Below, in pieces: positions 1 to 64,000 of a stretch of 64,000 nt of DNA (positions within the stretch are counted from its first letter, which is position 1; the number at the start of each line of letters is the position of its first letter). The stretch lies in contig JAYUQS010000131.1 in the NCBI GenBank assembly GCA_043756645.1, positions 7,158-71,157 on the forward strand, given 5' to 3'. Below the pieces are notes generated by a model, which worked only from the letters and a program-made list of their open reading frames with translations, was not told where the DNA came from and did no database searches. The stretch is from Hyphomicrobiales bacterium (lineage in GTDB: Bacteria; Pseudomonadota; Alphaproteobacteria; Rhizobiales; Aestuariivirgaceae). The position numbers and the translations under genes are program-made.

Positions 1-328
1 TGCCGATGTAAACCTGAACGGGCCTGCCGCCGTGGTTTCCTTACCGACTTCGCAGTGGTAAGCTGGTGCCGCCGACCGTAAGACCACCACCTGGGCCGTG
101 GTTTCCTTACCGACTTCGCAGTGGTAAGCTGGCTTTTGCTTCGGCAACTACATCAACCACGCCGTGGTTTCCTTACCGACTTCGCAGTGGTAAGCTAAAA
201 CCCATGTGCCATGCCACGGCTACGGCGCCGTGGTTTCCTTACCGACTTCGCAGTGGTAAGCTTCCGAAAGTGTATTTCAATAAGCAAGTCGGGCCGTGGT
301 TTCCTTACCGACTTCGCAGTGGTAAGCT
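1..328 (+). CRISPR. Type II-C CRISPR array, leader/cas2-proximal end; continues beyond the left edge of the window
   Basis: Five identical 36-nt repeats GCCGTGGTTTCCTTACCGACTTCGCAGTGGTAAGCT at 29-64, 95-130, 161-196, 227-262 and 293-328. Unique 30-nt spacers at 65-94, 131-160, 197-226 and 263-292, plus a truncated spacer at 1-28. The + strand crRNA polarity is inferred from the tracrRNA anti-repeat and a TGnTAAGCT extended -10 at each repeat 3' end. Confidence 0.99.
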
Positions 329-384
329 CGCTCCCGTCCAAGACGCTGAAAACGTTAAAATATTCCCTCTTAATGGGAAGAGTT

Positions 385-723
385 TCAGAGCAGCACCAGC
401 TGATTTGTGGCCATTTTTTCACTCTTTTTTGATTCGCCAACGAGCATTTTCATGCGGGCGTATTGGCGTTCCGTGACCTGCAATGTGCGCACACTTCCCT
501 TGGCAGGCAAGCGTTTTGTGACGCGGCCAATATGTTTGTCCACTGCTTCCTCGCCCCGGCAGACGCGCGCATAAACTGAGAATTGCAGCATCATGTAGCC
601 ATCGTCTTTCAGGAAATTGCGAAAGCGGGTGGCGGTGCGGCGCTGGTCCTTGGTGCCAACGGGCAGATCGAAAAACACAAACACCCACATGTAACGCACC
701 TCACTGGCTTTCATCCCGCTCAC
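385..723 (-). CDS. cas2: CRISPR-associated endoribonuclease Cas2
   Basis: MWVFVFFDLP...FRNFLKDDGYMMLQFSVYAR Cas2 motifs; lies between cas1 and the array. Confidence 0.97.
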   Translation of the reverse strand: MSGMKASEVRYMWVFVFFDLPVGTKDQRRTATRFRNFLKDDGYMMLQFSVYARVCRGEEAVDKHIGRVTKRLPAKGSVRTLQVTERQYARMKMLVGESKKSEKMATNQLVLL

Positions 724-1607
724 TCCAAATGCGGTAACTCCAATAACAGCGGTGACGAACTTTCCATGGCCCGTACCAAAGACGCTGCCGCCCGTTCAGT
801 TGATATCAGTACACTGACGGTTTCAGCGCCGAACTTCACATCTTCATGCAAAATTCCGGCCAGTGCCCGGCGTTCCGAAATGACCAATTCACCAGATTTT
901 CGTGTGCCATTATCGGACAGCTTGAAAACCTTCGCATCGACCAGCGGGCGAAACGGCTCAAACAGATCATCAGCCAGATTGAAAGCATTTGCAGCGCTTT
1001 CATGAAACAATCCGAAGCAGGGCAACAAACCGGATGCAACAAGGGCGCGGGCGATGGCTGAGCGGATAATGGCATAGCCATAGTTTAGCATGGCGTTACG
1101 CAAATCAGTTTCATCGCTGCGGATGAAATCATCAAACAGGGTGGACCAATACTCCCGGGCAGCGCGGGCCTCGGTGTTTTCAGTGTCACCTGATGTGACA
1201 AATTTGGCGATTGCCGCAACCACTGTTCCGTCCCGACCACAAACGTCCAAACACGCAGCCTGATTTTCAATCTTGGCAATGACAAGAGATTGCCAAAGAC
1301 GCTTCTTCAATGGCAACGAAAGACCAATCTGCATCGCTGCCACCGCCGCTTGTCGATGATGGGTGTGGAAGGGAAGCGCTATGCCCGAAGGCGTGTGGCG
1401 TTCATCGGTAAAGATGATGGCCACGCCCATGTTCATACAAGCCGACACCAGTGACACGGAAAGTGTTGAATGATTGGAATCCAAAACAATCCAAGCCACA
1501 TCCTCCAGCGGCATGGCCACGTCACCCTCATCCTGCGCAACACAAAGCTGTTGGTCTTTATAACTCAGCCTTGCGGGTTTGGAGATATGCACACCTTTCC
1601 ACGCCAT
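720..1607 (-). CDS. cas1: Type II CRISPR-associated endonuclease Cas1
   Basis: 295 aa; EARAAREYW, NAMLNYGYAIIRS and LFHE..NAFNLADDLFEPFRP motifs; ATGA overlap with cas2. Confidence 0.97.
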   Translation of the reverse strand: MAWKGVHISKPARLSYKDQQLCVAQDEGDVAMPLEDVAWIVLDSNHSTLSVSLVSACMNMGVAIIFTDERHTPSGIALPFHTHHRQAAVAAMQIGLSLPLKKRLWQSLVIAKIENQAACLDVCGRDGTVVAAIAKFVTSGDTENTEARAAREYWSTLFDDFIRSDETDLRNAMLNYGYAIIRSAIARALVASGLLPCFGLFHESAANAFNLADDLFEPFRPLVDAKVFKLSDNGTRKSGELVISERRALAGILHEDVKFGAETVSVLISTERAAASLVRAMESSSPLLLELPHLE

Positions 1608-4600
1608 GTCCGCTCTTCGCTTTTGATTTCATTCAAACGACCTAGCCTGTCTACACTAAACTTTTTGATGGAATTCAAAGTTTTGCTCCCGACTTTCGAT
1701 GAGAACTCAAGATTGTTTTGGTGATAGGATACTCGCATTCCAGCGTCGTTTCTGTTCACATCTCTGAAGTATCCCGCGATGACTTCACCATCAGATTTCA
1801 CCATTTCAATGTAGGCCATTGGTTCGATGGGAAAGATGTATTCGTATGAGGAGTCCAATGAAGGCCACTCGTGTTCATCTTTATGTGCAAGCATAGCCTT
1901 TTTGGGCGGTAATTGGTCAGTTGCAATTTGGTGCGGGTAAACTGGAACCAAATAGTGGTTCCATTTTCCATTGGGCTTTTGTTTTCTGAACACATCCACC
2001 CGAGCCATGTCGCCCCGATCCACAGCACCCTTGCGTACAAATACTTCCGGCTTCCTTTTCGAAAGTAAAGCGACTTTCGAAATAGGATCACCTTTAGGTG
2101 ACAAGGGTGGTTTATCTCCAGGTTTACCCAGCAAAATCCAATTGTGAAGGGAGTCAATTACAGCGGCATTGCGCTCGGGGTCTTTGACATTTTCAAGATC
2201 TTTCTCCGTCAAATTTGACACTTGTTTGCGCTCAAAAACTTTGGCCTCACCGTTCACTTCGGAAATCGAACGGATTGTAGCATCATGTGCCTTTCCTCTC
2301 GCACGATGCCTCTCCGCACGTGAGACAAAAACACCCTCAACTTTCTTCATCACTTCATCCCTGAACCCCGGCCAAGGTTGGTCCAGTGCGCTGAAATCTC
2401 GCGGACTTCCAATTGCTTCCTGCTTTTGAAATGCCCGCGTTAAAACCTGCATCATGCCTTCAGTTGTCGCCGCAGTGATGACGGCATCCAGCGCATGGTG
2501 TCGATCATCGGGAATGCGTTGCCCTGTCTTTTCGTCCTTCTTCATCCACTGTACGCCCCAGCCACGCCGCAATCGATCTGTCAAAGCGCCCGGCCTCGTG
2601 AACACTTTGCGGTCTCGTTTGTCTTTTGGATAAAGCTGCTTCAAGCATTCCGCCAAAAGGCGGCAAGCCCAGCGGGTGTCATTCAAGTTTCGCGTTAGAA
2701 ATTTTCCCTCAACGCTTGCGGCATCCCTAATGGTATAGTTGCGACGTTTGTAGCCTTTGAGTGCGGGCAGGGCCTTTACGCGGGCTTCAAGCGCTTCCCA
2801 GTCAGTTTCGCTCTTGTCTTTGCTGAACCATTCAAAAGGTGTGCGCCCGCGCTTTTCCTGATTTGCCTTTGCTGTGCAAAGTGTTTTGTTGTTGAAGCTG
2901 TCATCGCCAAAGCGGCTCCAAGGCAGAATGTGATCGACCTGCACTGAATTGTCGGTTGCAACTACTTGGCTGGGGCTGATGTACTCATCGCTGTAGACAC
3001 ATTTTCCGTTTTGCTGCTTCCAAAGCTCAAAGCGCATAAGCTCATTGGCTGATGTGCAAGGTTGGCCAACCTTGTCTGCAAATTCCAAACGCAACTTGTC
3101 TTTTTCCTTGTTCCGCCTCTCAATGCCGTTTTCAATTTCACGACGTTCGTCAATACCTTTTCCAATGTCGCGGGCCAATTCGATGTGAATGGCGTCAGGG
3201 ATACCATGCACTTCAACAATGGCCTTCACCTGCTTGACGGCTTCTATCAGTGCTTTCCTGGCTGTGGGGCTGCCGACCGAGTGACGATTAATCCGTTCAC
3301 CGGAAAGAATTTTCTTCAAAGCTTCTTTGCCGTGAATACCAACATCGAAGGCATGACGCTCTCGGCTGTCGGTGTGATCATAGTTGCACTTCTTTGCGGC
3401 GTCAGAATAAACGAGGGTCTGCGCCAAATGCGGAATCATATTACGGCAAGCGAGTGATGATACATTCCCAGCGCCCGTGAATTTGATGAATGTATTTCCG
3501 TTTGTCGCATCCATGAGAGCTTCAATGACAACTGGCTCAAGTCCGATTTCATTCAAGCCGGAACGAATGTTTGTGAGGTCTGAGCGGAACGAAATAACCT
3601 CCGCAATGCGGTCCAGTTTTTCCGGTGTTTTGACGAGGGAATCCCAAGCTGCACCTTTGAGCAAGGTATGCAAGGTGCCGGCACCTTCTGCCGCGTTTCC
3701 GCTGCGTGCCACCGCATCAAGTTTTTCGTCTTCAAAGCGCACACTTGCAAAGCTTGCAGCATCCGAAAGTTTCCAGAGATTTCGGAGCGTGGTGTAAGAA
3801 ATCTTTTTTGTCGATCCGAAATTGCTTGTAGCTATTGCAAGTTCTTCGGCAGTAACGCGTCTCCGGTCGCGCCCTTCGCGGATTTCAAATGTGTTGAGCC
3901 GCGATAGAAAACGAAACAACTCAAATGAGTAACCGCGTTTTGATGTTCGCTTCTCCTTTGTTTCGAAAGCGCAGTTTGCCAATAGTTTTTCGCTATCTTG
4001 CAAACCGCGTTGGTGAAACGGTGCATTTTCTCGCGTTTCATCAAGATATTCGGCTTCCAGTTCGCGTGTCGCAAATTTTGAACCCAGTCGGCGTTGTGTG
4101 CTAAAGATTGCGCGGACTTCCGCGGCAAGGTCGGCACGTTGTGGGGTGCGGGAAAAGTCGCTTTCTTTATTACGTTTTCGGTCTGCAAAAGTGGGGTCAG
4201 TTGCAATCGTCTCGCCAAACGTGCGGCCTGCAAACTTTTCCTGTGTTTGCGCCATGGCCTTTTTCATTTTTGAACCTTCGACGTCATTTTCTCCTTGCGA
4301 TTTGGCATTGGATTTGAAGCCTCGATGACGGGCAATGTGTCCTAGTGCTATGGCCAGTTCTTTGGCGGTCAAAAGTTTCTGCGTCGCTTTGGCCCTTGCG
4401 TCCCAAGGATTGACGCCTTGAAATTTCAAAGCGTCTTGTTTCGCATCCGGCAACAAACCATGATGTTGCAAAAGTTTGCGCACACCATTCATACGTTGCC
4501 TCCTCCGCCGGATTATGCGCCGTTGCCCCCGGAATGTCCGCCTCGCTTCAGACTTGAGCTTTGGGCCGGATTGAGTTGCCTCTTCCGGCGAGTCAAACAT

Positions 4601-4708
4601 GCGGGTGCCGCAAGCGATGATTGATCCGGTCGTTTCCGCCGCATCATATTCCAACACCGCCCACCCAACACTCGCAATTCCGCAATCAAGTCCCAGAACC
4701 TTTGGCAT
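1565..4708 (-). CDS. cas9: Type II-C Cas9 (~1047 aa); catalytic motifs appear intact
   Basis: RuvC-I LGLDCGIASVGWA, Arg-rich bridge helix, RuvC-II IHIELAR, HNH VDHILPWSRFGDDSFNNKTLC, RuvC-III RHHALDA. No csn2 or cas4. Start placed at MPKVLG (4708) because the longer ORF-track start runs into the tracrRNA. Confidence 0.97.
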   Translation of the reverse strand: MPKVLGLDCGIASVGWAVLEYDAAETTGSIIACGTRMFDSPEEATQSGPKLKSEARRTFRGQRRIIRRRRQRMNGVRKLLQHHGLLPDAKQDALKFQGVNPWDARAKATQKLLTAKELAIALGHIARHRGFKSNAKSQGENDVEGSKMKKAMAQTQEKFAGRTFGETIATDPTFADRKRNKESDFSRTPQRADLAAEVRAIFSTQRRLGSKFATRELEAEYLDETRENAPFHQRGLQDSEKLLANCAFETKEKRTSKRGYSFELFRFLSRLNTFEIREGRDRRRVTAEELAIATSNFGSTKKISYTTLRNLWKLSDAASFASVRFEDEKLDAVARSGNAAEGAGTLHTLLKGAAWDSLVKTPEKLDRIAEVISFRSDLTNIRSGLNEIGLEPVVIEALMDATNGNTFIKFTGAGNVSSLACRNMIPHLAQTLVYSDAAKKCNYDHTDSRERHAFDVGIHGKEALKKILSGERINRHSVGSPTARKALIEAVKQVKAIVEVHGIPDAIHIELARDIGKGIDERREIENGIERRNKEKDKLRLEFADKVGQPCTSANELMRFELWKQQNGKCVYSDEYISPSQVVATDNSVQVDHILPWSRFGDDSFNNKTLCTAKANQEKRGRTPFEWFSKDKSETDWEALEARVKALPALKGYKRRNYTIRDAASVEGKFLTRNLNDTRWACRLLAECLKQLYPKDKRDRKVFTRPGALTDRLRRGWGVQWMKKDEKTGQRIPDDRHHALDAVITAATTEGMMQVLTRAFQKQEAIGSPRDFSALDQPWPGFRDEVMKKVEGVFVSRAERHRARGKAHDATIRSISEVNGEAKVFERKQVSNLTEKDLENVKDPERNAAVIDSLHNWILLGKPGDKPPLSPKGDPISKVALLSKRKPEVFVRKGAVDRGDMARVDVFRKQKPNGKWNHYLVPVYPHQIATDQLPPKKAMLAHKDEHEWPSLDSSYEYIFPIEPMAYIEMVKSDGEVIAGYFRDVNRNDAGMRVSYHQNNLEFSSKVGSKTLNSIKKFSVDRLGRLNEIKSEERTWRGKVCISPNPQG

Positions 4709-4736
4709 GGTTGTCCCTTTGCTGCTGTCACCACTC

Positions 4737-4765
4737 TTGACGCTAGCAATAAACATGCCTAGGTT
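4737..4765 (+). promoter_or_regulatory. Sigma70-like promoter for tracrRNA
   Basis: TTGACG (4737-4742), 17 bp spacer, TAGGTT (4760-4765). The predicted TSS near 4772 coincides with the start of the anti-repeat match. Confidence 0.65.
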
Positions 4766-4771
4766 GAAGAG

Positions 4772-4890
4772 GCGAAGTCGGAAGGGAAACCACGGCAAGG
4801 ATTTGAACCCTTGTGGTTCCTAATCTGAAGGATTACCCCTGTTCGGGAAACCGGGCAGGGGGATTCCCCCGCCGCTCACTCAATTCATCG
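4772..4890 (+). ncRNA. tracrRNA: tracrRNA (3' end approximate)
   Basis: 4772-4796 GCGAAGTCGGAAGGGAAACCACGGC matches the repeat reverse complement at 23/25. It is followed by a nexus-like AAGG and hairpins, e.g. CCCTGTTCGG-GAAA-CCGGGCAGGG. Confidence 0.9.
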
Positions 4891-4953
4891 TCACCACGTC
4901 GTTTTCCTGATGGGCTCAAAACTGTTGTGGTGGCGGATTTCTGGAGTATTCCT

Positions 4954-4983
4954 GTTATAGGACTATTGACCGCGCGGTGTCAA
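4954..4983 (-). promoter_or_regulatory. Putative cas9-cas1-cas2 promoter
   Basis: Minus-strand TTGACA (4983-4978), 18 bp spacer, TATAAC (4959-4954). Confidence 0.6.
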
Positions 4984-5011
4984 GTGTTATTTTCCTATTG
5001 TGGAAAAACAT

Positions 5012-5044
5012 AAAAAGGCCGCAGCAGTTCCCTGCGCGGCCTTT
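5012..5044 (-). terminator. Rho-independent terminator of sciP, possibly bidirectional
   Basis: AAAGGCCGC...GCGGCCTTT hairpin with a T-run on the minus strand. Confidence 0.75.
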
Positions 5045-5064
5045 GAAACTCAAAATCGACAAAC

Positions 5065-5346
5065 TTACTGACGATATTGCTGAATGCGCGTTGTCCGCAA
5101 TCCGGCCAAACCATTCTTATCCAGCGAACGCTGCCACGACAGATATTCTTCCGTGGTCAGCGTGTAACGCTCACAGGCTTCCTCGAGGCTCAAAAGGCCC
5201 CCGCGCACGGCTGCAACCACCTCTGCCTTGCGGCGGATGACCCATCGATGCGAGCCTGGTGGTGGAAGATCCGCAATCGTCAGCGGGCTCCCATCGGGAC
5301 CGATGACGTAATTCACGCGGGGACGCAATTGACCTGTAGGGTTCAT
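5065..5346 (-). CDS. sciP: CtrA inhibitor SciP (DUF1153)
   Basis: VIGPDGSPLTIADLPP...RWVIRRKAEVVAAVRGGLLSLEEAC...GLRTTRIQQYR signature; divergent from mnmA as in other alphaproteobacteria. Confidence 0.93.
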   Translation of the reverse strand: MNPTGQLRPRVNYVIGPDGSPLTIADLPPPGSHRWVIRRKAEVVAAVRGGLLSLEEACERYTLTTEEYLSWQRSLDKNGLAGLRTTRIQQYRQ

Positions 5347-5430
5347 ACGCTTTTACTCACTCACACACTCACATCTGGGCGCACAACTGGTGCTTAACTG
5401 CCCAACTTCGATGACCCTACGCCACAGGTT

Positions 5431-5445
5431 TTAATTTTGAGCTAA
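5431..5445. promoter_or_regulatory. Probable CtrA-binding box upstream of sciP
   Basis: TTAA-N7-CTAA, one mismatch to TTAA-N7-TTAA; sciP is a known CtrA target. Confidence 0.5.
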
Positions 5446-5536
5446 GCGATCGTGAACGAATTGCAAATTCTGGCAATTGGTTGCGCCAAATCGGAACAGA
5501 ATTGCATTCAAACGCCATTTGGCCCATGGAGAGGCC

Positions 5537-6691
5537 ATGAAATTAAGTCACCATATGCTGGAAACCGTTCACGCGGCCATGCAGTTGCCGGGCAATCCCG
5601 CCGATCACCGGGTTGTGGTGGCGATGTCGGGCGGGGTTGATTCATCCGTGGCGGCGGCGTTGATTAAGCTCGCTGGTTATGAAACTGTTGGTATTACCTT
5701 ACAGTTGTATGATCACGGTGAAGCTATTCGGCGTAAGGGTGCGTGTTGTGCCGGCCAAGATATTCATGATGCGCGGCGCGTATCAGCCGCACTTGATATT
5801 CCACATTACGTGTTGGATTTTGAATCGCGTTTCAAGGAAGCGGTGATTGACGATTTCGTTGACACTTATTTGCAGGGTGCCACACCGATCCCTTGTGTGC
5901 GCTGCAATCAAACCGTGAAGTTTGCAGATTTGCTGTGGCGCTCGCGCGAGCTTGGGGCATCGGCCTTGGTCACGGGGCATTATGTTGACTCGGTGTTAAC
6001 ATCTGCCGGTCGCGAGCTGCGCACGCCCGCTGATATGGCGCGCGACCAGAGTTATTTTCTATTTGCGACAACGCAAGAGCAAGTGAACTATCTGCGCTTC
6101 CCGCTGGGTCGACTGACAAAGCCTGAAACCCGCGCCTTGGCCACTGAGCTGGGATTGATGGTGGCAGATAAACCTGACAGCCAGGACATTTGCTTTGTGC
6201 CCGATGGCAAATATGCGGATTTGATTTTAAAGCTGCGGCCCGATGCGGCGGGTGTCGGGGACATTGTTCACCTTGATGGCCGTGTGCTCGGGCGTCATGA
6301 AGGAATTTTACATTACACAATCGGCCAACGCCGTGGGCTTGGAGTTGCCGATGTTGAACCGCTTTACGTGATCAAACTGGATGCGGCGGCCAAGCGCGTG
6401 ATTGTGGGGCCACGCGAAGCTTTGAAGCAGACGGATATTGCCGTCAAAGATTTAAACTGGTTGGGGGCTGCTCCTTTGAGTGAAATGCCGCAGCCGGTTT
6501 ACGCGCGCATTCGTTCGACCCGGCCGCCGGTTTTGGCCAGTGTGCGGAAAGCTTCAGGCGATGTGATCGTGACAATTCCCGAGGGTGAATATGGGGTGTC
6601 GCCAGGGCAGGCTTGTGTTTTATATGATGCGCCGGGGCCGGGACAACGGGTTTTAGGCGGCGGTTTCATTGCTCTCACGAACTTGCTATAA
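5537..6691 (+). CDS. mnmA: tRNA 2-thiouridine(34) synthase MnmA
   Basis: [14 protein letters not shown]-loop, PCVRCN, DQSYFL, DSQDICF and SPGQACV motifs; GGAGAGG RBS before 5537. Confidence 0.96.
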
Positions 6692-6717
6692 CAGTTGAAA
6701 CAGGAAGATCTCCCCTC

Positions 6718-7518
6718 GTGGCTAAACTTCAAATTACTCCGCAGCTCGACAAGGAAATTAAAAAGGGCATTGCGTGGTCAGTCCATGCTTTCACAACCTT
6801 TGGCATTGTTGCAGGATTTTTAGCTCTGGTCGCCGTTTTGAAGGGCGATGCCTTTACAGCCTTCGTATGGCTTGGCGTTGCTTTGTTCGTGGATGGCGTT
6901 GACGGCTCATTGGCCCGCAAGGCGCGCGTTACTGAATATACCCCGAATTTCGATGGCGCGTCTTTGGACTTGGTGATCGACTATTTCACTTACGTCGCCG
7001 TACCTGCCTTGATGGTTTATTGGTTCAATATGGTGCCGGTGAATTTCATCTTTACCGGTGACACCTGGAGCCTGATCTGCGCCGTCATCATTATGGCGGT
7101 GTCGTGCTACACCTTCGCCAATGTCGGCATGAAGTCATCTGATTATTATTTCGTGGGCTTTCCGGCTTTGTGGAATGTGGTGGTGCTGTATTTCTATTTG
7201 TTCGACACAGGCTCAGTGACGAACCTCGTCACCATATTATTACTGGCGGTGCTAACATTTATTCCCGTTAAATTTGTCCACCCTTTGCGCGTTACACATT
7301 GGCGTAGCATCACAGTACCCGTCACAATTTTGTGGGCTGCCATGGCCTTGAGTCTGATTTTGGCTAAGCGCTTTGCCGATCAGTTCGGTTTTGTTGAACA
7401 GTTGGAGCTTTGGATTTTCGGCGCGGCGTCCCTGTATTTCGCGTGGATTTCGTTATGGCGTACATTCATTTTGGGTGATGCGGGCGAAGAGGAAGAAACC
7501 GCAGCGACTGACGCTTGA
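6718..7518 (+). CDS. pcs: Phosphatidylcholine synthase (CDP-alcohol phosphatidyltransferase)
   Basis: DGVDGSLARK...FDGASLDLVIDYFTY motif, multiple TM segments, YFVGFPALWN. Confidence 0.88.
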   Translation: MAKLQITPQLDKEIKKGIAWSVHAFTTFGIVAGFLALVAVLKGDAFTAFVWLGVALFVDGVDGSLARKARVTEYTPNFDGASLDLVIDYFTYVAVPALMVYWFNMVPVNFIFTGDTWSLICAVIIMAVSCYTFANVGMKSSDYYFVGFPALWNVVVLYFYLFDTGSVTNLVTILLLAVLTFIPVKFVHPLRVTHWRSITVPVTILWAAMALSLILAKRFADQFGFVEQLELWIFGAASLYFAWISLWRTFILGDAGEEEETAATDA

Positions 7519-7563
7519 CGTCACGGGGTTTTTGTCACTATACGGCGCTCACCTGATTGGTAT

Positions 7564-7640
7564 GGCGGGGTAGCTCAGTTGGTTAGAGCACGGGAATCAT
7601 AATCCTGGGGTCGGGGGTTCAACTCCCTCTCCCGCTACCA
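7564..7640 (+). tRNA. tRNA-Met (CAT, elongator), prophage attachment target
   Basis: GGCGGGGTAGCTCAGTTGGTTAGAGC...GGGAATCATAATCCTG...GGTTCAACTCCC...CCCGCTACCA cloverleaf with encoded CCA. Confidence 0.95.
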
Positions 7641-9171
7641 TCAAGAACCCACCCGTGGGGGTGAAGCTGGGCAGGCCGATGAGTTGGTTCAGGCGGCCTT
7701 TGATTTCGAATTTATAATCCGGATGCACGGTGATGCTGGCGATGAGCCCGCGCAATTCGTCGGCTTCTGCTGTGCCGGTAGCGAGTTCGCTTTGCAGATT
7801 GTGGATCTGTGCGATGTAACGATTGAGTGCCGTGGGGTGCAACGTCACCACATCGGCTGAAGGCTTGGCCGCAAGCGTGGCTTTCAATTGCCGTTCCTCG
7901 GATTCCAATTCTTTCACGCGGGGGCTGTGGCGCTCGGGGTCGATCTGGCCTTTGATCATCATCGTGACTGTGCGCTCGATCTCGGACGTGACGGAGGCCA
8001 ATCGCTTTTCGTTGTTGGCCTTGGATGATGCGCGCGTGTTGCTCAAGCGTCGGCGCTCGGCATTGTATTCGCGCACATAAGCCTCGATCAATTGGGGGTG
8101 TTGCAATTCCTGCCGCAGCACATCCAGTACGGCCATGGTGATGCGGTCCAGCTGGTACACACGGTTGTTGCTGCACGCGCCCGATTCCTGAAAGCGCGAA
8201 CAGCGAATGCGCGTCACGCCATTTTTCCGGTCGCGCACCACCAGTGAGCCGCCACAGCAATGGCATTTGAGCAGGCCTGACAGCAGATGTTTTGGCGCAC
8301 GCATCGTGTGGCCGCGCGGATCATAGACCCGGCGCTTGGCGGCAACAGCGTTCCACACATCCTCGTCGATGATGCGTAAGTGCGGCACTTGCGTTGACTG
8401 CCATTCCGATGCTGGATTGGCGCGGCTGATGCGGCGGCCTGTGTCCGGGTGCTTGAACATCTTCACTTTATTCCACACCAGTTGGCCGCGATAAAGCGCG
8501 TTGCCGAGGATGCCGTTGCCACGGTCTTTGCGTCCCTGAATCGTTGATGCGTTCCATCGGGTGCCCATGATGGGGGTGATGTTGTTTTCATTAAGTATTG
8601 CGGCGATTTTTCTGGGTGAATCACCAGACGCATAACAGGTAAAAATGCGGCGCACCACGTCGGCTTCGTGTTCGACAATCACAAGTTGGCCAGCCTCGCC
8701 TTTGACGGGGCGGTAACCATAGGCGCGGCCTCCTGCTGATTTGCCTGCGCGGATATTGCCCGCCATACCCCTGTGGGTTTTGTCGGCAAGGTCGGCCAGA
8801 AACAAAGTGCCCATCAGCCCGCGCACGGCAGCATTGATGGGGGTGGCCTTGCCGCCGTGCACTTCGATGATGGTCACGCCATCGAAACTCAGGCGCTTAT
8901 AAAGTGTGGCCATGTCAGCCTGGTCGCGCGATAAACGGTCAAGCGATTCAACCACCAGTGTTTTGAAACGGCCTTCAGCGGCATCACGCAACAGGCGCTG
9001 CAAGCCCAACCGTTGCACGGTGGATGCGCCCGACATGGCGCGGTCTTCGTAAGCGGCCACAACGGTCAAGCCTTCGCGCTGTGCATAGGTTTTGCAAAGG
9101 GCGAGTTGGTCCTCAATCGAGCGTTCGCTCTGCAGGTCGGAGGAATAGCGGGTGTAAATGGCGGCGGTCAT
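7597..9171 (-). CDS. Large serine recombinase (integrase)
   Basis: AIYTRYSSDLQ...SIEDQ catalytic Ser motif, LDRLSR, recombinase domain and CHCCG...C Zn-ribbon; 3' end overlaps the tRNA antisense. Confidence 0.95.
   Translation of the reverse strand: MTAAIYTRYSSDLQSERSIEDQLALCKTYAQREGLTVVAAYEDRAMSGASTVQRLGLQRLLRDAAEGRFKTLVVESLDRLSRDQADMATLYKRLSFDGVTIIEVHGGKATPINAAVRGLMGTLFLADLADKTHRGMAGNIRAGKSAGGRAYGYRPVKGEAGQLVIVEHEADVVRRIFTCYASGDSPRKIAAILNENNITPIMGTRWNASTIQGRKDRGNGILGNALYRGQLVWNKVKMFKHPDTGRRISRANPASEWQSTQVPHLRIIDEDVWNAVAAKRRVYDPRGHTMRAPKHLLSGLLKCHCCGGSLVVRDRKNGVTRIRCSRFQESGACSNNRVYQLDRITMAVLDVLRQELQHPQLIEAYVREYNAERRRLSNTRASSKANNEKRLASVTSEIERTVTMMIKGQIDPERHSPRVKELESEERQLKATLAAKPSADVVTLHPTALNRYIAQIHNLQSELATGTAEADELRGLIASITVHPDYKFEIKGRLNQLIGLPSFTPTGGFLMVAGEGVEPPTPGL
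7620..7641 (+). repeat. attL core (22-bp direct repeat)
   Basis: CAACTCCCTCTCCCGCTACCAT, identical to 53720-53741. Confidence 0.95.
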
Positions 9172-9296
9172 TGTGCCTTTTCCGAAGCAGCCTGTTCGCG
9201 CGCATGATCCTCCGCCGCTGCCTTTCTGGCAAGGGCCTTGACGAAGGCCAGCAATTCAGGGGCTGGCGGCAGGTTATGGCGCGGGGCGGGGGTCAC
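9168..9296 (-). CDS. 42-aa protein coupled to the integrase; possible recombination directionality factor
   Basis: Not in the ORF track. GTG start and stop both overlap neighbouring genes by 4 nt; sequence MTPAPRHNLPPAPELLAFVKALARKAAAEDHAREQAASEKAQ. Confidence 0.6.
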   Translation of the reverse strand: MTPAPRHNLPPAPELLAFVKALARKAAAEDHAREQAASEKAQ

Positions 9297-9982
9297 GTTG
9301 TAGCTGTTTCCCCTGCAAACAGCGGTACATCTTTTTGAATAAGTGCAAAGGGAATCGCGGGATCTGCTTCGATGCAGTTTCGGGCGCGAAGTGTGGCACA
9401 GATGCCAGTTACCAAGTCACGCCCTGAGCAGTTCCACAGCAGCATTCTCCGCATATCATATGCGCGGGTGCGAGTGTTGGTGGGTAGCCTGTTATGGTGG
9501 CAAAGGGTGATCAGTTCATCCTTCCAAATCATTTCCAAAGCTGAGGCAGGCAAGACTTCATTCAACGTGTCGTTTGGTCCGCGCCATTGGTCTCTCGGCA
9601 ATTCAGGATAAACCCAAAGTTCGGCGCGTCTGCCTGACAACACGGGGCTGACGCGCCGATAGAACGCGCCGTCGCGTTCCGCGCGCGCGGCCCACTGATT
9701 GGTGACGACTTCATCAAGCAGGGATTCATGAACAGCCAGAATGGTGTGGTGGGCTATGAGAGACATGCCCTTGATCTGGCCGTCAAGTAAATCCAAGGTG
9801 TCTTTTTTAGATTTCACCTCAAGCGCAATGATCTCGGTTTTCGATACCGCCAACACATCAACGCGGTTGATGCAGCCGTTGTTGATTTCGTGGATGATGC
9901 GGGCGGTGGGTCTTAGACTGCGTAAACGTGAAACAGCAGCGTCTCGCACTTCGGCCTCATCGGAGCTGCGATAGGCAGGCAT
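9293..9982 (-). CDS. PD-(D/E)xK nuclease-fold protein (MmcB/sce7726-like)
   Basis: IIHEIN...RVDVLAV...IIALEVKSKKDTLD motif. Confidence 0.7.
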   Translation of the reverse strand: MPAYRSSDEAEVRDAAVSRLRSLRPTARIIHEINNGCINRVDVLAVSKTEIIALEVKSKKDTLDLLDGQIKGMSLIAHHTILAVHESLLDEVVTNQWAARAERDGAFYRRVSPVLSGRRAELWVYPELPRDQWRGPNDTLNEVLPASALEMIWKDELITLCHHNRLPTNTRTRAYDMRRMLLWNCSGRDLVTGICATLRARNCIEADPAIPFALIQKDVPLFAGETATT

Positions 9983-10419
9983 TACGTCACCACCTCATCG
10001 CTGTTGGCAACTTCGAGCAGCCAGTCACCGTGACATGGCTCTCCGATTTTGCACCAGCAGGCGAGATTTTTGCGGCGCAGTTCGGCTTTGATTTCATCCA
10101 TTGACGGCGGGGCAATTGTCTTGATGACGGGGGATGATGACACGCGGACGGGTTTCTTCTTGCTTTCTGCGACAAGTCCGCAATCAATTTCGACGGGCTT
10201 GCCTTGCTTCACCCATGAGGAAAACATCGCTACAGAAGCCGCCGCCCGTCCAAGCCTGTCGGCCTTGAAGCCGTGAGCAATCGCGGTCCAGCAATGGGCG
10301 CTGCTTTTGAGGTTGAACGGGTTGCCCCACTTGCCGGGCCGCGTGACCACCACCGTGTTTGGCGGCATCTTCGCACCTTTTGTGCGGGTGCGCTGGATGC
10401 GGATTGGTTTCTCGGTCAT
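9982..10419 (-). CDS. DUF4326 domain protein
   Basis: RPGKWGNPF...LRRKNLACWC...CHGDWL signature. Confidence 0.85.
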   Translation of the reverse strand: MTEKPIRIQRTRTKGAKMPPNTVVVTRPGKWGNPFNLKSSAHCWTAIAHGFKADRLGRAAASVAMFSSWVKQGKPVEIDCGLVAESKKKPVRVSSSPVIKTIAPPSMDEIKAELRRKNLACWCKIGEPCHGDWLLEVANSDEVVT

Positions 10420-10646
10420 ACGTTCACCGCCTTCACTCTGAGTTTGTAAGTCTTGGCTGAGGCGTCGTAACTGATTAGCTCTGGGTGTTTGTGCATGACC
10501 TGCTTGAGGTCAATACTGGCCTGCGGTATCGACACGCGAAATTTCTTGACGATGTGATCGCGGTTGATAAACCCAAAAATCCCAACTGTTTCCACAATCC
10601 AGTCGTGGCGATATTGCTGTGCCCATGTGATTGAGGACGTGGTCAT
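10416..10646 (-). CDS. Standalone winged-helix protein resembling the N-terminal DNA-binding domain of WYL regulators (CapW/BrxR)
   Basis: WIVETVGIFGFINRDHIVKKFRVSIPQASIDL...ISYDASAKTY; ATGA overlaps on both sides. Confidence 0.65.
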   Translation of the reverse strand: MTTSSITWAQQYRHDWIVETVGIFGFINRDHIVKKFRVSIPQASIDLKQVMHKHPELISYDASAKTYKLRVKAVNV

Positions 10647-10843
10647 GTTTTCCACCTAAATTCCAAAACTGAGGATTGCTCGTCGATGTCTTTCAATTCC
10701 GAGGTGACAAGCCCTTGCTTTTCCAATTCGCGCAAATCTTCCAATTCAGGCGCATCGCTGCGGTCCACGTTGAGTGTGCGACCAGCCTTCAAGCCTTCAA
10801 TGATTTGGTCTTTGGTAAAATTGCGCGGACAATCGGTCATCAC
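10643..10843 (-). CDS. Hypothetical phage protein (66 aa)
   Basis: Start and stop overlap neighbours in the leftward early operon. Confidence 0.65.
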   Translation of the reverse strand: MMTDCPRNFTKDQIIEGLKAGRTLNVDRSDAPELEDLRELEKQGLVTSELKDIDEQSSVLEFRWKT

Positions 10844-11892
10844 TTCACCTCCGGCATTTGCTTGCAGGCCCAGAGTTCATCGCTGGCGCGACCGCGCATG
10901 CCAGATCGTGGGCCTGAATCTTGTTTGAAGAAAAATGCTGTGCCAGTTTCGCGGCACTGGCGCATGATGTCTTCAGCCGATTCCATCTGCATGGGTCGAT
11001 GGCCGTGACCGCTTTCGCCGCCAACGATGATCTGGTCGAGCGTAGGGTATGGAAATTCAAACTTAAACCCACAGTCGATCTTATATGAGCGATGGCTTCC
11101 GCAATTTGGGCACGAGGGTTCTTCCGCTTGGTCGTCCGATCCACATTCTCGACATGTCATCAACAAAAAACCATCTGGTGATTCGAAGGCTTTCTCGCAA
11201 CCGCAATTGGAGCAACCACTAGGCCCTTGATCGTTTACTCCGCCGTGAAACCCGCAATCTGCGCACGTCCATGGTTCAAGCCATTTCTCTAGGTTCAATG
11301 GCAACAACAAAGGTTCTGCACTCACAAATCTCACCGCTGCCGGTGTGGCCAGCAGGTCGGGGATGCGCTCATCGGCGCGGGTCTGGTCTTCGCAGCTGAC
11401 ACCGAGGTGGACGTTCGACAGTGGCAGTACGATTGGCGGCAAGAAATCAATGTGTGAGCAATACTCCCGCATCCGCTTGCTGCGCTTCGTCAGGATTTGA
11501 AACGTGTGCTGCGGGCACAGCGCCATCACGGCGAACACCTTGTCGATCACCTCATCCGGCACGGATTCGTGGAACAAATCCGACATCGAGTTCACGAAAA
11601 TCCGGCGCGGCTTTTTCCATTTCAGCGGTGCCAGCAAAGTGCTTTCGGGTGCCACCTTCACCACGCCTGTCCAGTGAACAGGCTTTCTATTGTAGGGGCC
11701 ACGGCTCGTTGTACCTCTATAGTGATCAAGGTGAAAGTTGCCGCTGCCGTCTGGCTTTGACGCCATGCTTTCCAATCGTTCCGCCATCTTCATGGCGTAG
11801 CAATTGGTGCAGCCGGGTGAGATGATGGTGCAGCCCACAGTCGGATTCCACGTCGCATCGGCCCATTCGATTTTTGTGTTGTCGCCCATCAC
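10840..11892 (-). CDS. Phage Gp37/Gp68 (DUF5131) family protein with a Cys-rich insert
   Basis: TKIEWADATWNP..GCTIISPGCTNCYA, IFVNSMSDLF, HTFQILTKR, RFVSAEPLL and IIVGGESG motifs. Confidence 0.9.
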   Translation of the reverse strand: MMGDNTKIEWADATWNPTVGCTIISPGCTNCYAMKMAERLESMASKPDGSGNFHLDHYRGTTSRGPYNRKPVHWTGVVKVAPESTLLAPLKWKKPRRIFVNSMSDLFHESVPDEVIDKVFAVMALCPQHTFQILTKRSKRMREYCSHIDFLPPIVLPLSNVHLGVSCEDQTRADERIPDLLATPAAVRFVSAEPLLLPLNLEKWLEPWTCADCGFHGGVNDQGPSGCSNCGCEKAFESPDGFLLMTCRECGSDDQAEEPSCPNCGSHRSYKIDCGFKFEFPYPTLDQIIVGGESGHGHRPMQMESAEDIMRQCRETGTAFFFKQDSGPRSGMRGRASDELWACKQMPEVK

Positions 11893-12293
11893 ACAACAGT
11901 CTCCGCATCAACGTCACCTTCGATGTCTTCTTCGTTGCGGGTGTCGTCGAAAGCCCACACGTGGCGGTCGAGGTTGTGGGTTTTTATCCATTCAAGGGCT
12001 GTGGCGTCGAGGCGGGATTGCAAATCCTCCCATTGTGCCGTGGTGATGTTGGCTGAGACCGGATCTCCTTCGGGGTCGCCCATATCTTCGTTGTTGTCGT
12101 CCAACCATTCGCCGACACGTGCGCCGATAAATGCGCGCAAGGTGCCTTTGGTGGCTTCGCAAATTATGAAGGACTCACCGTCCGCTTCGTCGCGGCCGGC
12201 GGTGATGGCGTCCTCGCGGCTGTCGCATGGCCCCCAATAGCTCTCACCGCCATCATGCGAATGCCACCATTGCCATTGGGGTTCGTTTGTCAT
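11889..12293 (-). CDS. Hypothetical acidic phage protein
   Basis: 134-aa ORF overlapping its neighbour's start. Confidence 0.7.
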   Translation of the reverse strand: MTNEPQWQWWHSHDGGESYWGPCDSREDAITAGRDEADGESFIICEATKGTLRAFIGARVGEWLDDNNEDMGDPEGDPVSANITTAQWEDLQSRLDATALEWIKTHNLDRHVWAFDDTRNEEDIEGDVDAETVV

Positions 12294-12307
12294 CAGTTTT
12301 TCCCTTT

Positions 12308-12622
12308 CTAAATATCCTGTGTCTCACAACCGCCGAAATGCAGATTGATTGCAGCCTTCACGGCCTTCACCGACTCCACTTGCGGGTGGCTGCGATAAAG
12401 CATTTCTGTCAGATGCATGATCACGGGCAGTAGAACAGCGGGCCTTAACTGGTGCGCCACGATATTAACCACCGCGTTGCCGTCTTCCAAAATGTGCGGC
12501 ACGATGGTGATGACAGGGTCTTGCGGCTGGCGTTTTCGGATCACATCGCCAACACGCATGATGTATTTATTCCAGTCTTCAACTTGATCATCTGGAATGT
12601 CGCCGGGTTGCATCGTTTTCAA
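12308..12622 (-). CDS. Hypothetical phage protein
   Basis: 104-aa ORF overlapping the ssb stop codon. Confidence 0.6.
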   Translation of the reverse strand: MKTMQPGDIPDDQVEDWNKYIMRVGDVIRKRQPQDPVITIVPHILEDGNAVVNIVAHQLRPAVLLPVIMHLTEMLYRSHPQVESVKAVKAAINLHFGGCETQDI

Positions 12623-13071
12623 AACGGCACCTCATCATCTAAATCGCGGGCGAAGGTTTGTTTCTCACCTTGCTGTGGCCGCGTGGTTGTGCTGCCGTAA
12701 TCGGCTTCGCTGGCGCGGGCTCCCGGCGGTGAGCCTTCAAGTCCCAGACGCCCGTCAAAATTGCCGATGACGATTTCGGTGGTGTATTTTTCGATGCCCG
12801 CTTTGTCGGTATATTTGCGGGTGCGGATGGAACCTTCGACCGACACCAGCCCGCCCTTTTTCACCCAGTCTTTCACCACCTTGCAGATGGCCTGGTTGAA
12901 CACGGTGATGCGGTGCCACTCGGTGTTTTCTTTCTTCACGCCGGTGGTTTTGTCCTTGTAGGATTCGGATGTGGCCATGGAGAATGACGCCACCATGTCG
13001 TCATTTTTGGTGTGGCGGATTTCAGGATCGTCGCCCACACGGCCTAAAAGAATTGCGCGGTTGATGCTCAT
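12619..13071 (-). CDS. ssb: Single-stranded DNA-binding protein
   Basis: INRAILLGRVGDDPEIR...TEWHRI...VSVEGSIRTRKY and acidic DDEVPF tail. Confidence 0.95.
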   Translation of the reverse strand: MSINRAILLGRVGDDPEIRHTKNDDMVASFSMATSESYKDKTTGVKKENTEWHRITVFNQAICKVVKDWVKKGGLVSVEGSIRTRKYTDKAGIEKYTTEIVIGNFDGRLGLEGSPPGARASEADYGSTTTRPQQGEKQTFARDLDDEVPF

Positions 13072-13355
13072 GGTAAATTCCTTGCACAGCAGAGAAGTGC
13101 ATCACGCAGCACTTCGGGTGGAGTGAATGGGCGTGGTGCTGCATCGCTGAGAGCGATGACGACGTGCTTGCGGGGTGGGTGGGATGCAACGCCGCACAAC
13201 AGTTTATGTGCGTCCGTCACGAAGATGACGGTCAAGCCCGGTTCCTCTGTCACCGCCAAGTGTGCGGCGGCAAGGGCTGCGGATATTGACCGCCCGCCGC
13301 CCGGCAATGAAACCTCGGCCAGCATGTCGTGGCAGATGGATGCTGATTTCATCAT
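13068..13355 (-). CDS. Hypothetical phage protein (95 aa)
   Basis: ATGA overlaps with the SLT gene and with ssb. Confidence 0.55.
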   Translation of the reverse strand: MMKSASICHDMLAEVSLPGGGRSISAALAAAHLAVTEEPGLTVIFVTDAHKLLCGVASHPPRKHVVIALSDAAPRPFTPPEVLRDALLCCARNLP

Positions 13356-13909
13356 GCACGCCTCCGGTTTTTGCGGAGCTTCTTTTTCTTGCCGCCGCCG
13401 ACCACGGCATTGGCGTAGTCTCTGCCCCACCGGCTTTTGGCGGATGCGCCAAGCCCTGCATTGTGGCGCTTGGCGGCAAGCCATGGGTTACCACCTGATC
13501 GACGCAGCTCCATTGCGAGATGGCGCATGCCGTAGTCGGTCTGGGCTGCACATGACAGCCGCGCCACATTGCGCACGCCAAACAATGCGCGGGCAGTTCT
13601 GATCTGGATTTGCAGCGGTCCGTGGCTGCGGCCTTGATCGCCGACGCGGCCACATTGCAGCCCGCTTTCCATGTTGCCCACCTTGAGGGCCAGCCATTGC
13701 GGCACACGGTGACGTCGCGCCGATGCAACCACGAGCCCCCGCGCACTGGCGTAACGCTGGCGTTTCAACTTACGCTTGGTGGATGGGGACGCTGACGCCT
13801 CACTGATGGAAAAACTTATATTCACCTGATGTGCCAAAGGCGGTGCCACAAAGGTGAGAACCAAGGCCAATGCGGCGCTGATGGCGAGACGTTTCAAGCG
13901 GCGCATCAT
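13352..13909 (-). CDS. Lytic transglycosylase (SLT domain) with N-terminal signal/anchor
   Basis: Hydrophobic N-terminus; catalytic MES motif, GPLQIQIRTAR, YG..HL, HNAG. Confidence 0.8.
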   Translation of the reverse strand: MMRRLKRLAISAALALVLTFVAPPLAHQVNISFSISEASASPSTKRKLKRQRYASARGLVVASARRHRVPQWLALKVGNMESGLQCGRVGDQGRSHGPLQIQIRTARALFGVRNVARLSCAAQTDYGMRHLAMELRRSGGNPWLAAKRHNAGLGASAKSRWGRDYANAVVGGGKKKKLRKNRRRA

Positions 13910-15828
13910 TGCGCGGCCTCCGCCTGTTGGTCACTTCCCTCTCCCGCCGCGCTTTGCGCGGCGCCCTCTCCCGCAAGGGGCGAGGGGAGGTATCGGGGGC
14001 TGCCCGGGCCTTCGTAACTTGGCGTGCGAAGTTGCGGGGGCAACCACGCTGTGGCCTCGATGCGCGGCAGGATGGCCGCCAACATGTCCGGCTTTTTGGC
14101 TTTCTTGATCGGCGCGTCGGGGTCGATTTCAACCGAGATCAACAGCAGCTGATAGAGTGACAGGCGGCCTAAGAATTCCGCATTCACAGCAAAACCTTCG
14201 GCCCGCATGTTGGGGTCGATCTGATTAACAACCCATTGCGCGTCGGTGTTTTTGAGGGCTTCGACTTCAAAGCTAGTGGCGGTGATCACGCCGTCGAGCA
14301 GAATGGTTTGTTCCGGCTCAAGCGTTTCCAGCACCGCCATCACTTCGGCAAAGGTTTCGCAGGTGTAGAACTTGTCCAACACCTGGGCGAACATGCCGTG
14401 TGTGCCGCTGGCGTCGTCGTGCATCTGATCGACATCCATTGCAAAGGGTGATGAGAACATTGACTTTGCGCTGCACACCCGTGCGGCCAGCCCCATGCGT
14501 TGCGCCATGGCGGGCTTCATGGTGAGTGCAAATTGCGTGGCCTTTTGTGCGGTGATGCGTAGAATTTCTTCGAGAGCATCGGAATAGCCCGCCTGTTCGG
14601 TGATAACAGGTGCCGGTGACGTGCCCTCATCCGTCTCGCTGCGCTCGCCACCTTCTCCCGCTGAAGCGGGTGAAGGCTTGGTTCTTTCGCCGGGCTTCAG
14701 GCGGCCTTTGGAGATTTCGACTTTGTTGCGCAGTAAAATCAACACGCCGAGGCTTGAGCGTTGTTCCACGGTGAAGCTGGTGGAGTTGTAGCTGTCGGTG
14801 ATGTCGTACTGGTTGGGAATCAGCTTGTATTCGATCTCTAACAATCTGTCCGCTTGTTCATCGGTGATGTCGTCGTTGTCTATTTCGTCAAGGGCATTGT
14901 ATTCCGCTTCCAACGCCTTCAACGTTTCAACCTCTGCATCACGCGCCTGTTGTTCCTCGGCACCGAACGCACGTTTTGCAGCGGGGGCTTGGCGTTCATA
15001 TTTACTGTCGTCATCGGCGTGTTTTTCATCCAGCACTTTCACCCATGCCCAGCCATCGTTTTTCAAATCGGCCACGGTTTGATCCAGCTTTTCAACGAAC
15101 AGGCGTTTCACCAAAGCGGCGTCACGCAGATAGGCATTGTCGGCAAACAAGTCTTCATCCACCGCACCACCGGCTGCGCGATACGCGTCGATGCCGACAA
15201 AAGCAGCTTCCATCGCATCGGCTGACATCGATGTGTCGGTGAGGGCGCGGCGAATGTGCCATTCCTGTAGTGAGCGGGTTTTAACAGCATCCTCAAACAC
15301 CATGAGCTGGCGTTCGGATGAGTCCGTCAAGGTGAAGGCTTGTGCCGTGTCCAGATCCATGTCGCTGTTGCGCAACGCCGTGATCAGGGGTGCTGGCAAT
15401 GAGCCGATGGCCAAACGTTGGCGCACCCGGCGTTCGGGCTGGGCGTAATGCGAAGCAATGTCTTTGACCGACATGCCAGCCTTGCCCAGGTTGTAAAACG
15501 CCACAGCCTCATCAGCGGGGGATAAATCTTCACGGGCCACAAAGGAGTCGAGCGCCATTTGCAATGCGGCTTCGTCATCCACCTCAAAGCAGTCACATGG
15601 AATGTCGTCGTTCCATTCCAGCACATCAAGGGCGCGTTTGCGGCGTCCGCCATTGATGACCTCATAGAAATCATGTTGGCCCGGTTGCTGGCGCACCCAC
15701 AACGCTTCCTTAAAACCCTTGTCACGGATGATCGAGACCAACACCGTCACATCATCGTCCGACGCATGGCGCGGGTTGATGGCGGGGTTAAGAATGAGGT
15801 GTTCACGTTTGACAAAAATGCGTTGCAT
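13906..15828 (-). CDS. ParB/RepB/Spo0J-family protein
   Basis: INPR...YEVINGGRRKRAL ParB domain, REDLSPADEA and HTH; AAGGAAA RBS before MQRIFV. Confidence 0.85.
   Translation of the reverse strand: MQRIFVKREHLILNPAINPRHASDDDVTVLVSIIRDKGFKEALWVRQQPGQHDFYEVINGGRRKRALDVLEWNDDIPCDCFEVDDEAALQMALDSFVAREDLSPADEAVAFYNLGKAGMSVKDIASHYAQPERRVRQRLAIGSLPAPLITALRNSDMDLDTAQAFTLTDSSERQLMVFEDAVKTRSLQEWHIRRALTDTSMSADAMEAAFVGIDAYRAAGGAVDEDLFADNAYLRDAALVKRLFVEKLDQTVADLKNDGWAWVKVLDEKHADDDSKYERQAPAAKRAFGAEEQQARDAEVETLKALEAEYNALDEIDNDDITDEQADRLLEIEYKLIPNQYDITDSYNSTSFTVEQRSSLGVLILLRNKVEISKGRLKPGERTKPSPASAGEGGERSETDEGTSPAPVITEQAGYSDALEEILRITAQKATQFALTMKPAMAQRMGLAARVCSAKSMFSSPFAMDVDQMHDDASGTHGMFAQVLDKFYTCETFAEVMAVLETLEPEQTILLDGVITATSFEVEALKNTDAQWVVNQIDPNMRAEGFAVNAEFLGRLSLYQLLLISVEIDPDAPIKKAKKPDMLAAILPRIEATAWLPPQLRTPSYEGPGSPRYLPSPLAGEGAAQSAAGEGSDQQAEAAQ
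13938..13990. repeat. REP-like palindromic element in the ParB 3' coding end
   Basis: CCCTCTCCCGCCGCGCTTTGCGCGGCGCCCTCTCCCGCAAGGGGCGAGGGG; encodes PSPLAGEG-type peptide. A related hairpin lies at 14651-14676. Confidence 0.55.
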
Positions 15829-15838
15829 GATTTTCCTT

Positions 15839-16399
15839 TCAGACTTCTTCAATGTTGAGATGACGGGCGAGGGTGTTGAAGGTTTTGACGAACATGTCTT
15901 CGGCGCGGTGCCAGGGCAGTGGCTTGACGCGCTGCTTGGAGGGCGTGGCCGCCAGCGGGCATGGGCCCGGCATCAGGTCGCGCCATTCGGTTGCGAATGC
16001 GGTTAAGTCTGCGAGTTTAATTTCGCGCAATTCAACAGGGGAAAATGTCAGCCCGAATTTCTGGTGAATGACATCATCAAACACTTGCGCCGCGTGGTCA
16101 TGGCGTGATGCGATGGGGCCAAACAGCAGGTCTTTGACGGGGGTTGGCGTGTCACCCAAATAGGCTTCATGCGCGTCATGTAACAGCCCGCCCATCACCA
16201 CGTGTGCGGGCTGACGTTTGACCAGCAGCAAATCCGCCACCAGCACCGAATGCTGCGCCACGCAATAAGGTGTTTCGGTAGCGCCGTTGAAACGGTTGAT
16301 CAAGGCTAAGTGGTGGGCAATGTCGCGGAGGCTGATGCTGGTTGGGCAAGGCTTGGCCAGCACCACATCAACACCGGAATTCATGCGGATAAAACTCAT
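15839..16399 (-). CDS. HD-domain phosphohydrolase (YfbR-like 5'-deoxynucleotidase)
   Basis: DIAHHLALINRFNG...VAQHSVLV...LLHDAHEAYLGD motifs. Confidence 0.88.
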   Translation of the reverse strand: MSFIRMNSGVDVVLAKPCPTSISLRDIAHHLALINRFNGATETPYCVAQHSVLVADLLLVKRQPAHVVMGGLLHDAHEAYLGDTPTPVKDLLFGPIASRHDHAAQVFDDVIHQKFGLTFSPVELREIKLADLTAFATEWRDLMPGPCPLAATPSKQRVKPLPWHRAEDMFVKTFNTLARHLNIEEV

Positions 16400-16659
16400 G
16401 CAGGCCTCCGCAGCTTGCGGCTGAATTCCGGCAGCATCACCGTCACAATGGCGTCGGGGTGTTCGGCCCGCAGCGTCAACACATGGGCGCGGAGCAACAC
16501 GGCGATGACGCGGGCTTTGCGCCATTGGCCCAAGCGGCGTTCATCTTCCAGCAACACCGCATCACCCAAACCCCAGCCGTCCAAAGTGGCGCGGGCGGGT
16601 GGCGGGATGGGGTGGCCGGTAATGGCGGGGGCGAAGAGCGGGAGAGTGGTGGGGCTCAT
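16396..16659 (-). CDS. Hypothetical phage protein (87 aa)
   Basis: ATGA overlaps on both sides. Confidence 0.6.
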   Translation of the reverse strand: MSPTTLPLFAPAITGHPIPPPARATLDGWGLGDAVLLEDERRLGQWRKARVIAVLLRAHVLTLRAEHPDAIVTVMLPEFSRKLRRPA

Positions 16660-16769
16660 GATAGGCAAACCCCTAAGGCGATAACCACGGCGGTCATCAG
16701 CGCAGCACCCGCCGCGAACGACAGCATCACCAAAAAGAGGACGGCTTCATACTGGTCTTCGTTAAACAT
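16656..16769 (-). CDS. Small membrane peptide (37 aa)
   Basis: MFNEDQYEAVLFLVMLSFAAGAALMTAVVIALGVCLS; overlaps neighbours. Confidence 0.5.
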   Translation of the reverse strand: MFNEDQYEAVLFLVMLSFAAGAALMTAVVIALGVCLS

Positions 16770-16933
16770 CACGCACCATCCTTTCCAAACAGGCGGTCGC
16801 GGCGGTCGCGGTCGCGTTTGATTTCGCTGCGGATTAGACCGGGCAACCACACAACGATGCCAAGAATTGAGGCAGCACATACGAATTGAAAGGCGGTCAG
16901 ATAAACGAGGTAATCTATAATATCCCGCATCAT
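16769..16933 (-). CDS. Small membrane protein (54 aa)
   Basis: Not in the ORF track. MMRDIIDYLVYLTAFQFVCAASILGIVVWLPGLIRSEIKRDRDRRDRLFGKDGA; start overlaps the HTH stop and stop overlaps the next start. Confidence 0.55.
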   Translation of the reverse strand: MMRDIIDYLVYLTAFQFVCAASILGIVVWLPGLIRSEIKRDRDRRDRLFGKDGA

Positions 16934-17238
16934 GCGGCACCGCCGTGTTGCAGCGACGGCACTTTGGCCGCGGCTTGCTGTTTCAGGGTTTCAAGGTGCG
17001 CGGTGAGGTGGTTTGCGGCTGGGAGTCCTGTGATCAACCAATGCACGTCACATTCAAGCACGCGGGACAGCGCAGCCATTCGCGCCGCGCCGCCGCTTTT
17101 TCTGCGTCCAATAACGATTGAGCAGATGAATGTTTTTGGGGCGCCAATTTCTTGGCCGGCAGATTGTGCGGTTTTGCCAACCGCTTTAAGTCGTTGCTGA
17201 ATGCGCAGACCGACTTCATTCCGAGCTACAATACCCAT
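16930..17238 (-). CDS. XRE-family HTH regulator, first gene of the leftward early operon
   Basis: GLRIQQRLKAVGKTAQSAGQEIG...RMAALSRVLECDVHWLITG; AAGGAGG RBS. Confidence 0.8.
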   Translation of the reverse strand: MGIVARNEVGLRIQQRLKAVGKTAQSAGQEIGAPKTFICSIVIGRRKSGGAARMAALSRVLECDVHWLITGLPAANHLTAHLETLKQQAAAKVPSLQHGGAA

Positions 17239-17267
17239 GGTGCCTCCTTGTTGGAGGCTTATTCGTA

Positions 17268-17315
17268 GTGAGTTATTTATAACCCGTCAAGGGGTATGGG
17301 TTAAAAATAACGTTC
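17268..17315. promoter_or_regulatory. PL promoter with two repressor operators (OL)
   Basis: GTGAGTTA-N4-TAACCCGT (17268-17287) and ATGGGTTA-N4-TAACGTTC (17296-17315); minus-strand -35 TTGACG at 17290-17285. Confidence 0.7.
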
Positions 17316-17326
17316 CACGTGAAACA

Positions 17327-18022
17327 TCAGTCTTCGGCTTGCCCCATAATTGTGCGTCGCCACACCCATGGCGGTTCCACTTCGCCCGACCAAATTCCAC
17401 GCCGTGCTGTGCGGGCTTCGGCTTCAGCGTCAACGAATTCAGTTGAGTATTTTATATAGGCAAAAGCCCATCCGCTGCTGACCAACATGCGGTTGATGGC
17501 GATTTTTCCTGCGGAACAATGGGCCAGCGTGCGGCCATTGCGGTCGCGGCCATCCTCGTCGCAGCGCACGGTTCCTTGTTTGACCAGCAGCTGTAAAACC
17601 TGCTTGGCCCCTTCACCGCAGGGCCATGCTTTGCGTTCCCATGTGATACAGGTCTGGCTGCGTTCGGGCGCGTCGATGCCCTCCAGCCGGATGATTCGTT
17701 TGCCGATTTGCAGGGTGTCACCGTCAATCACCCGCAATTTCTTAGGGTTAGGTAGTGTCGTTGGCACACGGCGCGGTGTAGGTGTTGGAGTCGACAAAAA
17801 CGTTTGCGGCTCTCCGCCTCCGTCATTGCAGGCGCAGCCTGGAGCTTTCCGGCAGGTTTTGCCGGCCGAAATACAACTGTTGCCGCAGGCCTGCGACGAC
17901 CGGCAGACGCGGCAACAGCTTTGCGCTACGCCGGTTGTCGTGTCTGCGGCTAGCCAAGCCAAAGCCAGCACCGCCACGGCGCGTGTTGCGCTATTCCTTG
18001 TTCGGCCAGTCACCACGATCAA
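17327..18022 (-). CDS. Secreted thermonuclease (SNase family) with N-terminal Cys-rich domain
   Basis: Signal-like segment, CCRVCRSSQACGNSCISAGKTCRKAPGCAC, then VIDGDTL...IRLEGIDAPE...DRNGRTLA...GIWSG. Confidence 0.88.
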   Translation of the reverse strand: MIVVTGRTRNSATRAVAVLALAWLAADTTTGVAQSCCRVCRSSQACGNSCISAGKTCRKAPGCACNDGGGEPQTFLSTPTPTPRRVPTTLPNPKKLRVIDGDTLQIGKRIIRLEGIDAPERSQTCITWERKAWPCGEGAKQVLQLLVKQGTVRCDEDGRDRNGRTLAHCSAGKIAINRMLVSSGWAFAYIKYSTEFVDAEAEARTARRGIWSGEVEPPWVWRRTIMGQAED

Positions 18023-18230
18023 TGATCTTTTCGTTGGCGGTGATTTGCAGCCATTGCGGATAAACCGTTGCGGCCACCACCAGCGTGATCAGCGTCCAGC
18101 CGATCCATGACATGTTGGGTAACCAAAAACTGACGCCAAAAGCCACGGCCAAACCAAGGCCGAAGCTTCCAAACGCGATTTTCTCCGAGCCTTTCAGCGT
18201 GAACTTACGAGGTGTTTTGCCTTGGTCCAA
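17991..18230 (-). CDS. Small two-TM membrane protein downstream of cI
   Basis: Two hydrophobic helices; GGGAGG RBS before TTG at 18230. Confidence 0.65.
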   Translation of the reverse strand: MDQGKTPRKFTLKGSEKIAFGSFGLGLAVAFGVSFWLPNMSWIGWTLITLVVAATVYPQWLQITANEKIIDRGDWPNKE

Positions 18231-18258
18231 TGGAGTACCTCCCGTTTGAAAGCTCAAC

Positions 18259-19026
18259 TCAACCGAGAACCCATGACGCTGTCAAGGCCACCGCCACCAC
18301 GCGGCCTTTTTCGTCGTCGCCGTTGAGCAGAATAATTGTTTCGTGTTGCGGGTTGTCGCTTTCGGGCTGCAGTTCCACGCGGTCACGGAACACGCGCAGG
18401 CGCTTGATGGTGCGTTCGCGTTCATGGCCGCCATTGCGTAAAGCTTCCACCACCACAATCTGGCCGTCTGTGGTCTCACGGTGGCGGCGTTCCCATTCTG
18501 AAATCTCGACGGCCAGCACATGCATGCCCTCAAAAATGCGGGCTTTGTTCATGCTGTCGCCCGCCACCAGAAAGGCAAACTGCATCTCGAAGGGGTAACG
18601 CGGATCAGGGGCCACCGGCACGCGCTTGAACTCACCGTCCTGATTCATGGTGTCTACCACGCGCCATGATCCGGCATCAACAATGCCGCCGAATTTGACG
18701 CCGAATGGCTTTCTAGCTGGGATAGGGGGATGTCCCGGCTGGTGTCCGAGCGGAGGTGTTGGCCCGGCTTTCAGTTGCGACAGCGTGGCGTTGATTGTGC
18801 CTGTGGCCCCCATGTCGTCGGTTGATCCCAGCAACCATGATTCGCTCACTTCCAATGTTCGTGCCAGTTTCAAAATGTTTTCGCCGCGTGGCGATGCGGA
18901 TTTTCCGGTGCGGATGTTGCGAATGAACTGCGAATTGCCAACCGCAAGCATAGAAGCCTGACGTTCTGTAAGGCCTATTTCATCAAGCCGCTGTTTGATC
19001 CTGTTGTAAAGCTGGGTGTTTTCCAT
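18259..19026 (-). CDS. cI: CI-like repressor (HTH plus S24 autopeptidase)
   Basis: N-terminal HTH; FLVAGDSM Ser and RERTIKRL Lys catalytic motifs; divergent from a cro-like gene. Confidence 0.9.
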   Translation of the reverse strand: MENTQLYNRIKQRLDEIGLTERQASMLAVGNSQFIRNIRTGKSASPRGENILKLARTLEVSESWLLGSTDDMGATGTINATLSQLKAGPTPPLGHQPGHPPIPARKPFGVKFGGIVDAGSWRVVDTMNQDGEFKRVPVAPDPRYPFEMQFAFLVAGDSMNKARIFEGMHVLAVEISEWERRHRETTDGQIVVVEALRNGGHERERTIKRLRVFRDRVELQPESDNPQHETIILLNGDDEKGRVVAVALTASWVLG

Positions 19027-19106
19027 GGGTAAAATATAACCCTGAACAGCTTTTGTTGCGCCTTGATAAAAATATTCTTGACTGTGAGTTATTTCTAACC
19101 CACATT
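19025..19106. promoter_or_regulatory. OR region: PRM/PR with operators
   Basis: ATGGGTAA-N4-TAACCCTG (19025-19044) and GTGAGTTA-N4-TAACCCAC (19084-19103). The second fills the spacer of PR: TTGACT 19078-19083, CACATT 19101-19106. Confidence 0.75.
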
Positions 19107-19113
19107 GCGGCGC

Positions 19114-19392
19114 ATGAACTACCGTCAACATCTGATCACCCTCATCGAAACCTTTGCAACGGCCAAGGGCATTTCACCCTCGCGTGTCGGCCAAACCTTG
19201 TTTTCCAGCGGTGCCAAATACGCACAATTGGTGGCTGGCGCTGACATCAACGTCGGTCGCTTTGAGGATGCTGTGAAATATCTCGACGCCCATTGGCCCG
19301 CTGATGCGGTGTGGCCTGAGGGTTTGCCGCGCCCATCACTGATCGCCGATGCCAAATCACTCGGCACCCCTGAAACCGTGGAGGCTGCATAA
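19114..19392 (+). CDS. cro: Cro-like regulator
   Basis: Small HTH-like protein divergent from cI, ending WPADAVWPEGLPRP, typical of alphaproteobacterial phage Cro-like proteins. Confidence 0.75.
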   Translation: MNYRQHLITLIETFATAKGISPSRVGQTLFSSGAKYAQLVAGADINVGRFEDAVKYLDAHWPADAVWPEGLPRPSLIADAKSLGTPETVEAA

Positions 19393-19396
19393 CATG

Positions 19397-19675
19397 TCAG
19401 TGTTTGGTCACATAAGCAGCGGATTGCAAAATTTTCGCCGAAAAATCTTCCAGATACTTGAGGGTAAGTTCTGCTTGCTGTCGCGTTTCTGCGGGCGCTT
19501 CTCGCGCCGCCCTGCTGAAACTGCGGGTGACGTTGGTCATGAGGGCTTGTACGCGTTCCGGCCCACCTTCCGGCTCGACGTAAAGCGCCATCATGATTTG
19601 CAACAGCAAAACCTCGTGAACCGCAGCGCGGGCTTCGAGGGCTGCTACATCTGTCTTCAAACTGGTTGTCGTCAT
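19397..19675 (-). CDS. Hypothetical protein antisense to the early-right operon
   Basis: AAGGAGA RBS before MTTTSLKTDV; 92 aa, helical. Confidence 0.6.
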   Translation of the reverse strand: MTTTSLKTDVAALEARAAVHEVLLLQIMMALYVEPEGGPERVQALMTNVTRSFSRAAREAPAETRQQAELTLKYLEDFSAKILQSAAYVTKH

Positions 19676-19769
19676 CAGGGTCTCCTTTGGCAACATGTTG
19701 CCAAAGACGGTAGAGGCGGATTGCACATTCCGCAAGACTGGCTGGACCGCGCTGTAAATCGGGTGTCGC

Positions 19770-20027
19770 ATGTCTGAGAACTGGAAAGCCCGCCACCCCT
19801 TCAAAATCGGCCAGACGGTTTATGCCCGTGAGGCCCATGTGTTGGAAAGCTTCGCGCTGTTTTTGACGGCCGGAAAATCCTACCGCATCGCCATGCTGGG
19901 CGAGGACCGTTACGGCCCCTGGGCTATGATTGAGGGCATTGTTGAATGTCTGCCGGTGCGGCTGCTTCAAGCTGATGCGCCACCCGTGATGATCGCCGTC
20001 TCCGAAGATATGGAAGAGGTGGCGTAA
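19770..20027 (+). CDS. Hypothetical phage protein
   Basis: 85-aa ORF in the rightward early operon. Confidence 0.55.
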   Translation: MSENWKARHPFKIGQTVYAREAHVLESFALFLTAGKSYRIAMLGEDRYGPWAMIEGIVECLPVRLLQADAPPVMIAVSEDMEEVA

Positions 20028-20253
20028 ATGAAGTCCGTTGCGATGTTGTCTCAAACTTCTCGCAACGGCACCTGTGGCAGCGACAGTCCCTTCGCTGTGC
20101 CTTTGGGTTTTGCGCTTCATTGCATCCATCGGCGTTTCCTCCCTGACTTGGCCGGAGTGGTGGTTTTTAAACCCCGCCATTCCGGTTTTTTTCAAGGATC
20201 ACACTAGCACCACCCGTTCACCAGTCTTGGGAATTACAGGAGGCACCCATCCC

Positions 20254-20772
20254 ATGTCGCAGACCATTTCACACCGTCAAATTCCAAAGCGCGAAGCCGA
20301 TGCGCTGAAAGCTGCATCGCATAGTTTGGTTGAAGCCTCAGGCGGCGTTATCAAAGCGGCGGGGCATACGCAAAGCAGCCCGTCTCGGCTGTCCGAAGCC
20401 GTGTCGCCCTGGCATGAAAACCGCTGGCTCTCACTCATCCATGTGGCCGATCTGGAATGTGTGGCGGGCGCTCCGCTGGTCACCCGCGTGCTGGCCCAAA
20501 TGGCGGGTTATGATCTGGTGTCGCAATTAGAAAATGCGCGGCCACAGGATTTTCACCAGCATCTGGCCCACATCATCATTGAAACGGGTGACGTTGAAAG
20601 CCATCTGGCCAAGGCCTTGGAAGATGGTACGGTCACCCGCGCCGAAGCTTTGCAGGGCTTACGCGAAACACAACAGGCCATCGCGCGGTTGCAAAATCTG
20701 GAAGCGGATTTTCGCCGCATTGCGAAAGTCGATGTCAAATCACCTGTCAGCTTGGCGGCGGTGAAACCATGA
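20254..20772 (+). CDS. CII-like phage regulatory protein
   Basis: ALKAASHSLVEASGG...LE...GAPLVTRVLAQMAGY...ALEDGTVTRAE pattern; AGGAGG RBS; lies after cro. Confidence 0.65.
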   Translation: MSQTISHRQIPKREADALKAASHSLVEASGGVIKAAGHTQSSPSRLSEAVSPWHENRWLSLIHVADLECVAGAPLVTRVLAQMAGYDLVSQLENARPQDFHQHLAHIIIETGDVESHLAKALEDGTVTRAEALQGLRETQQAIARLQNLEADFRRIAKVDVKSPVSLAAVKP

Positions 20773-21344
20773 GTTCCACACTGGATTTTCGTTGGAGCGA
20801 CGTGGCCATCACAAAGGTAACCGACTATCTGAAGCAGGGGCTTTCGGCTGGTCAGATCGCCAAGCACTTGGGGTGCAGCCGGAATGCGGTAATTGGCAAA
20901 GCACACAGGCTTGGTTTGCATCTGGGTGCGGGGGTCTCGACGCCCTCACAAAAAAAACCTGTCCCGCGCAAAGTCTCATTGCCTGATGGACATTGGCCTA
21001 AGGTTTACACGCCACCGCCTGAGAAAAACAACAGCCGCATGATGGCGGATAATGCTTTGCGCGCCCGCATCAAAAGGCGCGAGGCGATTGAGCGGGGTGA
21101 GGTGGCACCGCCGAAAGCGCCGGTTTCGATGAGGGCGTTTCTGCCAGGCTATCAAGGTCAAGAGGCGCGCGTATCCAGCGTGCTGACATTGACGTCCGGT
21201 GATTGCAAGTTCCCGATTGATCTGGACGGCGGTGGCACCGGCTTTTGTGGTGACACCCGCGAAGAACACACGTCTTATTGCAAAGCCCATGCCTTGCGCT
21301 GTTTCAACCCCAACTCCGCTGCCATGCGGAATCGTTTTTCATGA
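20769..21344 (+). CDS. gcrA: Phage GcrA-family transcription regulator
   Basis: WSD...GLSAGQIAKHLGCSRNAVIGKAHRLGL and C-terminal LT..DCKFPI...FCG...YCKAH Zn motif. Confidence 0.88.
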   Translation: MSSTLDFRWSDVAITKVTDYLKQGLSAGQIAKHLGCSRNAVIGKAHRLGLHLGAGVSTPSQKKPVPRKVSLPDGHWPKVYTPPPEKNNSRMMADNALRARIKRREAIERGEVAPPKAPVSMRAFLPGYQGQEARVSSVLTLTSGDCKFPIDLDGGGTGFCGDTREEHTSYCKAHALRCFNPNSAAMRNRFS

Positions 21345-21350
21345 GGTGAT

Positions 21351-22067
21351 GTGATGGCTTTTGTAAAATTGATCACGGTCAAGGTGGTTGGCATAACGGG
21401 GGCGTTTCGGTTTAGTAAAAAAGGCAAGGGCATGTTCTTTGTGTCAATGCCATCGGTCATCGCCGGTAAAGCGTGGGATGCGTTTGGGCGCTGCGACATT
21501 GCTGTGGGCGAGGGCGATGACGCTGGCCTGATTCAGATCGCCGCGCATGCTGCGGGGATGTTCAAAATCGGGCGCTTGAAAACCGCACTTGTGTTTCGCG
21601 TGCCACCACAGATCGCATGGGTAGGGGGGGCGTTTGATCCCGTTGCACTTGAAACCGTGGAAAATAAAAATGGTGCGTTGGTGTTGCGGCTGCCGAAACA
21701 ATTGTTCGAAGCACTGACGTTTAATCAGGATGGAAAGCCAACGCCGCATCTGCTGCGTGCGCGTCCTGAGGATCGGATTGTTCCGCCTGCTGCAAAGCCG
21801 GGGGAGCGTCCAAAGCTCTCGATCATCGGCACCACGGTGGAGCTGGGTAAGGCCCGCGTCAAGCTGTCGATGCCGCAATTTAAATTATTTTCAGCCTTGT
21901 GGAAGGCGTGGGGGGAATCCGTGCGCAGCACCGCCCTGCAGGTGGCGATGGGTAATGATGATCACAATCTCGTCAAGGTGTTGGCAACACTCGGCAGGGA
22001 TGTCGAACCGCTTGGCTTGATGATCGAGGTTGTGAGCGGCGGTTACAAACTGATGCTGAAAGCTTAA
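21351..22067 (+). CDS. Hypothetical protein with C-terminal winged-helix (OmpR-C-like) domain
   Basis: VKLSMPQFKLFSALWKAWGESV...GGYKL C-terminus. Confidence 0.55.
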   Translation: MMAFVKLITVKVVGITGAFRFSKKGKGMFFVSMPSVIAGKAWDAFGRCDIAVGEGDDAGLIQIAAHAAGMFKIGRLKTALVFRVPPQIAWVGGAFDPVALETVENKNGALVLRLPKQLFEALTFNQDGKPTPHLLRARPEDRIVPPAAKPGERPKLSIIGTTVELGKARVKLSMPQFKLFSALWKAWGESVRSTALQVAMGNDDHNLVKVLATLGRDVEPLGLMIEVVSGGYKLMLKA

Positions 22068-22071
22068 CGCC

Positions 22072-22671
22072 ATGAGCTTGCACGGTCCCGCTGTCACCAC
22101 GTCTGATATTTTTTACACGCCCGCCCATGCGTCAAACTCACTGCTGGCCTATGCCGATGATGTCGGCCTGTTTCCCAAGAGCGGTAAAATCTGGGAGTGT
22201 GCGGCGGGGCAGGGTCACGTCGCCCGCGTTCTGGCGTCGCGTGGCCATCAGGTTTTGGCCACAGACATTGTGCGGCCGTCCACCTCGGTTTATCCCGTTG
22301 GACAGAAGGATTTTCTCAGCGGTGATGCACCGTCGGGCAAGACCCTCTCCATCGTCACCAACCCGCCCTATGGGCAATCGTCAAAACTCATCATCGCATT
22401 TCTTCAGCGGGCGTTTGAGCTGATGTGCACCAAAAACGGTGCCATCGCCATGCTGGTGCCGTTTGAGTTTGATGCGGCTTGGACCCGCGCTGATCTGGTG
22501 GGTGATCACCCATGGTTCGTCGGCAAGGTCACCTGCAAGCGGCGCATTCGTTGGCTCAATATTCCACAAGTTGAAAACGGTCCGATGGGGTGTCACTCCT
22601 GGCTGTGTTACTCCAATGAACTGGCGGTCATCCGCCGCGCAAGGGCTTTGCCATCGATGGTGGTACGATGA
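22072..22671 (+). CDS. Orphan DNA methyltransferase (N6-adenine type)
   Basis: FYTP, IWECAAGQG SAM-binding motif, IVTNPPYG catalytic motif. Confidence 0.85.
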   Translation: MSLHGPAVTTSDIFYTPAHASNSLLAYADDVGLFPKSGKIWECAAGQGHVARVLASRGHQVLATDIVRPSTSVYPVGQKDFLSGDAPSGKTLSIVTNPPYGQSSKLIIAFLQRAFELMCTKNGAIAMLVPFEFDAAWTRADLVGDHPWFVGKVTCKRRIRWLNIPQVENGPMGCHSWLCYSNELAVIRRARALPSMVVR

Positions 22672-22904
22672 TGGCAAAATCCTGTTTGGTCGCGGGTTGC
22701 ACTGGTAATCCGTCGTTCGGCTGGGGCTTGCCCAGCTGGCGTTCCGGCATCCGTTGGGCGTGTCGCAACCACAAATCACTTTTGAATGCCGCCGTCACGG
22801 GTGCCTCTGTGGCGGCGGTTCAGGTGGCCTCGCAACGCGGGGGCGATTTACCCGTTGCGGGGTCACCATCCATTCCGGCACCACGACAAGGGAGCTTGTT
22901 GTGA
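22668..22904 (+). CDS. Small Cys/His phage protein
   Basis: CLVAGC...SFGWG...WACRNH; overlaps neighbours. Confidence 0.6.
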   Translation: MMAKSCLVAGCTGNPSFGWGLPSWRSGIRWACRNHKSLLNAAVTGASVAAVQVASQRGGDLPVAGSPSIPAPRQGSLL

Positions 22905-23176
22905 TGCAAGCTCCTACCCGTGAAACCTCGTTTGAGATGATCATCAGCAACCCGCTGTTCAAGCGCGGTTATGAACATGGCTGGTCGGGCGAGGAACCCA
23001 TGAACGACCGGGGTTGGATGCCGCATGAAGAAGAGGCTTACGAACGCGGTCGCCAATTCGCCGCCTGGCTGATCGGTGAACGCGAACAGCGCGTGGCGCT
23101 GACACGCGGATATCTGGTGCACCCACGGGCGGAAACCCTGTTGATGCGCGCGATGCATCTGGGCGAGGTGCGGTGA
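22904..23176 (+). CDS. Hypothetical phage protein (gene A of the duplicated block)
   Basis: 90 aa; its 3' third is repeated at 23830-23933. Confidence 0.65.
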   Translation: MQAPTRETSFEMIISNPLFKRGYEHGWSGEEPMNDRGWMPHEEEAYERGRQFAAWLIGEREQRVALTRGYLVHPRAETLLMRAMHLGEVR

Positions 23177-23520
23177 TGAAGGTGACTACCGAAAAACAGT
23201 TGTCGGCGCATGATGTGTTGAAGATGCGTTCTGACAGTCAGCGGGCGGTTTTGGATGCGATGCATTTTGTGCGAGCGCGTCACAATATTTCCGGTGCGTC
23301 TGTGCATTTGTTGTTTCTCTCGCAAATAGTGAATGTTTTCCAGTTGGTTAACCCGTTGGCAACGCAGGAGTTGTTGCGGTGCATGGTGGAAATTCACGCA
23401 GTGCGAGAAAACAAAGACGCGCTCGATACCGTCATTTTAGAATTCGACGCGGTCCAACGCTGGATGTTGCAGTCCTTCGACCTGTTTTATGCACAGCCTG
23501 AAAACGGGGGGCATGCATGA
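23173..23520 (+). CDS. Hypothetical phage protein, allele B1
   Basis: Ends FDLFYAQPENGGHA; paralog of 23927-24274. Confidence 0.7.
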   Translation: MMKVTTEKQLSAHDVLKMRSDSQRAVLDAMHFVRARHNISGASVHLLFLSQIVNVFQLVNPLATQELLRCMVEIHAVRENKDALDTVILEFDAVQRWMLQSFDLFYAQPENGGHA

Positions 23521-23930
23521 CCTTCGACCCCGCTATGGATGATTGGGTGAACCGTGCCCGCGCCGCTGATATCTGGTCGGTGCTGGACCGTTTGCCTGTA
23601 CCGCATACGCTGAAGCTGCGCGGCCACAAGACGGTGGGGCCTTGCCCGGCCTGTGGCGGGCATGACCGCTTCTCGATGGACCGGCGCAAGGGCATTTTCT
23701 TTTGCCGCCGCTCGGCCACCGGGGGCGATGCCATTGCCCTTGTGCAATATCTGACGGGGGCGGATTTCTTCGGTGCTGTTGAAACCATCACCGGCGAGGC
23801 ACCGCCACGCGGTGAACACGGTATTAAAAGTGAATGCGAACAGCGCGTGGCGCTGACACGCGGATATCTGGTGCACCCACGGGCGGAAACCCTGTTGATG
23901 CGCGCGATGCATCTGGGCGAGGTGCGGTGA
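23517..23930 (+). pseudogene. Chimeric ORF: primase Zn-finger N-terminus fused in frame to the gene-A C-terminus
   Basis: MTFDPAMD...GPCPACGGHDRF...PPRGEHGIK followed by EQRVALTRGYLVHPRAETLLMRAMHLGEVR; produced by the duplication junction near 23829. Confidence 0.75.
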
Positions 23931-24274
23931 TGAGGGTTTTGACAGAAAAGGATCTCGGCGCTGACGCTGTTGAGGCATTGAACAAAGAGTGTGTCGATAT
24001 TCTGCTGTCCGCCATGCGGCACATGCAAAGGCGTCACGATGTCAGTGTGCCGTCTGCTCATTTGATGTTCATTTCACGACTGATCGGGTTTGTGCAGTCG
24101 ATTGATCCGGTGTCAACCGACGCCATGTTGCGGGCTTTCACGGCCATTCATGCGGCATCTGAAGATCTGGTGGAACGTGAAGCGGCCAATGCTGAACTCG
24201 GCAAAGCGCAAGACAAACTGTTGCTGGCCTTCGACCTGTTTTATGCGCGGCCTGAAAACGGGGGGCATGCGTGA
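23927..24274 (+). CDS. Hypothetical phage protein, allele B2
   Basis: Ends FDLFYARPENGGHA; same length as B1 but strongly diverged internally. Confidence 0.7.
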   Translation: MMRVLTEKDLGADAVEALNKECVDILLSAMRHMQRRHDVSVPSAHLMFISRLIGFVQSIDPVSTDAMLRAFTAIHAASEDLVEREAANAELGKAQDKLLLAFDLFYARPENGGHA

Positions 24275-25473
24275 GTTTTGATCCCGCCATGGATGAGTGG
24301 GTGAACCGCGCCCGCACCGCTGATATCTGGTCGGTGCTGGAGCGTTTGCCGGTGTCACACGCACTTAAACTGCGCGGCCAGAAAACCGTGGGGCCTTGCC
24401 CGTCTTGTGGCGGTAAGGATCGCTTCTCGATGGACCGGCGCAAGGGCATTTTCTATTGCCGCCGCTCGGACAAGGGCGGCGATGTGATTGCGCTTGTGCA
24501 ATATCTGATGGGGGCTGATTTTCTCGGTGCCGTCGAAACCATCACCGGCGAAGCACCGCCACGCGGTGAACACGGTATCAAACAGGATCGCGCCCTCATC
24601 GAACAGCGCCGCCTGGAACGTCTGGTCGACCAGCAGCGCCGTGATGCTGGGGCTGTGGATTATCGCCAACGCGAAATCGACAAGGCTGCCAAAATCTGGC
24701 GTGAGTCCTTGCCGCTCACAGGTTCGCCGGCTGAATCATATTTGGCATTGCGTGGGTTGGTGGCTCCTGCGGGTGCGCGGCTGCGCTGCCATCCCGCATT
24801 GAAATTCTGGCATTGGAGTGAAGCTGAAAAGCAATTCCGCGTGCTGCATGTGGGGCCCGCCATGGTGGCGCGGATGGATGACAATGCCAACCGTTTTTGC
24901 GGGGCGCATTGCACGTATATCGATTTGTCAAAGCCCAAAGGCAAAGCCGAAATCGTCGATCCTGAAAGCGGTGAAGTGTTGGCTGCCAAAAAGATGCGGG
25001 GGTCTAAAAAGGGTTGTCACATTCACCTCAGCGGCGATCCTGCAACGGCCACGGCGCTCAAGATCGGTGAGGGCAATGAAACCGTGTTGTCAGTGCATAA
25101 TGAAATGCTGCTGGCGGGCAGGGATATTTCAAAGCAGTTGTTCTGGACCTCATGTGACCTTGGCAACCTCGGTGGGCCGGGCGTGGCAACCGTCAAACAC
25201 CCGACTTTGACCCGCACCGATATCAAGGGCCGTGTGCGGGCTTTGAAGGTGCCGGGCCCCGATCCGGCTTGGCCTCAAGGTGAGGGGATATTGATGCCGC
25301 CTGATAATGTCCGCCACATCACCATTCTGGGCGACGGTGACAGCGACCGTTTCTCAACCGAACAACATGTGAAACGCGCAGGCTCCCGTTGGGCCAAACC
25401 GGATCGTGTCATCGCAGCCGCCTGGGCCCCGGTGGGCCTTGATTTCAACAATCTGAAAATGGGGCAAGCGTGA
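24271..25473 (+). CDS. DNA primase (Zn-finger plus Toprim)
   Basis: GPCPSCGGKDRF Zn finger; KIGEGNET and ILGDGD Toprim motifs. Confidence 0.85.
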   Translation: MSFDPAMDEWVNRARTADIWSVLERLPVSHALKLRGQKTVGPCPSCGGKDRFSMDRRKGIFYCRRSDKGGDVIALVQYLMGADFLGAVETITGEAPPRGEHGIKQDRALIEQRRLERLVDQQRRDAGAVDYRQREIDKAAKIWRESLPLTGSPAESYLALRGLVAPAGARLRCHPALKFWHWSEAEKQFRVLHVGPAMVARMDDNANRFCGAHCTYIDLSKPKGKAEIVDPESGEVLAAKKMRGSKKGCHIHLSGDPATATALKIGEGNETVLSVHNEMLLAGRDISKQLFWTSCDLGNLGGPGVATVKHPTLTRTDIKGRVRALKVPGPDPAWPQGEGILMPPDNVRHITILGDGDSDRFSTEQHVKRAGSRWAKPDRVIAAAWAPVGLDFNNLKMGQA

Positions 25474-27254
25474 CTGGCGACACCCCAAACCCCATTCTCG
25501 ATGCACTTGATCAGGCGCAGCCAGTCAATGCTGAACCCTCCGCACCTCCGCACCATCACGAGGACATCGAAGACCCGGGCGAACAGGAAGCGCCATCCGA
25601 TATCAATTGGGATTTGCTGCGGCTTTGTGTCAATGAATTGCAAAACGATATCGGCAATTCATGGCGGCTGCGGCATCGCTTTGGTGGTAATTTAATCCAC
25701 ATTCAAAACGTCGGTTTTTTCGCCTGGGATGGAAAACGTTGGGCTGAAGACACCGATCTCCGGCAAGCAAAACCCATGTGCCATGCCACGGCTACGGCCA
25801 TCGCGCTTGAGGCGATTTTGATTGTGCCGTCGGACAAGGAAAGTGCGGCAATCGAATTGGGCGAAGCTGCGGCCGCCGCCGTGCAAGATGCGCACAAGCG
25901 CATGCGCGAATTGGCGTTGCAGGATTTAAAACCGAAAGACCGGAAACAGCGGGCCGACGAAATCCGCATGGAGATTGATGCGGCACGCGATGAAATTGCC
26001 GATGGCCGCAAAGCGCAAGCCGCTGTGCAGGCACGCCGCGCCAATCGCCGTCGCTTCTCCATCTCATCGGGCAATGCCGGAAAGCTGAACGGCATGCTCG
26101 ACCAGGCGCTACCCTATTTGTCACGCCCCATTCTCGACATGGACGTTGATGCTTATGCCCTCAATGTCGGCAATGGGACGCTGCGCTTTACCGAGCGGGC
26201 TGATATTGCCGGGCGGTGGCAGGTTGATGTGAAACCCCATGCCCCCACCGACATGATCACCAAACTGGCGGATGTGGACTATAACCCGCAAGCCAAGGCT
26301 CCGGTGTTTCATAAATTCCTGAGTGAGGTTTTGCCCAACGAAAACGTGCGGGGCTTCCTGCAGCGGTATTTTGGCTATAGCCTGACAGCGCTGACCTCGG
26401 AACAGGTGTTTGCCATTTTGCATGGAGAGGGGCGCAACGGCAAATCCACGCTGGTCGATATTATGGCCAAAATCTTGTCGGATTATTCAACCTCGATTCC
26501 CATCGCCACACTGGTCAACGACAATCGTGCGGGCAAGGGCAGTGAGGCCACGCCGGATCTGGCGCGATTGCCCGGTGCACGTCTGGTGCGCTCGGCCGAA
26601 CCGCGTGAGGGCTTGTCATTCGATGAGAGTCTGATCAAGGGTTTGATTTCGGGTGAGCCTTTGCCGGTGCGGCGCTTGAACCAAGATTTCATTGATATTT
26701 ACCCCACCTTCAAATTGATCATTTCCGTCAATCGCAAGCCCACCATCAAGGGCAATGACGATGGCATCTGGCGGCGGGTGCGGCTGGTGCCGTTTGAGAT
26801 ACAGGTCGAGGTGGGCAAGGAAGACAAAAGCCTGCCGGAAAAGCTGTGGGATGAACGCTCCGGCATTCTGAATTGGATGATTGAGGGGGCGCTTGATTAT
26901 TTCGAGCGCGGCGGCCTCGATGCGCCGGAAGCGGTGTTGATGGCAACGCAGGAATATCGTGACGAAAGCGATCTGGTGGGCAGCTTCGTGCGCGCCGCCC
27001 TCGACATCACCAACGAGAGTTACGACCAAATGGAAACGGGAGCGCTTTACAACGCCTTCATTGCCTATGCCAAGCGGCAAGGTGTGCCCCTGATGAGCGG
27101 CACCACCTTTGCCCGCCGCATGCCAAGGACCGCCAGCCAATTCGGCATCCTCAAGGGAAAGTCATCACTCACGGTTTATTCCGGCATCAAACTGCGGCCA
27201 GAGTTCGAGATGCATCACGCGTCGCCCTCACACACCCACGAGGATGAGCGATGA
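25470..27254 (+). CDS. P4-family phage primase/helicase (D5-like SF3 helicase); contains the CRISPR protospacer
   Basis: HGEGRNGKST Walker A, PDLARLPGARLV, GIWRRVRLVPF. Confidence 0.92.
   Translation: MTGDTPNPILDALDQAQPVNAEPSAPPHHHEDIEDPGEQEAPSDINWDLLRLCVNELQNDIGNSWRLRHRFGGNLIHIQNVGFFAWDGKRWAEDTDLRQAKPMCHATATAIALEAILIVPSDKESAAIELGEAAAAAVQDAHKRMRELALQDLKPKDRKQRADEIRMEIDAARDEIADGRKAQAAVQARRANRRRFSISSGNAGKLNGMLDQALPYLSRPILDMDVDAYALNVGNGTLRFTERADIAGRWQVDVKPHAPTDMITKLADVDYNPQAKAPVFHKFLSEVLPNENVRGFLQRYFGYSLTALTSEQVFAILHGEGRNGKSTLVDIMAKILSDYSTSIPIATLVNDNRAGKGSEATPDLARLPGARLVRSAEPREGLSFDESLIKGLISGEPLPVRRLNQDFIDIYPTFKLIISVNRKPTIKGNDDGIWRRVRLVPFEIQVEVGKEDKSLPEKLWDERSGILNWMIEGALDYFERGGLDAPEAVLMATQEYRDESDLVGSFVRAALDITNESYDQMETGALYNAFIAYAKRQGVPLMSGTTFARRMPRTASQFGILKGKSSLTVYSGIKLRPEFEMHHASPSHTHEDER
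25769..25798 (+). other. Protospacer of spacer 197-226
   Basis: AAAACCCATGTGCCATGCCACGGCTACGGC, 30/30 identical; 3' flank CATCGCGC. Confidence 0.99.
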
Positions 27255-27600
27255 TTTGGGAATGTAGGGGACGTAGCGGCTCTTGGCTCTCGTTGCTTCC
27301 CAAAAGGGGTGTGGGGAAAGCCGCGCAAAATCAAGGGCTTTCGCGGCTAGGGCATGTAGGGGGGCAAGCGGCCTACCCCCACACGCGCGCGCGCACGCGT
27401 ATCATATGGCGTGGTGGCCTTGGGCCATAAGTGGTTTTGGTGATTGTTTTATCTATTGGTTTTCATTGGTTTCTATATCCCCTTCCTCCCCTACATTCCC
27501 AAAGAGAAGAAAAACAATAATGATTACAATAGATAACAAAACCCAAAGCCAAGCCGGATTGAAAAAGCCTTGGCCCCCTTCCTCCCCTACATTCCCAAAG
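27255..27600. repeat. Iteron-like repeats, probable phage replication origin
   Basis: 17-mer TCCCCTACATTCCCAAA direct at 27487-27503 and 27583-27599 and inverted at 27255-27271, plus degenerate copies and a CGCGCGCGCAC tract. Confidence 0.7.
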
Positions 27601-28137
27601 GCTGATTTGAGACGTGAGATTACACCGTGGCGGGCCTTGTGCTGGGCCTATGCCGATGAATGCGTCGGCGTTGCCACCAATGTGCCGGATGATCACCACC
27701 TCTATCTCTCAAACGGCCTGACGCAAACTAGCTACGGCGAACGGCTGGCGCGGGGTTCTATCAACGGCGCATTGGATGCGCATGAGGACGCCTTCACCAT
27801 TGATGGCTTCTTGTACCGGGCTTGCGGGTTGCGGGATGGCCTGCCGCCCTACCACGCCATTCGTGCCGCTGCCGAAAAGCGGGCGATGATCCCGGCTGAG
27901 ATCGTGGTGCCCGCCATCCAGTGTGTGCCGCGTCTCAACAAGCGGGGTGAGCCGCAACTGGAATATCCGTTGAACCGCAACGACAAGCCATACCTCTGCG
28001 TCGTAACCTATGAAGGCTATCCGCAAGACAAGGCCAATGAGATGCGTCGTCGTCATGCGCTGCTTCACGACCTGTTCGTCAACGTCATGGCCTGCATGGT
28101 TGATCTTCAGTTGGTCAAGTGGAAGATCACCCCTTGA
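27520..28137 (+). CDS. Hypothetical protein at the late-regulator position (start uncertain)
   Basis: ORF between ori and cos/terS; WRALCWAYADE N-terminal pattern. Confidence 0.55.
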   Translation: MITIDNKTQSQAGLKKPWPPSSPTFPKADLRREITPWRALCWAYADECVGVATNVPDDHHLYLSNGLTQTSYGERLARGSINGALDAHEDAFTIDGFLYRACGLRDGLPPYHAIRAAAEKRAMIPAEIVVPAIQCVPRLNKRGEPQLEYPLNRNDKPYLCVVTYEGYPQDKANEMRRRHALLHDLFVNVMACMVDLQLVKWKITP

Positions 28138-28245
28138 CGCCACGGGGAGAATCATTGACAAAGAGCACTTCAATCGCGCATTGCGTCCGGACGGTCCCCA
28201 CCGCCCGGACGTTTTCTTTGAGGGACACCCCCCCCACCCCCTTTT

Positions 28246-28358
28246 GGGTCCTTCCCACGCCACAAAACAACGCGGGCGGCAACAGCGCGATTGGTTTCTA
28301 GTCTGGGGTTGTTTTAAACAGGGTTGACGTGGTTGACGTGGCCTATTGACGGTTGACG
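28246..28358 (+). promoter_or_regulatory. Putative lambda-like cos packaging site
   Basis: cosQ-like GGGTCCT (28246-28252), cosN-like GGGCGGCAACAG (28274-28285) and four TTGACG repeats (28324-28358) just before terS. Confidence 0.65.
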
Positions 28359-28361
28359 ATC

Positions 28362-28874
28362 ATGAATGATGGCGTGTGGATTTCAGTTTCTGAGGTCGCC
28401 GCCGCCCGTGGTGTTTCAAAACAGGCGGTGCATCAACGGCTGAAAAAACTCAACGGCAAGGTCTCGACCAAAACCGAAGGCCGCCAGATGTTGATGAACA
28501 TCGCGGAATATGATCGCGCGGTCGATGCTGATACAGACCCGGCGCAGGCGCTGCGCAATCGTGACAGTGACAGCAAGATTGGTTCATCGGTAAAGTTTGC
28601 TGATGAACGCGCCAAGCGTGAAAGCTACGAAGCCGAGCTGGCGCGGTTGAAGTTGGAAGAGCAGTTGGGGAAGTTAATCCCGATTGCTGAGGTTGAGCAG
28701 GCCATGGTGCGGCTGGCGGAACGGTTGCTGCGGTCGATTGAGCAATGGCCGTCGATGTCGGATGATGTGGCGGTTCGCAAGGTTTTGAAAGAGAAGGTGC
28801 TTGAGGCACGCGGCATTCTGGCCAGTGACATGCGCCTGTTGCGTGACGGCGACCTGGTTGAGGATGAAGCGTGA
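28362..28874 (+). CDS. Terminase small subunit
   Basis: N-terminal wHTH (SVSEVAAARGVSKQAV) and coiled coil KRESYEAELARLKLEEQLGKLIP; directly before terL. Confidence 0.85.
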   Translation: MNDGVWISVSEVAAARGVSKQAVHQRLKKLNGKVSTKTEGRQMLMNIAEYDRAVDADTDPAQALRNRDSDSKIGSSVKFADERAKRESYEAELARLKLEEQLGKLIPIAEVEQAMVRLAERLLRSIEQWPSMSDDVAVRKVLKEKVLEARGILASDMRLLRDGDLVEDEA

Positions 28875-30856
28875 TGGCAGGGCACCCTTCAGCACTGGCC
28901 TTGATGGCGGGTGTGCTGGCCACGTTGCTGACGCCGCCTGAAAAGATTTTACCGTCCGTGTGGGCGGCCAAGCATTTGATTGTGCCTGATGGCCCGAAGG
29001 CTGGCGAAAAATGGAGCGCAGAGCTTACACCCTATATCATTGAACCTTTGGACATGCTGGCCCCTGACAGCGGTGTCAATAAGGTGGTGATCAGGAAGTC
29101 GGCGCAAACGGGTTTCACCACCCTTGCGCTTGCCTTCATCGGGCATTCGATTGACACTGACCCGTGCCGCATGATGGTGGTGCAGCCCACGGAATCCGCG
29201 CTCAACGATTTTAACCGCGACAAGCTGGGTGAATGCATCGAGCAGACGCCGGTGCTGCGGCGCAAAGTGCGGTCGCAGGTGTCGCGCTCGGGTGCGGGAT
29301 CCACGGCTTATTCGAAACGCTTCAATGGAGGTTCACTGACTTTGGCGATTGCCACATCGTCGGCTGATCTTCGCTCCAAGACCATCAAGAAAGTGGTGAA
29401 GGATGAGGCCAGTGGTTACCCCGCTGACCTCGACGGGCAGGGTTCACCCCATGCCATGATCGAGGTGCGCTATGAAAGTTTCCGGCGCACCGAAGATTGG
29501 AAGGAACTGAATATCTCGACGCCTGTGTTGAAGGGCGAGTGCTACATTGATCAGGAATTTGAGACCGGAGACAAGCGTTACTGGCACATCGAATGCCCGG
29601 GCTGCGGCGAGGCAATTTACTTCGTGTTCGACAAGAGCACGTTCCGCTACAACGCGGAATACCCTTACAATGCGCATTACGTGCCGCCTTGCTGTGGTGT
29701 GCCGATTGAAGCGCATCAGAAATATGATCTCGTTGCCAAAACGCCGTTCAAGTGGATTGCCACCGACCCCGGCCCCGGCAAGCATGTGAGCTATCACTTC
29801 GATGCGCTCTCGTCGCCGTTAGTGCCGTGGGACTTGATTGCTGAGCGGGCGGTGCTGGCGGGTGATGATCCGGTGAAGCAAAAGGGTTTCTATAACCTGA
29901 CGCTGGGCCTCGCCTTTGAAATGAAGGGCGACGTGCCTGACTATGAACGCCTGATGGAACGGCGTGAGGATTATGGCCGTTTTACATTGCCGCCACCGGT
30001 GTTGATGTTGGTGGGCTCTGCCGACATTCAGATGCGCGGCATTTATTATGAAATTCTGGGGTTGGCCCCTGATGCCCAAAGCTGGGTGATTGATGCGGGG
30101 TATCTTGACGGCGACACGTCTGATCCTGCCGGTGGTGCTTTTGCGTTGTTGGATGAGGTTTATCACAAGACCTACGCCGACGCCTTTGGCAATCAACGTG
30201 GCGTCGACATGTTCGGTGTCGACTCCGGTTATCGCAGCCATGTGGTTTATTCGTGGGTGCGGGCGAGACCGAAGGCACACGCTCTAAAAGGTGCCGAGGG
30301 TTGGTCGCGGCCAGCATTGGGAACACCTGCCATGGTCGATATCGACTTTGGCAATCGCAAGATCAAGAACGGGGCCACGGTACGGGCTGTTGGTACATGG
30401 TCGTTGAAGGCTTCGCTCTATTCGAACTTGCGGAAAGCTGGCGCCAAAGCAGGTGCTGAATTTGACCCGCCCGGCTATTGCCACTTCGGCGCCTGGCAGG
30501 ATGACATTTATTTCAAGCAGATCACCGCTGAATATCTCGGTGAGACGAAATTCAAAGGCCGGATGCGCAAGGAATGGAAATTGCGCAATAACGCCGAAAA
30601 CCATTTTCTCGATTGCCGTGTTTACAACATGGCGCTTGCCGATTTTCTGGGGTTGTCACGCATGACGCCTGCGGAATGGGCGGAGCTGGCGCGGCAACGT
30701 GGTGCGGAAAGCCTCGTCAGTGATGACGGGATGTTCGCGCCAGATCCATTGCGGGTGCAACAGGCGCGGGCGGCAAAGGCTGTGGTGGCGGTGGCGCCGA
30801 CAAAGCCTGAACAGAAACAAGACAATTGGCTCGACGGTTTCAGCGTCGACATTTAG
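28871..30856 (+). CDS. Terminase large subunit (lambda GpA family)
   Basis: KSAQTGFT Walker A, VKDEASGYP, ISTP, CPGCG and NHFLDCRVY motifs. Confidence 0.95.
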   Translation: MMAGHPSALALMAGVLATLLTPPEKILPSVWAAKHLIVPDGPKAGEKWSAELTPYIIEPLDMLAPDSGVNKVVIRKSAQTGFTTLALAFIGHSIDTDPCRMMVVQPTESALNDFNRDKLGECIEQTPVLRRKVRSQVSRSGAGSTAYSKRFNGGSLTLAIATSSADLRSKTIKKVVKDEASGYPADLDGQGSPHAMIEVRYESFRRTEDWKELNISTPVLKGECYIDQEFETGDKRYWHIECPGCGEAIYFVFDKSTFRYNAEYPYNAHYVPPCCGVPIEAHQKYDLVAKTPFKWIATDPGPGKHVSYHFDALSSPLVPWDLIAERAVLAGDDPVKQKGFYNLTLGLAFEMKGDVPDYERLMERREDYGRFTLPPPVLMLVGSADIQMRGIYYEILGLAPDAQSWVIDAGYLDGDTSDPAGGAFALLDEVYHKTYADAFGNQRGVDMFGVDSGYRSHVVYSWVRARPKAHALKGAEGWSRPALGTPAMVDIDFGNRKIKNGATVRAVGTWSLKASLYSNLRKAGAKAGAEFDPPGYCHFGAWQDDIYFKQITAEYLGETKFKGRMRKEWKLRNNAENHFLDCRVYNMALADFLGLSRMTPAEWAELARQRGAESLVSDDGMFAPDPLRVQQARAAKAVVAVAPTKPEQKQDNWLDGFSVDI

Positions 30857-30865
30857 GCGGGTTCC

Positions 30866-31096
30866 ATGACTTTTCAAAGTTCAGTGACGCAAGAGCAGAT
30901 CAACGCGCTCGAAAAGGCCTTGGCCAGTGGCACGCTGGAAGTGACCTTTGACAGCAGTGGTTCGCGCAAGACCGTGAAGTATCAATCCACCGACGCCATG
31001 TTGAAGGCGCTGCAATACATGCGCGACGCCATGGCGCAGTCGTCGGGCACTGCGGTGCCTCAAGTTTCATCCTTCGCGGTTTTTCAACGGGACTAA
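30866..31096 (+). CDS. gpW-like head-tail joining protein
   Basis: ALASGTLEVTF...VKYQS...L between terL and portal. Confidence 0.85.
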   Translation: MTFQSSVTQEQINALEKALASGTLEVTFDSSGSRKTVKYQSTDAMLKALQYMRDAMAQSSGTAVPQVSSFAVFQRD

Positions 31097-31101
31097 TCTC
31101 A

Positions 31102-32970
31102 ATGGAATTGAACGGTCTGGAACGGCTGATCGCAGCGATCAGCCCGGGCTTCGGCGTGCGCCGATTGAGCGAGAAGCTGGCGCTGCGTGAGGCCAGTATT
31201 GCCGCGCGCGGCTTTGATGCTGCACGCAATGACCGGCGCACCAAGGGGTGGAATGCCTCTTCGGGCACGGCAAACAGTGAGATGCAGGGGGCCTTGGCCA
31301 CGGTGCGGAACCGTTCCCGTGACCTGGTGCGCAACAATGAATATGCCGGAAATGCCAAGCGCAAGCTGGTGGCCCATATTGTGGGGGCTGGCATTGTGCC
31401 GCGTGCCCACTCCACCTTGAAACAGGGCACCAAAGAACGCGCGCTTTCGGCGTGGAATGCCTTTGCCGAGACCTGTGACCCTGAAGGCTTGACCGATATT
31501 TACGGCATTCAAGCCCGTGCGGTGGGGGAAGCCATTGAAGGTGGTGCTGCTTTCATCCGTTGGCATTTTCGCGGGCCGGAATTCGGGCTGAAAGTGCCGC
31601 TGCAATGCGAAGTGCTGGAACATGATTTTCTCGACCTGCAGAAAAATGAGGCCACGGACACTGGCGTGATTGTCAATGGTGTCGAGTTTGATGTGCATGC
31701 CCGCCGTGTGGCTTATTGGTTGTTCCCGGTGCACCCCGGCGCTGTGGCCACCAGTTGGCGCATGGGCAACAAGTGGAAATCCGAACGGGTGGATGCGGGT
31801 CTGGTGGATCACATTTTCCGTGTGGACCGCCCAGGCCAAGTGACAGGTGTGCCGTGGATGGCACCAATCGCGCTGCGCCTGCGTGACATTGCTGATTATG
31901 AAGCCGCTGAACTGGTGCGCAAGAAAATTGAAGCTTGCCTCACCGTGTTTGTGAAAAAGAATGGTGCGGCGGGACAAAACCTTGTCGACACCACGCGGCA
32001 GGAAAAAGACGCCAAGGGCAACCGTCTCGAAAAGGTGTCGCCCGGCCTTGTGAGCTATTTGCAGGAAGGTGAGGAAATTCAAACCTCGGTGCCTGCGGCT
32101 GTGGATGGTTATGCCGATTATCTGTCGCAGCATTTGTATGCCGCAGCTGCTGGCATGGGCATGCCGATGCACATGTTCTCCGGCAATTTGTCGGGCGCGA
32201 ATTATTCCTCATTGCGCGAGGGCAAGATTGATTTCTGGCAGGTGCTTGACCAATGGCAATGGCACTGGCTGGTGCCGCAAATGGTGTCGAAGCAATGGCG
32301 GCGCTGCATGGTTGCGGCGAGTGGCCGTGGCCTTGGCGTGTCGGCGGATGTGGTGGCGGAATTCCAAGTGCCGAAACGGCCTTGGGTTGATCCACTCAAA
32401 GACGTTCAAGCCGAAGAAAAAGAATTGCAGATGGGCTTGGAAACATGGTCGAGCAAAGTTTCAGCCCGTGGTTTTGATCCTGAGACACAAATTGAAGCCA
32501 TCACTTTAGAGCGCAAATTGCTCGATAAGGCGGGCATTTCATTGAAGCCTGCGCAACAGCAACAGGCTGAAGCCACGGCAGCGGCCACGGCGGCGGCTGC
32601 GACCGCCAAAACCGCAAGCGATGAAGACGATGAGACAACGCGCGAACTTGCCGCCATCAATGTGAAGCTTTCAGGATTCCTGGAACAGCGCGCATCTCTA
32701 TCTGAACCTGTGACCGTGAATGTGCATGTGCCGGAAATCCGTGTGCCTGACATTCATCTGCCAGCACCGGTGATCAATTTTGAATATCGCGCCCCTGACA
32801 TCGTGATCCCCGAAATCAAAGTACCCGCCACCGTGGTGAATTTACCAGCTCCGATCATTCGCATGCAGGCTGAACCCACACGCGCCATGCGCCACCGGGT
32901 GAAATTGCCCGGCCACACAACCGAAACCGAAATTCTTTCAACCCCGTTTGACGACCAACAAGGAGACTAA
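31102..32970 (+). CDS. Portal protein (lambda family) with a long C-terminal extension
   Basis: FDAARNDRRTKGW, RNRSRDLVRNN, NYSSLREG and WVDPLKD motifs. Confidence 0.93.
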   Translation: MELNGLERLIAAISPGFGVRRLSEKLALREASIAARGFDAARNDRRTKGWNASSGTANSEMQGALATVRNRSRDLVRNNEYAGNAKRKLVAHIVGAGIVPRAHSTLKQGTKERALSAWNAFAETCDPEGLTDIYGIQARAVGEAIEGGAAFIRWHFRGPEFGLKVPLQCEVLEHDFLDLQKNEATDTGVIVNGVEFDVHARRVAYWLFPVHPGAVATSWRMGNKWKSERVDAGLVDHIFRVDRPGQVTGVPWMAPIALRLRDIADYEAAELVRKKIEACLTVFVKKNGAAGQNLVDTTRQEKDAKGNRLEKVSPGLVSYLQEGEEIQTSVPAAVDGYADYLSQHLYAAAAGMGMPMHMFSGNLSGANYSSLREGKIDFWQVLDQWQWHWLVPQMVSKQWRRCMVAASGRGLGVSADVVAEFQVPKRPWVDPLKDVQAEEKELQMGLETWSSKVSARGFDPETQIEAITLERKLLDKAGISLKPAQQQQAEATAAATAAAATAKTASDEDDETTRELAAINVKLSGFLEQRASLSEPVTVNVHVPEIRVPDIHLPAPVINFEYRAPDIVIPEIKVPATVVNLPAPIIRMQAEPTRAMRHRVKLPGHTTETEILSTPFDDQQGD

Positions 32971-32975
32971 AAACC

Positions 32976-33389
32976 ATGGCCAATCCACGCCCCACCAACG
33001 CCCTGCGCAACGCCATGTTACAGGCGATTGCGGACAAGATTGATTTTGGCATCACCGGCGGCAAAATTAATATTTACAACGGTGTCCAGCCCGCGACGGG
33101 TGACACCGCACTTTCCGGTAACACACTTCTCGGAACGCTGACGTTCTCTGTGGCCTGTGCTTCATCTATTGCGGCGGGGGTTTTAACCTTCGCGGCGATT
33201 ACCGAGGACACCGCAGCTGATGCAACCGGCACTGCGACGTTTGCACGGCTGACCGACAGCGCTGATTTGGCAGTGATTGATCTGGATGTGGGCACCGCCG
33301 GTGCGAGCATCAACCTCAACACCACGTCGATTGTCTTGGGCGGCCCAATCCGGCTGACCTCCGGCACCATCACGGCACCGGCTTCGTAA
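32976..33389 (+). CDS. Putative virion structural protein (137 aa) inserted in the head module
   Basis: Beta-rich, Gly/Thr/Ala-rich; GGAGA RBS. Confidence 0.65.
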   Translation: MANPRPTNALRNAMLQAIADKIDFGITGGKINIYNGVQPATGDTALSGNTLLGTLTFSVACASSIAAGVLTFAAITEDTAADATGTATFARLTDSADLAVIDLDVGTAGASINLNTTSIVLGGPIRLTSGTITAPAS

Positions 33390-33410
33390 GTCTGGACGGA
33401 AATTAGCCCC

Positions 33411-34604
33411 ATGCTTATTCTTGCATCAACATCTGACATTCTTCGCGTGGTCACATCTGCGGTTGCACAAATTGAAGTGCACGCGTCTTTTGTTGACCTT
33501 AATGGAACGACAGTCACGCCTGGGCGGACCAACACACCACACATTATAACGGCGACGACGACCACGGTTGTGGCAAGCCCCGCCGCGTCAACGGTGCGCA
33601 ACGTGAAACATCTTAATATCACCAACGACCACGCAAGCGCGTCGTGCGCAATCACGGTTGAACATTTTGATGGCACGACAACAATTGAGTTGATGGCTTT
33701 CACTCTGTTGCCGGGTGAAAACATGATCTTCAATGAAGAGGGTCGATGGGCGCATCGAGACGCGCAAGGTGCTGAATATCCGCCTACTGGCAAAGGAGCT
33801 TATGACGGCTATCCGTCGCCGCTTATGAAGTCAGGCACCGCTCCCGATGCTATCGGTTATTGGTACTGCACATCAAAAGATGCGGGTTTTCCCGGCGCGT
33901 GGTCACCGGGAACGCCGGGGGTAAATGGTCGAAATTGCGACGGAACGCAAGCCGCCGATTTTGGTTGCGTCCCAATTAAAAACCCTTCTGTCGGGGCAAA
34001 CTACATCACCGAATTGATGATGAGCAGTTCGCTTGCTCACTACAACAATTTTTTTGATGTTCTGTGGGTGAATACTGGCTTGGTCATCACTCAAACGACG
34101 GCTCAAGCAATCGCAATGGCGGGATCAATTCCGGCTCGTGATATTAACGGAACAACGAACGGCGAGGGCTGTTTAATTGCATTGCTTTGTACATCGGCGG
34201 TTGGACTTGCCGCCGTCAACGCGTTGGCCACGGTGACCTATACAAATTCTGAAGGTACAGCAGGGCGTACAGCAACCCTGTCGGCCACGATAGGTTCTCA
34301 AGCTCCGGCAACACCTGTGATCGGGACGTTAATATGGTTCAACCTGCAAGCTGGTGACCGTGGTGTTCGATCTATCCAGTCTTTCAATTTTGGTGCAACA
34401 TCATGGGTGTCGGGAAGTGTGTCTCTGATGATTACCCGTGATCTGTCCAGTATCGGGCAGGGACTTCCCTACATCACGTCAACGCGGTCAATAAAAGACC
34501 CTGGCGTTCGTTTATTTAACGGCACGTGTGGCCTTCACGCCTATTTGGCTTCATCCGCTACGGCGACATTTACCAATGGTGAAATCACCATTCAGGAAAA
34601 GTAA
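33411..34604 (+). CDS. Putative virion appendage protein (397 aa)
   Basis: Thr/Gly-rich beta-type ORF in the head-module insertion; AT-richer than its neighbours. Confidence 0.6.
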   Translation: MLILASTSDILRVVTSAVAQIEVHASFVDLNGTTVTPGRTNTPHIITATTTTVVASPAASTVRNVKHLNITNDHASASCAITVEHFDGTTTIELMAFTLLPGENMIFNEEGRWAHRDAQGAEYPPTGKGAYDGYPSPLMKSGTAPDAIGYWYCTSKDAGFPGAWSPGTPGVNGRNCDGTQAADFGCVPIKNPSVGANYITELMMSSSLAHYNNFFDVLWVNTGLVITQTTAQAIAMAGSIPARDINGTTNGEGCLIALLCTSAVGLAAVNALATVTYTNSEGTAGRTATLSATIGSQAPATPVIGTLIWFNLQAGDRGVRSIQSFNFGATSWVSGSVSLMITRDLSSIGQGLPYITSTRSIKDPGVRLFNGTCGLHAYLASSATATFTNGEITIQEK

Positions 34605-34607
34605 TTC

Positions 34608-35882
34608 ATGGCTAACCCTCGTGGCACATTCGCACCTGAATTACTGCCCGAAGGCTGGTTTGACGAAACATTAAAACCAGAAGGTTGGTTCAGCCAAGAC
34701 TTTTTAGAGCCCGCATCAGGCGGCCCTGCTGAAGTTACCGGCACATTAAGTGTTTCGCTTGGTGCTCTGGTGGTTGCGGCGTCCGGGGTGCGCGGTGTTG
34801 CTGGTGTTGTGGCTGCCAGTTTGGCGGCGCTGCAATCCACTGCGTCCGGAAGCCATGGTGTGGCGGGCACTGAAGATGCAACGCTGGCACCACTTGTTGC
34901 AGCGTTCTCTGGTGTGCGCGGCACGGCTGGCACCATCACTGCAACGCTGGCACCGATGCTGGCCAGTTTTGCTGGCGCACAACTGCATTCAGGATCAGTG
35001 AATGGCGTCATCGCCGCACTGCAAGCCAGCTTGGCGGGTGTGCGCGGTGTGACGGGAAGCGTGAGCGCATCGCTTGCGGCGCTGCAATCCGCTGAATCGG
35101 GTAGCCATGGTGTGGCGGGATCGGAATCATCCACGCTTGCGGCTTTGGCTGCGGTGATGACTGGCAGCCATGGTGTTGCGGGTTCGGCTGCCGCTGCTCT
35201 GGCACCGCTTGCCGCCAGCCTTGATGGTGAATTTGAAGACGCCACTGTGACAGGCGGTATCGCCGGAACGATATCGGCCTTGCAGGTGAGTGTTGCGGGC
35301 GTGTTGGGCGTGGCGGGCTCGGTCTCGGCCAGCCTGGGCGCTTTGCAATCCGGCGTTTCCGGTGGGCAGGGCGTTGTTGGTTTTGAAACGGCAACGCTTG
35401 CCGCACTGATGGTTTCGCTCAGCGGTGACCATGGTATTGCCGGTGATCTGGTGGCCACATTGTCGGCACTGGTGGCTGATGTTGCGGCTGACCACGGTGT
35501 TGCTGGTGATGACGCGGCGGTGCTGCCGTCGCTGGTTTCAAATCTCTACGGCGTTGTTGGGGTTGCAGGGGTTATTGGTGCAACGCTTGCCCCGCTGGCC
35601 GTCAATCTGCAGGGCGCTGAAATTCCGGCACCAGTTGAAGTGGTCACAGGTTCGCGCCGCCGCCGTGGGCAATGGAGCGTTCAAGGTTTGAACACGGTTG
35701 CCGTCAAGGCGTTGCCGGTGACGGGTGAGGTTGCTGCAACGCTGCCCAGTTTGGTGGCGTCGGTAACGCTCGATCATGATCCGCTCGATGTGGTGGAGCT
35801 GGTGGTGATGCTGGATGCCGCGCAGCGCCGCCGCAAGATTCCGGTGTTTGCCGGATATGAATACCCCGCGAAAGCGGCCTGA
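34608..35882 (+). CDS. Ala/Gly-rich repeat protein (424 aa), putative head fibre
   Basis: ~21-aa tandem repeats LAALxxxxxGSHGVAG. Confidence 0.65.
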   Translation: MANPRGTFAPELLPEGWFDETLKPEGWFSQDFLEPASGGPAEVTGTLSVSLGALVVAASGVRGVAGVVAASLAALQSTASGSHGVAGTEDATLAPLVAAFSGVRGTAGTITATLAPMLASFAGAQLHSGSVNGVIAALQASLAGVRGVTGSVSASLAALQSAESGSHGVAGSESSTLAALAAVMTGSHGVAGSAAAALAPLAASLDGEFEDATVTGGIAGTISALQVSVAGVLGVAGSVSASLGALQSGVSGGQGVVGFETATLAALMVSLSGDHGIAGDLVATLSALVADVAADHGVAGDDAAVLPSLVSNLYGVVGVAGVIGATLAPLAVNLQGAEIPAPVEVVTGSRRRRGQWSVQGLNTVAVKALPVTGEVAATLPSLVASVTLDHDPLDVVELVVMLDAAQRRRKIPVFAGYEYPAKAA

Positions 35883-35914
35883 TTTTTTCTGACATTTTGA
35901 AGGAGACGACCGAC

Positions 35915-37906
35915 ATGACGAAACATCATGCAGCGGCCACTTTTGCAGGCCTGCCTTTGGCGGCCCGCAAGGCGACCATTCAGCCCATTGAAGGTGCCAC
36001 TGAAGAGTCCCGCGAATTTGACGTGGTGCTGTCTGCCGGTGCCACGGTGCGGCGCTATCGCTGGGAAGGCTGGGACACCCGCGTTGCTTATGACGAAACC
36101 CTGCTGGTGACCGAAGCTTCTGTCAACATGACGCGCGTTGATGAAGGTGCTGTGCCGTTGCTCGACAGCCACTCCACCTGGGGCGGGATTACATCATCGC
36201 TCGGCAAGGTGCTGCGCACTTGGATTGAAGACGGCAAGCTGTGGGGCCGCGTCAAACTGCACGACGCAGGTGTGTCGGAAGCTGCCGATGCGCTTGTCGG
36301 TATGATCCGTGGCGGCACGGCTCCAGCCCTTTCCGTGGGCTACACCTCGGATGAAATTGAAGTTGTCACGTCTGATCGTGCCGGGGAGATCGAACAGGTC
36401 ACCGTGCGGCGTTGGACGCTTTATGAATTGTCTGCGGTTGATATTCCCGCCGACATGCAAGCCGGGTTCCGTTCAAACGAAACACGGGTTTTTCCAGTGA
36501 TTATCAACCGGGCCACACCGCCCATTTCCAAGGAGAGTGCAATGAAAGACATTGCCAACAATAACCCGGCTGGTGATCCCCCAGTCGTGCAACAGCGTGG
36601 CAATGAACCGCCCGCAGAACACGCGTGGAAGCGTTCGGAAATCACCTCGATTTCTGAATGTGCCAAGCTGTTCAACCTCGACGCCCGTGCGGCGGATGAG
36701 GTGATGGCCGATGCTTCGATCACCACGCTCACTGCAGCGCGTGATGCGTTGCAGGCCCGTGCTGCGAAGATTGCCGATGCTGCACCAAAGCAGCAGAGCA
36801 AGGTGCAGATCACACGCGATGAAGGTGACACGCGCCGTGAGGCTGTGCAGAATGCGATCATGAACCGCGCAACGTCCAACCGTATCCCGTTGACTGAGGC
36901 GGCCCGTGAATATCGCGGCATGAAGATGATCGATCTTGGCCGCAGCTACATCGAAGACACACAAGGTGTTCGCCTGCGGAACCTCTCGCAGATGGAAATG
37001 GCCTCCGTGCTTTTGGGGCTTGATACTCGCGCGGGGATGCATTCCACCAGTGACTTCCCGTTGCTGTTGGCCAATGTCATTTCAAAATCCCTCCGCGACT
37101 ACTACAGGAGTTCAGATCAATACTGGCGTCTGTTCTCCGCCCAGTCGAACTTTGCCGACTACAAGGAAAAATGGAGTGTTGGACTTTCTGGAATTCCTGA
37201 ACTTTTGGAAGTGAAGGAAGGTGCCGAATACAAGTATGCAACCTTCGGTGAAAACCGTGAAAAATGGGGCATGCTCAAGTATGGCCGCATTGTTGCGTTT
37301 ACACGTGAATCCCTCATCAATGACGACCTCGGTGTGTTTGACAACATTCCACGCAAGTTTGGCCGCGCCGCGGCTGAACGCGAGAACGAGCTTGTTTGGG
37401 CCATCCTCACGGGGTCCCATGTGATGGGTGATGGTGTGGAATTGTTCCATGCCGACCATGACAACCTTGCTGTTGCTGCCGCCGATGTGACGGAAGCTGC
37501 CGTGGCGGCTGCTGAAGCTGCGATGGGCGAACAGCTCGACGCTGCCGGCAAACCGATGAACTTGAAGGCGAAATATCTTGTCGTAAGCCCGAACCGTTCG
37601 CTTGCAGCCAAAAAACTGCTGTCCAACGTCACAGCGGGCAAGTCGGGTGATGTCAACATCTACACCAACGCCTTCAATCTTATCGTTGATCAAAGCGTGC
37701 GTGCGGCGGGTGGCAATCCATGGTTCCTGGTGGCTGACCCTGCCGTGTGGGATACCATCGAGTTTGGTTATCTTGACGGCGAAGAGGGCTTGCAAACCGA
37801 ACAGCGCGTGGGCTTTGAAGTTGACGGGCTTGAGGTCAAGGGCCGTCTCGACTTCGGCTGCAAGGCCATCGATTACCGCGGCTTCTACAAGAACGCAGGC
37901 AACTAA
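35915..37906 (+). CDS. Prohead protease-major capsid protein fusion
   Basis: PLLDSH...LSVGY...LYELSAVDIPAD protease domain, then HSTSDFPLLL...YGRIVAFTRESLINDDLG HK97-fold capsid. Confidence 0.93.
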   Translation: MTKHHAAATFAGLPLAARKATIQPIEGATEESREFDVVLSAGATVRRYRWEGWDTRVAYDETLLVTEASVNMTRVDEGAVPLLDSHSTWGGITSSLGKVLRTWIEDGKLWGRVKLHDAGVSEAADALVGMIRGGTAPALSVGYTSDEIEVVTSDRAGEIEQVTVRRWTLYELSAVDIPADMQAGFRSNETRVFPVIINRATPPISKESAMKDIANNNPAGDPPVVQQRGNEPPAEHAWKRSEITSISECAKLFNLDARAADEVMADASITTLTAARDALQARAAKIADAAPKQQSKVQITRDEGDTRREAVQNAIMNRATSNRIPLTEAAREYRGMKMIDLGRSYIEDTQGVRLRNLSQMEMASVLLGLDTRAGMHSTSDFPLLLANVISKSLRDYYRSSDQYWRLFSAQSNFADYKEKWSVGLSGIPELLEVKEGAEYKYATFGENREKWGMLKYGRIVAFTRESLINDDLGVFDNIPRKFGRAAAERENELVWAILTGSHVMGDGVELFHADHDNLAVAAADVTEAAVAAAEAAMGEQLDAAGKPMNLKAKYLVVSPNRSLAAKKLLSNVTAGKSGDVNIYTNAFNLIVDQSVRAAGGNPWFLVADPAVWDTIEFGYLDGEEGLQTEQRVGFEVDGLEVKGRLDFGCKAIDYRGFYKNAGN

Positions 37907-37981
37907 TATCTGGCGCGGCGGCGGGATCACCTGCCGCCGTTTCCGTTCCCCATTCCGTTTTCAATTTGAAGGATTCTAATC

Positions 37982-38305
37982 ATGAGAAATTTTGTGCAAG
38001 AGGGCGATATTCTGTCGCTCGTCAATGGCACGGGTGTGGCCATCGTCTCCGGCGAGGCTATGCTCTCAGGTGCCTTGTTCGGCGTGGCCCAAACCGGTGT
38101 TGCCATCGGTGCCGTGGGCGCGTTCAAAACTACAGGCGTATTCACCCTGCCGAAAGCGGCGCTTGCGATCACGCAAGGTGCAGCTTTGTACTGGGATGAT
38201 GCCGCCAATAATCTGACCACCGCGTCTGCCGGCAATACGCTGGTGGCCAAGGCTGCGGTTGCGGCTTTGCTCGGCGACACCATTGTGGCGGCCCGTCTCG
38301 GTTAA
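37982..38305 (+). CDS. DUF2190 family capsid cement protein
   Basis: MRNFVQEGD...GALFGVA...GVFTLPKA...G..LYWD. Confidence 0.88.
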   Translation: MRNFVQEGDILSLVNGTGVAIVSGEAMLSGALFGVAQTGVAIGAVGAFKTTGVFTLPKAALAITQGAALYWDDAANNLTTASAGNTLVAKAAVAALLGDTIVAARLG

Positions 38306-38371
38306 TCCAACACCTCACCAAACTCGCACCCCTGCGGATCCTCGCGGGGGTGTTTTTCTGAAAGTGCTGCC

Positions 38372-38713
38372 ATGGCGATCGATTGGGACGGGCTGTTGTA
38401 TGGTCCGGTGTTTGATGTGTTGGCCGTGGATGCTGTTCTGACGATTTCCGCTGTTGCCCGTGTGGTGCGTGTGATTGATGCCACCCACGGCATTGTGATT
38501 GAGCAGAGTGGTTTTGCCCTGGGCGAAATCAAGCCCGTGGCTTTTATTGAACAATCAACTCTCACCGAACTGGCTGTGACCGCTGCCGCACTCCACGACC
38601 AAACCCTACTGGTCAATGGCACGCTGTGGCGGATCAAGAACACCTACGCCAAGCCGGTTGAAGGCAAGGCGAGCGGTGACTGGATGCTGGTGCTGATCAA
38701 GGATGCACTCTGA
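38372..38713 (+). CDS. Head-tail adaptor/joining protein
   Basis: Position after DUF2190; small beta-barrel-like ORF. Confidence 0.65.
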   Translation: MAIDWDGLLYGPVFDVLAVDAVLTISAVARVVRVIDATHGIVIEQSGFALGEIKPVAFIEQSTLTELAVTAAALHDQTLLVNGTLWRIKNTYAKPVEGKASGDWMLVLIKDAL

Positions 38714-39144
38714 TGGATCGGCGCGAGAATATTTTACAGCGCATCGTTGTGTTGTGTGTGGCGGCGGGTTTTGACACGCAGCGCATGGATCCTGAAATGC
38801 GCGGCGGGAATCGCCCGTCGGTGTTCATTGATGACGGCATGGAAACGCTGGTCAATGATGGTTCGATCACGCGGCCTGTTGGCCGTCCATCAATCATGAA
38901 ATTGTTTCCGAAACTTTATGTGCTGTGCGCCGGAAACGCTGCACCAGCTTCGCTCATCAACCAGCACCGCGCCACGCTGATCAAGGCGCTGCTCACCGAC
39001 GCGCCCTTGTCCGCCCTGTGCCAGCCCGCAGCAGCACTGCGCTACACGGGCTGCGAACCACAGGTGCGCATGGCGGAAGGCTTTGCCTGTGACGTGATCC
39101 TGAATTTTGAACTGCACTACATTCTGAACCCAACCGAGCTTTAA
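38713..39144 (+). CDS. Tail terminator-like protein
   Basis: MDRRENILQRI...RPSVFIDDG.E pattern; directly before the tail tube gene. Confidence 0.6.
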   Translation: MDRRENILQRIVVLCVAAGFDTQRMDPEMRGGNRPSVFIDDGMETLVNDGSITRPVGRPSIMKLFPKLYVLCAGNAAPASLINQHRATLIKALLTDAPLSALCQPAAALRYTGCEPQVRMAEGFACDVILNFELHYILNPTEL

Positions 39145-39156
39145 GGAGGACCTCCC

Positions 39157-39696
39157 ATGGCCACTGCTCCCAATATTCTCAACTACACCATTCTGCAGGG
39201 CATTGTCAGCTTTGCCGTGGGGGCAACCGAGCCGGTGACATGGCTTGCCAGTCACGATCTCGGCAACGTCATCAAGGCTGAAGTTGCGCTCGATGGCGTC
39301 GAGTCAAAACAACATTTCTCGCGCCGTACCGGCATCCGCTCAGTTGATGTGGAACAAGTCACCAAAAAGGGCGCAACGCTCACCCTTGACCTGGAAGAAT
39401 ACACCGTCGGCAACCTGCGGCTGGCGCTTTCGGGTGACACGCCGGTGGCGGCCACACCTTCCGGCATGAAGTTCAAGCTGATGGGGAACACCGCCGTTGT
39501 GGGCTGGGTCAAGATCGACGGCACCAACACCATTGGTGGCAAGATTTCATTCCTTGGCAAAGTCTCGGTCAAACCTGCTGGCACGCTGAACCTGATCAGC
39601 CAGAACGATGACTATGACAATTTTTCGGTTGCCATGACCATTCTGGCTGATGTCAATGGTGACTACGGCACCGTGACCATCGTCGAGGCGGCATAA
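39157..39696 (+). CDS. Major tail (tube) protein
   Basis: GIVSF...DLGNV...LTLDLEEYTVGNLRLAL pattern; AAGGAGG RBS. Confidence 0.8.
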   Translation: MATAPNILNYTILQGIVSFAVGATEPVTWLASHDLGNVIKAEVALDGVESKQHFSRRTGIRSVDVEQVTKKGATLTLDLEEYTVGNLRLALSGDTPVAATPSGMKFKLMGNTAVVGWVKIDGTNTIGGKISFLGKVSVKPAGTLNLISQNDDYDNFSVAMTILADVNGDYGTVTIVEAA

Positions 39697-40100
39697 TGGG
39701 AACCGTTTCCCTTCTCGATCTCGCGGGGGCTGCGGCCCCTGCGACTGTTTCCGTGCGTGGCTTTGATGTTGCGGTGACAGGCATTCCCGCTGTCGCCATT
39801 GCACGGTTTTTACGTGACGTGCCAGCCTTGGCTGAGGCTTTAAAAACCCGCAGCTTTGAAGGACTTGATCTGGGTTCGCTTCTGGTCACAGCCCCTGAAA
39901 CCGTGGAGATGCTGATTGCTGCGGGCACGGGTCATTATGGCAATCCGGAACATGAGGCTTTTGCCAACACCATGTCGATCACCGAGCAGACTGACATGCT
40001 GGAAGCCATTTTGAAGCAAACCTTCCCGGGTGGCATTGGCCCTTTCGTCGACCGCCTGACGGCGGCGGCAAAAGCCGTCGGCAGCCAGATGGGCGCTTAG
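39696..40100 (+). CDS. Tail assembly chaperone (gpG-like)
   Basis: Between tail tube and tape measure genes; carries a slippery heptamer. Confidence 0.75.
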   Translation: MGTVSLLDLAGAAAPATVSVRGFDVAVTGIPAVAIARFLRDVPALAEALKTRSFEGLDLGSLLVTAPETVEMLIAAGTGHYGNPEHEAFANTMSITEQTDMLEAILKQTFPGGIGPFVDRLTAAAKAVGSQMGA

Positions 40101-40378
40101 CCCACGAGGGTCTGCTTTACGATTTGGGCTCGGCCATCACAGCTTTGGTGATGGCGGGCTTTCCACTGCGAGATGTGTGGGCCATGACGCCCCGGCAGAT
40201 CGCGGCTTACCTGCACTTCACCGACATGCACAACGCCATTGCTGAGGCCACCGCCTTGAACGTGGCGGCCTTAGGTGCACGCGGTGAAGAAAAGCATTTG
40301 AAAAAATTCATGGAAGGCTTGCAACCCGAATGCAATTCAGGGCCACGTATCAAAAGGGTGCGTTTGCCTCAGCCATGA
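40040..40378 (+). CDS. gpT-like -1 frameshift extension of the tail chaperone
   Basis: C CCT TTC (XXXYYYZ) at 40040-40046, in phase; the -1 frame is open from 39995 to 40378. Confidence 0.7.
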   Translation, partial: PFRRPPDGGGKSRRQPDGRLAHEGLLYDLGSAITALVMAGFPLRDVWAMTPRQIAAYLHFTDMHNAIAEATALNVAALGARGEEKHLKKFMEGLQPECNSGPRIKRVRLPQP

Positions 40379-40986
40379 AGCGGAAGCAAATGGTGATGGC
40401 GAAAGCCGCCACCCTTGCCATGGTCGAGGTGACGGAACAGGCGAAAGCCGGGGGCCGTGCTGCGATTGCGGCAGCGGGCGGGCGCTTTGGCCAACGCTGG
40501 TCACGCGCTGTGGCGGCAAAAGTGTTTCCAAAACCGCCACGCGTCTCACTCAAGCCTGCAGGTCTGGTGTGGGTGAAGTCCGACTATTTCGGCGTGTTTG
40601 AAAAGGGTGCCTCGATCAGCGGCAAACCGTTTTTATTCCTGCCGTTAAAAAGCGCACCGTCGACCATTGGGCGTTCCAAAAAACTGACACCGGACGTGTT
40701 CCGCAAGGAAGTGGGGCCGCTGCTGTTTTTGCGGCGTCCCGGTGGCAAGGCCTTGCTGATGGCCAAGCTTGATCCCGGCAAAGCCCGGGGTGACAGGCGT
40801 GGGCGTGATGTGTCGCTGCCCAAATTACGGCGCGGCGCGCGGATGCAAAAGGGCTTCATCTGGGTGCCGATTTTCGTGGGCGTTCCGCGTGTCAAGATTC
40901 CGAAAAAGACCAATGTGCTGGGGGCGATTGCCCGCGCCACCACTGGCTTGCCAGCGGCTTATTTCAAAAACCTGAAAGACCAATAA
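40330..40986 (+). CDS. Basic phage neck/tail-completion-like protein (DUF6441-like)
   Basis: Arg/Lys-rich; FGVFEKGASISGKPFLFLPL motif. Confidence 0.6.
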   Translation: MQFRATYQKGAFASAMKRKQMVMAKAATLAMVEVTEQAKAGGRAAIAAAGGRFGQRWSRAVAAKVFPKPPRVSLKPAGLVWVKSDYFGVFEKGASISGKPFLFLPLKSAPSTIGRSKKLTPDVFRKEVGPLLFLRRPGGKALLMAKLDPGKARGDRRGRDVSLPKLRRGARMQKGFIWVPIFVGVPRVKIPKKTNVLGAIARATTGLPAAYFKNLKDQ

Positions 40987-40987
40987 T

Positions 40988-43516
40988 ATGGCTGAGAAAA
41001 ACACCATCTCCCAACGCATCTCGTTGGAGGGCGCGCAAGAAATCAATGCGCTGCTCGATGCTTTGGGCAAGGCCGGTGAAGCCACGTTCAACCGCATCAA
41101 GGCAGCGGCGGAAAAGGTGAACCCTGCCATCACGGGCAAGCTTGAGGCCAGCATCAAAACCTTCCGCACCAACATGGAGGCTTTGAACGTGGCGGGTGCG
41201 CGGGTGGGCTTGGCGGTGGTCAATCTGCAAAACCGCTTTGCCGCTTTCGGTGCATCGCTTGGCACCGTGGCCACACGTCTGGGGCTGGTGACGATTGCAG
41301 CACTGGGTACGATCACGGCATTTCTGAAGTTGGGCAGGTCAGCGATTGCGGCGGTGGATGAGGCTGACACGCTGGCGCAATCACTGGGCCTGACGATTGA
41401 ACAATATTCAGGACTGGCGGGTGCTGCGGCGCAAAACAATGTGGCGGCGGATACGCTGTTTACAGGTTTGACCCAGCTTAACAACAAGATTGCTGACACC
41501 GCTGATGCGTCGAAAGGTGCATCTGGTGAAATGTCGCGTTTCGGCGACCAGACCATCAAGGTGCATCGCGGCGTTGACGCGCTTGCCAAGGCCGCAAAAG
41601 ACAATGACAACGCGCTAAACAAGCTGGGCATCAGCACCCGCACCGCCAAAGGCGAATTGCGCAGCGCCAATGATGTGATCCTCGATATCGCCGATGTGTT
41701 TTCCAAAATGCCGGACGGTGCCAAGAAATCGGCGCTCGCGGTCGAATTGTTTGGACGCTCCGGTGCCCGCATGATTCCGTTCTTGAATGAAGGTGCTGCT
41801 GGCATTCGGCGCATCACTGCTGATGCTGCGGCCATGGGCACAGTGTTCACGGAGCAAGACAAAAAAGTGGCGCGACTGGCCGATCAAGGGCTTGACCGTT
41901 TGGGAGAAGCCATTCGCGGTGCCCGCATTCAATTGGGCCTGCTGTTTGCGCCCGCGATTGCAGGTGGTGCGAATTTTCTGGCGAATTTGATCCGCGACAA
42001 TCTCGAACTGATCAAGGAATTTGGCCGCGTGGTGGTGCAATCCGGATCGATTTTATTGGCTGATTTTATTGCGCTGTTGTTGGGCGCGGATGAGCGTGTC
42101 GAGAACACCTGGCTGATTGGCGTCCGTGATGGCGTGGTGGCATTTGCCAATACGGTGCGTGAGGTGGTGTTCGGCGTCATCATTCCGGCCTGGCAATTGA
42201 TCCGCTCTGGCGCTGAAGAGGTGGCCGTGGTGATTAACCGCGTGTTTGGTACGGAATTAACGGGGCAACAGGTATTGGTGGGGGCGGCCGTCCTCAAACT
42301 GTCTGGCGCGTTTGGCGTGTTGTCGGCCTCCATTGGTGTAATGGCTGGCGTGGTGAACTTGCTGCTGGTGGCGTGGCGACCGCTGGCTGCCCTTGTGCCA
42401 TTTCTAACCAGCGGTTTTGCGGTGCTTGGCCGGGCCATCGCTATTGTCTTCACCGGATTGGCTGCGGTACTCGGTTTGCCTGTGACTGTGGTTGCCGCCA
42501 TTGTTGCAGCTGTCGCTGCTGCGGCTGTGGCCACTTATATTTACTGGGATGAAATCAAGGCCGCTGCTGACGTGGCATGGGAGGGGATTAAATCCGGTGC
42601 CCGGTCAGCCTTGCAATTTGTCAGGGATCAATTCCGTGATCCTGAAAGTTTTACCAACCAGTGGATTACGCCACAGCTTGAGGCTTACGGCACGTTCTGG
42701 AGCAATGTGGCCCTGCTCGCCCAGGTTGGCGTTGAGCAGGTAAAGCTTGCCATTCAAGGCATTGCGACTGGCGCGGCCAGCTTGTGGGTGACGGTGCAGG
42801 AACAGGCGGCTGTGGCGTGGACGGCGATTTCCACATTCATCGTCGACACCATCATCGCCATCGGCCCGCAAATCAGTGCGGCGGCCACCACTGTGGCGGC
42901 GGTTTGGTCTTCGGCCATTGATACAATTTCAGGGCTGGGCGGTGTGTTGCAAGGCGCATGGGATTCCGCGCTCTCAGCCATGAGTTCGGCCTTCTCAAGT
43001 TTTGCCGCCTCGATCCGCAGCACAATTGACAGTTTGCGCAGTGCGATTTCAAGTCTGGTGTCGGCGGCCAACTCGGCATTCCAAAAGGCAAGAGACGCCA
43101 CGGGTTTTGCTGGTGGTGGCCCGGTGTATGGGGCTGGCACTGCCACGTCTGACTCCATTCCGGCGTGGCTGTCCAACGGGGAATTCGTCATTCGCGCCGC
43201 TGCCGTGGGCAAGGTGGGCCGTGCCTTCCTACACATGATCAACAGCGGGCGCTTCTCGATTGAAGATATTTTGCGGCGCTTGCAGGGTGGCAAGTTTGCC
43301 ATCGGTGGTGTTGTGGGGGCCATGCCGTCGTTCAACATGCCGCGCCTTGCCATGGGCGGTGAAGTGCGTGCCGTTACCTCATCGGGGCAGGTGGTGAATT
43401 TACATCTCGACGGCAACTCATTCCCGCTCACGGGTGCAGCCGATGTGGTGGCAACCCTCGCCGCGCATATGCGGCAACGTGCCTCACGCGCTATTGGCAA
43501 GAAGAGTTTTTCATGA
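40988..43516 (+). CDS. Tape measure protein
   Basis: 842 aa, Ala-rich and helical with hydrophobic central segments; C-terminal GTATSDSIPAWLSNGEFVIRAAAV. Confidence 0.93.
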   Translation: MAEKNTISQRISLEGAQEINALLDALGKAGEATFNRIKAAAEKVNPAITGKLEASIKTFRTNMEALNVAGARVGLAVVNLQNRFAAFGASLGTVATRLGLVTIAALGTITAFLKLGRSAIAAVDEADTLAQSLGLTIEQYSGLAGAAAQNNVAADTLFTGLTQLNNKIADTADASKGASGEMSRFGDQTIKVHRGVDALAKAAKDNDNALNKLGISTRTAKGELRSANDVILDIADVFSKMPDGAKKSALAVELFGRSGARMIPFLNEGAAGIRRITADAAAMGTVFTEQDKKVARLADQGLDRLGEAIRGARIQLGLLFAPAIAGGANFLANLIRDNLELIKEFGRVVVQSGSILLADFIALLLGADERVENTWLIGVRDGVVAFANTVREVVFGVIIPAWQLIRSGAEEVAVVINRVFGTELTGQQVLVGAAVLKLSGAFGVLSASIGVMAGVVNLLLVAWRPLAALVPFLTSGFAVLGRAIAIVFTGLAAVLGLPVTVVAAIVAAVAAAAVATYIYWDEIKAAADVAWEGIKSGARSALQFVRDQFRDPESFTNQWITPQLEAYGTFWSNVALLAQVGVEQVKLAIQGIATGAASLWVTVQEQAAVAWTAISTFIVDTIIAIGPQISAAATTVAAVWSSAIDTISGLGGVLQGAWDSALSAMSSAFSSFAASIRSTIDSLRSAISSLVSAANSAFQKARDATGFAGGGPVYGAGTATSDSIPAWLSNGEFVIRAAAVGKVGRAFLHMINSGRFSIEDILRRLQGGKFAIGGVVGAMPSFNMPRLAMGGEVRAVTSSGQVVNLHLDGNSFPLTGAADVVATLAAHMRQRASRAIGKKSFS

Positions 43517-43944
43517 CCATTCCAACAGCGCTTTCCATCACTGGAATTGACATGGTCGCCTGGGCGGCGCGTGGCATTTCGGAATCGCTTTCCCTCATCG
43601 ATGAGGCTGCACAATTGCGCCGCACCATCAACGGCATACTGGTGGATTTATCGCAATCGGGCTTTCGCAAATTCAGGGCCTCATGGTCGTGCGATGATCT
43701 GGCGGCTCCGGCCTTTGATGGCATTTGGCCCGGTGCTGCGATCACCGTCGATTGCATTGGTGAATCCAGTTACGTGACCATCGGTGGCACACCCGCCCGC
43801 CCAGTGGTGCCGGGGTCGTCGCGGGTTGAAGAACTGTTCACGTTTTACCGCATGCGGCTTGCCATGCGTGTGGTTGCTTATGACCTGCGTGAAGATGAGT
43901 GGAACGCCATCACCGGCTGGTCGCTGGAGGCAGAAGAAATCTGA
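43513..43944 (+). CDS. Distal tail-like protein
   Basis: Follows the tape measure gene with an ATGA overlap. Confidence 0.65.
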   Translation: MTIPTALSITGIDMVAWAARGISESLSLIDEAAQLRRTINGILVDLSQSGFRKFRASWSCDDLAAPAFDGIWPGAAITVDCIGESSYVTIGGTPARPVVPGSSRVEELFTFYRMRLAMRVVAYDLREDEWNAITGWSLEAEEI

Positions 43945-45806
43945 TGCCTCACATATTTTATTTCGCTTGGGTTACCTCTGCCGCTGTGGCTTTCAACCCT
44001 CTCAGCCATGCGGTTGAAGATGAAGATGTGTTTGAACTCAGCATCGAACAACTGGAGGGCGAAAGTGCTGCGGCCACGGTCACTCTGCGCAATCCGTCCG
44101 TGGGTCTGCTGTCGCCGGGACGCAAGCAATGGGCGTGGATATCCTGCAACATCGGGGCGGGCGTGGTGCCGTTGTTTCTGGGCCGATTGGTGGCACTGCC
44201 GCAAGATTTTGGCGGGCTTGAGGTGACACTGGAATTTCTAGCTGAACCTGAGGACATTGGCGCTGCAAAAGCAGCACTTGCCGCAACCTTGCGCACGCTT
44301 CCTTATTATGATCCGGTGTGGTTGACTGAAGAGGCCCGCGCCGACGCTGATGCCGTGCTGGAAGCGCGCGCGGCGGATTGGCATGTCAACCCCGTCACCC
44401 ATGTGGTCAGCATCAGCGATTGCATGACCGGTGAAGATGGCACATTAAGTTTCACCGCTGCCGATATTCTGGGGCCTGACATTGGCGTCAACGTGATTGA
44501 AACGCCGTTGCGCTCGGTTACCGTGCAGGCTGAGGCCCGCTGGGTGCAACGCGCCACGGGTGAGATTGATATTTCAAAACCCTTGTGCGATGCGTTCACG
44601 GCGGCGGGAACGCCGCACCCGCATGTGATTTCATCCTTCACCGGCGATGGTTTGTTTTTGGATTGGCCGGAAGAGGATGATGACATTGGCGCGGGCTGGC
44701 GCTTTGGCTGGCCGGATATTACGGAAGCTGATGGCGCGGCTTTTCCGGCGACGCGCATGGCCGTTGTGCTGGATCACATCACGGCTCCACCTGCCAGTGC
44801 CGAACCAAAGTCGGCGGCTGGCATTCCATCGGTGAGTGTGAACACGGGGGGTGGTTATTATCTCAGCATTCCGGGTGGTGGTGCCAATGGTGCGGCGGCT
44901 CCGGTGACGCTGTGGCTGCGGCACTATGCGTTTTGGCCGCGCTTGAAAACCCGTTACGACGCCAACCGCACTTACACTGAAACATTGGAATTCACGTTGA
45001 CGGCGGGGGCGCAAGCCCTGCATGTGGAGCCGGGGGCGGAAACCACTGAAACCATCACCCTTGCCACCACAGCGCTGACCGATGCGATTGATACTGGCGG
45101 TGCTTTGCCATTGGGGGACCTGCGCCGCAACAGTTGGTTTAACACCACACGCGGGCTTTCGTCGCTGCGGTTTTTAATCGCCCGGGCTGCGGCCCGATTG
45201 GTGCGGCGGGCCCGCGCGGTTGAAGTGTCGGTGACGGTGCCTTTGGCTTTGGGCGTTGCCGCAACGACCCGGAAATCCATGACGGTTGCTGCGCCGCAAT
45301 TGCCGGGTGGTACAGCCACCGGCAAAATCACCGGCACGCGCATCAGCGTTGCGGGTGGTGTGGCCACGGTTGATATTTCCATGGCTTGCATGGTGGGGGC
45401 TGGTGGCACGGTTGTCTCCGCGATCGGTGACCCGGTTTATGTGGCGGCGGGTTATGTGCAGCAGGGTTATCAACTTTATGAAGGCTCCGCCACCATGGCT
45501 TTGGCCGGATTGGTGACGCATGGCGCTGTCGTTCCAAATGCTGCGGATGACGGCTTGGATTTTTTCAACCCCACAGCTGCGATGATGGTGCAAAATATCA
45601 CCGTGCTCAACGGCCCTGCGGTGCAAAAGGCCGCAATGTCACAACGCTTCGTCGATGCCACCACCGCCGTTGATGCTTTGACGGCGGTCAAGACGGAAAT
45701 TCAACTGACCATGCGCCCGGTGTCCGGGCAAAGCTTTGAAGCGCATTATCCAGTTGTGGTTTCAGAACTGGCCCTGCCGCGCGGCATTGATATGGAGGCG
45801 GTGTGA
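43944..45806 (+). CDS. Tail tip/hub protein
   Basis: 620-aa ORF in the tail-tip position; start placed at MPHIFY. Confidence 0.65.
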   Translation: MPHIFYFAWVTSAAVAFNPLSHAVEDEDVFELSIEQLEGESAAATVTLRNPSVGLLSPGRKQWAWISCNIGAGVVPLFLGRLVALPQDFGGLEVTLEFLAEPEDIGAAKAALAATLRTLPYYDPVWLTEEARADADAVLEARAADWHVNPVTHVVSISDCMTGEDGTLSFTAADILGPDIGVNVIETPLRSVTVQAEARWVQRATGEIDISKPLCDAFTAAGTPHPHVISSFTGDGLFLDWPEEDDDIGAGWRFGWPDITEADGAAFPATRMAVVLDHITAPPASAEPKSAAGIPSVSVNTGGGYYLSIPGGGANGAAAPVTLWLRHYAFWPRLKTRYDANRTYTETLEFTLTAGAQALHVEPGAETTETITLATTALTDAIDTGGALPLGDLRRNSWFNTTRGLSSLRFLIARAAARLVRRARAVEVSVTVPLALGVAATTRKSMTVAAPQLPGGTATGKITGTRISVAGGVATVDISMACMVGAGGTVVSAIGDPVYVAAGYVQQGYQLYEGSATMALAGLVTHGAVVPNAADDGLDFFNPTAAMMVQNITVLNGPAVQKAAMSQRFVDATTAVDALTAVKTEIQLTMRPVSGQSFEAHYPVVVSELALPRGIDMEAV

Positions 45807-46273
45807 GCATGGCAAGATTTAAACCTCCTACCGGCCCCGGCATTTACAGCCCTGCCACACCCGACACCATTGAAGCGGTGCGCCCGCGCTTGGTGTTGGA
45901 CCGCACACCGAAAGTGCCCGAAGTCGTTCCACCCCCCGCCTTTGCGCAATGGGGTGGTCCGCCGAAAATTGAAATCGTTACTCACAAAGGCCGCGCCGCT
46001 AGAAAGGGCGGCAGCATCCAGGTGAACAGCGGCAATGACCCTGGAGATGAAGAGGAAGAGCCTCCACCGGATGACCCGCAGCAGCCGCAACCCGGCGTGT
46101 TGGTATTTGAAGAAGCGGCGCGTGGCACCACCGAGGTGACAGTCAAAAGCGCTGACGGCAAATGCTCGGTCACGTTTCCGCACATCGATGCCGTGATCTT
46201 CCGTGCCCCGGCCGAACTCGCCCCACTGGTGCCGCTGGGGTCGATGTTCGTATTCAAGTTCAAGGCGTCCTGA
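45803..46273 (+). CDS. Hypothetical tail-region protein
   Basis: Overlaps the previous stop; Pro/acidic linker. Confidence 0.6.
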   Translation: MSMARFKPPTGPGIYSPATPDTIEAVRPRLVLDRTPKVPEVVPPPAFAQWGGPPKIEIVTHKGRAARKGGSIQVNSGNDPGDEEEEPPPDDPQQPQPGVLVFEEAARGTTEVTVKSADGKCSVTFPHIDAVIFRAPAELAPLVPLGSMFVFKFKAS

Positions 46274-46275
46274 CC

Positions 46276-46947
46276 ATGAATATCATCGGGCCGTTTGCGG
46301 CGATCACGGCCATTACCTGTGACGATCAAGATGAACCATTAAACGGTGACACTGCTGCTTTCGCCATTATCTCGGCGCGGCGAAGTTCGCTTTATGCCTC
46401 TTCCTCGACGCCTTGGAATTTCTGGGCGCGTCTGGACAGCCACGGTATTGACCGGTGGCATCCGTCTCAACCCTCATATTTTGTGGGCACGGGGGCTGGC
46501 CAAGACGGGCTATCGATTCCAGCACCGGGTGGCGGCTTTTGGAGTTTGGCAGGATCAGGCGCTTATCGTGTGGACCCGACAGTCGAGCCGAAGCTGACCG
46601 TGTTGCCGCTGAAAATACCAACCGAGTTCAATTTCAATCTCTGGCATGTAGGCTACCAATTGACTGCGCATCCAGCGACGGAAACCACGGTCATCGTCAA
46701 CTGCGCTCATATCCGCGATACCCTTGTGAAGGCAACAAATGCTGTGGGCATGCAGGTGTTTATGGCGGGGTTGACCGGTGGCTTTGTCTTGGAAACGCGA
46801 CTGTTTGTGATGGAGGGTGGGGTGACGCCGATCTTCAGTTTTGAAAACGAACATGGCCGTGTGACCTTGAACGGCACCATGGGTGAACCGCGACCGCCGC
46901 TGGAATTCCCCCCGCAATTGGCCACCGCCCTCACCACCGGCATTTAA
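46276..46947 (+). CDS. Hypothetical tail-region protein
   Basis: ATG three nt after the previous stop; 223 aa. Confidence 0.6.
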   Translation: MNIIGPFAAITAITCDDQDEPLNGDTAAFAIISARRSSLYASSSTPWNFWARLDSHGIDRWHPSQPSYFVGTGAGQDGLSIPAPGGGFWSLAGSGAYRVDPTVEPKLTVLPLKIPTEFNFNLWHVGYQLTAHPATETTVIVNCAHIRDTLVKATNAVGMQVFMAGLTGGFVLETRLFVMEGGVTPIFSFENEHGRVTLNGTMGEPRPPLEFPPQLATALTTGI

Positions 46948-46976
46948 TCCGAATTCAAACCTAAGGAATCAACGAC

Positions 46977-47696
46977 ATGCTTTTTCGCACCACCGGCCCT
47001 TGGGGTCCAGGCTCCGGCGCTGATGTCAGTGCTGCTCAGGTTGATGCGAATTTTTATGAGTTGCAGCAGGCCATTGCCGCACTCGCCTTGGGCAGTGCGC
47101 AGCCGAATTCGATTTCCAACATCACCTCCCCCACCGGCACTTCGCTGGTCATCACCATGTCGGGTGGTGGTAGTTTCACATTCCCCATGCCGGTTGCGGC
47201 GTTTCGCTGGCGCGGCGCTTACGCACAAACCGCCTATGTCCGCAATGACCTGATCGCGGTGGCGGGCGAGGGGGTGTATCTGGTTGTCAAAGACCACTCC
47301 ACCGCCTTGATCCCGACGTTTAATCCCGCCCTTCTGGTGACGGGCCAGCCCGCTTATCAATTGCTCTGGGCCATCAATGTGCCAGCCCCGATCCGCAGTA
47401 TCACCACCGCCAGCTTCACGCCGCTGGTGGATGATGCCAATGCCTATTTCCGCATCACCCGCGCCGGTGCAACCACCATCATTCTGCCAGACACCTTGCC
47501 CAATGGCACGGAATTGCACTTCAACCTGAAAGCCATCGGCACCGTCACCTATCAGGTCAGCGCGGGCTTTCTGGTGCTTGATCAAACCACAGGCTTCGCC
47601 AACCAGCAGACCCGGCGCGGCGGCGTGGTGACGGCCAAATATATCGAAGATCTGGCGGTGTGGGACTTGTTCGGCGATCTGGCTCCGGTGGTGTGA
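46977..47696 (+). CDS. Tail fibre-associated protein
   Basis: LFRTTGPWG.G.GAD...VDANFYEL and FRWRGAY motifs of alphaproteobacterial phage fibres. Confidence 0.65.
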   Translation: MLFRTTGPWGPGSGADVSAAQVDANFYELQQAIAALALGSAQPNSISNITSPTGTSLVITMSGGGSFTFPMPVAAFRWRGAYAQTAYVRNDLIAVAGEGVYLVVKDHSTALIPTFNPALLVTGQPAYQLLWAINVPAPIRSITTASFTPLVDDANAYFRITRAGATTIILPDTLPNGTELHFNLKAIGTVTYQVSAGFLVLDQTTGFANQQTRRGGVVTAKYIEDLAVWDLFGDLAPVV

Positions 47697-47708
47697 GGAT
47701 AACACAAC

Positions 47709-50126
47709 ATGATTCCTGGAGCCGTTGACACGCCACACCCCGGTGATGGCGTGTATAATTTCGCCGCCTTCCCGACAATCGAGATTGATTTTGTGCTGGG
47801 CCTCGCACTTGTGAACGGCGTGTCCACACCGCTTGACCAGTTGATTGGTGGTCCGGTGTTTTCGCCCTCCCACTTCGGCCCGCGCGGGCTTGAAATGGGG
47901 GCGGGTTACACACCCGATTCATTCCCGCAAGCCATCGGCGTTTTGTTCAAAGCCTTGCGTGACGGCTTGGTGGCGGGGTGCACCATCACCATCGAGTGGG
48001 CGTCAACGCTGGATGCGGGGTCTGGCTTCAACCACATTTTGTTTATTGCGCGCACCGGCCCGGCCAATCCGTTGCCGAATTATGACGGCTTCGAGTTGCG
48101 CGCCGCCATGGGGGATAGTTTTCTGCACCTTTCCAGCGGCGACATCCCTTATTTACGTGGAGTGCCAGTTTGGTATTTGGAGGGCGCGGCCAACAATGGC
48201 ATGCCGCAAAAAGCCGTGGTGCAGATGTCACGGGAAAATTTTGTTACGGGTCAATATCTGTTCGGCTTGGCCGCCAATGGTGGAGGCTTCGGCCAGGTCT
48301 CGCACCCCACGCCGCAACTGCCGCAACTGCTGTATGAATTCGCTTTCAGCGGCGAACCGCAATATGCCGAAGCTGGCTATTATAACAATTCGACGGCGGT
48401 GGTACGGAAATTCAAAGTGCAGCCCGCCTTGGCCAATCAAAACCTCACGGGGCTCTCAGCCTTTACAGATCCCAATTGGCCTTATGTACGTGCCTTGTTG
48501 AAAGCCGGGGCAGTTGATGAAAGCCCGCAAGTTCGTGGCCCGGCGACCTTCAGCGGCACGGCAGCTGTTGCGGTGGTGGCGGGGGCTTATGGCGGCAAGG
48601 CTTATGTGTTTGACGGCAGCGGCGCGCACATCAGCTTGCCTGCTGATGTGCAGTGGAATCACGACGCGTCATCGCGCTGGAGCATCGAAGCGCGGGTGCG
48701 CTGGACGGCCAACGCCGGGGCGCGACATTTGTTTGGCAAGGCCAATGTTTTAAGCGTGGCGCAAGGTGCTGCTTCGACATTGGAACTCCGCCTCAATAAT
48801 GCGGTGAAGATTTCCGCCGTCTACACCCCTGTGCTGAATACATGGGTGTGGATTGCTGCGGATTGGGACGGCACCACCTACCGGCTTTATGTCAATGGCG
48901 TTGTGGTGGGGTCGGCCACCGGCGTGGCTGATATATTTTTAGGCAGCCATGATCCGGTCACCGTGGGGGCAAAGCCCGATGGCAGCAATGCGTTGAATGG
49001 TGCCGTGCAAGAGTTTCGATACACGCATTGGCGGGCCCGTTATGCGGGGGCTTATGCCGTGCCAGTGGCGGGTTTTCCACGTGAACGTTTTGCCTCAATG
49101 GAAAGCTATGACCCCGGCAATATTCCGTCAGGCGTAATTGCCGCCGCTCTGGCTCCCCTGGCTGTCGCTGCGGTGGGTGTTCATGGTGTTGCGGGTGGTG
49201 CCGCCGCGACAATGGCAGCACTTCAGGTTGAGGCAACGGGTCAGTTCGGTGCAGGTGACATCAGCGCGGTTCTGGCACCGCTTCTGTCCAACATCACAGG
49301 CAATCATGGCGTTCAGGCTGCGGCAGCGGCGGTATTGGCCCCGCTCAACGCCACACTCATCGGCAGCCATGGTGTTGCGGGAGGTGCGGTGGCCACGCTG
49401 GCTCCGCTGCTGGCCAATGTGGCAGGCACGTTTGGTGTTGCGGGCGACCCCAACTTCGCATCGACCGTGTTGCTGCTGGGCTTTGAGGGCGCAAATGGGG
49501 CCACCAGTGGTGCGGCATTCACCGATGAAAGCTTTGCCAACCGTGGTGCGGCCACGTTGGTGGCGAACCAAGCGCAGATCAGCACGGCGCAAGCGGCCTT
49601 TGGCACCTCGTGCCTGCTGCTGGATGGTACCGGCGATTACATCACCTTCGCTGACAGCCCTGACTGGCACTTCGGCAGTGGCAACTTCACTGTCGAGGTG
49701 AATGCGCGGTGGGCCGCAAATCCGTCAGCGTTCAAGGCATTGATAGGGCAGTGGGGGGCGTCCAAGAGTTGGATCATTGAAGCGCAGGCAAACAATTTAC
49801 TAAACCTGTATTTATCTTCGACGGGTTCGAATACGATCCTTAAAATCTCAGCACCCTTCACACCAACGTTGGGTCAAGCCTATGCGGTCGCGGCGGACTG
49901 GGATGGCACAACCTACCGGCTTTACGTCAATGGCGTGATGATCGGGTCTGCCACCGGGGCAGTGACGCTGCATGATTCAACCTCAGTCCTGTCGATTGGA
50001 GCGGAGGGCAGCGGCAGTTTCAACTTCAATGGTCGCGTCGATGAAACGCGCGTCACCAAGGGCGCGGCACGTTACGCCAGCAACGCCGGTTACACCCCCG
50101 CCACCACTGCCTTCCCGCGCAGCTGA
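47709..50126 (+). CDS. Receptor-binding/tail fibre protein with two LamG-like domains
   Basis: Two ADWDGTTYRLYVNG..GSATG...IG...G.V.E.R units separated by Ala/Gly repeats. Confidence 0.8.
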   Translation: MIPGAVDTPHPGDGVYNFAAFPTIEIDFVLGLALVNGVSTPLDQLIGGPVFSPSHFGPRGLEMGAGYTPDSFPQAIGVLFKALRDGLVAGCTITIEWASTLDAGSGFNHILFIARTGPANPLPNYDGFELRAAMGDSFLHLSSGDIPYLRGVPVWYLEGAANNGMPQKAVVQMSRENFVTGQYLFGLAANGGGFGQVSHPTPQLPQLLYEFAFSGEPQYAEAGYYNNSTAVVRKFKVQPALANQNLTGLSAFTDPNWPYVRALLKAGAVDESPQVRGPATFSGTAAVAVVAGAYGGKAYVFDGSGAHISLPADVQWNHDASSRWSIEARVRWTANAGARHLFGKANVLSVAQGAASTLELRLNNAVKISAVYTPVLNTWVWIAADWDGTTYRLYVNGVVVGSATGVADIFLGSHDPVTVGAKPDGSNALNGAVQEFRYTHWRARYAGAYAVPVAGFPRERFASMESYDPGNIPSGVIAAALAPLAVAAVGVHGVAGGAAATMAALQVEATGQFGAGDISAVLAPLLSNITGNHGVQAAAAAVLAPLNATLIGSHGVAGGAVATLAPLLANVAGTFGVAGDPNFASTVLLLGFEGANGATSGAAFTDESFANRGAATLVANQAQISTAQAAFGTSCLLLDGTGDYITFADSPDWHFGSGNFTVEVNARWAANPSAFKALIGQWGASKSWIIEAQANNLLNLYLSSTGSNTILKISAPFTPTLGQAYAVAADWDGTTYRLYVNGVMIGSATGAVTLHDSTSVLSIGAEGSGSFNFNGRVDETRVTKGAARYASNAGYTPATTAFPRS

Positions 50127-50159
50127 CGGGCGTTTAAACTTTCACAACAGGAGACGGCG

Positions 50160-50420
50160 ATGGATTATGGCTTGATGGTGCAGCTGGGCGGCATTTCCGT
50201 CGCGGTTGTGGGGGCGGTTTACGTGGCCAAATGGCGCGTCGATCAAGCTGAAAAACGCCTCGACGGGCTTGAGGATAAATTCCAGAAACACGAAATCATG
50301 GTGGCGCGCGAATATGTCAGCGCCCACGCCTTCGCCAAGTTCGAACACGAAATCAAGGGCGGCATTGATCGTTTGACCGACCGCCTCGACAAAGTGTTAG
50401 CCACGCGCGGTTCGCGTTAA
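50160..50420 (+). CDS. Holin-like or XhlA-like membrane protein
   Basis: N-terminal TM plus coiled coil at the start of the lysis cassette. Confidence 0.55.
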   Translation: MDYGLMVQLGGISVAVVGAVYVAKWRVDQAEKRLDGLEDKFQKHEIMVAREYVSAHAFAKFEHEIKGGIDRLTDRLDKVLATRGSR

Positions 50421-50434
50421 AACAGGAGAGTAAC

Positions 50435-50770
50435 ATGCTTCGATGTGCAACCGCCGCTCTGGCGGTTTTTTTTATGGCGGGAGCTGCTGTGGCGGAAGAT
50501 GTGCCAAAGGGCTTGGGCCATCCGGACGGCATTCCGGCCCCGCATTGGTACGATGCCGCATGCTGCAACAAACGCGACTGTGAACCCCTGCCGTTCAACG
50601 CGGTTGTCATGGTGCCGGAGGGCTACCGTATCAGGTATCGCGGGTCCCTTGGTTTTCTGGTGGACGTGCTGGTGCCGTGGAACCAGACGCGCCCCAGCCA
50701 GGACGGACAGCACCATGGCTGCGCATCGAAAGTGCGGTTCTTCTGTTTCTACGCCGCGACGGGAGCGTGA
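50435..50770 (+). CDS. Secreted Cys-rich small protein
   Basis: Signal peptide; HWYDAACCNKRDC...SQDGQHHGC...FCF. Confidence 0.65.
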   Translation: MLRCATAALAVFFMAGAAVAEDVPKGLGHPDGIPAPHWYDAACCNKRDCEPLPFNAVVMVPEGYRIRYRGSLGFLVDVLVPWNQTRPSQDGQHHGCASKVRFFCFYAATGA

Positions 50771-50775
50771 GAGCC

Positions 50776-50919
50776 ATGATGAAAATCAAACCCTTGAGCC
50801 TGATCAACATCCTGATCGTGGCGGCCATTCTCGCGCTGTTCTGGCACGTCCGTGACAGGCCGGACCCGCGTCACATCACACCCGTTCAAGTTCTCATGAA
50901 GGAGGAACAAAATGTCTGA
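50776..50919 (+). CDS. Single-TM small protein (holin/antiholin candidate)
   Basis: MMKIKPLSLINILIVAAILALFWH...; overlaps the endolysin start. Confidence 0.5.
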   Translation: MMKIKPLSLINILIVAAILALFWHVRDRPDPRHITPVQVLMKEEQNV

Positions 50920-51679
50920 CAAAACATCGAAGCAGGGCATTGACCTGATCACCCGCTTTGAAGGCTTGGAACTTGTCGCCTATGCGGACCCCGGCACCAA
51001 CGGGGAACCGTGGACCATTGGCGTCGGCCACACATCAGCGGCGGGTTTGCCCGTGGTGAAAAAGGGCATGCGCATCACCCGCGCCGAAGCCTTGCAAATT
51101 CTGGCGCGGGATTTGGGCGTGTTTGAACGTGGCGTTGCTGCTGCCGTCAAGGTTGATCTGGATGCCGCGCAATTCTCGGCACTTGTGTCCTTTGCCTTCA
51201 ATGTCGGATTGGGCAATTTAAAAAAGTCTGGCGTGCTGAAAGCCGTCAATGCCGAACGGTTCGATGATGTGCCACGTCGTCTCAACGCATGGAACAAGGC
51301 GGCGGGCCGGGTGTTGCCGGGTCTGGTCAAGCGCCGGGCTGCAGAAGGCCGGATGTTCGCCGGATCATCTGTGGTGTCGTTGTTCGGGGAACAGGGACCA
51401 TCGACGGCCGAGATCATGGAAATGCGCCACGCCTGCGCAGAAACAGGGGTACAGTGCGATTCCGACGAGCGCATGGCGCAAACCCCTCTGCTGAAGCATC
51501 GCCGCGTGTGGGCCACGGCAACGGGCTGGCTGGGCGGTTCAGGAGCGGGCATTCTCGGCATGCTTTCGGTCTGGGACTGGATGGCCATTCTGGTCATCGC
51601 CGCTTTTGTGTCGTTCTGGCTGGCGGTGTTCATGTTCCTCTACCGTGATGAAATCAGGGCGGGGGCGTTCCGGCCATGA
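50912..51679 (+). CDS. Endolysin (GH24 lysozyme) with C-terminal membrane segment
   Basis: FEG...AYADP...WTIGVGHT, FSALVSFAFNVG, GLVKRRAAE. Confidence 0.93.
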   Translation: MSDKTSKQGIDLITRFEGLELVAYADPGTNGEPWTIGVGHTSAAGLPVVKKGMRITRAEALQILARDLGVFERGVAAAVKVDLDAAQFSALVSFAFNVGLGNLKKSGVLKAVNAERFDDVPRRLNAWNKAAGRVLPGLVKRRAAEGRMFAGSSVVSLFGEQGPSTAEIMEMRHACAETGVQCDSDERMAQTPLLKHRRVWATATGWLGGSGAGILGMLSVWDWMAILVIAAFVSFWLAVFMFLYRDEIRAGAFRP

Positions 51680-52149
51680 TCACCGTCATCATCGGCATTC
51701 TGAAATTCCTTGGTGTTGCAGAGAAGTATAAAACCCTCGTCGCCTATGGCCTGCTGTTTGCCGCCATTGCCGCCGGACTCGGTTACGTGCGCCACACCGG
51801 CGTCATCGCAGAACGCAACCGGCAGGAAGCCATCATTGCCGCAAGCGAAGTTGAGGCCATGCGCGTCAAGCTCGACACCGAACGCCGTAACGCCGCCATC
51901 AAAACCGCTGCACTGGAAGCCGCAAGTGTCTCATCCGAACTCCGCGCCGCCGATGTACTTCGCTGGCAACAGGTGGCCGATGATCTCAACGCGCAACTCG
52001 CAGCCATGAAAATCGAAGAGGATAAACCTGATGTTCAAAATCCCAACATCATCATCCGCACGCGCAATGTGTGCGTTGTGCCTGATGGTTATCGTGAGCG
52101 GCTGCTCAGCATTTCTCCCCGCAAGCGTGGTGGTGCAAAGCCCCGCTGA
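51676..52149 (+). CDS. i-spanin (Rz-like)
   Basis: N-terminal TM, coiled coil, C-terminal CVVP; follows the endolysin. Confidence 0.75.
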   Translation: MITVIIGILKFLGVAEKYKTLVAYGLLFAAIAAGLGYVRHTGVIAERNRQEAIIAASEVEAMRVKLDTERRNAAIKTAALEAASVSSELRAADVLRWQQVADDLNAQLAAMKIEEDKPDVQNPNIIIRTRNVCVVPDGYRERLLSISPRKRGGAKPR

Positions 52150-52318
52150 TCTGTTGTCGCCATTGCCGTCTGAATTGGCGCGGCCATGCGTTGATCCTGG
52201 TCTGTCAAAACCGCTTGATCCACCGCGCGATCTGACACGTCATCGTGCAGCCTGGGCCGCATGCGAAGACACCCGCGCTGATCTGGCTGAGTTTTACCAA
52301 CAGCTGCGCGGCAAGTAA
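52031..52318 (+). CDS. o-spanin lipoprotein (Rz1-like)
   Basis: Overlaps Rz in another frame; lipobox VSGC; Pro-rich. Confidence 0.75.
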   Translation: MFKIPTSSSARAMCALCLMVIVSGCSAFLPASVVVQSPADLLSPLPSELARPCVDPGLSKPLDPPRDLTRHRAAWAACEDTRADLAEFYQQLRGK

Positions 52319-52456
52319 TTCCGGCCACGCCGGAACGCGGTCAGCCCTGTGCCGCAGCTCATGGGGCAAGTGGTGCTTTAAGTGGAATTTCTGTCGCATG
52401 AATATTGAGTGAAGACCAGAGTCCGTGGACTCGATACGCATACCCTGTTTTGACTT

Positions 52457-52494
52457 GGCCCCCCATCCTTCACCGGATGGCGGGGCCTTTTTTT
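52457..52494 (+). terminator. Rho-independent terminator ending the late/lysis operon
   Basis: GGCCCC-CCATCC-TTCACC-GGATGG-CGGGGCC followed by T7. Confidence 0.85.
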
Positions 52495-52544
52495 GTCGGT
52501 CGGGTTTGTCGCAAATCGGACCTGTTTTGTGATTGAAATAAGTG

Positions 52545-52573
52545 TTGACACCTGCATCATGATGATGCATCTT
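52545..52573 (+). promoter_or_regulatory. Promoter of the candidate acr-aca operon with palindromic operator
   Basis: TTGACA (52545-52550), 17 bp spacer, CATCTT (52568-52573); perfect inverted repeat TGCATCAT-G-ATGATGCA at 52553-52569. Confidence 0.8.
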
Positions 52574-52625
52574 AAATCCACGAACAGCAGCAATCGTGCA
52601 GCGGTTCCCTCCGATGGAGACAAAA

Positions 52626-52823
52626 ATGACTTACGCCACAGAAAAACAAATCTGGTTTATCAAGAAGCTGGCTGTTGAAATCGGCTTTTCTGGCAAGATT
52701 GAAGCGCTTGACGCTTACGGTTTCGTGCCCGGCCAACATATGTCGATTTCAGACGCTTCACTGGTGATCGACTGGTTGAAGTCGGGTGAAGCCGCCCGCT
52801 TTCTCGTCGCTCAAGCCGCTTAA
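52626..52823 (+). CDS. Candidate anti-CRISPR protein 1 (65 aa)
   Basis: GGAGA RBS; first gene upstream of the aca2-like gene; no recognised family. Confidence 0.6.
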   Translation: MTYATEKQIWFIKKLAVEIGFSGKIEALDAYGFVPGQHMSISDASLVIDWLKSGEAARFLVAQAA

Positions 52824-52834
52824 GGATTTTGAAA

Positions 52835-53065
52835 ATGAACATCGAACTCATCACTTATAACGACTGTCGTGAGCCTCAGGCCCACATCGCCCGAACCTGC
52901 AACTGCACCACAGATGGTTTTGTTCCGAACTTCACTTTTGAAGCTGAAAAAATGGGAGTTGAAGCCGTTACAGTTTTTAAATCCAAGCGGCGTATGAAAC
53001 GTTTTTTGGCGGGAAGGGGTTATAAAACCTTCCGTGAAATCAGCCATACTGTATATTCGGTATGA
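52835..53065 (+). CDS. Candidate anti-CRISPR protein 2 (76 aa)
   Basis: TAAGGA RBS; AT-rich; stop overlaps the aca-like start (ATGA). Confidence 0.6.
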   Translation: MNIELITYNDCREPQAHIARTCNCTTDGFVPNFTFEAEKMGVEAVTVFKSKRRMKRFLAGRGYKTFREISHTVYSV

Positions 53066-53433
53066 CCCCCGCTGAATTTGACACCCGCCGCCGTCTTCTT
53101 GGTCTTTCGATTGAAGAAACGGCGGAGTGGTGTGGAGCCAACCGCGTGACGGTGCAGCGCTGGACAAAAGGCCAATCGCGCATTGACCCACGCGCCATTG
53201 ACAGGCTTGAAGAACTGGAAGACGGCATGGCAGCAGCAGTAGAGCGAGCGGTGGCCACGGTCAAAAATCACAACGGCCCCGTGCCGCTCTTCCGTTATCG
53301 CAGTCAAGCAGCGGTTGACGCGGCACCTCACGCGTCGGGAATGCCTCTGGGTGCTCACGCCATTCTAATCGGTTGGACCGCCGATGCCTTGGAAGATGCA
53401 GGGCATGCCGTTGAAATCGTCTGGGGTGATTAA
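53062..53433 (+). CDS. Aca2-like HTH regulator (DUF1870/YdiL-type)
   Basis: MTPAEFDTRRRLLGLSIEETAEWCG...VQRWTKGQSRI HTH, plus C-terminal PLFRYRS...H...GW segment, matching my recollection of the Aca2 two-part architecture; 123 aa. Confidence 0.75.
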   Translation: MTPAEFDTRRRLLGLSIEETAEWCGANRVTVQRWTKGQSRIDPRAIDRLEELEDGMAAAVERAVATVKNHNGPVPLFRYRSQAAVDAAPHASGMPLGAHAILIGWTADALEDAGHAVEIVWGD

Positions 53434-53453
53434 GTGGCGTTTCCGAGTAGCGA

Positions 53454-53678
53454 TCATTTTGGTTGATCTTTCTTTTTGGGGATGCACCAATACTCGGCAG
53501 GATAGGGTCTTTGCCGCGTTGGGTATAGCGGCACCACCTCTACATAACCGCCTGTCGCTACGCAGTGTTCTGTGAATGCTGTTAACTGCTTTAGCTCTTT
53601 TTTTCCGAGGACAACGATCAGAAATATCCCTGATACCACCAGGCTGACTACAATTGCACTGTATTGCCGTCCGGTCAC
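53454..53678 (-). CDS. Small membrane-anchored protein next to attR (74 aa)
   Basis: N-terminal TM and a Cys pair; GTG start directly follows the attP-form integrase stop codon. Confidence 0.55.
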   Translation of the reverse strand: MTGRQYSAIVVSLVVSGIFLIVVLGKKELKQLTAFTEHCVATGGYVEVVPLYPTRQRPYPAEYWCIPKKKDQPK

Positions 53679-53719
53679 TTACGCCACCTTACCGATTAGA
53701 ACGAAGGTGGGGGCTTGAC

Positions 53720-53741
53720 CAACTCCCTCTCCCGCTACCAT
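53720..53741 (+). repeat. attR core (tRNA-Met 3' fragment)
   Basis: Identical to 7620-7641. Confidence 0.95.
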
Positions 53742-53746
53742 TTCTT

Positions 53747-55039
53747 CTAAACAATGCCGGAAGACGAACCTGCTATGGCAGGGCGTTCGCTGGTTTTCGC
53801 CGCACGATAACCTGAGGCGCGGTAGCAGCTCCACGGGTGCAGGGCACCACCTTTGCGTTTGCGGGCCTCGCACATGATAGAGGTGACGTCGGAATTAAAT
53901 GCGGTTTTGAGCAGGCGGTGCGCACCCATGACATCGCCGCTGTTTTGCAGGTCAGTGAGCTTGGCGCGATCGATGATGAGCGCCTTGGCATAAGCCCTTG
54001 TGATTTCCATTGCAGAGCCCATCAGACTCTCAATTGGGTCAGTGACGTTGTGGGATTGGTCAATCATGTAAGCGGGATTAAAGCCTGGGGCTTTGCGGTG
54101 TTCGGCATCGACCAATTCGTTGAACACAAGGAACAGTCGGAAGGGATCAACCGAACCTGAGTCCAAATCATCATCGCCATATTTCGAGTCATTGAAATGG
54201 AAGCCCGCGAGTTTTTTCGCATGAACAAGCCGTGCTACAATTTGTTCAATATTGGTGTTGGGCGCATGGTGGCCCAAGTCCACGAGGCATTTGGCTTTTT
54301 CGCCCAGCTCTTGGGCGGCCATAAGGCTTGATCCCCAATCAGATATGACTGTTGAGTAAAACGCAGGCTCATACATTTTGTGTTCGAGGAATACGTCCAT
54401 GTTTTTGGGCAGTGCGTCGTAAATGGTGCGCAAGCTATCGAGGTAATGATCGAATACTTTGGTGAGGTTTGATTGTCCGGGGAAATTGGAGCCATCTGCT
54501 ATCCAAACTGTCAAAGCGTTGGAACCCAATTGCTTGCCAATTTCGATACATTCAATGTTGTGTGCGACCGCCTGTTCACGCGTGGCTTTGTCCGCATGAG
54601 TAAGGGAGCCGAATTTATAGGACAGCTTTTGATTGGCCTGATCTTGGAAGGTGTTGGAATTCACCGCGTCAAAGCCCAATTCATATTGCGACGCTTCCTG
54701 CTTCAATGCGCGATAGTCAGACACCTTGTCCCACGGAAAATGCGGGGAGACATTGGGTGTATGACGCGTGAGTTGGTTGATCACACCGCAGTCTTCCAAC
54801 TTGTCATGAATATTGCGTGGTTCACCGGGCCCCGGGAAGCGGGCAAAACGTGTGCCACCGGTGCCAACACCCCAAGTGGGTACGGCCACGGCATAATCCA
54901 TGACCTTGGTGGTTATGGTTTCAATGTTGATGCCACTGCGCTCCAACTGGCGGGCAAGGTGCGCATAGTCCTCATCATGTGCCGCTTGCGACTTGGCATT
55001 GTGGTTGGCGATGAAGTCGGAGGAGATCGAAAAAGTCAT
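53747..55039 (-). CDS. rhaI: L-rhamnose catabolism isomerase
   Basis: PTWGVGTGGTRFARF, EHKMYEP, DLGHH and HFNDSKYGDDDL motifs. Confidence 0.93.
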   Translation of the reverse strand: MTFSISSDFIANHNAKSQAAHDEDYAHLARQLERSGINIETITTKVMDYAVAVPTWGVGTGGTRFARFPGPGEPRNIHDKLEDCGVINQLTRHTPNVSPHFPWDKVSDYRALKQEASQYELGFDAVNSNTFQDQANQKLSYKFGSLTHADKATREQAVAHNIECIEIGKQLGSNALTVWIADGSNFPGQSNLTKVFDHYLDSLRTIYDALPKNMDVFLEHKMYEPAFYSTVISDWGSSLMAAQELGEKAKCLVDLGHHAPNTNIEQIVARLVHAKKLAGFHFNDSKYGDDDLDSGSVDPFRLFLVFNELVDAEHRKAPGFNPAYMIDQSHNVTDPIESLMGSAMEITRAYAKALIIDRAKLTDLQNSGDVMGAHRLLKTAFNSDVTSIMCEARKRKGGALHPWSCYRASGYRAAKTSERPAIAGSSSGIV

Positions 55040-55062
55040 GGCATATCTTTCCGGGGCAAGTG

Positions 55063-55158
55063 CCCCACCCCTGCCCCTCCCCATAGAATGGAGACGGGTG
55101 AGGCGTTGTGGGCTGTTTCTCACCCCTCTCCGCTATGCGGGGAGGGGCAGGGGTGGGG
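55063..55158. repeat. Intergenic REP-like palindrome
   Basis: 20-bp perfect inverted repeat CCCCACCCCTGCCCCTCCCC (55063-55082 / 55139-55158). Confidence 0.75.
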
Positions 55159-55170
55159 ACTTAGAATTAC

Positions 55171-57237
55171 TTACCTTGTGAACGAAGCCAAATGGCCTGC
55201 ATCCACATTCAAAATATTGCCGGTAGATTTATTAGAAGCATCCGACGCAAACCAATAAACCGCTTCTGCAATATCCTCCGGATAAACACTGCGCTGTAAC
55301 AGTGAGCGCTTGCGATAATGATCTTCCAATTCCTCTGGTTTGATTTTCAAGCTCGCAGCACGGCTTTGGCGAAAACCTTCGGACATGATTTTTGAACCGC
55401 GTAATACAGCATCCGGGTTCACAGTATTCACGCGAATGCCAAAGGCCGCGCCTTCTGCAGCGAGCACGCGGGCGAGGTGGATTTCCATGGCTTTCATCGC
55501 GCCATAGGCGGATGTGCCAGGGGAGGCGACCATGCCGTTTTTCGAGGCGATGTAAATCATCGAACCTGCACAGTTTTGGCGCTTCAACAGTTTGAAGCCT
55601 TCGCGGCCCACGAGGAAATAACCAGTGCCCAGAATGGCCAATTGTTTATTCCAAACCTCGAGCGACGTATCCTCAGCAGGGGCTGGAATGGCGATGCCAG
55701 CGTTGTTCACGACAATGTCGAGACCGCCAAATCGCGCGACTGTGCTTTCAAAGCCCGCAATCACAGCGGCTTCCGAGGTCACATCCAAATTGACGGTATG
55801 GACATTGTCTTTGCCGAAACGTTTGCCAAAATCAGCAGCGACGTCCGCCATGCCCGTATCATTGATGTCGGCAATGGTCACGCATGCGCCTTGTGACGCA
55901 AGTTTTTCCGCAATTGCCAAACCAATACCTGACGCTGCACCCGTGACCAATGCCACCCGCCCCTGCAGCGGTTTTGGTTTTGGCATGCGAGCCAGTTTGG
56001 CTTCTTCCAACAACCAATACTCGATGTTGAAAGCTTCTTGCTCATCCAAGCCTTTGTATTTCGAAACGCCCGACGCCCCGCGCATGACGTTGATGGCGTT
56101 GATATAAAATTCCGCAGCAATGCGGGCCGTGGCGCGGTCTTTGGCGAATGAGATCAAACCGACTTGCGGCACCAGATAAATCACTGCATTTGGATCACGC
56201 ATTGCCGGAGAGTTCGCATGTTTGCAGCGTTCATAATAAGCCGCATAGCCATCGCGATAATCTTGTAACAACGTATCAAGCGCCGCGCCATCAGCATCAT
56301 GTGGCACACTAAGCGGGCGGATTTTTGTGCGCAGGAAGTGATCGGGGCAGGATGTTCCGAGAGGGGCTAGGGTATCCAGCTGTTTCGAATTTACAAATTC
56401 CAAAACTTCCGGTGCATCCGTAAAATGCCCGACTTTGTATTCTTCTTTTGAAATTCGCCCGCGAATATCAGGCATCAAGCGAACAACAGCAACGCGACGC
56501 TCAGCATCGGAAAGTGATTTCACCTTCTCACCACCGAAGGCCGGCTTCTTGCGGTTGTCATCCAGCCAGGCAGAAGCCTTGTTGATGATCCGTAGTGTCG
56601 TTTCGTAGCAACTCTTTGCCGTGTCACCCCAGGTAAACAATCCATGTCCGCCCAAGACCACGCCTACAAGTTTCGGATTTGCAGCGGCCATGTTGCCGAG
56701 CTTAATGCCGAGATCAATGCCCGGTCGCTGCCATGGCAAATAGCCCATTTCTTCACCAAACACTTTTTTGGTAAGCGCTTCTGAATCTTCCGCAGCAGCA
56801 ATTGCAATCACGGCATCCGAATGCACATGATCAACATGCGCGTAGGACACATAGCCATGCAAACAGGTATCTATGGAGGGCGCACGCGGATTCAAATTGA
56901 AAGTACAATGATTGAGCGCATGCACCATCGCATCTTCTTGCTCCACGTTTTTGTAGAGCGATTTCAGCGCAATCAATTTGTCCATATACAGCGTGGCAAA
57001 ACCATCCAGCTTCATCGATCCAATATCACCGCCCGAACCTTTGATCCACATCACGCTGACATCAACGCCGGTGAGCGGATCTTTGTGCTTCACCTTTGCC
57101 GACGTGTTGCCGCCGCCGAAGTTGGTGATGCGCAAGTCCGCACCTAGAAGATTGGACCGATAAAGCAGTAAACCCGACTCATCGAGGGTGTTAGCGCGGG
57201 CATCGTTCCACAAGGACTTGAGCAATTGGTTTGTCAT
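55171..57237 (-). CDS. rhaD: Bifunctional rhamnulose-1-phosphate aldolase/short-chain dehydrogenase
   Basis: NFGGGNTSAK, HVDHVH aldolase domain and TGAASGIG...YGAMK SDR domain. Confidence 0.92.
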   Translation of the reverse strand: MTNQLLKSLWNDARANTLDESGLLLYRSNLLGADLRITNFGGGNTSAKVKHKDPLTGVDVSVMWIKGSGGDIGSMKLDGFATLYMDKLIALKSLYKNVEQEDAMVHALNHCTFNLNPRAPSIDTCLHGYVSYAHVDHVHSDAVIAIAAAEDSEALTKKVFGEEMGYLPWQRPGIDLGIKLGNMAAANPKLVGVVLGGHGLFTWGDTAKSCYETTLRIINKASAWLDDNRKKPAFGGEKVKSLSDAERRVAVVRLMPDIRGRISKEEYKVGHFTDAPEVLEFVNSKQLDTLAPLGTSCPDHFLRTKIRPLSVPHDADGAALDTLLQDYRDGYAAYYERCKHANSPAMRDPNAVIYLVPQVGLISFAKDRATARIAAEFYINAINVMRGASGVSKYKGLDEQEAFNIEYWLLEEAKLARMPKPKPLQGRVALVTGAASGIGLAIAEKLASQGACVTIADINDTGMADVAADFGKRFGKDNVHTVNLDVTSEAAVIAGFESTVARFGGLDIVVNNAGIAIPAPAEDTSLEVWNKQLAILGTGYFLVGREGFKLLKRQNCAGSMIYIASKNGMVASPGTSAYGAMKAMEIHLARVLAAEGAAFGIRVNTVNPDAVLRGSKIMSEGFRQSRAASLKIKPEELEDHYRKRSLLQRSVYPEDIAEAVYWFASDASNKSTGNILNVDAGHLASFTR

Positions 57238-57370
57238 GATGCGTCAACATATGATCATGATCGCTCACCGTCAAACCAAAACCGAACTTATTGCGCCGCA
57301 ATATGGTATCGCAATGCACAATCGTGATTCATCCTTGACGATAGTGAGCGAACGTGAGTAGTTTTGAGCA

Positions 57371-58171
57371 ATGCACGAAAGAGAACGGTGGCAAAAAATA
57401 CTGACGATGGTGCGCGAGCGCCGGGTTATTCGTGTCACATCGCTCATGGATGAATTGCATGCATCGTCGGCTACCTTGCGGCGCGATCTGGTGAAATTGG
57501 AGGAGATGGGCCAGCTCAAACGTGTGCATGGCGGGGCTGAAGCGATTGAGGCAGCGCAGCAATCCCACCTCACAACGCCATCATTCGGGTTGGGCCAGAC
57601 ATTAAATTCAGAACGCAAACGTGCGGTAGCACGCGTTGCTGCAAGCATGTGCAGCGACGGTGATTCAATCATTATCAATGCCGGTTCGACCACGTGGTTC
57701 ATGGCGGAATTTTTGCGCGATCGCCGCATGCAAATTCTGACAAACTCAGTTCCGATTGCGAATGAATTAATTGCGACAAGCGACAATCGCATTGTGCTGC
57801 CCGGTGGAGAAGTTTACCGTGAGCAAGGCATTATTCTTTCGCCTTTCGACGAAGATGCGATTCAACATTTCACGGCGTCGAAAATGTTTATGAGTTGCTA
57901 TGGCATTTCGCAAATGGGCATCATTGAAGGTGATCCGCTGATCGCACGCGCAGAAGCAAAATTATTGTCGCGGGCCGAACAGCTTGTTGTCATTGCTGAC
58001 TCTTCAAAGTTTGAGCAGCGGGGCAGTATGGCGGTGTGTCAATTGTCACGCGTTTCAACGTTGATCACGGATTCAGGTGCGCCTGCTGCGGTGCTTGACA
58101 TCATCCGAGCGGCGGGTGTGAATGTCATTGTTTTGAATTTTGAACCAAATTCGGTTTCGGTGGCTGCATGA
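57371..58171 (+). CDS. rhaR: DeoR-family regulator of rhamnose genes
   Basis: SATLRRDLVKLEE...RVHGGA HTH; INAGSTT. Confidence 0.9.
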   Translation: MHERERWQKILTMVRERRVIRVTSLMDELHASSATLRRDLVKLEEMGQLKRVHGGAEAIEAAQQSHLTTPSFGLGQTLNSERKRAVARVAASMCSDGDSIIINAGSTTWFMAEFLRDRRMQILTNSVPIANELIATSDNRIVLPGGEVYREQGIILSPFDEDAIQHFTASKMFMSCYGISQMGIIEGDPLIARAEAKLLSRAEQLVVIADSSKFEQRGSMAVCQLSRVSTLITDSGAPAAVLDIIRAAGVNVIVLNFEPNSVSVAA

Positions 58172-58243
58172 GCTGCATGTCCCAAAACCGTGTCAGCCGG
58201 AGCACCACAAGGCGCTTCATAATGTCAACATTGGGAGGACTAC

Positions 58244-59263
58244 ATGTATAAGACAAATCGCCGTCAGGCGCTTAAACTGATGTCAGCAGGTGCGCTTGCT
58301 GCAACAGGCACAGGCCTGTTTGCAGGCATTGCCCGTGCCGAAGGAAAACGCATTGCCATGGTCGTGAAGAACCTCGGCAACAGCTATTTCGATGCATGCT
58401 CTAAAGGTGCCATGGAAGCTGCAAAGGAAGTGGGTGGTTATGAAGTCATTTACACCGCCTCGACCAAAGCAACTGCTGAAGAACAAATTGCTGTGATCGA
58501 TGCTTTGATTGCGCAAAAAGTAGACGGTATCATCGTATCGTCAAATGACGCCAATGCTTTGGTACCGGTCGGCAAAAAAGCTATGGAACGCGGCATCAAG
58601 GTGATCTCGTTTGACTCGGCCATCGCCAAAGAAGGCACGATCATGCATCTCAACGCATCGTCAACGCCATTGATTGGTGCCAAGCAAGTGCAGATGATTG
58701 CGAAGACCCTTGGTGGCAAAGGTGAAGTGGCCATTCTTTCGGCGGCTTCAACAATGACCAACCAGAACTCATGGATTGATGCCATGAAGGAAGAATGGAA
58801 GAAGCCAGAGTATAAGGACATGCCTTTGGTTGCCACTGTTTACGGCGACGACCAGGACGACAAGAGCTATCGCGAAATGCAAGGTTTGGTGAAAGCATAT
58901 CCAAATCTGCGCGGCGTGATTTCACCAACCACTATTGGCATTCGTGCTGGTGCAAAGGCTATCATTGATGGCGGCCTGATCGGCAAAGTGTTCATCACCG
59001 GCCTCGGCCTGCCTTCAGAAATGAAGGAAGGTGTATTGAAAGGCGCATGCGATACATTCGCCATCTGGAATCCGGTGGACTATGGCTATTCAGCCACCCA
59101 GATCATGATCAACATCTTGAACGGTGCTGATGCTGGGCCGGGCAAAACCGTAAAAATGGGCCGCATGGGCGAAACCACTATTGGTGAAGACGGCCAAGCT
59201 GCCATGGGAGACCCCTTCGTGTTCGACAAGTCGAACGTCGAAGAATTCGCCAAAATTTTCTAA
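58244..59263 (+). CDS. rhaS: Rhamnose ABC transporter substrate-binding protein
   Basis: Tat-like signal; VKNLGNSYFDA and WNPVDYGY motifs. Confidence 0.9.
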   Translation: MYKTNRRQALKLMSAGALAATGTGLFAGIARAEGKRIAMVVKNLGNSYFDACSKGAMEAAKEVGGYEVIYTASTKATAEEQIAVIDALIAQKVDGIIVSSNDANALVPVGKKAMERGIKVISFDSAIAKEGTIMHLNASSTPLIGAKQVQMIAKTLGGKGEVAILSAASTMTNQNSWIDAMKEEWKKPEYKDMPLVATVYGDDQDDKSYREMQGLVKAYPNLRGVISPTTIGIRAGAKAIIDGGLIGKVFITGLGLPSEMKEGVLKGACDTFAIWNPVDYGYSATQIMINILNGADAGPGKTVKMGRMGETTIGEDGQAAMGDPFVFDKSNVEEFAKIF

Positions 59264-59267
59264 CAAC

Positions 59268-59298
59268 AAGGGCGGGGTGTTTTGCACCCCGTCCTTTT
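59268..59298 (+). terminator. Hairpin/terminator after rhaS
   Basis: GGGCGGGGTG-TTTTG-CACCCCGTCC-TTTT. Confidence 0.6.
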
Positions 59299-59309
59299 CA
59301 CTGTGAATC

Positions 59310-60809
59310 ATGACAGCACACATTCTCAGTCTATCCGGCGTCTCGAAATCCTTTCCGGGCGTGCGCGCCCTTCATGACATTTCGCTGGCTTTAAAGGCCG
59401 GAGAAGTGACGGCGCTGGTTGGCGAAAATGGTGCGGGTAAATCCACCATCGTCAAAATCCTCACTGGAATTTACACACCAGACTCCGGCGAAATTCGTGT
59501 TCGCGATCAAGTTCAAAGCTTTTCATCACCGCGTGATTCTTGGTCAGCAGGCATAGCTGCAATTCATCAGGAAACTGTGATGTTCGATGAGCTGTCGGTG
59601 GCTGAGAACATTTTCATGGGTCACATGCCGGTGAAAAGTTCAAAGCTCGTGGACTGGGCCACGATGAATCTACAAGCAGATGCCTTGCTCAAGCGTGTGG
59701 ATGCAAGTTTCAGCTCTTCGACGAAGTTAAAAGAATTGTCAGTTGCGCAGAAACATCTCGTTGAAATCACGCGAGCACTCAGCCACGACGCCTCACTGAT
59801 CATCATGGACGAACCGACGGCTGCTTTGTCCCGCAATGAAATTGACGAACTCTTCCATATCATCGCGCAGTTGAAAGCTGAGGGACGCGCCATCCTTTTC
59901 ATTTCCCACAAGTTCGACGAAATCTTCCGCGTCGCCGATCGTTTCGTATGTTTGCGTGACGGCGAAAAAGTGGGTGAGGGGCCCATCAGCAGCGTGACAG
60001 AGCCGAAACTCGTCAGCCTCATGGTCGGCAGGCCCATTGATCAGGTTTTCCCGAAGCGTAAAATCGAAATTGGCGAGACCGTTTTGAAAGTTGAGGGATT
60101 ATCAAACGCTACGGAGTTTGCGGATATCTCATTCGAACTGCGCAAAGGCGAAATTTTAGGTTTCTATGGCCTGGTTGGGGCAGGGCGGTCTGAGACCATG
60201 CAATGCCTTTTTGGTTTAACACCACCCACCAAAGGCACTGTGATTTTGAACGGCCAATCAATCAGTCTTTCATCACCTGAGCAATGTATCAAAGCGGGGA
60301 TCTCCTACGTTCCTGAAGACCGGCAACAACAAGGTGCCATATTGGATCTCACAATTCGAGAAAACATCACCCTCGTTTCAATCGCACAACACGTGCGCAA
60401 TCTTTTTCTTGATCGCTCTTCCGAACTTCAGTCCACCCGTGCATTGGGAAAACGCCTGGATGTGCGAGCAGCCCATTGGGAGCAAAATCTGGCTGAACTT
60501 TCGGGCGGCAATCAGCAAAAGGTTGTCATTGCCAAATGGCTTGCGGCCAATCCAAAAGTCATCATTCTCGATGAACCCACAAAAGGCATTGACGTTGGCT
60601 CTAAAGCGGCTGTGCACGACTTTATTGGTGAACTGGCGGAGCAGGGCCTCGCCGTTATTCTCGTGAGTTCAGAGTTGCCTGAAATCATGGGGTTGGCCGA
60701 CCGCGTTTTTGTCATGAAGGAAGGCCGCATCGCCAGCAGTTTTAATCGAGGCTCGTGGTCAGCTGAAGCCATTGTGTCGGCAGCAACTGGTTCACGGGAA
60801 GCGGCATGA
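59310..60809 (+). CDS. rhaT: Sugar ABC transporter ATP-binding protein
   Basis: GENGAGKST, MDEPT, LSGGNQQK, LDEPTKGID. Confidence 0.92.
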   Translation: MTAHILSLSGVSKSFPGVRALHDISLALKAGEVTALVGENGAGKSTIVKILTGIYTPDSGEIRVRDQVQSFSSPRDSWSAGIAAIHQETVMFDELSVAENIFMGHMPVKSSKLVDWATMNLQADALLKRVDASFSSSTKLKELSVAQKHLVEITRALSHDASLIIMDEPTAALSRNEIDELFHIIAQLKAEGRAILFISHKFDEIFRVADRFVCLRDGEKVGEGPISSVTEPKLVSLMVGRPIDQVFPKRKIEIGETVLKVEGLSNATEFADISFELRKGEILGFYGLVGAGRSETMQCLFGLTPPTKGTVILNGQSISLSSPEQCIKAGISYVPEDRQQQGAILDLTIRENITLVSIAQHVRNLFLDRSSELQSTRALGKRLDVRAAHWEQNLAELSGGNQQKVVIAKWLAANPKVIILDEPTKGIDVGSKAAVHDFIGELAEQGLAVILVSSELPEIMGLADRVFVMKEGRIASSFNRGSWSAEAIVSAATGSREAA

Positions 60810-61801
60810 GTCTCTTTTTCAAAAATCGTGAACTTGCACTGGCTTTGATCATCGGATTAATGGTGCTTGGCATAGGCCTTTATGCACCAGCCTTCGTTGC
60901 GCTGGATAATATTGCTTATGTGCTGGATGACACGTCTATTTTATTCATGATGGCTTTGGCGCAGATGATGGTGATCTTGACGCGGGGCATTGACTTGTCG
61001 GTCGCCTCCAACCTTGCGCTCAGCGGTATGTTCTCAGCATCGCTTGCCCAAAATTATCCTGAACTTCCTGTGATTGCTTATATTCTGCTTGGCATTGTAT
61101 CTGGTACCTTGCTTGGACTTTTCAATGGAGGGCTGATTTCTTATCTCGGCATTCCCCCCATTGCCATGACACTTGGAACTCTCGCTGCTTACCGCGGCTT
61201 AATCGTAGTTTATGGCGGCGGTAATCAGGTGAATGCAAGTGAGATGGGCGACGTGTTTCAAAATTTTCCGAAGACTCCTGTGATGGGTGTTACGGCGACA
61301 TTCTGGATTATGGTCGTTCTCGCCATCGTCGTTTGGATATTCTTGAACCATACACGCACAGGACGCGGGCTCTATGCTGTTGGTGGCAATCCAGTGGCAG
61401 CACGCTATTGTGGCGTTGATCTCAGCCGCCAGCAATTACTGGTCTATGTATTGTCTGGTGCGATTGCTGGATTGTGCGGCTATTTGTGGGTGGCGCGCTA
61501 TGGTGTGGCTTATTCTGAAATTGCATCGGGTTTTGAACTCACCATTATTGCTGCCTGCGTTATTGGCGGTGTGTCTATTGCGGGTGGCGTTGGCTCAGTG
61601 GCAGGCACATTGCTCGGAGCGTTGTTTTTTGGGGTCATTGTCAACGCGTTGCCAGTCATGCAAGTGACGCCATTCTGGCAGATGGCGATTTCGGGCACTG
61701 TCATTTTGGCAGCAGTCATTGTCAATGCAAGGAATGAGCGCAGAGTGGGTAAACTGATATTGCCAGAGGCGCGGCGCGCTGCAGCCGGAGGAAAATTATG
61801 A
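60806..61801 (+). CDS. rhaP: Rhamnose ABC transporter permease
   Basis: GIDLSV, TRTGRGLYAVGGNP, IGGVSIAGG. Confidence 0.88.
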   Translation: MSLFFKNRELALALIIGLMVLGIGLYAPAFVALDNIAYVLDDTSILFMMALAQMMVILTRGIDLSVASNLALSGMFSASLAQNYPELPVIAYILLGIVSGTLLGLFNGGLISYLGIPPIAMTLGTLAAYRGLIVVYGGGNQVNASEMGDVFQNFPKTPVMGVTATFWIMVVLAIVVWIFLNHTRTGRGLYAVGGNPVAARYCGVDLSRQQLLVYVLSGAIAGLCGYLWVARYGVAYSEIASGFELTIIAACVIGGVSIAGGVGSVAGTLLGALFFGVIVNALPVMQVTPFWQMAISGTVILAAVIVNARNERRVGKLILPEARRAAAGGKL

Positions 61802-62802
61802 TCGCCTCTTCACCGCGCAGTGACGTTTTGGATAGAGGGCCGTTTCGCTGGTCAGACTTCTTTTTGCGCTGGGAATTTATCCTTGCACTCCTGTTGTTGG
61901 GCGTTATGGTTATGGGCACTGTGATCTCGCCATACTTTCTCGACATCTGGACATTGTCTGATGCGACGTTCAATTTTTCGGAAAAAGCGATCATTGCTCT
62001 TCCCATGATGTTGCTGATTTTGACACGGGAGATTGATCTCTCGGTCGCGGCAATCATTGCCTTGGCGTCTTTGGCCATGGGGCTGTGTGCTGGATTGGGT
62101 TATGGCCCGTGGGCACTCGCAATTGTGGGGCTGATCGTCGGCTTGTTGTGTGGCGTGTTCAATGGCGTGTTGGTTACGAAAATTGGTTTACCGTCCATTG
62201 TTGTAACGATTGGCACCATGTCGCTGTTTCGAGGGCTTGCACAGGTGGTGTTGGGTGACCAAGCGGTGACAACTTATCCTGCCGGGTTCTCCACAATCGG
62301 TCAGGGCTATCTCTTGAAGTGGCCCCCCATTGCTTATTCGTTCGCCATATTTTTACTTCTTGCGGCGGTGTTCGCAATCGTCCTCCATCGTACGGCGACG
62401 GGGCGACGGTTGTTTGCCATTGGCAACAATCCAACTGCGGCGCAGTTTTCCGGTATTCCAGTTGATCGCATTAAGCTTGCATTGTTCAGTTTGACGGGTT
62501 TGATGGCGGGATTGGCTGCCGTGTTGCTGACGTCGCGCATCGGCTCCACCCGTTCCAATATCGCACTTGGGTGGGAGCTTGATATTATCACGATGGTGAT
62601 ATTGGGCGGGGTTTCCATTGCCGGTGGTATAGGGTCAATTGGTGGCGTGGTGCTGGCTGTTTTTGTTTTGGGCTTGGCTACGCTTGCACTGTCGTTGATC
62701 AATGTGCCGGGAATCGTCATCAGCGTTTTGATGGGGCTGCTGTTGATTATGTCGATTGCAGCCCCGATCATGATCCGGCGGGTGATGGGTTATCGTGGTT
62801 AA
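61798..62802 (+). CDS. rhaQ: Rhamnose ABC transporter permease
   Basis: REIDLSV, GRRLFAIGNNP, ELDIITMVILGG. Confidence 0.88.
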   Translation: MIASSPRSDVLDRGPFRWSDFFLRWEFILALLLLGVMVMGTVISPYFLDIWTLSDATFNFSEKAIIALPMMLLILTREIDLSVAAIIALASLAMGLCAGLGYGPWALAIVGLIVGLLCGVFNGVLVTKIGLPSIVVTIGTMSLFRGLAQVVLGDQAVTTYPAGFSTIGQGYLLKWPPIAYSFAIFLLLAAVFAIVLHRTATGRRLFAIGNNPTAAQFSGIPVDRIKLALFSLTGLMAGLAAVLLTSRIGSTRSNIALGWELDIITMVILGGVSIAGGIGSIGGVVLAVFVLGLATLALSLINVPGIVISVLMGLLLIMSIAAPIMIRRVMGYRG

Positions 62803-63625
62803 ATACGTCGCGAGGAGCAGTGTCTTGCAAGATTTGTCTGAAATTTCGGTACAACAGTTACGTGGCATTCATGCTGTTTTGACTGACATTGACGATACAC
62901 TCACGACCCACGGTCGCTTGCCCGCTATTGCCTATGTGGCATTGGAAAAATTGCAAATAGCGGGTATTAAAGTTGTGCCGATTACAGGAAGGCCTGCCGG
63001 ATGGTGTGATCACATTGCGCGAATGTGGCCGGTGGATGGTGTGGTGGGAGAGAATGGCGCGTTCTATTTTCGCTACGACGCAAAAGCCAAACGCATGAAC
63101 CGGACTTATGCGCAAGACGACGTAACGCGTAAAAATAATGTGGCGAAGTTGAAAGATCTTGCTGCTGACGTTTTAAAGCACTTTCCCGGCACAGCGCTGG
63201 CCTCTGATCAGGCCTATCGTGAGATTGATGTTGCAATTGATTTTTGTGAGGACGTGCCAGCGCTGCCATTGTCGGTGGCGCAAGCTATTGCTCAAAGATT
63301 TCACGATGCTGGTGCTGAGGCTAAAATATCATCAATACATGTCAATGCCTGGTTTGGTTCGCACAACAAGCTTTCAATGTCTTTACGCATGCTGAAAGAG
63401 TGTTTTGGCTGGGATGCGGCAATCGCAAAAACGTGTATTGCCTATTGCGGGGACTCCCCCAATGATGCGCCGATGTATAGTTATTTTCCGCTTGGGATTG
63501 GTGTGGCGAATGTCAGACCGCTGGCGCATCTTATGGAACATCTGCCCGCATTCGTAACGCCATCGGAGGGTGGGACTGGCTTTGCGGAATTTGCTGACAT
63601 GCTATTAGCGGCACAAAGTAATTGA
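62795..63625 (+). CDS. HAD-IIB family hydrolase
   Basis: TDIDDTLT, ITGRPAG and CGDSPND motifs. Confidence 0.9.
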   Translation: MVKYVARSSVLQDLSEISVQQLRGIHAVLTDIDDTLTTHGRLPAIAYVALEKLQIAGIKVVPITGRPAGWCDHIARMWPVDGVVGENGAFYFRYDAKAKRMNRTYAQDDVTRKNNVAKLKDLAADVLKHFPGTALASDQAYREIDVAIDFCEDVPALPLSVAQAIAQRFHDAGAEAKISSIHVNAWFGSHNKLSMSLRMLKECFGWDAAIAKTCIAYCGDSPNDAPMYSYFPLGIGVANVRPLAHLMEHLPAFVTPSEGGTGFAEFADMLLAAQSN

Positions 63626-63633
63626 GTGTTTTG

Positions 63634-64000
63634 ATGGAACGTTTCGCAGAGTTTTTCACACTTAAGGCAATGACGATTCCGCTTGTGTTTTTGCTGTTGT
63701 GCTTCTTAGAGCGCATGTTCCCTGTTGCGCAATGGTTGGGTGGTGCGGCGCGGGTTGTGAAAAATCTTGTGCTTGCTGGTTTCAATTTTATAGCCTCACC
63801 TCTCATTGTCATTCCGATTACAGCTTTTGCCGCTGGCCATGTTTTTAACTGGCGTCCCGATTTTTGGTCGGGTTGGTGGGGCTTAGGATTTGATCTGTTG
63901 TTGCTCGATCTCTGGATTTACTGGTGGCACCGCGCCAATCATGTTCTGCCTTTCCTCTGGCGTTTTCATCAAGTCCATCACCTTGATGAAATGTTGGACA
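63634..64000 (+). CDS. Sterol desaturase/fatty acid hydroxylase family protein (truncated by the window edge)
   Basis: YWWHRANH...LWRFHQVHH His boxes. Confidence 0.85.
   Translation, partial: MERFAEFFTLKAMTIPLVFLLLCFLERMFPVAQWLGGAARVVKNLVLAGFNFIASPLIVIPITAFAAGHVFNWRPDFWSGWWGLGFDLLLLDLWIYWWHRANHVLPFLWRFHQVHHLDEMLD

Follow-up and report, generated by a model that had tools for sequence, protein, structure and literature searches.

A self-targeting CRISPR spacer beside an apparently intact type II-C Cas9, and a candidate acr-aca cassette in the targeted prophage of an uncultured alphaproteobacterium

No other pointer to new anti-CRISPRs, which are used as off-switches in genome editing, has been as productive as spacers that target their own genome beside an intact Cas9. 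Pawluk et al. are said to have found, in 2016, the type II-C inhibitors AcrIIC1-3 of Neisseria meningitidis on integrated mobile elements by way of their neighboring aca genes, and Rauch et al. reportedly turned, in 2017, to self-targeting spacers against resident prophages as markers for the AcrIIA inhibitors of Listeria. Two further inhibitors of Neisseria-type II-C systems, AcrIIC4 and AcrIIC5, are treated in PMC6282205. Pipelines based on self-targeting or on guilt by association are the subject of PMC6739104 and PMC7319584, and the field is reviewed in PMC6990116.

The locus described here is of this well-known kind: a lysogen whose Cas9 appears to be intact carries a spacer against its own prophage. 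It is like the Listeria cases in its perfect spacer-prophage match and apparently intact Cas9, here with an acr-aca-like operon in the prophage; it differs from them in having two such spacers of different age, the older one mismatched in the seed and the newer one perfect, and in being known from the sequence of a metagenome-assembled genome (MAG) alone. As in the Neisseria AcrIIC loci, the candidate inhibitor genes stand upstream of an aca-type helix-turn-helix (HTH) gene on an integrated element, but in contrast to those loci no similarity between the candidates and a solved Acr could be detected. The concept is thus known, whereas the candidate genes and the Cas9, with its possible N4GCG PAM, are new.

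The CRISPR-Cas9 locus

The window, as we call the whole 64,000-nt stretch that was analyzed, corresponds to positions 7158-71157 of its source contig (C131) in a genome of 264 contigs and 2.89 Mb (Table 1). The relatives of the host are Hyphomicrobiales-type MAGs. The array starts 367 nt ahead of window position 1. Exactly two copies of the 30-mer of spacer 9 (AAAACCCATGTGCCATGCCACGGCTACGGC) exist in the window; they occupy 197-226 and 25769-25798 of the + strand, 25,572 nt apart. None was seen in 100 shuffled sequences (chance expectation 0); the perfect 30/30 match to the resident prophage reported by an earlier, sequence-only reading of this DNA is therefore borne out.

Table 1. Coordinates of the array, the cas genes, the prophage and its cassette (window positions unless marked C131)
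Feature	Position	Strand	Description
CRISPR array, type II-C	C131:6790-7485, window part 1..328	+	11 identical 36-nt repeats GCCGTGGTTTCCTTACCGACTTCGCAGTGGTAAGCT, ten 30-nt spacers
Spacer 9 of 10	197..226	+	30/30 to prophage
cas2-proximal flank, presumed leader	329..384	+	Motif CG..CAAGA..TGAAAA partly conserved in relatives
cas2	385..723	-	PF09827, E 7.6e-17
cas1	720..1607	-	PF01867, E 4.7e-31
cas9, 1047 aa, Nme-like type II-C	1565..4708	-	Pfam match, catalytic motifs intact
tracrRNA	4773..4870	+	Anti-repeat 4773-4796, 22/24 complementary to repeat nt 1-24; then AAGG and stem-loops; 3' end approximate
tRNA-Met with attL core CAACTCCCTCTCCCGCTACCAT at 7620-7641	7564..7641	+	Repeat is the tRNA-Met 3' end
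Large serine recombinase, prophage integrase	7597..9171	-	Resolvase, Recombinase and Zn_ribbon_recom domains
Spacer 2 protospacer and 3' flank CGCTGCGA	21459..21496	+	29/30 over 21459-21488
Helicase gene, spacer 9 target	25470..27254	+	D5_N, DUF5906
Spacer 9 protospacer and 3' flank CATCGCGC	25769..25806	+	30/30; identical in Logan contigs of two runs
Promoter-like TTGACA (52545-52550), inverted repeat TGCATCAT-G-ATGATGCA (52553-52569) and 5'UTR	52545..52625	+	From sequence
ORF-A, 65 aa, Acr candidate 1	52626..52823	+	Near-orphan
ORF-B, 76 aa, Acr candidate 2	52835..53065	+	Near-orphan, GC 45%
Aca2/YdiL-fold HTH regulator, 123 aa	53062..53433	+	Profile and fold match
attR core, prophage right end	53720..53741	+	22-nt direct repeat CAACTCCCTCTCCCGCTACCAT

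The operon consists of cas9, cas1 and cas2 only, csn2 and cas4 being absent, and no other gene lies between cas9 and the array; the relatives have the same cas layout with equal gene lengths. The best PDB matches of the Cas9 are Nme1Cas9 and Nme2Cas9 structures (E 6e-109), and it keeps the RuvC-I Asp, the HNH DH...N and the RuvC-III HHALD (aligned motifs GLDCGIASVGWA, VDHILPWSRFGDDSFNNKTL and DDRHHALDAV). Directly upstream of cas9, on the opposite strand, lies the tracrRNA, for which a search of Rfam gave no match; the sequence 3' of its anti-repeat has a predicted fold of -52.6 kcal/mol (z -2.7). To judge by these features, the Cas9 motifs, tracrRNA, cas1 and cas2 indeed look intact, as had been noted, and to them can be added the 11 identical repeats. 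The layout of cas9-cas1-cas2 and array, lacking csn2 and cas4, is that of the N. meningitidis II-C system, with which the locus also shares the 36-nt repeat length, the AAGG following the anti-repeat and a predicted crRNA transcription that converges on cas2. It differs in that its Cas9 is distantly related to NmeCas9 (phmmer E about 1e-109), in the position and strand of the tracrRNA noted above and in its host, an uncultured alphaproteobacterium.

The 36-nt repeat resembles that of N. meningitidis. Its 3' end, TGGTAAGCT, appears to form an extended -10-like box placed as in the Nme repeat (TGCTACAAT), and we take it to be the counterpart of the extended -10 box of the Neisseria repeat. Because of this likeness, together with the orientation of anti-repeat and tracrRNA, the + strand can be read as the crRNA sense. 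As the tracrRNA and the crRNAs are both read from the + strand toward cas2, the 3' end of each spacer is PAM-proximal and the PAM must be sought 3' of the + strand matches. In Nme-type II-C arrays transcription begins within each spacer and new spacers are inserted at the last repeat, in the sense of transcription (PMC12080349, PMC12477760). Since this published Neisseria-type polarity puts the point of entry at the cas2 side, spacer 9, which stands one short of the cas2-proximal repeat, would be the youngest spacer but one, and spacer 2 the oldest but one; the earlier suggestion that spacer 9, second from the cas2 end, is probably recent fits this polarity. The polarity is taken from the literature, as no spacers common to this array and the related arrays were found. 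In the relatives the cas2-proximal flank is also partly conserved. The cas-distal array flanks of the relatives have only terminator-like hairpins in common.

The prophage, its two protospacers and their flanks

The prophage occupies 46.1 kb between 22-nt att repeats at a tRNA-Met gene, on the same contig as the array, and its left end is 2.8 kb from cas9 and about 7 kb (7.4 kb) from the array. Its GC content is 57%, versus 51% in the host flanks. In addition to the integrase it encodes a CI-like repressor, an SSB, a ParB-like protein and a primase. Lysozyme, GpA-type terminase, portal, capsid and tape measure genes are present as well. It also holds a 754-bp tandem duplication with diverged copies, where the Logan contigs of both sequencing runs break. 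Related species from JGI metagenomes show 80-83% DNA identity; their genes are arranged in the same way, and nothing is integrated at their tRNA-Met. With respect to the phage itself, IMG/VR contained only one relative of the terminase (60% identical), and no helicase relatives turned up in a scan of JGI metagenomes.

The target of spacer 9 had been described as a P4-family primase/helicase gene. It is indeed a D5/P4-type helicase gene that is hit, but the primase, a Zn-ribbon/DUF7146 protein, is encoded by a separate gene just upstream (24271-25473). A whole-genome search with all ten spacers gave one extra match, that of spacer 2 (C131:6892-6921, outside the window), whose protospacer lies in an ORF (21351-22067) that matched no family. 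Prophage and spacer disagree at spacer position 29 alone, which belongs to the seed and is 2 nt away from the PAM, the prophage having G and the spacer A; the mismatch changes a codon, the spacer corresponding to ...DAFE (Glu) and the prophage to ...DAFG (Gly).

A perfect chromosomal target, it had been argued, calls for an explanation, be it an anti-CRISPR, a PAM that does not work, silencing of the system or an error of assembly, and we judge this logic to be sound. The seed mismatch bears on the third of these, a CRISPR-Cas9 system that is intact in sequence yet ineffective in vivo, through poor expression, repression or a weak II-C nuclease, so that no inhibitor would be needed. Such a mismatch to an old spacer looks like the result of past selection by an active system, and the long arrays of the relatives, with their near-duplicate spacers, are a sign of ongoing activity in the clade. 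The identity of 11/11 repeats, the full-length cas ORFs and the retention of the catalytic residues and the tracrRNA also speak for function. On the other side, a simple sigma-70 scan around the locus found nothing above shuffled sequences, the -10-like box of the repeat is TAAGCT here versus TAAGAT in some relatives, and the CRISPR island is dispensable, being missing from several related species and present in others. On balance, an ineffective system seems to us unlikely.

The 3' flanks of the two self-targets (in longer form CATCGCGCTTGA for spacer 9 and CGCTGCGACATT for spacer 2) read CATC-GCG-C and CGCT-GCG-A, both of them N4GCG. A random prophage site would have this triplet at positions 5-7, the usual place of a II-C PAM, with a probability of 0.03, and for any three-match run in the eight flank positions the probability is 0.11; this evidence is suggestive only, because the 5' flanks of the two protospacers share, by chance, about as many positions. 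Two weaker flanks are N4GCG as well. One (CGGCGCGC) is in another genus (L008), next to a 25/30 match to spacer 8; the other (ATGCGCGG) is at window position 24213, which spacer 52 of a related species (L042) matches with 5 mismatches. Of the spacers of seven related arrays, about 85 together, none was a close match to the present genome. A homologue of the spacer 1 target in L007 (26/30), with the flank TCGGGGAA, is at odds with N4GCG. From the two direct and two weaker flanks, N4GCG is the likely PAM, and in this too the system would differ from that of N. meningitidis.

The check that had been proposed, to derive the PAM by matching the spacers to phage databases, was carried out and yielded no protospacers for the other eight spacers. 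None of the ten matched the INPHARED phages or the PLSDB plasmids, and IMG/VR contained no match to full-length spacer 10 or to the 3' 22-mers of spacers 10, 7, 6 and 4; a single IMG/VR match to the wobble pattern of spacer 8, in an AT-rich phage, was judged to be chance. The array repeat was not found in the JGI metagenomes, where the related strains carry a repeat with one base changed, and a search of 241 genomes of the family returned diverged partial matches only. Borrowing the PAM from the relatives was considered and rejected: their PAM-interacting domains are only 35-66% identical to that of this Cas9 (60-75% for the remainder of the protein), and their PAMs are therefore not transferable.

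Both the lack of spacer matches in the phage, plasmid, IMG/VR and JGI collections and the divergence of the PAM-interacting domains leave room for the view that the flank CATCGCGC is non-permissive for this Cas9 and the match of spacer 9 harmless. Such a dead PAM is nevertheless improbable, because type II acquisition selects PAM-flanked DNA (PMC12477760) and the protospacer is unchanged (30/30); moreover, its flank has the GCG at positions 5-7 in common with the spacer 2 target, and the two weaker flanks agree. As the flank keeps its GCG, any escape mutation would have to lie outside this triplet. PAM escape, which the sequence-only reading had considered a real alternative, has thus become less likely, since both protospacers carry N4GCG on their 3' side, and we now regard it as very unlikely.

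The small-gene cassette at the right end of the prophage

The option that an anti-CRISPR acts can now be given a concrete candidate locus, with Cas9 inhibition as its candidate function. This cassette (52545-53433) is a separate unit in the final 900 nt of the prophage before attR, after the lysis genes and a terminator-like hairpin. Its inverted repeat is a perfect 8-1-8 palindrome placed between the -35 and -10 elements, the short 5'UTR, conserved in other cassettes, is predicted to form a stem over the RBS, and the stop of ORF-B overlaps the start of the Aca2-like gene.

The regulator scores 22.4 bits against Pfam PF08965 (Aca2_YdiL, DUF1870), just below the gathering score of 23.8 bits, and several of its homologues (52-65% identity) carry this domain, one of them being named DUF1870. 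With a profile of the 41-member regulator family the top match was Aca2 (7ezy, E 1.9e-6), followed by 8w35, 7vjo, 1s4k and 7b5j, the Aca2/YdiL matches spanning E 1.9e-6 to 1.3e-4. In a Foldseek search with its AF2 model (pLDDT 96.2), the top ten structures were Aca2, YdiL and SO3848, aligned over about 120 of the 123 residues with TM 0.70-0.86 (0.70-0.76, full length, to Aca2 and YdiL). According to this model the protein has an N-terminal HTH and an Aca2-type C-terminal dimerization domain. A toxin-antitoxin reading, prompted by weak MbcA/Xre matches, was rejected, as the full-length fold is that of Aca2/YdiL, the HTH gene comes last and the cargo varies.

The closest described counterpart is the acrIF8-aca2 operon of Pectobacterium phage ZF40 (7vjo/7vjq/7b5j; PMC8434428 and PMC8633003), with a full-length fold match at TM 0.71-0.76. 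There, too, an inverted repeat lies between -35 and -10, a short leader forms a stem over the RBS, and the regulator gene comes last and is translationally coupled to a small upstream ORF. The differences are that the regulators are only 21-22% identical, ours itself falling under the PF08965 cut-off that several of its homologues pass, that operator and cargo are unrelated, and that the CRISPR type targeted is presumably a different one. We propose, from the arrangement of these elements, that the cassette is autoregulated by its putative Aca2-fold repressor.

The cargo that accompanies the regulator varies from locus to locus. ORF-A has one 80%-identical homologue, with almost the same promoter, operator and leader and a different next gene, and a distant motif relative in L035. 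For ORF-B, a set of 5.8 billion clustered proteins yielded no relatives, and when 1.8 billion representatives were searched in full with HMMER, a single one appeared (48-51% identity). It belongs to a cassette of the same three genes in an unrelated prophage, with the integrase on one side and the lysis genes on the other. A JGI phage contig (L037) has the same promoter, operator and leader and an 80%-identical regulator, with an unrelated 120-aa gene as cargo, and this cassette adjoins ArdC-like and Acb2/Tad1-like anti-defense genes; related inverted repeats are present there and in L034. From one locus to the next, the cargo ORFs that precede the regulator bear no relation to one another, and those of the related cassettes matched no solved structure and no Pfam or PHROG family. 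Against all PDB chains, phmmer gave no match for ORF-B and one chance match (E 0.78) for ORF-A; no PHROG was found for either, nor a Pfam family for ORF-A, the one searched. The single-sequence AF2 model of ORF-B was unusable (pLDDT 44). As far as their sequences allow one to say, neither ORF resembles the known Acr families, including AcrIIC1-5, that are represented among PDB chains.

What defines the acr-aca architecture is a conserved regulator and operator, combined at a prophage end with small cargo genes that vary. This architecture is silent on which defense system is addressed, and the cargo is tied to Cas9 by the self-targeting alone. Conceivably, then, Cas9 is inhibited by some other factor, either another prophage gene (e.g., one of the small unannotated ones in the lysogeny arm, at 9.3-20.5 kb) or something supplied by the host, and the Aca2 cassette has a different anti-defense role. 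Many prophage ORFs have no family, the neighbors of the L037 cassette act on other systems, and Aca2-like regulators also occur outside acr loci, in diverse contexts, according to PMC8434428. However, 52545-53433 is the sole operon of the prophage with the canonical acr-aca architecture, and we think another inhibitor quite unlikely; ORF-A and ORF-B are the best candidates for a Cas9 inhibitor.

A probable single genotype and a proposed order of events

The assembly itself could mislead if the population were a mixture of lysogens that lack spacer 9 and of immune cells that have it but no prophage, the assembler having joined the two. The MAG is fragmented (264 contigs), the co-existence of spacer 9 and prophage is seen on one assembled contig, and the 754-bp duplication where the Logan contigs of two runs break hints at a repeat or at strain variation. 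Against such a chimera, the array, cas genes, attL, entire prophage and attR all lie on one 72.8-kb contig, and among the contigs of the MAG there is no second array, no further copy of the prophage and no empty attB. An independent Logan contig of run SRR22198344 leads from the prophage through attR into the host flank gene with no mismatch over the 12 kb read; as it crosses attR unbroken, an abundant empty-site variant, which would be expected to break it, seems not to be present. If the assembler took the majority path at both sites, moreover, the two majorities would have to overlap. In each of the two runs, a Logan phage contig agrees fully with the window over the 12 kb read, protospacer and flank included, and host and phage contigs co-occur in SRR23617209. 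Look-ups of the exact Cas1, Cas2, Cas9 and integrase products in the Logan assemblies gave no match, and a host contig (L051) that ends inside the tRNA gene is for that reason uninformative on attB versus attL. Thus one genotype is favored over a mixture, indirectly, and we hold a chimera to be improbable, a level at which it stays because the CRISPR side was not recovered from the Logan assemblies.

The explanation that we prefer, with moderate confidence, is tolerated self-targeting in a lysogen in which the prophage makes an anti-CRISPR, belonging to a new family, that blocks Cas9 and so lets the cell survive. More tentatively, and with some doubt, ORF-A and/or ORF-B would represent one or two new families of II-C Cas9 inhibitors, spacer 9 having been captured from the resident prophage because the inhibitor shut down interference and let acquisition go on, or even stimulated it. 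The phage may first have passed the old spacer 2 by means of its seed mismatch, an anti-CRISPR or both, and then lysogenized the host; spacer 9 would have been acquired later, from the resident or replicating prophage, and would not have been selected against, since interference would already have been blocked at the time of acquisition. According to PMC4335292 and PMC12477760, self-derived spacers accumulate when Cas9 interference is off, and the order proposed here, escape or Acr-aided lysogeny followed by self-acquisition, is consistent with these reports. A crippled or unloaded Cas9 has, furthermore, been reported to raise adaptation in Neisseria (PMC12477760).

The case would be an ordinary one if the assembly were a strain mixture or the system silent. 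Otherwise, the search space for a new inhibitor is very small, two orphan genes (65 and 76 aa) in a putatively Aca2-controlled cassette, and it comes with an Nme-like Cas9 that is compact (1047 aa) and whose PAM may be N4GCG. The old, seed-mismatched spacer and the new, perfect one would together be a rare natural record of escape, lysogeny and self-acquisition, and, if the preferred explanation is true, the self-targeting spacer would be the footprint of anti-CRISPR activity rather than a failed immunization.

The CRISPR-cas island and the PAM-interacting domain of its Cas9

In the related species represented by eight JGI contigs (L041-L048), the CRISPR-cas island is bordered by a DUF1153 gene and a Na/Ca-exchanger gene; four of these loci carry the island and four do not. 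In one locus with a long array (L042), the region upstream of cas9 contains an inserted HicB-like pair. The tRNA-Met site is empty in all of these loci that extend to it.

Among the same-genus relatives (L002, L005, L026, L027, L028, L041 and L042), the first 879 Cas9 residues are 60-75% identical and residues 880-1047, the PAM-interacting domain, 35-66%. In genome G050 (L028) the DNA of cas1, cas2 and the leader is 86% identical, yet this domain is only 35% identical. Judging from these sequences, it looks as though the domain has been swapped among the relatives. Such swapping of Cas9 domains is known in Neisseria.

Coordinates of the features discussed (window positions unless a contig or locus is named)
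Feature	Window or C131	Other loci
Cas9 PAM-interacting domain	1565-2071	
Hairpins on the cas-distal side of the array, just before the window	C131:6700-6789	
Array with irregular spacers		L002 14359-14612
Match to L042 spacer 52	24213	
Repeat between tracrRNA tail and DUF1153 gene	4884-5012	
Repeat within prophage ParB-like gene	14619-14675	
Tandem duplication	23076-24583	
Contig break point	24425	
Cassette leader, ~50 nt (..CAGCAGCAATNGTGCAGCGGTTCCCTCCGATGGAGAC)	52570-52625	L034 ~700-762; L037 ~2960-3013
Related cassette and its flanking genes		L037 289-4424

Related arrays and their cas-distal flanks

The L042 array lies on the minus strand and holds 59 spacers. Spacer 52 matches the window with five mismatches, and two spacer pairs (47/48 and 44/53) differ internally by a single base, as if the same protospacer had been acquired again from an escape variant. 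Spacer length is irregular in the L002 array (33, 42 and 32 nt), and the 42-nt spacer includes a partial copy of the repeat.

On the cas-distal side, one or two GC-rich hairpins precede the array here and every related array compared (L002, L005, L026, L027 and L041). Such hairpins agree with a published proposal for II-C arrays, in which terminators keep transcription from running on into the first repeat, the one without a spacer.

Repeats in host and prophage DNA

Of two short dispersed repeats, the one beside the tracrRNA tail recurs on more than ten other contigs. The second, within the prophage ParB-like gene, likewise recurs on more than ten host contigs, which is odd for phage DNA. The prophage also carries a 754-bp tandem duplication whose ends are 87-98% identical and whose middles have diverged; within it, Logan contigs (independent assemblies) from two different runs share a break point.

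The leader and surroundings of the Aca2-type cassette

In the JGI phage contig L037, a related Aca2-type cassette is flanked on one side by an ArdC-like/MPTase fusion gene and on the other by an Acb2/Tad1-hairpin gene together with one for GapR; this looks like an anti-defence island. Across the window, L034 and L037, the cassette leader is better conserved than the coding sequence 3' of it, and it is retained even where the first gene has been replaced. It contains two stems, CACGA/TCGTG and CTCC-GAT-GGAG, the latter over the ribosome-binding site, and may be an element of control at the RNA level.

Follow-up and report, generated by a model that had tools for sequence, protein, structure and literature searches.

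Predicted rewriting of a large serine integrase C-terminus by integration at tRNA-Met, with a candidate SsrA-like degron in the free-phage form

In the prophage described here the recombination site lies inside the phage's own integrase gene, and for this reason the last residues of the enzyme are rewritten upon insertion and excision. Integration would replace 13 phage-encoded codons at the 3' end of the gene with seven codons that come from a tRNA gene read in antisense. We assign a probability of roughly one half to the following reading: the phage integrated by an attP that spans the integrase gene, the tail of the free-phage form is under selection, and the terminus of this tail is a mimic of the SsrA degron that is deleted by integration. 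Large serine integrases (LSRs) are leading genome-engineering tools, and current work asks what restricts their action to a given time and direction; in most cases the sole answer offered is a separate directionality factor. An inbuilt switch, if true, would add a new layer of control, in which the reaction rewrites the C-terminus of the enzyme that performs it. The swap apparently trades an SsrA-like end for an inert one; if true, nature would offer here a compact way to build integrases that limit themselves.

The 64,000-nucleotide stretch of DNA that was analysed (the window) contains exactly two copies of a 22-bp repeat, CAACTCCCTCTCCCGCTACCAT, at 7620-7641 and 53720-53741; with as many as three mismatches tolerated, the expected number of chance copies was 0.00. 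The first copy, at the attL side, is made of the final 21 nt of a tRNA-Met(CAU) gene found by ARAGORN (7564-7640, plus strand) and one additional base. This gene represents attB with the regenerated 3' end, and the exact copy at attR is the tRNA 3' end that was displaced. Between the repeats is a tailed prophage of 46.1 kb (7620-53741), with a GC content of 57% compared to 51% in the flanks. PHROG matches were found for a transcriptional repressor, a CII-like activator, a primase/helicase, the large terminase, portal, head protease-capsid, tape measure and endolysin. A genome of the same genus (G007, contig C42, locus L008) has a homologous empty site, which supports the limits of the prophage; the joined flanks align with it over positions 2-800 (E 7.5e-107), and its tRNA continues directly into the rhamnose-isomerase side. 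These comparisons show a complete temperate phage integrated at the 3' end of tRNA-Met(CAU). A tyrosine integrase was sought at the other end of the element without success; at the right end there are lysis genes and a small HTH operon. A spacer of the host Cas9 system was also observed to match the prophage perfectly.

The only integrase identified in the prophage, where part of the ORFs was annotated, is a serine integrase encoded on the minus strand at 7597-9171 (524 aa). It had Pfam matches to Resolvase (PF00239, the catalytic domain, residues 3-143, E 4.6e-23), Recombinase (PF07508, E 2.3e-21) and Zn_ribbon_recom (PF13408, E 9.4e-12); the domains were those of serine recombinases only, which does not place the protein among tyrosine recombinases. 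In the family alignment S10 and R8 of the motif YTRYSSDLQ were nearly invariant, and C303, C306, C324 and C333 were invariant. Long helices covered residues 341-476 in the AlphaFold models of both the free and the prophage forms. The fold matched cryo-EM structures of full-length LSRs, the top structural matches being full-length LSR-att complexes (E 1e-18).

The first-pass annotation had placed the att core inside a serine integrase gene and had read the peptide MVAGEGV from the minus strand of the core; the ORF, its Pfam domains and the translation bear this out. On that strand the core reads ATG GTA GCG GGA GAG GGA GTT G, that is, MVAGEGV plus the first base of the following codon. The prophage ORF ends in GGFLMVAGEGVEPPTPGL. 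Its prophage-only tail codons, (E)PPTPGL with a TGA stop (7597-7619, minus strand), are antisense to the T-stem, variable loop and anticodon arm of the tRNA, and the stop codon is the complement of U33-C34-A35. When 53719 is joined to the core, as in the reconstructed circle, a 530-aa ORF is produced that ends in MVAGEGVGQAPTFVLIGKVA with a TAA stop at 53681-53679. The two isoforms would then terminate in MVAGEGV-GQAPTFVLIGKVA in the circle and in MVAGEGV-EPPTPGL in the prophage. The free-phage tail codons, (G)QAPTFVLIGKVA and TAA, are stored at 53679-53719 (minus strand) and rejoin the integrase gene only in the excised circle. Both the origin of EPPTPGL in the tRNA antisense strand and the onward reading from 53719 in the circle, with its stop, had been proposed in the first-pass annotation, and both agree with the tRNA and ORF coordinates. 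Genome annotation of such integrases captures the prophage isoform only.

The reconstructed attP reads, on the integrase strand, ...GGGTGGGTTCTTG-ATGGTAGCGGGAGAGGGAGTTG-GTCAAGCCCCCACC..., and it consists of the P' arm, the 22-bp core identical to the tRNA, and the P arm. The P' arm, TCAAGAACCCACC (7641-7653), is within the integrase ORF and encodes ...TGGFL. It forms an inverted repeat (11 of 13 positions) with the P arm, GGTGGGGGCTTGA (53706-53718), whose minus strand encodes part of GQAPT. In this reconstruction the dyad arms border the core, and the run of five Gs in the P arm is 4 bp farther from the centre than the run of five Gs in the tRNA T-stem. This attP and 10 of the 14 scored attP sites of related free phages had their best dyad centre directly after TGGTAGCGG(G/A), at AG or GG. 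The central dinucleotide predicted from the dyad symmetry as the point of crossover is CT on the plus strand, AG on the integrase strand (7629-7630). As reconstructed, the attP of about 50 bp is shown to be wholly contained in the 3'-terminal part of the integrase gene, and everything downstream of the core is therefore exchanged by recombination.

Relatives of the integrase were gathered from encoding contigs, viral contigs and genome contigs, and loci were counted in 80 of roughly 577 related genome loci; a metagenome scan with the single integrase protein gave one locus, which was irrelevant. The first-pass annotation had treated the swap as a one-off feature, which did not hold, since the 3' end of the integrase gene was antisense to tRNA-Met(CAT) in 56 of the 80 loci. 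An identical 44-nt overlap of the two genes, with the same prophage tail, was seen in 52, and the same junction recurred in dozens of species. Judged by these genomes, an attP spanning the integrase gene is the norm in a large family of alphaproteobacterial phages targeting tRNA-Met, with hundreds of related phages built in this way. The same counts show that tRNA genes are a routine target of this large serine-integrase family; a 2014 reference work called such targeting unknown.

The free form of the gene was seen in phage genomes. In three free-phage contigs (L017, L018 and L019) the integrase gene had early genes on one side and lysis/tail genes on the other, and no tRNA was close by. In L185 an endolysin homologue was found about 1.3-1.7 kb past the integrase gene, as in the reconstructed circle. 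The core of L187 was identical to ours at 21 of 22 bases and was followed by the tail GQSPTFILRGLAA. The integrase of the cultured Rhizobium phage RR1-A ends in ...GRFVA and that of phage Mae-JY30 in ...GVIAA.

These data bear on the reading in which the repeat is not the site of this integrase, for instance because another recombinase inserted the element, or in which the prophage is a fixed remnant and the circular isoform is never made. The circle of this strain is known here from reconstruction, and the perfect spacer match would fit a remnant; still, we consider this reading very improbable, given that every phage module is intact, that the serine integrase is the sole one identified among the annotated part of the ORFs, and that the int/tRNA-Met junction is so widely repeated. 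The att dyad architecture is also common to the free-phage relatives (with the centre shared by 10 of the 14 scored), and the attP observed in a relative agrees with the reconstructed one.

Two different reading frames of the tRNA are in use among the sub-clades, and the prophage tail is for this reason arbitrary in sequence; by this comparison it is whatever the tRNA dictates. The second sub-clade reads the core in the other frame (GSGG...), and seven of its eight free-form tails end in -AA.

The free-form tails behaved differently. We compiled 68 distinct tails not encoded by a tRNA and used the ORFs of the genomes as background. The ending -AA was present in 20 of the 68 tails and -VA in five, while the background frequency of -AA was 3.8% (binomial p = 6e-13, a value that overstates independence because the tail sequences are related). 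Alanine made up 43% of residues at position -1 and 40% at -2, compared to 3-16% elsewhere in the tail. Clustering at 60% identity gave 31 clusters, of which 13 contained AA/VA endings; the median core identity was 49%. On the other hand, neither ending was present in roughly 60% of the non-tRNA tails as a whole, or in roughly 40% of the tails whose free-phage context had been verified. The tail of the phage studied here ends in -KVA, a minority variant, and not in -AA. The free-form tails also kept a hydrophobic pattern, with F at -7 and L, I or F at -5. Conservation of the attP tail in related phages had been named in the first-pass annotation as a point to check, and it was found: the closest relatives share GQxPTFxLxGxxA, with synonymous changes at the conserved residues. 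The numbers of synonymous/nonsynonymous changes were 5/5, 7/4 and 3/4 in the tail, and 1/8, 1/9 and 2/7 in the linker just upstream.

A constraint on the DNA was considered as the source of the conserved tail and was rejected for the terminal residues. The P arm (CCCCCAC) also accounts for the PT(F) portion of the motif, but it covers only P-T. The stop codon is 51 nt from the attP dyad centre in this phage and 46-57 nt (range also given as 46-63 nt) in the 10 relatives with the same centre; a half-site is about 25 bp. The terminal alanines use all four codons, GCA, GCC, GCG and GCT, and the stop codons differ. Constraint on the DNA cannot explain the terminal residues, since they are beyond the half-site and all four alanine codons are in use. 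Comparison of the tails shows what we read as selection on the protein, namely on a hydrophobic F-x-L stretch, with Ala-Ala or Val-Ala as the commonest C-terminus after it.

The same observations make it rather unlikely, in our opinion, that genome compaction produced the swap as a neutral side effect, with attP overlapping a dispensable 3' end of the gene and neither tail being of importance. Such a reading would suit the predicted disorder of the linker and of the tRNA-encoded tail (AlphaFold), the arbitrary prophage tails that result from two reading frames, and the many free-form tails without -AA or -VA; a trivial explanation was also weighed by McMurdie et al. for dsiB (PMC3146451). It would not account for Ala-Ala/Val-Ala termini about eightfold over background among integrases that are 39-87% identical, for the use of all four alanine codons at positions outside the attP half-site, or for a level of synonymous change far higher in the tail than in the adjacent linker.

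Structure prediction added a difference between the two tails. In the AlphaFold model of a free-form relative, residues 523-529 (TFILRGL) formed a beta-strand with pLDDT of about 75, while in the model of the prophage form, built from a different alignment, the tail 499-524 was disordered with all pLDDT values below 50. A strand predicted only in the free-form tail points to a possible structural role, which could explain the conservation without proteolysis, and it leaves a role in activity or directionality as open as one in stability.

It is possible, if doubtful as the full account, that the free-form tail serves the integrase in a structural or regulatory way and is not a degron. The strand would dock on the zinc ribbon near the base of the coiled coil and tune DNA binding, synapsis or dependence on a directionality factor, so that the isoforms would differ in activity or directionality. 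The confident strand confined to the free form would be expected from such a role, albeit with the models resting on different alignments, and so would the conserved hydrophobic residues at -7 and -5 and the synonymous excess along the whole tail. [quoted passage not shown] 1996, cited in PMC4383910), and McMurdie et al. suggested that dsiB is perhaps fully functional on the circle only (PMC3146451). However, this role leaves unexplained the last two residues, which are unpaired in the model, most conserved, and copy the SsrA terminus. The structural and degron roles are also not mutually exclusive.

The first-pass annotation had suggested that the hydrophobic -KVA tail may be a degron; the comparisons lend this idea some support, and the degron reading is the one we prefer. 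The tmRNA (SsrA) tag of the host is ANDNYAPVAVAA, ending in -AVAA, and a degron role of the free-form tail is plausible because the free-form tails appear to be under protein-level selection and the host tag has this ending. We infer, as the preferred mechanism, that the terminus of the free form imitates this host tag. Integrase made from infecting or excised phage DNA would be a substrate of a ClpXP-type protease and short-lived. Integration would remove the signal, and the integrase made by the prophage would persist and, with a directionality factor, serve excision. Excision would restore the degron and limit re-integration. The YbaQ degron is said to end in -KVA, which we did not use as evidence.

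A broader proposal, which we hold more tentatively than the degron reading, is that the tRNA-Met integrase family senses its integration state through the structure of the gene. The enzyme made from the circle, with its selected beta-strand and SsrA-like Ala-Ala, would be short-lived and/or competent for integration, while the disordered tail read from the tRNA would make the prophage enzyme stable and/or differently regulated. Directionality and timing might then be partly hard-wired into attP.

Parts of this arrangement have counterparts in known systems. The first-pass annotation had cited integration-dependent loss of C-terminal tags in mycobacteriophage repressors, and this precedent is real: in BPs-type phages the Int is tagged as well, and the C-terminal tags of Int and Rep respond to ClpXP (PMC3694055). 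As in BPs and Brujita, integration here alters the C-terminus of a phage protein and may remove a proteolytic tag (PMC3694055). In those phages, however, attP is in the repressor gene and the integrase is a tyrosine recombinase whose tag is not swapped, while here it is the serine integrase that changes. The ORF with the PHROG repressor match (18259-19131) is about 10 kb from the core and intact, which sets this prophage apart from the BPs type.

The Mx8 type, in which IntP becomes IntX, has the attP core inside the integrase ORF and an altered prophage C-terminus, and we found the same here (524 compared to 530 aa). Since Mx8 Int is a tyrosine recombinase with another att architecture, the serine integrase described here acts like the Mx8 type but is not a member of it. 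We know of no SsrA-like terminus described for Mx8 Int.

DsiB of the ssrA-specific islands of Dehalococcoides also belongs to the large serine recombinases. The 3' end of its gene overlaps attL in every case and reads into the target RNA gene in antisense; its stop codon depends on the integration state, with a function about which McMurdie et al. (2011) speculated (PMC3146451). It differs in its target, a tmRNA gene, in its location in non-phage islands with a second small recombinase, DsiA, and in its phylum; the authors reported neither a conserved free-form tail nor a degron-like terminus for it, and they found this portion divergent (PMC3146451).

Our integrase shares with those of phiC31, Bxb1, A118/LI and SPbeta (SprA) the order of domains, a zinc ribbon into which a coiled coil is inserted and, as reconstructed, short att sites with dyad symmetry, whose outer motif is shifted outwards by a few bp in attP relative to attB. 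To our knowledge, attP lies outside the integrase ORF in these canonical LSRs, and they do not target tRNA genes. A literature search for serine integrases of this design at tRNA genes found none described, save the DsiB remark and a table entry that lists the Paracoccus phage Pami6 among serine recombinase phages, with tRNA-Met as its site (PMC6536676). The swap is a variant on three partial precedents: the IntP/IntX change of Mx8, DsiB of Dehalococcoides and the degron swaps of mycobacteriophages.

The interval 7620-53741 (46.1 kb) is a real and complete prophage. Its GC content is 57% compared to 51% on either flank, and its proteins matched PHROG families of a transcriptional repressor, CII-like activator, primase/helicase, large terminase, portal, head protease-capsid fusion, tape measure, tail proteins and endolysin. 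Rhamnose-catabolism genes of the host adjoin it on the right. An empty site was observed in a same-genus genome (G007:C42): the two flanks, once joined, align across positions 2-800 (E 7.5e-107), passing from the tRNA CCA end directly to the rhamnose-isomerase side. The T-loop of tRNA-Met at 7617-7623, at the left border of the att core, is TTCAACT vs TTCGAGT in this empty-site relative (locus L008). Many same-genus genomes (G001, G004, G008, G016 and others) have the tRNA-Met left flank and the rhamnose-isomerase right flank on separate contigs, which suggests either frequent occupation of this tRNA-Met by other elements or assembly breaks at this point.

Several other features of the window were observed. 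The early/replication region of the prophage has a 754-bp tandem duplication (23076-24518, flanks 86-94% identical, repeat families D1 and D5), and repeated 63-bp units encoding G-S-H-G-V-A-G motifs (34824-35600 and 49138-49444, repeat families D2, D4 and D6) recur in ORFs 34608-35882 and 47709-50126, both tail or fibre-like. At 1-4798, ~7 kb from the prophage, is a type II-C CRISPR-Cas locus. Its Cas9 (1565-4798, with HNH and RuvC_III) and Cas1 (720-1607) are both encoded on the minus strand, and its array, with at least 11 repeats spaced at 66 bp, continues upstream of the window. One 30-nt spacer, at 197-226, matches the primase/helicase gene of the resident prophage (25769-25798) at 30/30 bases.

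The core of the att site, CAACTCCCTCTCCCGCTACCAT (7620-7641), consists of the last 21 nt of tRNA-Met(CAU), the sole tRNA gene of the window (7564-7640, plus strand), and one more base. An exact second copy is situated at 53720-53741, with no third copy in the window; shuffled sequence had 0.00 copies even at 3 mismatches. The integrase ORF (7597..9171, minus strand, 524 aa) runs through 7620-7641 into the tRNA gene and ends ...GGFLMVAGEGVEPPTPGL. All three domains of a large serine recombinase were matched, Resolvase (E 4.6e-23), Recombinase (E 2.3e-21) and Zn_ribbon_recom (E 9.4e-12), and the AlphaFold model of a close relative matched cryo-EM structures of full-length serine integrases with att DNA (E 1e-18). 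On the minus strand the core reads ATG GTA GCG GGA GAG GGA GTT G (MVAGEGV), and the seven codons that follow it are read antisense to the T-stem, variable loop and anticodon arm. The TGA stop (7599-7597) complements U33-C34-A35, and the Leu codon before it complements U36-A37-A38; only tRNAs with an anticodon starting with CA or UA provide a stop at this position in the integrase frame. In the circle reconstructed by joining 53719 to the core, the ORF has 530 aa and ends ...MVAGEGVGQAPTFVLIGKVA, with TAA at 53681-53679. The first-pass annotation had placed the att core inside a serine-type integrase gene, with MVAGEGV encoded on the minus strand, a prophage tail borrowed from the tRNA antisense strand and a circle tail read on from 53719 to this stop; both translations match, therefore all its sequence statements are correct.

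While the phage is integrated, the tail left behind forms a 20-codon mini-ORF (53679-53741, minus strand, MVAGEGVGQAPTFVLIGKVA), whose ATG start comes from the complementary strand of the tRNA end. The rhamnose-isomerase ORF (53747-55123, minus strand) stops 5 nt before this ATG, so the mini-ORF could be translated by coupling.

On either side of the core, the reconstructed circle has the arms of an 11/13 inverted repeat, GGTGGGTTCTTGA ... TCAAGCCCCCACC (integrase strand). When dyads were scored using only positions 9-26 from the candidate centre, the best centre of the window attP fell between ...TGGTAGCGG(G/A) and AG or GG, as it did for 10 of 14 attP sites scored from related free phages. 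We infer the crossover position in attP from this centre; it predicts half-sites of about 25 bp and a non-palindromic central dinucleotide, CT, at 7629-7630. Serine integrases require a non-palindromic central dinucleotide. Compared to the G5 run of the tRNA T-stem in attB, that of the P arm is 4 bp farther from the centre, which we take to be the attP/attB offset described for LI integrase. The P' arm (TGGFL), the core (MVAGEGV) and the P arm (GQAPT) are all coding, thus the whole attP lies within the integrase ORF.

The integration-dependent tail swap is real and is a family-wide design rather than a one-off. Most of the best 120 of 1908 homologues, from which the tails were read, end VVA[GE]EG[LFV]EPPT[PQRH]GL. 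Among 80 loci fetched from a one-genome-per-species collection, 56 had tRNA-Met(CAT) antisense to the integrase 3' end, with exactly the 44-nt overlap of the window in 52 of them; one locus (L109) overlapped tRNA-Phe(GAA) instead. For 80 loci fetched from IMG/VR viral contigs, tRNA-Met was called in 17, and 39 more had a tRNA-type tail; 33 of these 39 stop within 40 nt past the integrase stop, and in 6 no tRNA was called despite at least 40 nt of flank. Hosts of the family include Mesorhizobium, Bradyrhizobium, Methylocystis, Rhodobacterales and many other Alphaproteobacteria. A sub-clade (L071, L113, L169) reads the tRNA-Met 3' end in another frame, with a 22-nt overlap, a stop in the T-loop and tails ...GSGRGT or ...GGERGS; the tRNA-Phe locus L109 is one of its members. 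The tRNA-encoded peptide is therefore arbitrary.

Some relatives have a degenerate second copy of the core and P arm within the tail, e.g., ...VTGNGRPPTRFEGGGPVVAGGRLNRSPTF..., with the pattern ...MVAGDRYSPKPTFEDSGSRMVAGEGLEPPTPGL in Bradyrhizobium/Mesorhizobium (L017 at 11500-11647; integrase 3' ends of L111, L112, L116, L140 and L165). These copies resemble relic att sites that have collected at the C-terminus of the integrase.

The free form also occurs in nature. In L017, L018 and L019 the integrase gene lies between early and lysis/tail genes, without a tRNA, and ends ...SPTFLLRAAA, ...PPLFFLEVAA and ...SPMFVIKAAG, respectively. The cultured Rhizobium phage RR1-A has it mid-genome according to its genome record, with the end ...SPQIILGRFVA; the integrase of phage Mae-JY30 ends ...PPFRFGVIAA. 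The closest relatives among the best 120 of 1908 homologues (66-70% identity) end GQYPTFWLAGRAA, GQAPLFWLAGVA, GQSPTFILRGLAA and GQEPTFRLFGKAA, compared to GQAPTFVLIGKVA in the window phage. The core of L187 equals that of the window at 21/22 bases. In L185 a homologue of the endolysin (57% over 125 aa, E 3e-36) lies ~1.3-1.7 kb past the integrase gene on the opposite strand, an order that reproduces the left-end-beside-right-end synteny of the reconstructed circle.

Sequence comparisons point firmly to protein-level selection on the free-form tail. The 68 distinct non-tRNA tails ended in -AA in 20 cases and in -VA in 5, compared to 3.8% and 0.7% of crude ORFs of the window genome (binomial p = 6e-13, inflated by relatedness); the Ala share was 43% at position -1, 40% at -2 and 3-16% at -3 to -15. 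With RR1-A and Mae-JY30 added, 27/70 tails ended in -AA or -VA; at 60% identity these were spread over 13 of 31 clusters, their integrase cores being 39-87% identical (median 49%). Of the free-form tails of the other-frame sub-clade, 7/8 ended in -AA. The terminal Ala was encoded by GCA, GCC, GCG or GCT, and each of the three stop codons occurred. Among the window phage, L187 and L185, synonymous/nonsynonymous counts were 5/5, 7/4 and 3/4 in 13 tail codons vs 1/8, 1/9 and 2/7 in the 11 linker codons directly upstream. The dyad centre is 51 nt from the stop in the window phage and 46-63 nt (most 46-57) in 10 centre-sharing relatives, outside the half-site. P-T may therefore be ascribed to P-arm DNA, an explanation that fails for the hydrophobic stretch and the terminus. 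The same selection evidence disfavours a swap neutral for the integrase.

Our preferred reading is that the free-form tail may act as an SsrA-like degron, which integration would strip from the integrase C-terminus, because the terminal Ala-Ala are the two most conserved positions, copy the host tmRNA tag (ANDNYAPVAVAA) and are unpaired in the model of P0004, a free-form relative's protein. Engineered SsrA variants ending in -LVA are degraded efficiently in E. coli, so -VA tails, including -KVA of the window phage, would be compatible with a degron. In the AlphaFold model of P0004 (531 aa) the linker at 501-520 is disordered (pLDDT below 50) and a strand follows at 523-529 (TFILRGL, pLDDT about 75), whereas the window prophage isoform, modeled from a differing alignment, is disordered from 499 to the end (pLDDT about 31-36). 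A structural or directionality role of the tail is thus a strong rival to the degron, and the two may hold together. The earlier interpretation of the swap is partly supported: free-form tails of related phages end in -AA or -VA far more often than background ORFs, while the -KVA of the window phage is a minority variant.

Integrase genes spanning attP are known for Mx8 and SSV, as in the window phage, though both encode tyrosine rather than serine recombinases (PMC4383910). According to that paper, a database article of 2014, serine recombinases were not then known to target tRNA genes; a 2019 Paracoccus survey lists one at tRNA-Met, that of the active phage Pami6, and does not comment on the gene overlap (PMC6536676). 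The literature search yielded no account of serine integrases that form a tRNA-Met-specific family and have an SsrA-like terminus in the free form. A serine recombinase with an integration-dependent stop, like the window integrase, is DsiB of the Dehalococcoides ssrA islands: dsiB always overlaps attL, its stop codon is context-dependent, and it was speculated to be fully functional maybe only on the circle (McMurdie et al. 2011, PMC3146451). The mycobacteriophage repressor precedent cited in the first-pass annotation is genuine, since in BPs-type phages both Int and Rep are tagged and integration strips the Rep tag (PMC3694055); the degron loss proposed for the window phage would instead concern a serine integrase.

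Follow-up and report, generated by a model that had tools for sequence, protein, structure and literature searches.

How does a lysogen persist when the only CRISPR-Cas system detected in its genome carries a spacer that perfectly matches its own prophage? This question is raised by a window of 64,000 nucleotides from a Hyphomicrobiales bacterium (GenBank assembly GCA_043756645.1, contig JAYUQS010000131.1), in which a type II-C system and a prophage lie close to each other (Table 1). Here, we describe ORF2, a near-orphan gene at the right end of this prophage, as a well-founded anti-CRISPR candidate. We propose that ORF2 is cargo of an Aca2-controlled anti-defence operon and most likely acts as an anti-CRISPR against the host Cas9, a reading to which we assign a probability of roughly 40%; that ORF2 has an anti-defence role of some kind is probable. 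The simplest account of the locus is that the operon supplies an inhibitor that allows the lysogen to live with a Cas9 directed at the prophage it carries. The acr-aca2 operon type is already known; what is new here is the near-unique ORF2 as a candidate.

Judged by its sequence, the host II-C system is apparently intact. Its Cas9 is homologous to NmeCas9 (E 2e-109) and retains the RuvC-I, HNH and RuvC-III motifs, and its array has 11 repeats in all, the first of which begins 369 nt before the window. The locus lies ~7 kb to the left of the prophage and is the sole CRISPR-Cas system detected in the 92%-complete draft genome, in which there is one cas1 gene and one array. Two spacers match the prophage, spacer 9 over its full length and spacer 2 with a single mismatch. 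The tracrRNA anti-repeat fixes the reading direction of the array and, thus, identifies the 3' flank of the protospacers as the PAM side; in both of them, GCG occupies positions 5 to 7 of this flank (N4GCG). The host thus appears to be a self-targeting-tolerant lysogen, in which a perfect spacer against a resident prophage coincides with an apparently intact II-C system, and the self-target might also be tolerated for reasons other than an inhibitor. The mismatch of spacer 2 is at PAM-proximal position 29, with A in the spacer and G in the prophage; it resembles an escape mutation in the seed, a hint that Cas9 once exerted pressure on the phage. For the array, no further protospacer was matched in GenBank phages, and 400 related genomes gave chance-level matches only. 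Arrays with this repeat were present in none of the seven same-genus genomes sampled, but in a same-family genome (G363) and two same-order genomes (G229 and G373), an uneven occurrence indicating that the II-C locus is patchy in this lineage.

In the prophage, none of 41 other small ORFs matched a Pfam Acr family, and no solitary CRISPR repeat of the kind that serves as an RNA anti-CRISPR was found, the best match being 21/36. In the early region (9296-24278), Pfam matches comprise GcrA, SSB, a staphylococcal-nuclease homolog, DUF4326 and Peptidase_S24, and the GcrA-family gene points to an alphaproteobacterial host. The candidate operon ends about 290 nt before attR. Between the two, a 74-aa ORF on the minus strand (53454-53678) has a hydrophobic N-terminal segment (AIVVSLVVSGIFLIVVL) and may encode a small membrane 'moron'.

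Table 1. Coordinates of the features discussed; positions refer to the window except in the last row, where they refer to the respective related locus.
Feature	Position	Strand	Description
Type II-C CRISPR array	1..332	+	36-nt repeats, 30-nt spacers
cas1	720-1607	-	
cas9, type II-C	1565..4798	-	catalytic motifs intact
tracrRNA anti-repeat	4772..4796	+	23/25 complementary to first 25 nt of repeat
Prophage	7620-53741		46 kb, bounded by 22-nt att repeats
attL	7620-7641		22-nt repeat, tRNA-Met 3' end
Protospacer of spacer 2	21459..21488	+	29/30 match; 3' flank cgctGCGa
Protospacer of spacer 9	25769..25798	+	30/30 match; 3' flank catcGCGc
Terminator of lysis operon	52459..52484	+	GC-rich hairpin and T-run
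Putative Aca operator	52553..52569	.	perfect 8+1+8 palindrome, 17 nt
Leader hairpin CTCC-GAT-GGAG	52609..52619	+	covers ORF1 Shine-Dalgarno site
ORF1	52626..52823	+	65-aa first cargo gene of operon, rival Acr candidate
ORF2	52835..53065	+	76-aa near-orphan cargo gene, anti-CRISPR candidate
ORF3	53062..53433	+	123-aa HTH regulator of predicted Aca2/YdiL fold, translationally coupled to ORF2
attR	53720..53741	.	22-nt direct repeat of tRNA-Met 3' end
ATGTCCG-N5-CGGACAT palindromes	L001 3020-3038, L003 3720-3742, L005 3704-3722, L007 3401-3419, L008 3631-3649		

An earlier note on this DNA, made from the sequence alone, had described the gene 3' of ORF2 as aca-like, and both profile comparison and Foldseek agree with this description. 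ORF3 is predicted to be a genuine two-domain protein of the Aca2/YdiL fold, with an N-terminal HTH and a C-terminal dimerisation domain. Against the Pfam family Aca2_YdiL, ORF3 scores 22.4 bits, just under the cut-off of 23.8. A profile of the ORF3 family (24 members) matches five distinct sequences only in the PDB, and all of them are Aca2 (7ezy, 8w35, 7vjo and 7b5j) or YdiL (1s4k). The AF2 model of ORF3 has a pLDDT of 91, and its top 10 Foldseek matches are chains of Aca2, YdiL and SO3848 that align over the full length with a TM of about 0.7. Beyond these ten, E-values are a few hundred-fold higher, and the matches that fit well cover the HTH only. ORF3 belongs to a distant branch of Aca2 from alphaproteobacteria and is about 20% identical to solved Aca2 proteins.

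ORF1 and ORF2 lie on the same strand as ORF3 and immediately upstream of it, with a gap of 11 nt between them. Because a terminator closes the preceding lysis operon, the cargo operon is a transcription unit of its own. A -35 box (TTGACA, 52545-52550) is followed just 3' by a perfect palindrome (TGCATCATgATGATGCA), the putative Aca operator. By analogy, the candidate operon is built like published acr-aca2 operons, with a promoter and palindromic operator, small, fast-evolving cargo genes and, translationally coupled to these, a terminal repressor of the Aca2 fold. Downstream of the palindrome, a hairpin covers the first Shine-Dalgarno site (CTCC-N3/4-GGAGAC) not only in the window (52609-52621) but also in the related loci L006 (~3425-3441) and L007 (~3457-3473). 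It is kept in these three loci, the first cargo genes of which differ, and may belong to the regulatory module; binding of leader RNA is reported for Aca2 as well. A scan of positions 52300-53800 with Rfam gave nothing above threshold. ORF1 has one homolog, P0050, with 80% identity. ORF1 (MTYATEKQIWFIKKLAV...) and the first cargo gene of L007 (3474-3707; MNTVTEKQAALIRSLAV...) also have in common an N-terminal TEKQ..I..LAV motif; hhalign gives this pair a probability of 27% only, and the relationship is unproven.

The earlier note had placed ORF2 in the slot where acr genes most often lie, directly 5' of aca, and had asked whether it swaps with known acr genes there. We therefore compared the neighbourhoods of ORF3 homologs (44-52% identity) in ten loci from GTDB genomes, IMG/VR and JGI metagenomes. 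In all ten, a small ORF (46-111 aa) abuts or overlaps the start of the aca gene. In an all-against-all BLASTP comparison, the ten slot proteins, ORF2 included, are mutually unrelated, and each locus has one to three cargo genes. The slot protein of L005, from IMG/VR, is AcrIC5 (59.8 bits for Pfam PF22147, cut-off 27; E 9e-9 for PDB 7yhr, 'Anti-CRISPR protein Type I-C5'), an experimentally validated inhibitor (PMC7913775). Thus, unrelated small proteins do replace one another 5' of aca, and a validated acr gene is among them. Some cargo families recur at different positions, i.e., L001_a with L010_c and L001_b with L006_b, which points to shuffling of cargo. In one family shared by L001 (3094-3432) and L010 (3696-4001), with 31% identity over 67 aa (E 4e-5), the gene is third from aca in one locus and directly beside it in the other.

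A palindrome precedes the first cargo gene in every locus examined, and seven related loci have one at the equivalent place. It reads ATGTCCG-N5-CGGACAT, or a near variant of this, in L001, L003, L005, L007 and L008, and L002 and L010 have related forms. Together with the slot comparison, this describes an Aca clade with a conserved regulator, an operator and a hypervariable slot in which an acr gene has been proven once. Within this clade, in which the regulators are ~50% identical, the palindrome of the relatives differs from that of the window (TGCATCAT-N1-ATGATGCA), an apparent switch in operator specificity.

As AcrIC5 in a homologous slot also shows, this Aca clade can carry cargo against systems other than type II-C. 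It is, therefore, conceivable that ORF2 is an anti-defence protein directed against another system of other hosts, such as a different CRISPR type, restriction-modification or abortive infection, and that ORF1 or something else protects the prophage from the resident Cas9. The operon has two cargo genes to which such roles could be assigned, and the homologs of ORF1 and ORF2 occur separately, P0050 being on a 1,070-nt contig and having no ORF2 homolog with it in the database. Nevertheless, the II-C locus is the only CRISPR-Cas system that the host genome, at 92% completeness, was found to contain, and ORF2 resembles no known anti-defence family; on balance, we consider a target other than Cas9 rather unlikely.

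The same comparison bears on the idea that ORF2 and ORF3 are a toxin-first type II toxin-antitoxin pair in which ORF2 is the toxin and ORF3 the HTH antitoxin. The order of the genes, with a small basic protein first, an HTH protein second and a 4-nt overlap between them, resembles that of higBA and hicAB; the HTH part of ORF3 is weakly similar to the HTH domains of the MqsA, HigA and Xre antitoxins; and, by eye, the C-terminus of ORF2 recalls the 'L..G[WY]....R..SH' of HicA. However, ORF3 matches antitoxins over the HTH only but Aca2 over both domains, the HicA-like motif is not supported by any profile, and no toxin family of Pfam, NCBIfam or PADLOC matches either ORF2 or its homolog P0044 (see below). 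Moreover, a regulator whose partners are unrelated from locus to locus, vary in number and include a harmless Acr is unlike the HTH protein of a cognate toxin-antitoxin pair. We, therefore, regard a toxin function of ORF2 as very improbable and retain ORF3 as the Aca2-type regulator of a cargo operon.

ORF2 has the hallmarks of a translated gene. Its ATG at 52835 is preceded at a distance of 8 nt by a ribosome site (AAGGA, 52822-52826) that overlaps the TAA stop of ORF1, and its TGA stop (53063-53065) is part of an ATGA (53062-53065) that also contains the start of ORF3. A homolog, P0044, has the same N-terminus, MNIELIT, and because the two proteins share this start, the ORF2 frame is coding and its ATG is fixed. 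The GC content of ORF2 is 44.6%, compared to 57.1% for the prophage and 59.1% for ORF3. Hence the reality of the 76-aa gene, its AT-richness and the overlap of its stop with the start of the HTH gene, all asserted in the earlier note, are borne out. The GC3 of ORF2 is 45% with no codon-position bias, and chance ORFs of such a size are common (10 kb contain 132 ORFs of 30 aa or more), as might be expected if ORF2 had arisen by chance or were what is left of a gene decaying in the aca leader. Yet such an ORF would have to combine a good Shine-Dalgarno site and ATGA coupling with a 74-aa homolog of ~50% identity that is similar in length, starts in the same way and shares two conserved blocks with it, and we find a non-functional ORF2 scarcely credible.

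The relatives of ORF2 are exceedingly few. A word-seeded search of 5.8 billion proteins returned only ORF2 itself, while an exhaustive HMMER search of 1.84 billion cluster representatives returned six matches, one of which, P0044, is real. P0044 (74 aa, pI 10.0) aligns end to end with ORF2 with 48-51% identity (E 1.7e-13). The other five (P0043 and P0045-48; 428-3531 aa) were rejected because their scores are summed over up to 17 repeats and are an artefact. Accordingly, the designation of ORF2 as an orphan was nearly right, short of this one true homolog. P0044 and an Aca homolog with 63% identity to ORF3, P0013, come from the same source (Logan) with the same contig count of 2 and the same longest contig of 11,314 nt; from these identical contig statistics we infer that they are adjacent, very probably on the same 11,314-nt contig. 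No relatives of ORF2 were found by tblastn of GenBank phages and plasmids, by pattern scans of IMG/VR and JGI metagenomes, or in a six-frame search of 400 genomes of the same order, and the best score in a search of the ESM Atlas, 0.80, is at chance level.

The alignment with P0044 divides ORF2 into two conserved blocks and a variable middle. The first block (residues 1-17) has 13 invariant positions, and the second (residues 44-71) has 18, including AVTVFKSxRRMKRxLxxRGY, whereas residues 18-43 contain an indel and five invariant positions. The protein is basic overall (pI 9.2), with an acidic part (residues 1-45, pI 4.5) followed by a strongly basic one (residues 46-76, pI 11.5). Thus, the acidic N-half and basic C-half that had been pointed out earlier are both present. 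The emphasis on Cys did not survive: none of the three Cys residues (positions 11, 22 and 24) is conserved in P0044, which makes a metal site or a disulphide unlikely. From a two-sequence alignment, AF2 gave a poor model of ORF2 (pLDDT 51).

By sequence, ORF2 is outside all known Acr families, including AcrIIC1-5 and other solved Acr proteins. Neither ORF2 nor P0044 belongs to a family in Pfam, PHROGs, NCBIfam or PADLOC, and a phmmer search with ORF2 against all PDB chains gave no match at E-values up to 10. The Pfam model RecX_HTH3 was rejected as an assignment for ORF2 (E 0.0065, below the cut-off). Even so, a weak match to the three-helix repeat of RecX, together with the basic C-half, is what a non-defence 'moron' might show, e.g., a small nucleic-acid-binding or regulatory protein that rides in an Aca2-regulated slot, and Aca2-like regulators are also found in non-acr contexts (Usher et al., PMC8434428). 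We consider this alternative unlikely. The RecX match is at chance level and missing from P0044, the position and turnover of ORF2 fit anti-defence cargo, and, as ORF2 does not accompany the regulator from locus to locus, it is not part of the regulatory module.

We, therefore, return to ORF2 as the cargo of an Aca2-controlled operon that most likely counteracts the host Cas9. ORF1, ORF2 and the aca2-like ORF3 form a self-contained three-gene operon at the right end of the prophage, from which, we suggest, the anti-CRISPR would be made at a low level in the lysogen. ORF2 would then block the type II-C Cas9 that bears the perfect spacer against the prophage and, in that way, keep the lysogen alive. 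In structural terms, the two conserved blocks, a β-strand at residues 1-7 with REPxAH and a strand at residues 44-48 with the basic helix KSxRRMKRxLxxRGY, could make up a small α/β unit, the basic face of which may bind nucleic acid (the crRNA:tracrRNA or the target) or, on Cas9, an acidic surface. Inhibition would be stoichiometric. That the lysogen expresses ORF2, that Cas9 is what it targets and how it would inhibit are the inferred parts of this reading. The basic pI of ORF2 speaks against an anti-Cas9 function, as most characterised Acrs are acidic. In addition, ORF1 is an equal rival as the Cas9 inhibitor because it is equally placed in the same operon, and ORF2 need not be the inhibitor.

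If ORF2 is the inhibitor, it may found a new AcrIIC family, i.e., a basic 76-aa inhibitor of NmeCas9-like II-C Cas9 from an alphaproteobacterial prophage that acts via its conserved basic helix; we put this forward tentatively. Acidic DNA mimicry is typical of many Acrs. In ORF2, by contrast, the basic helix would have, e.g., the guide RNA duplex or DNA loading as its point of attack.

Type II-C Cas9 enzymes of the NmeCas9 class are compact genome editors, for which, to our knowledge, few inhibitor families are known. If ORF2 does found a new AcrIIC family, it is a possible off-switch for such editors. Both standard criteria of Acr discovery, guilt by association with an Aca2-type gene and a self-targeting host, single out this locus, and the association gains weight from a homologous operon whose corresponding slot holds a validated Acr. 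This leaves two tiny genes, ORF1 and ORF2, among which to look for the inhibitor. Beyond this locus, the distant alphaproteobacterial Aca2 branch with its own operator could seed further Acr discovery.

Several characterised systems resemble the locus in part. AcrIIC1-3, described by Pawluk et al. in 2016, are reportedly encoded on mobile elements of Neisseria meningitidis and inhibit the type II-C enzyme of the NmeCas9 type. They are carried by integrated elements, as is ORF2, and the Cas9 of the ORF2 host is a homolog of NmeCas9; ORF2 differs in having no sequence similarity to them and in residing in an alphaproteobacterial host. AcrIC5 (PDB 7YHR, PF22147; Leon et al. 2021, PMC7913775) occupies the same slot in L005, directly 5' of an ORF3 homolog with 48% identity and downstream of the same kind of palindrome. 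By contrast, it is unrelated in sequence to ORF2, acidic (pI 4.1 compared to 9.2) and an inhibitor of type I-C rather than of Cas9.

The regulatory arrangement has its counterpart in the acrIF8-aca2 operon of Pectobacterium phage ZF40 (Birkholz et al. 2019, PMC6765145), a temperate phage in which Aca2 uses an inverted-repeat operator, IR1, in the promoter, and in which cargo is followed by an autorepressor of the Aca2 fold. The operator of ZF40 has a TTCG-N6-CGAA core and differs in sequence from the palindromes of the window (TGCATCAT-N1-ATGATGCA) and of the related loci (ATGTCCG-N5-CGGACAT). The window operon further differs from that of ZF40 in having two cargo genes and in its likely target, type II-C rather than the type I-F system targeted by AcrIF8.

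The acrIIC4-aca2 locus of Haemophilus parainfluenzae and the acrIIC5-aca2 locus of Simonsiella muelleri (Lee et al. 2018, PMC6282205) are a close precedent. Compared to AcrIIC4 and AcrIIC5, ORF2 is basic, without similarity to any solved Acr chain and a candidate by context, and its ORF3 neighbour belongs to a distant alphaproteobacterial branch with ~20% identity to solved Aca2. The genes for AcrIIC4 (88 aa) and AcrIIC5 came to light in II-C hosts as small ORFs immediately 5' of aca2 orthologs. Like ORF2, both are small (~50-150 aa) and nearly orphan and are followed directly by an aca2-type gene, the mobile element that carries them resides in a host that has a type II-C Cas9, and AcrIIC4, as ORF2, has a single known homolog.
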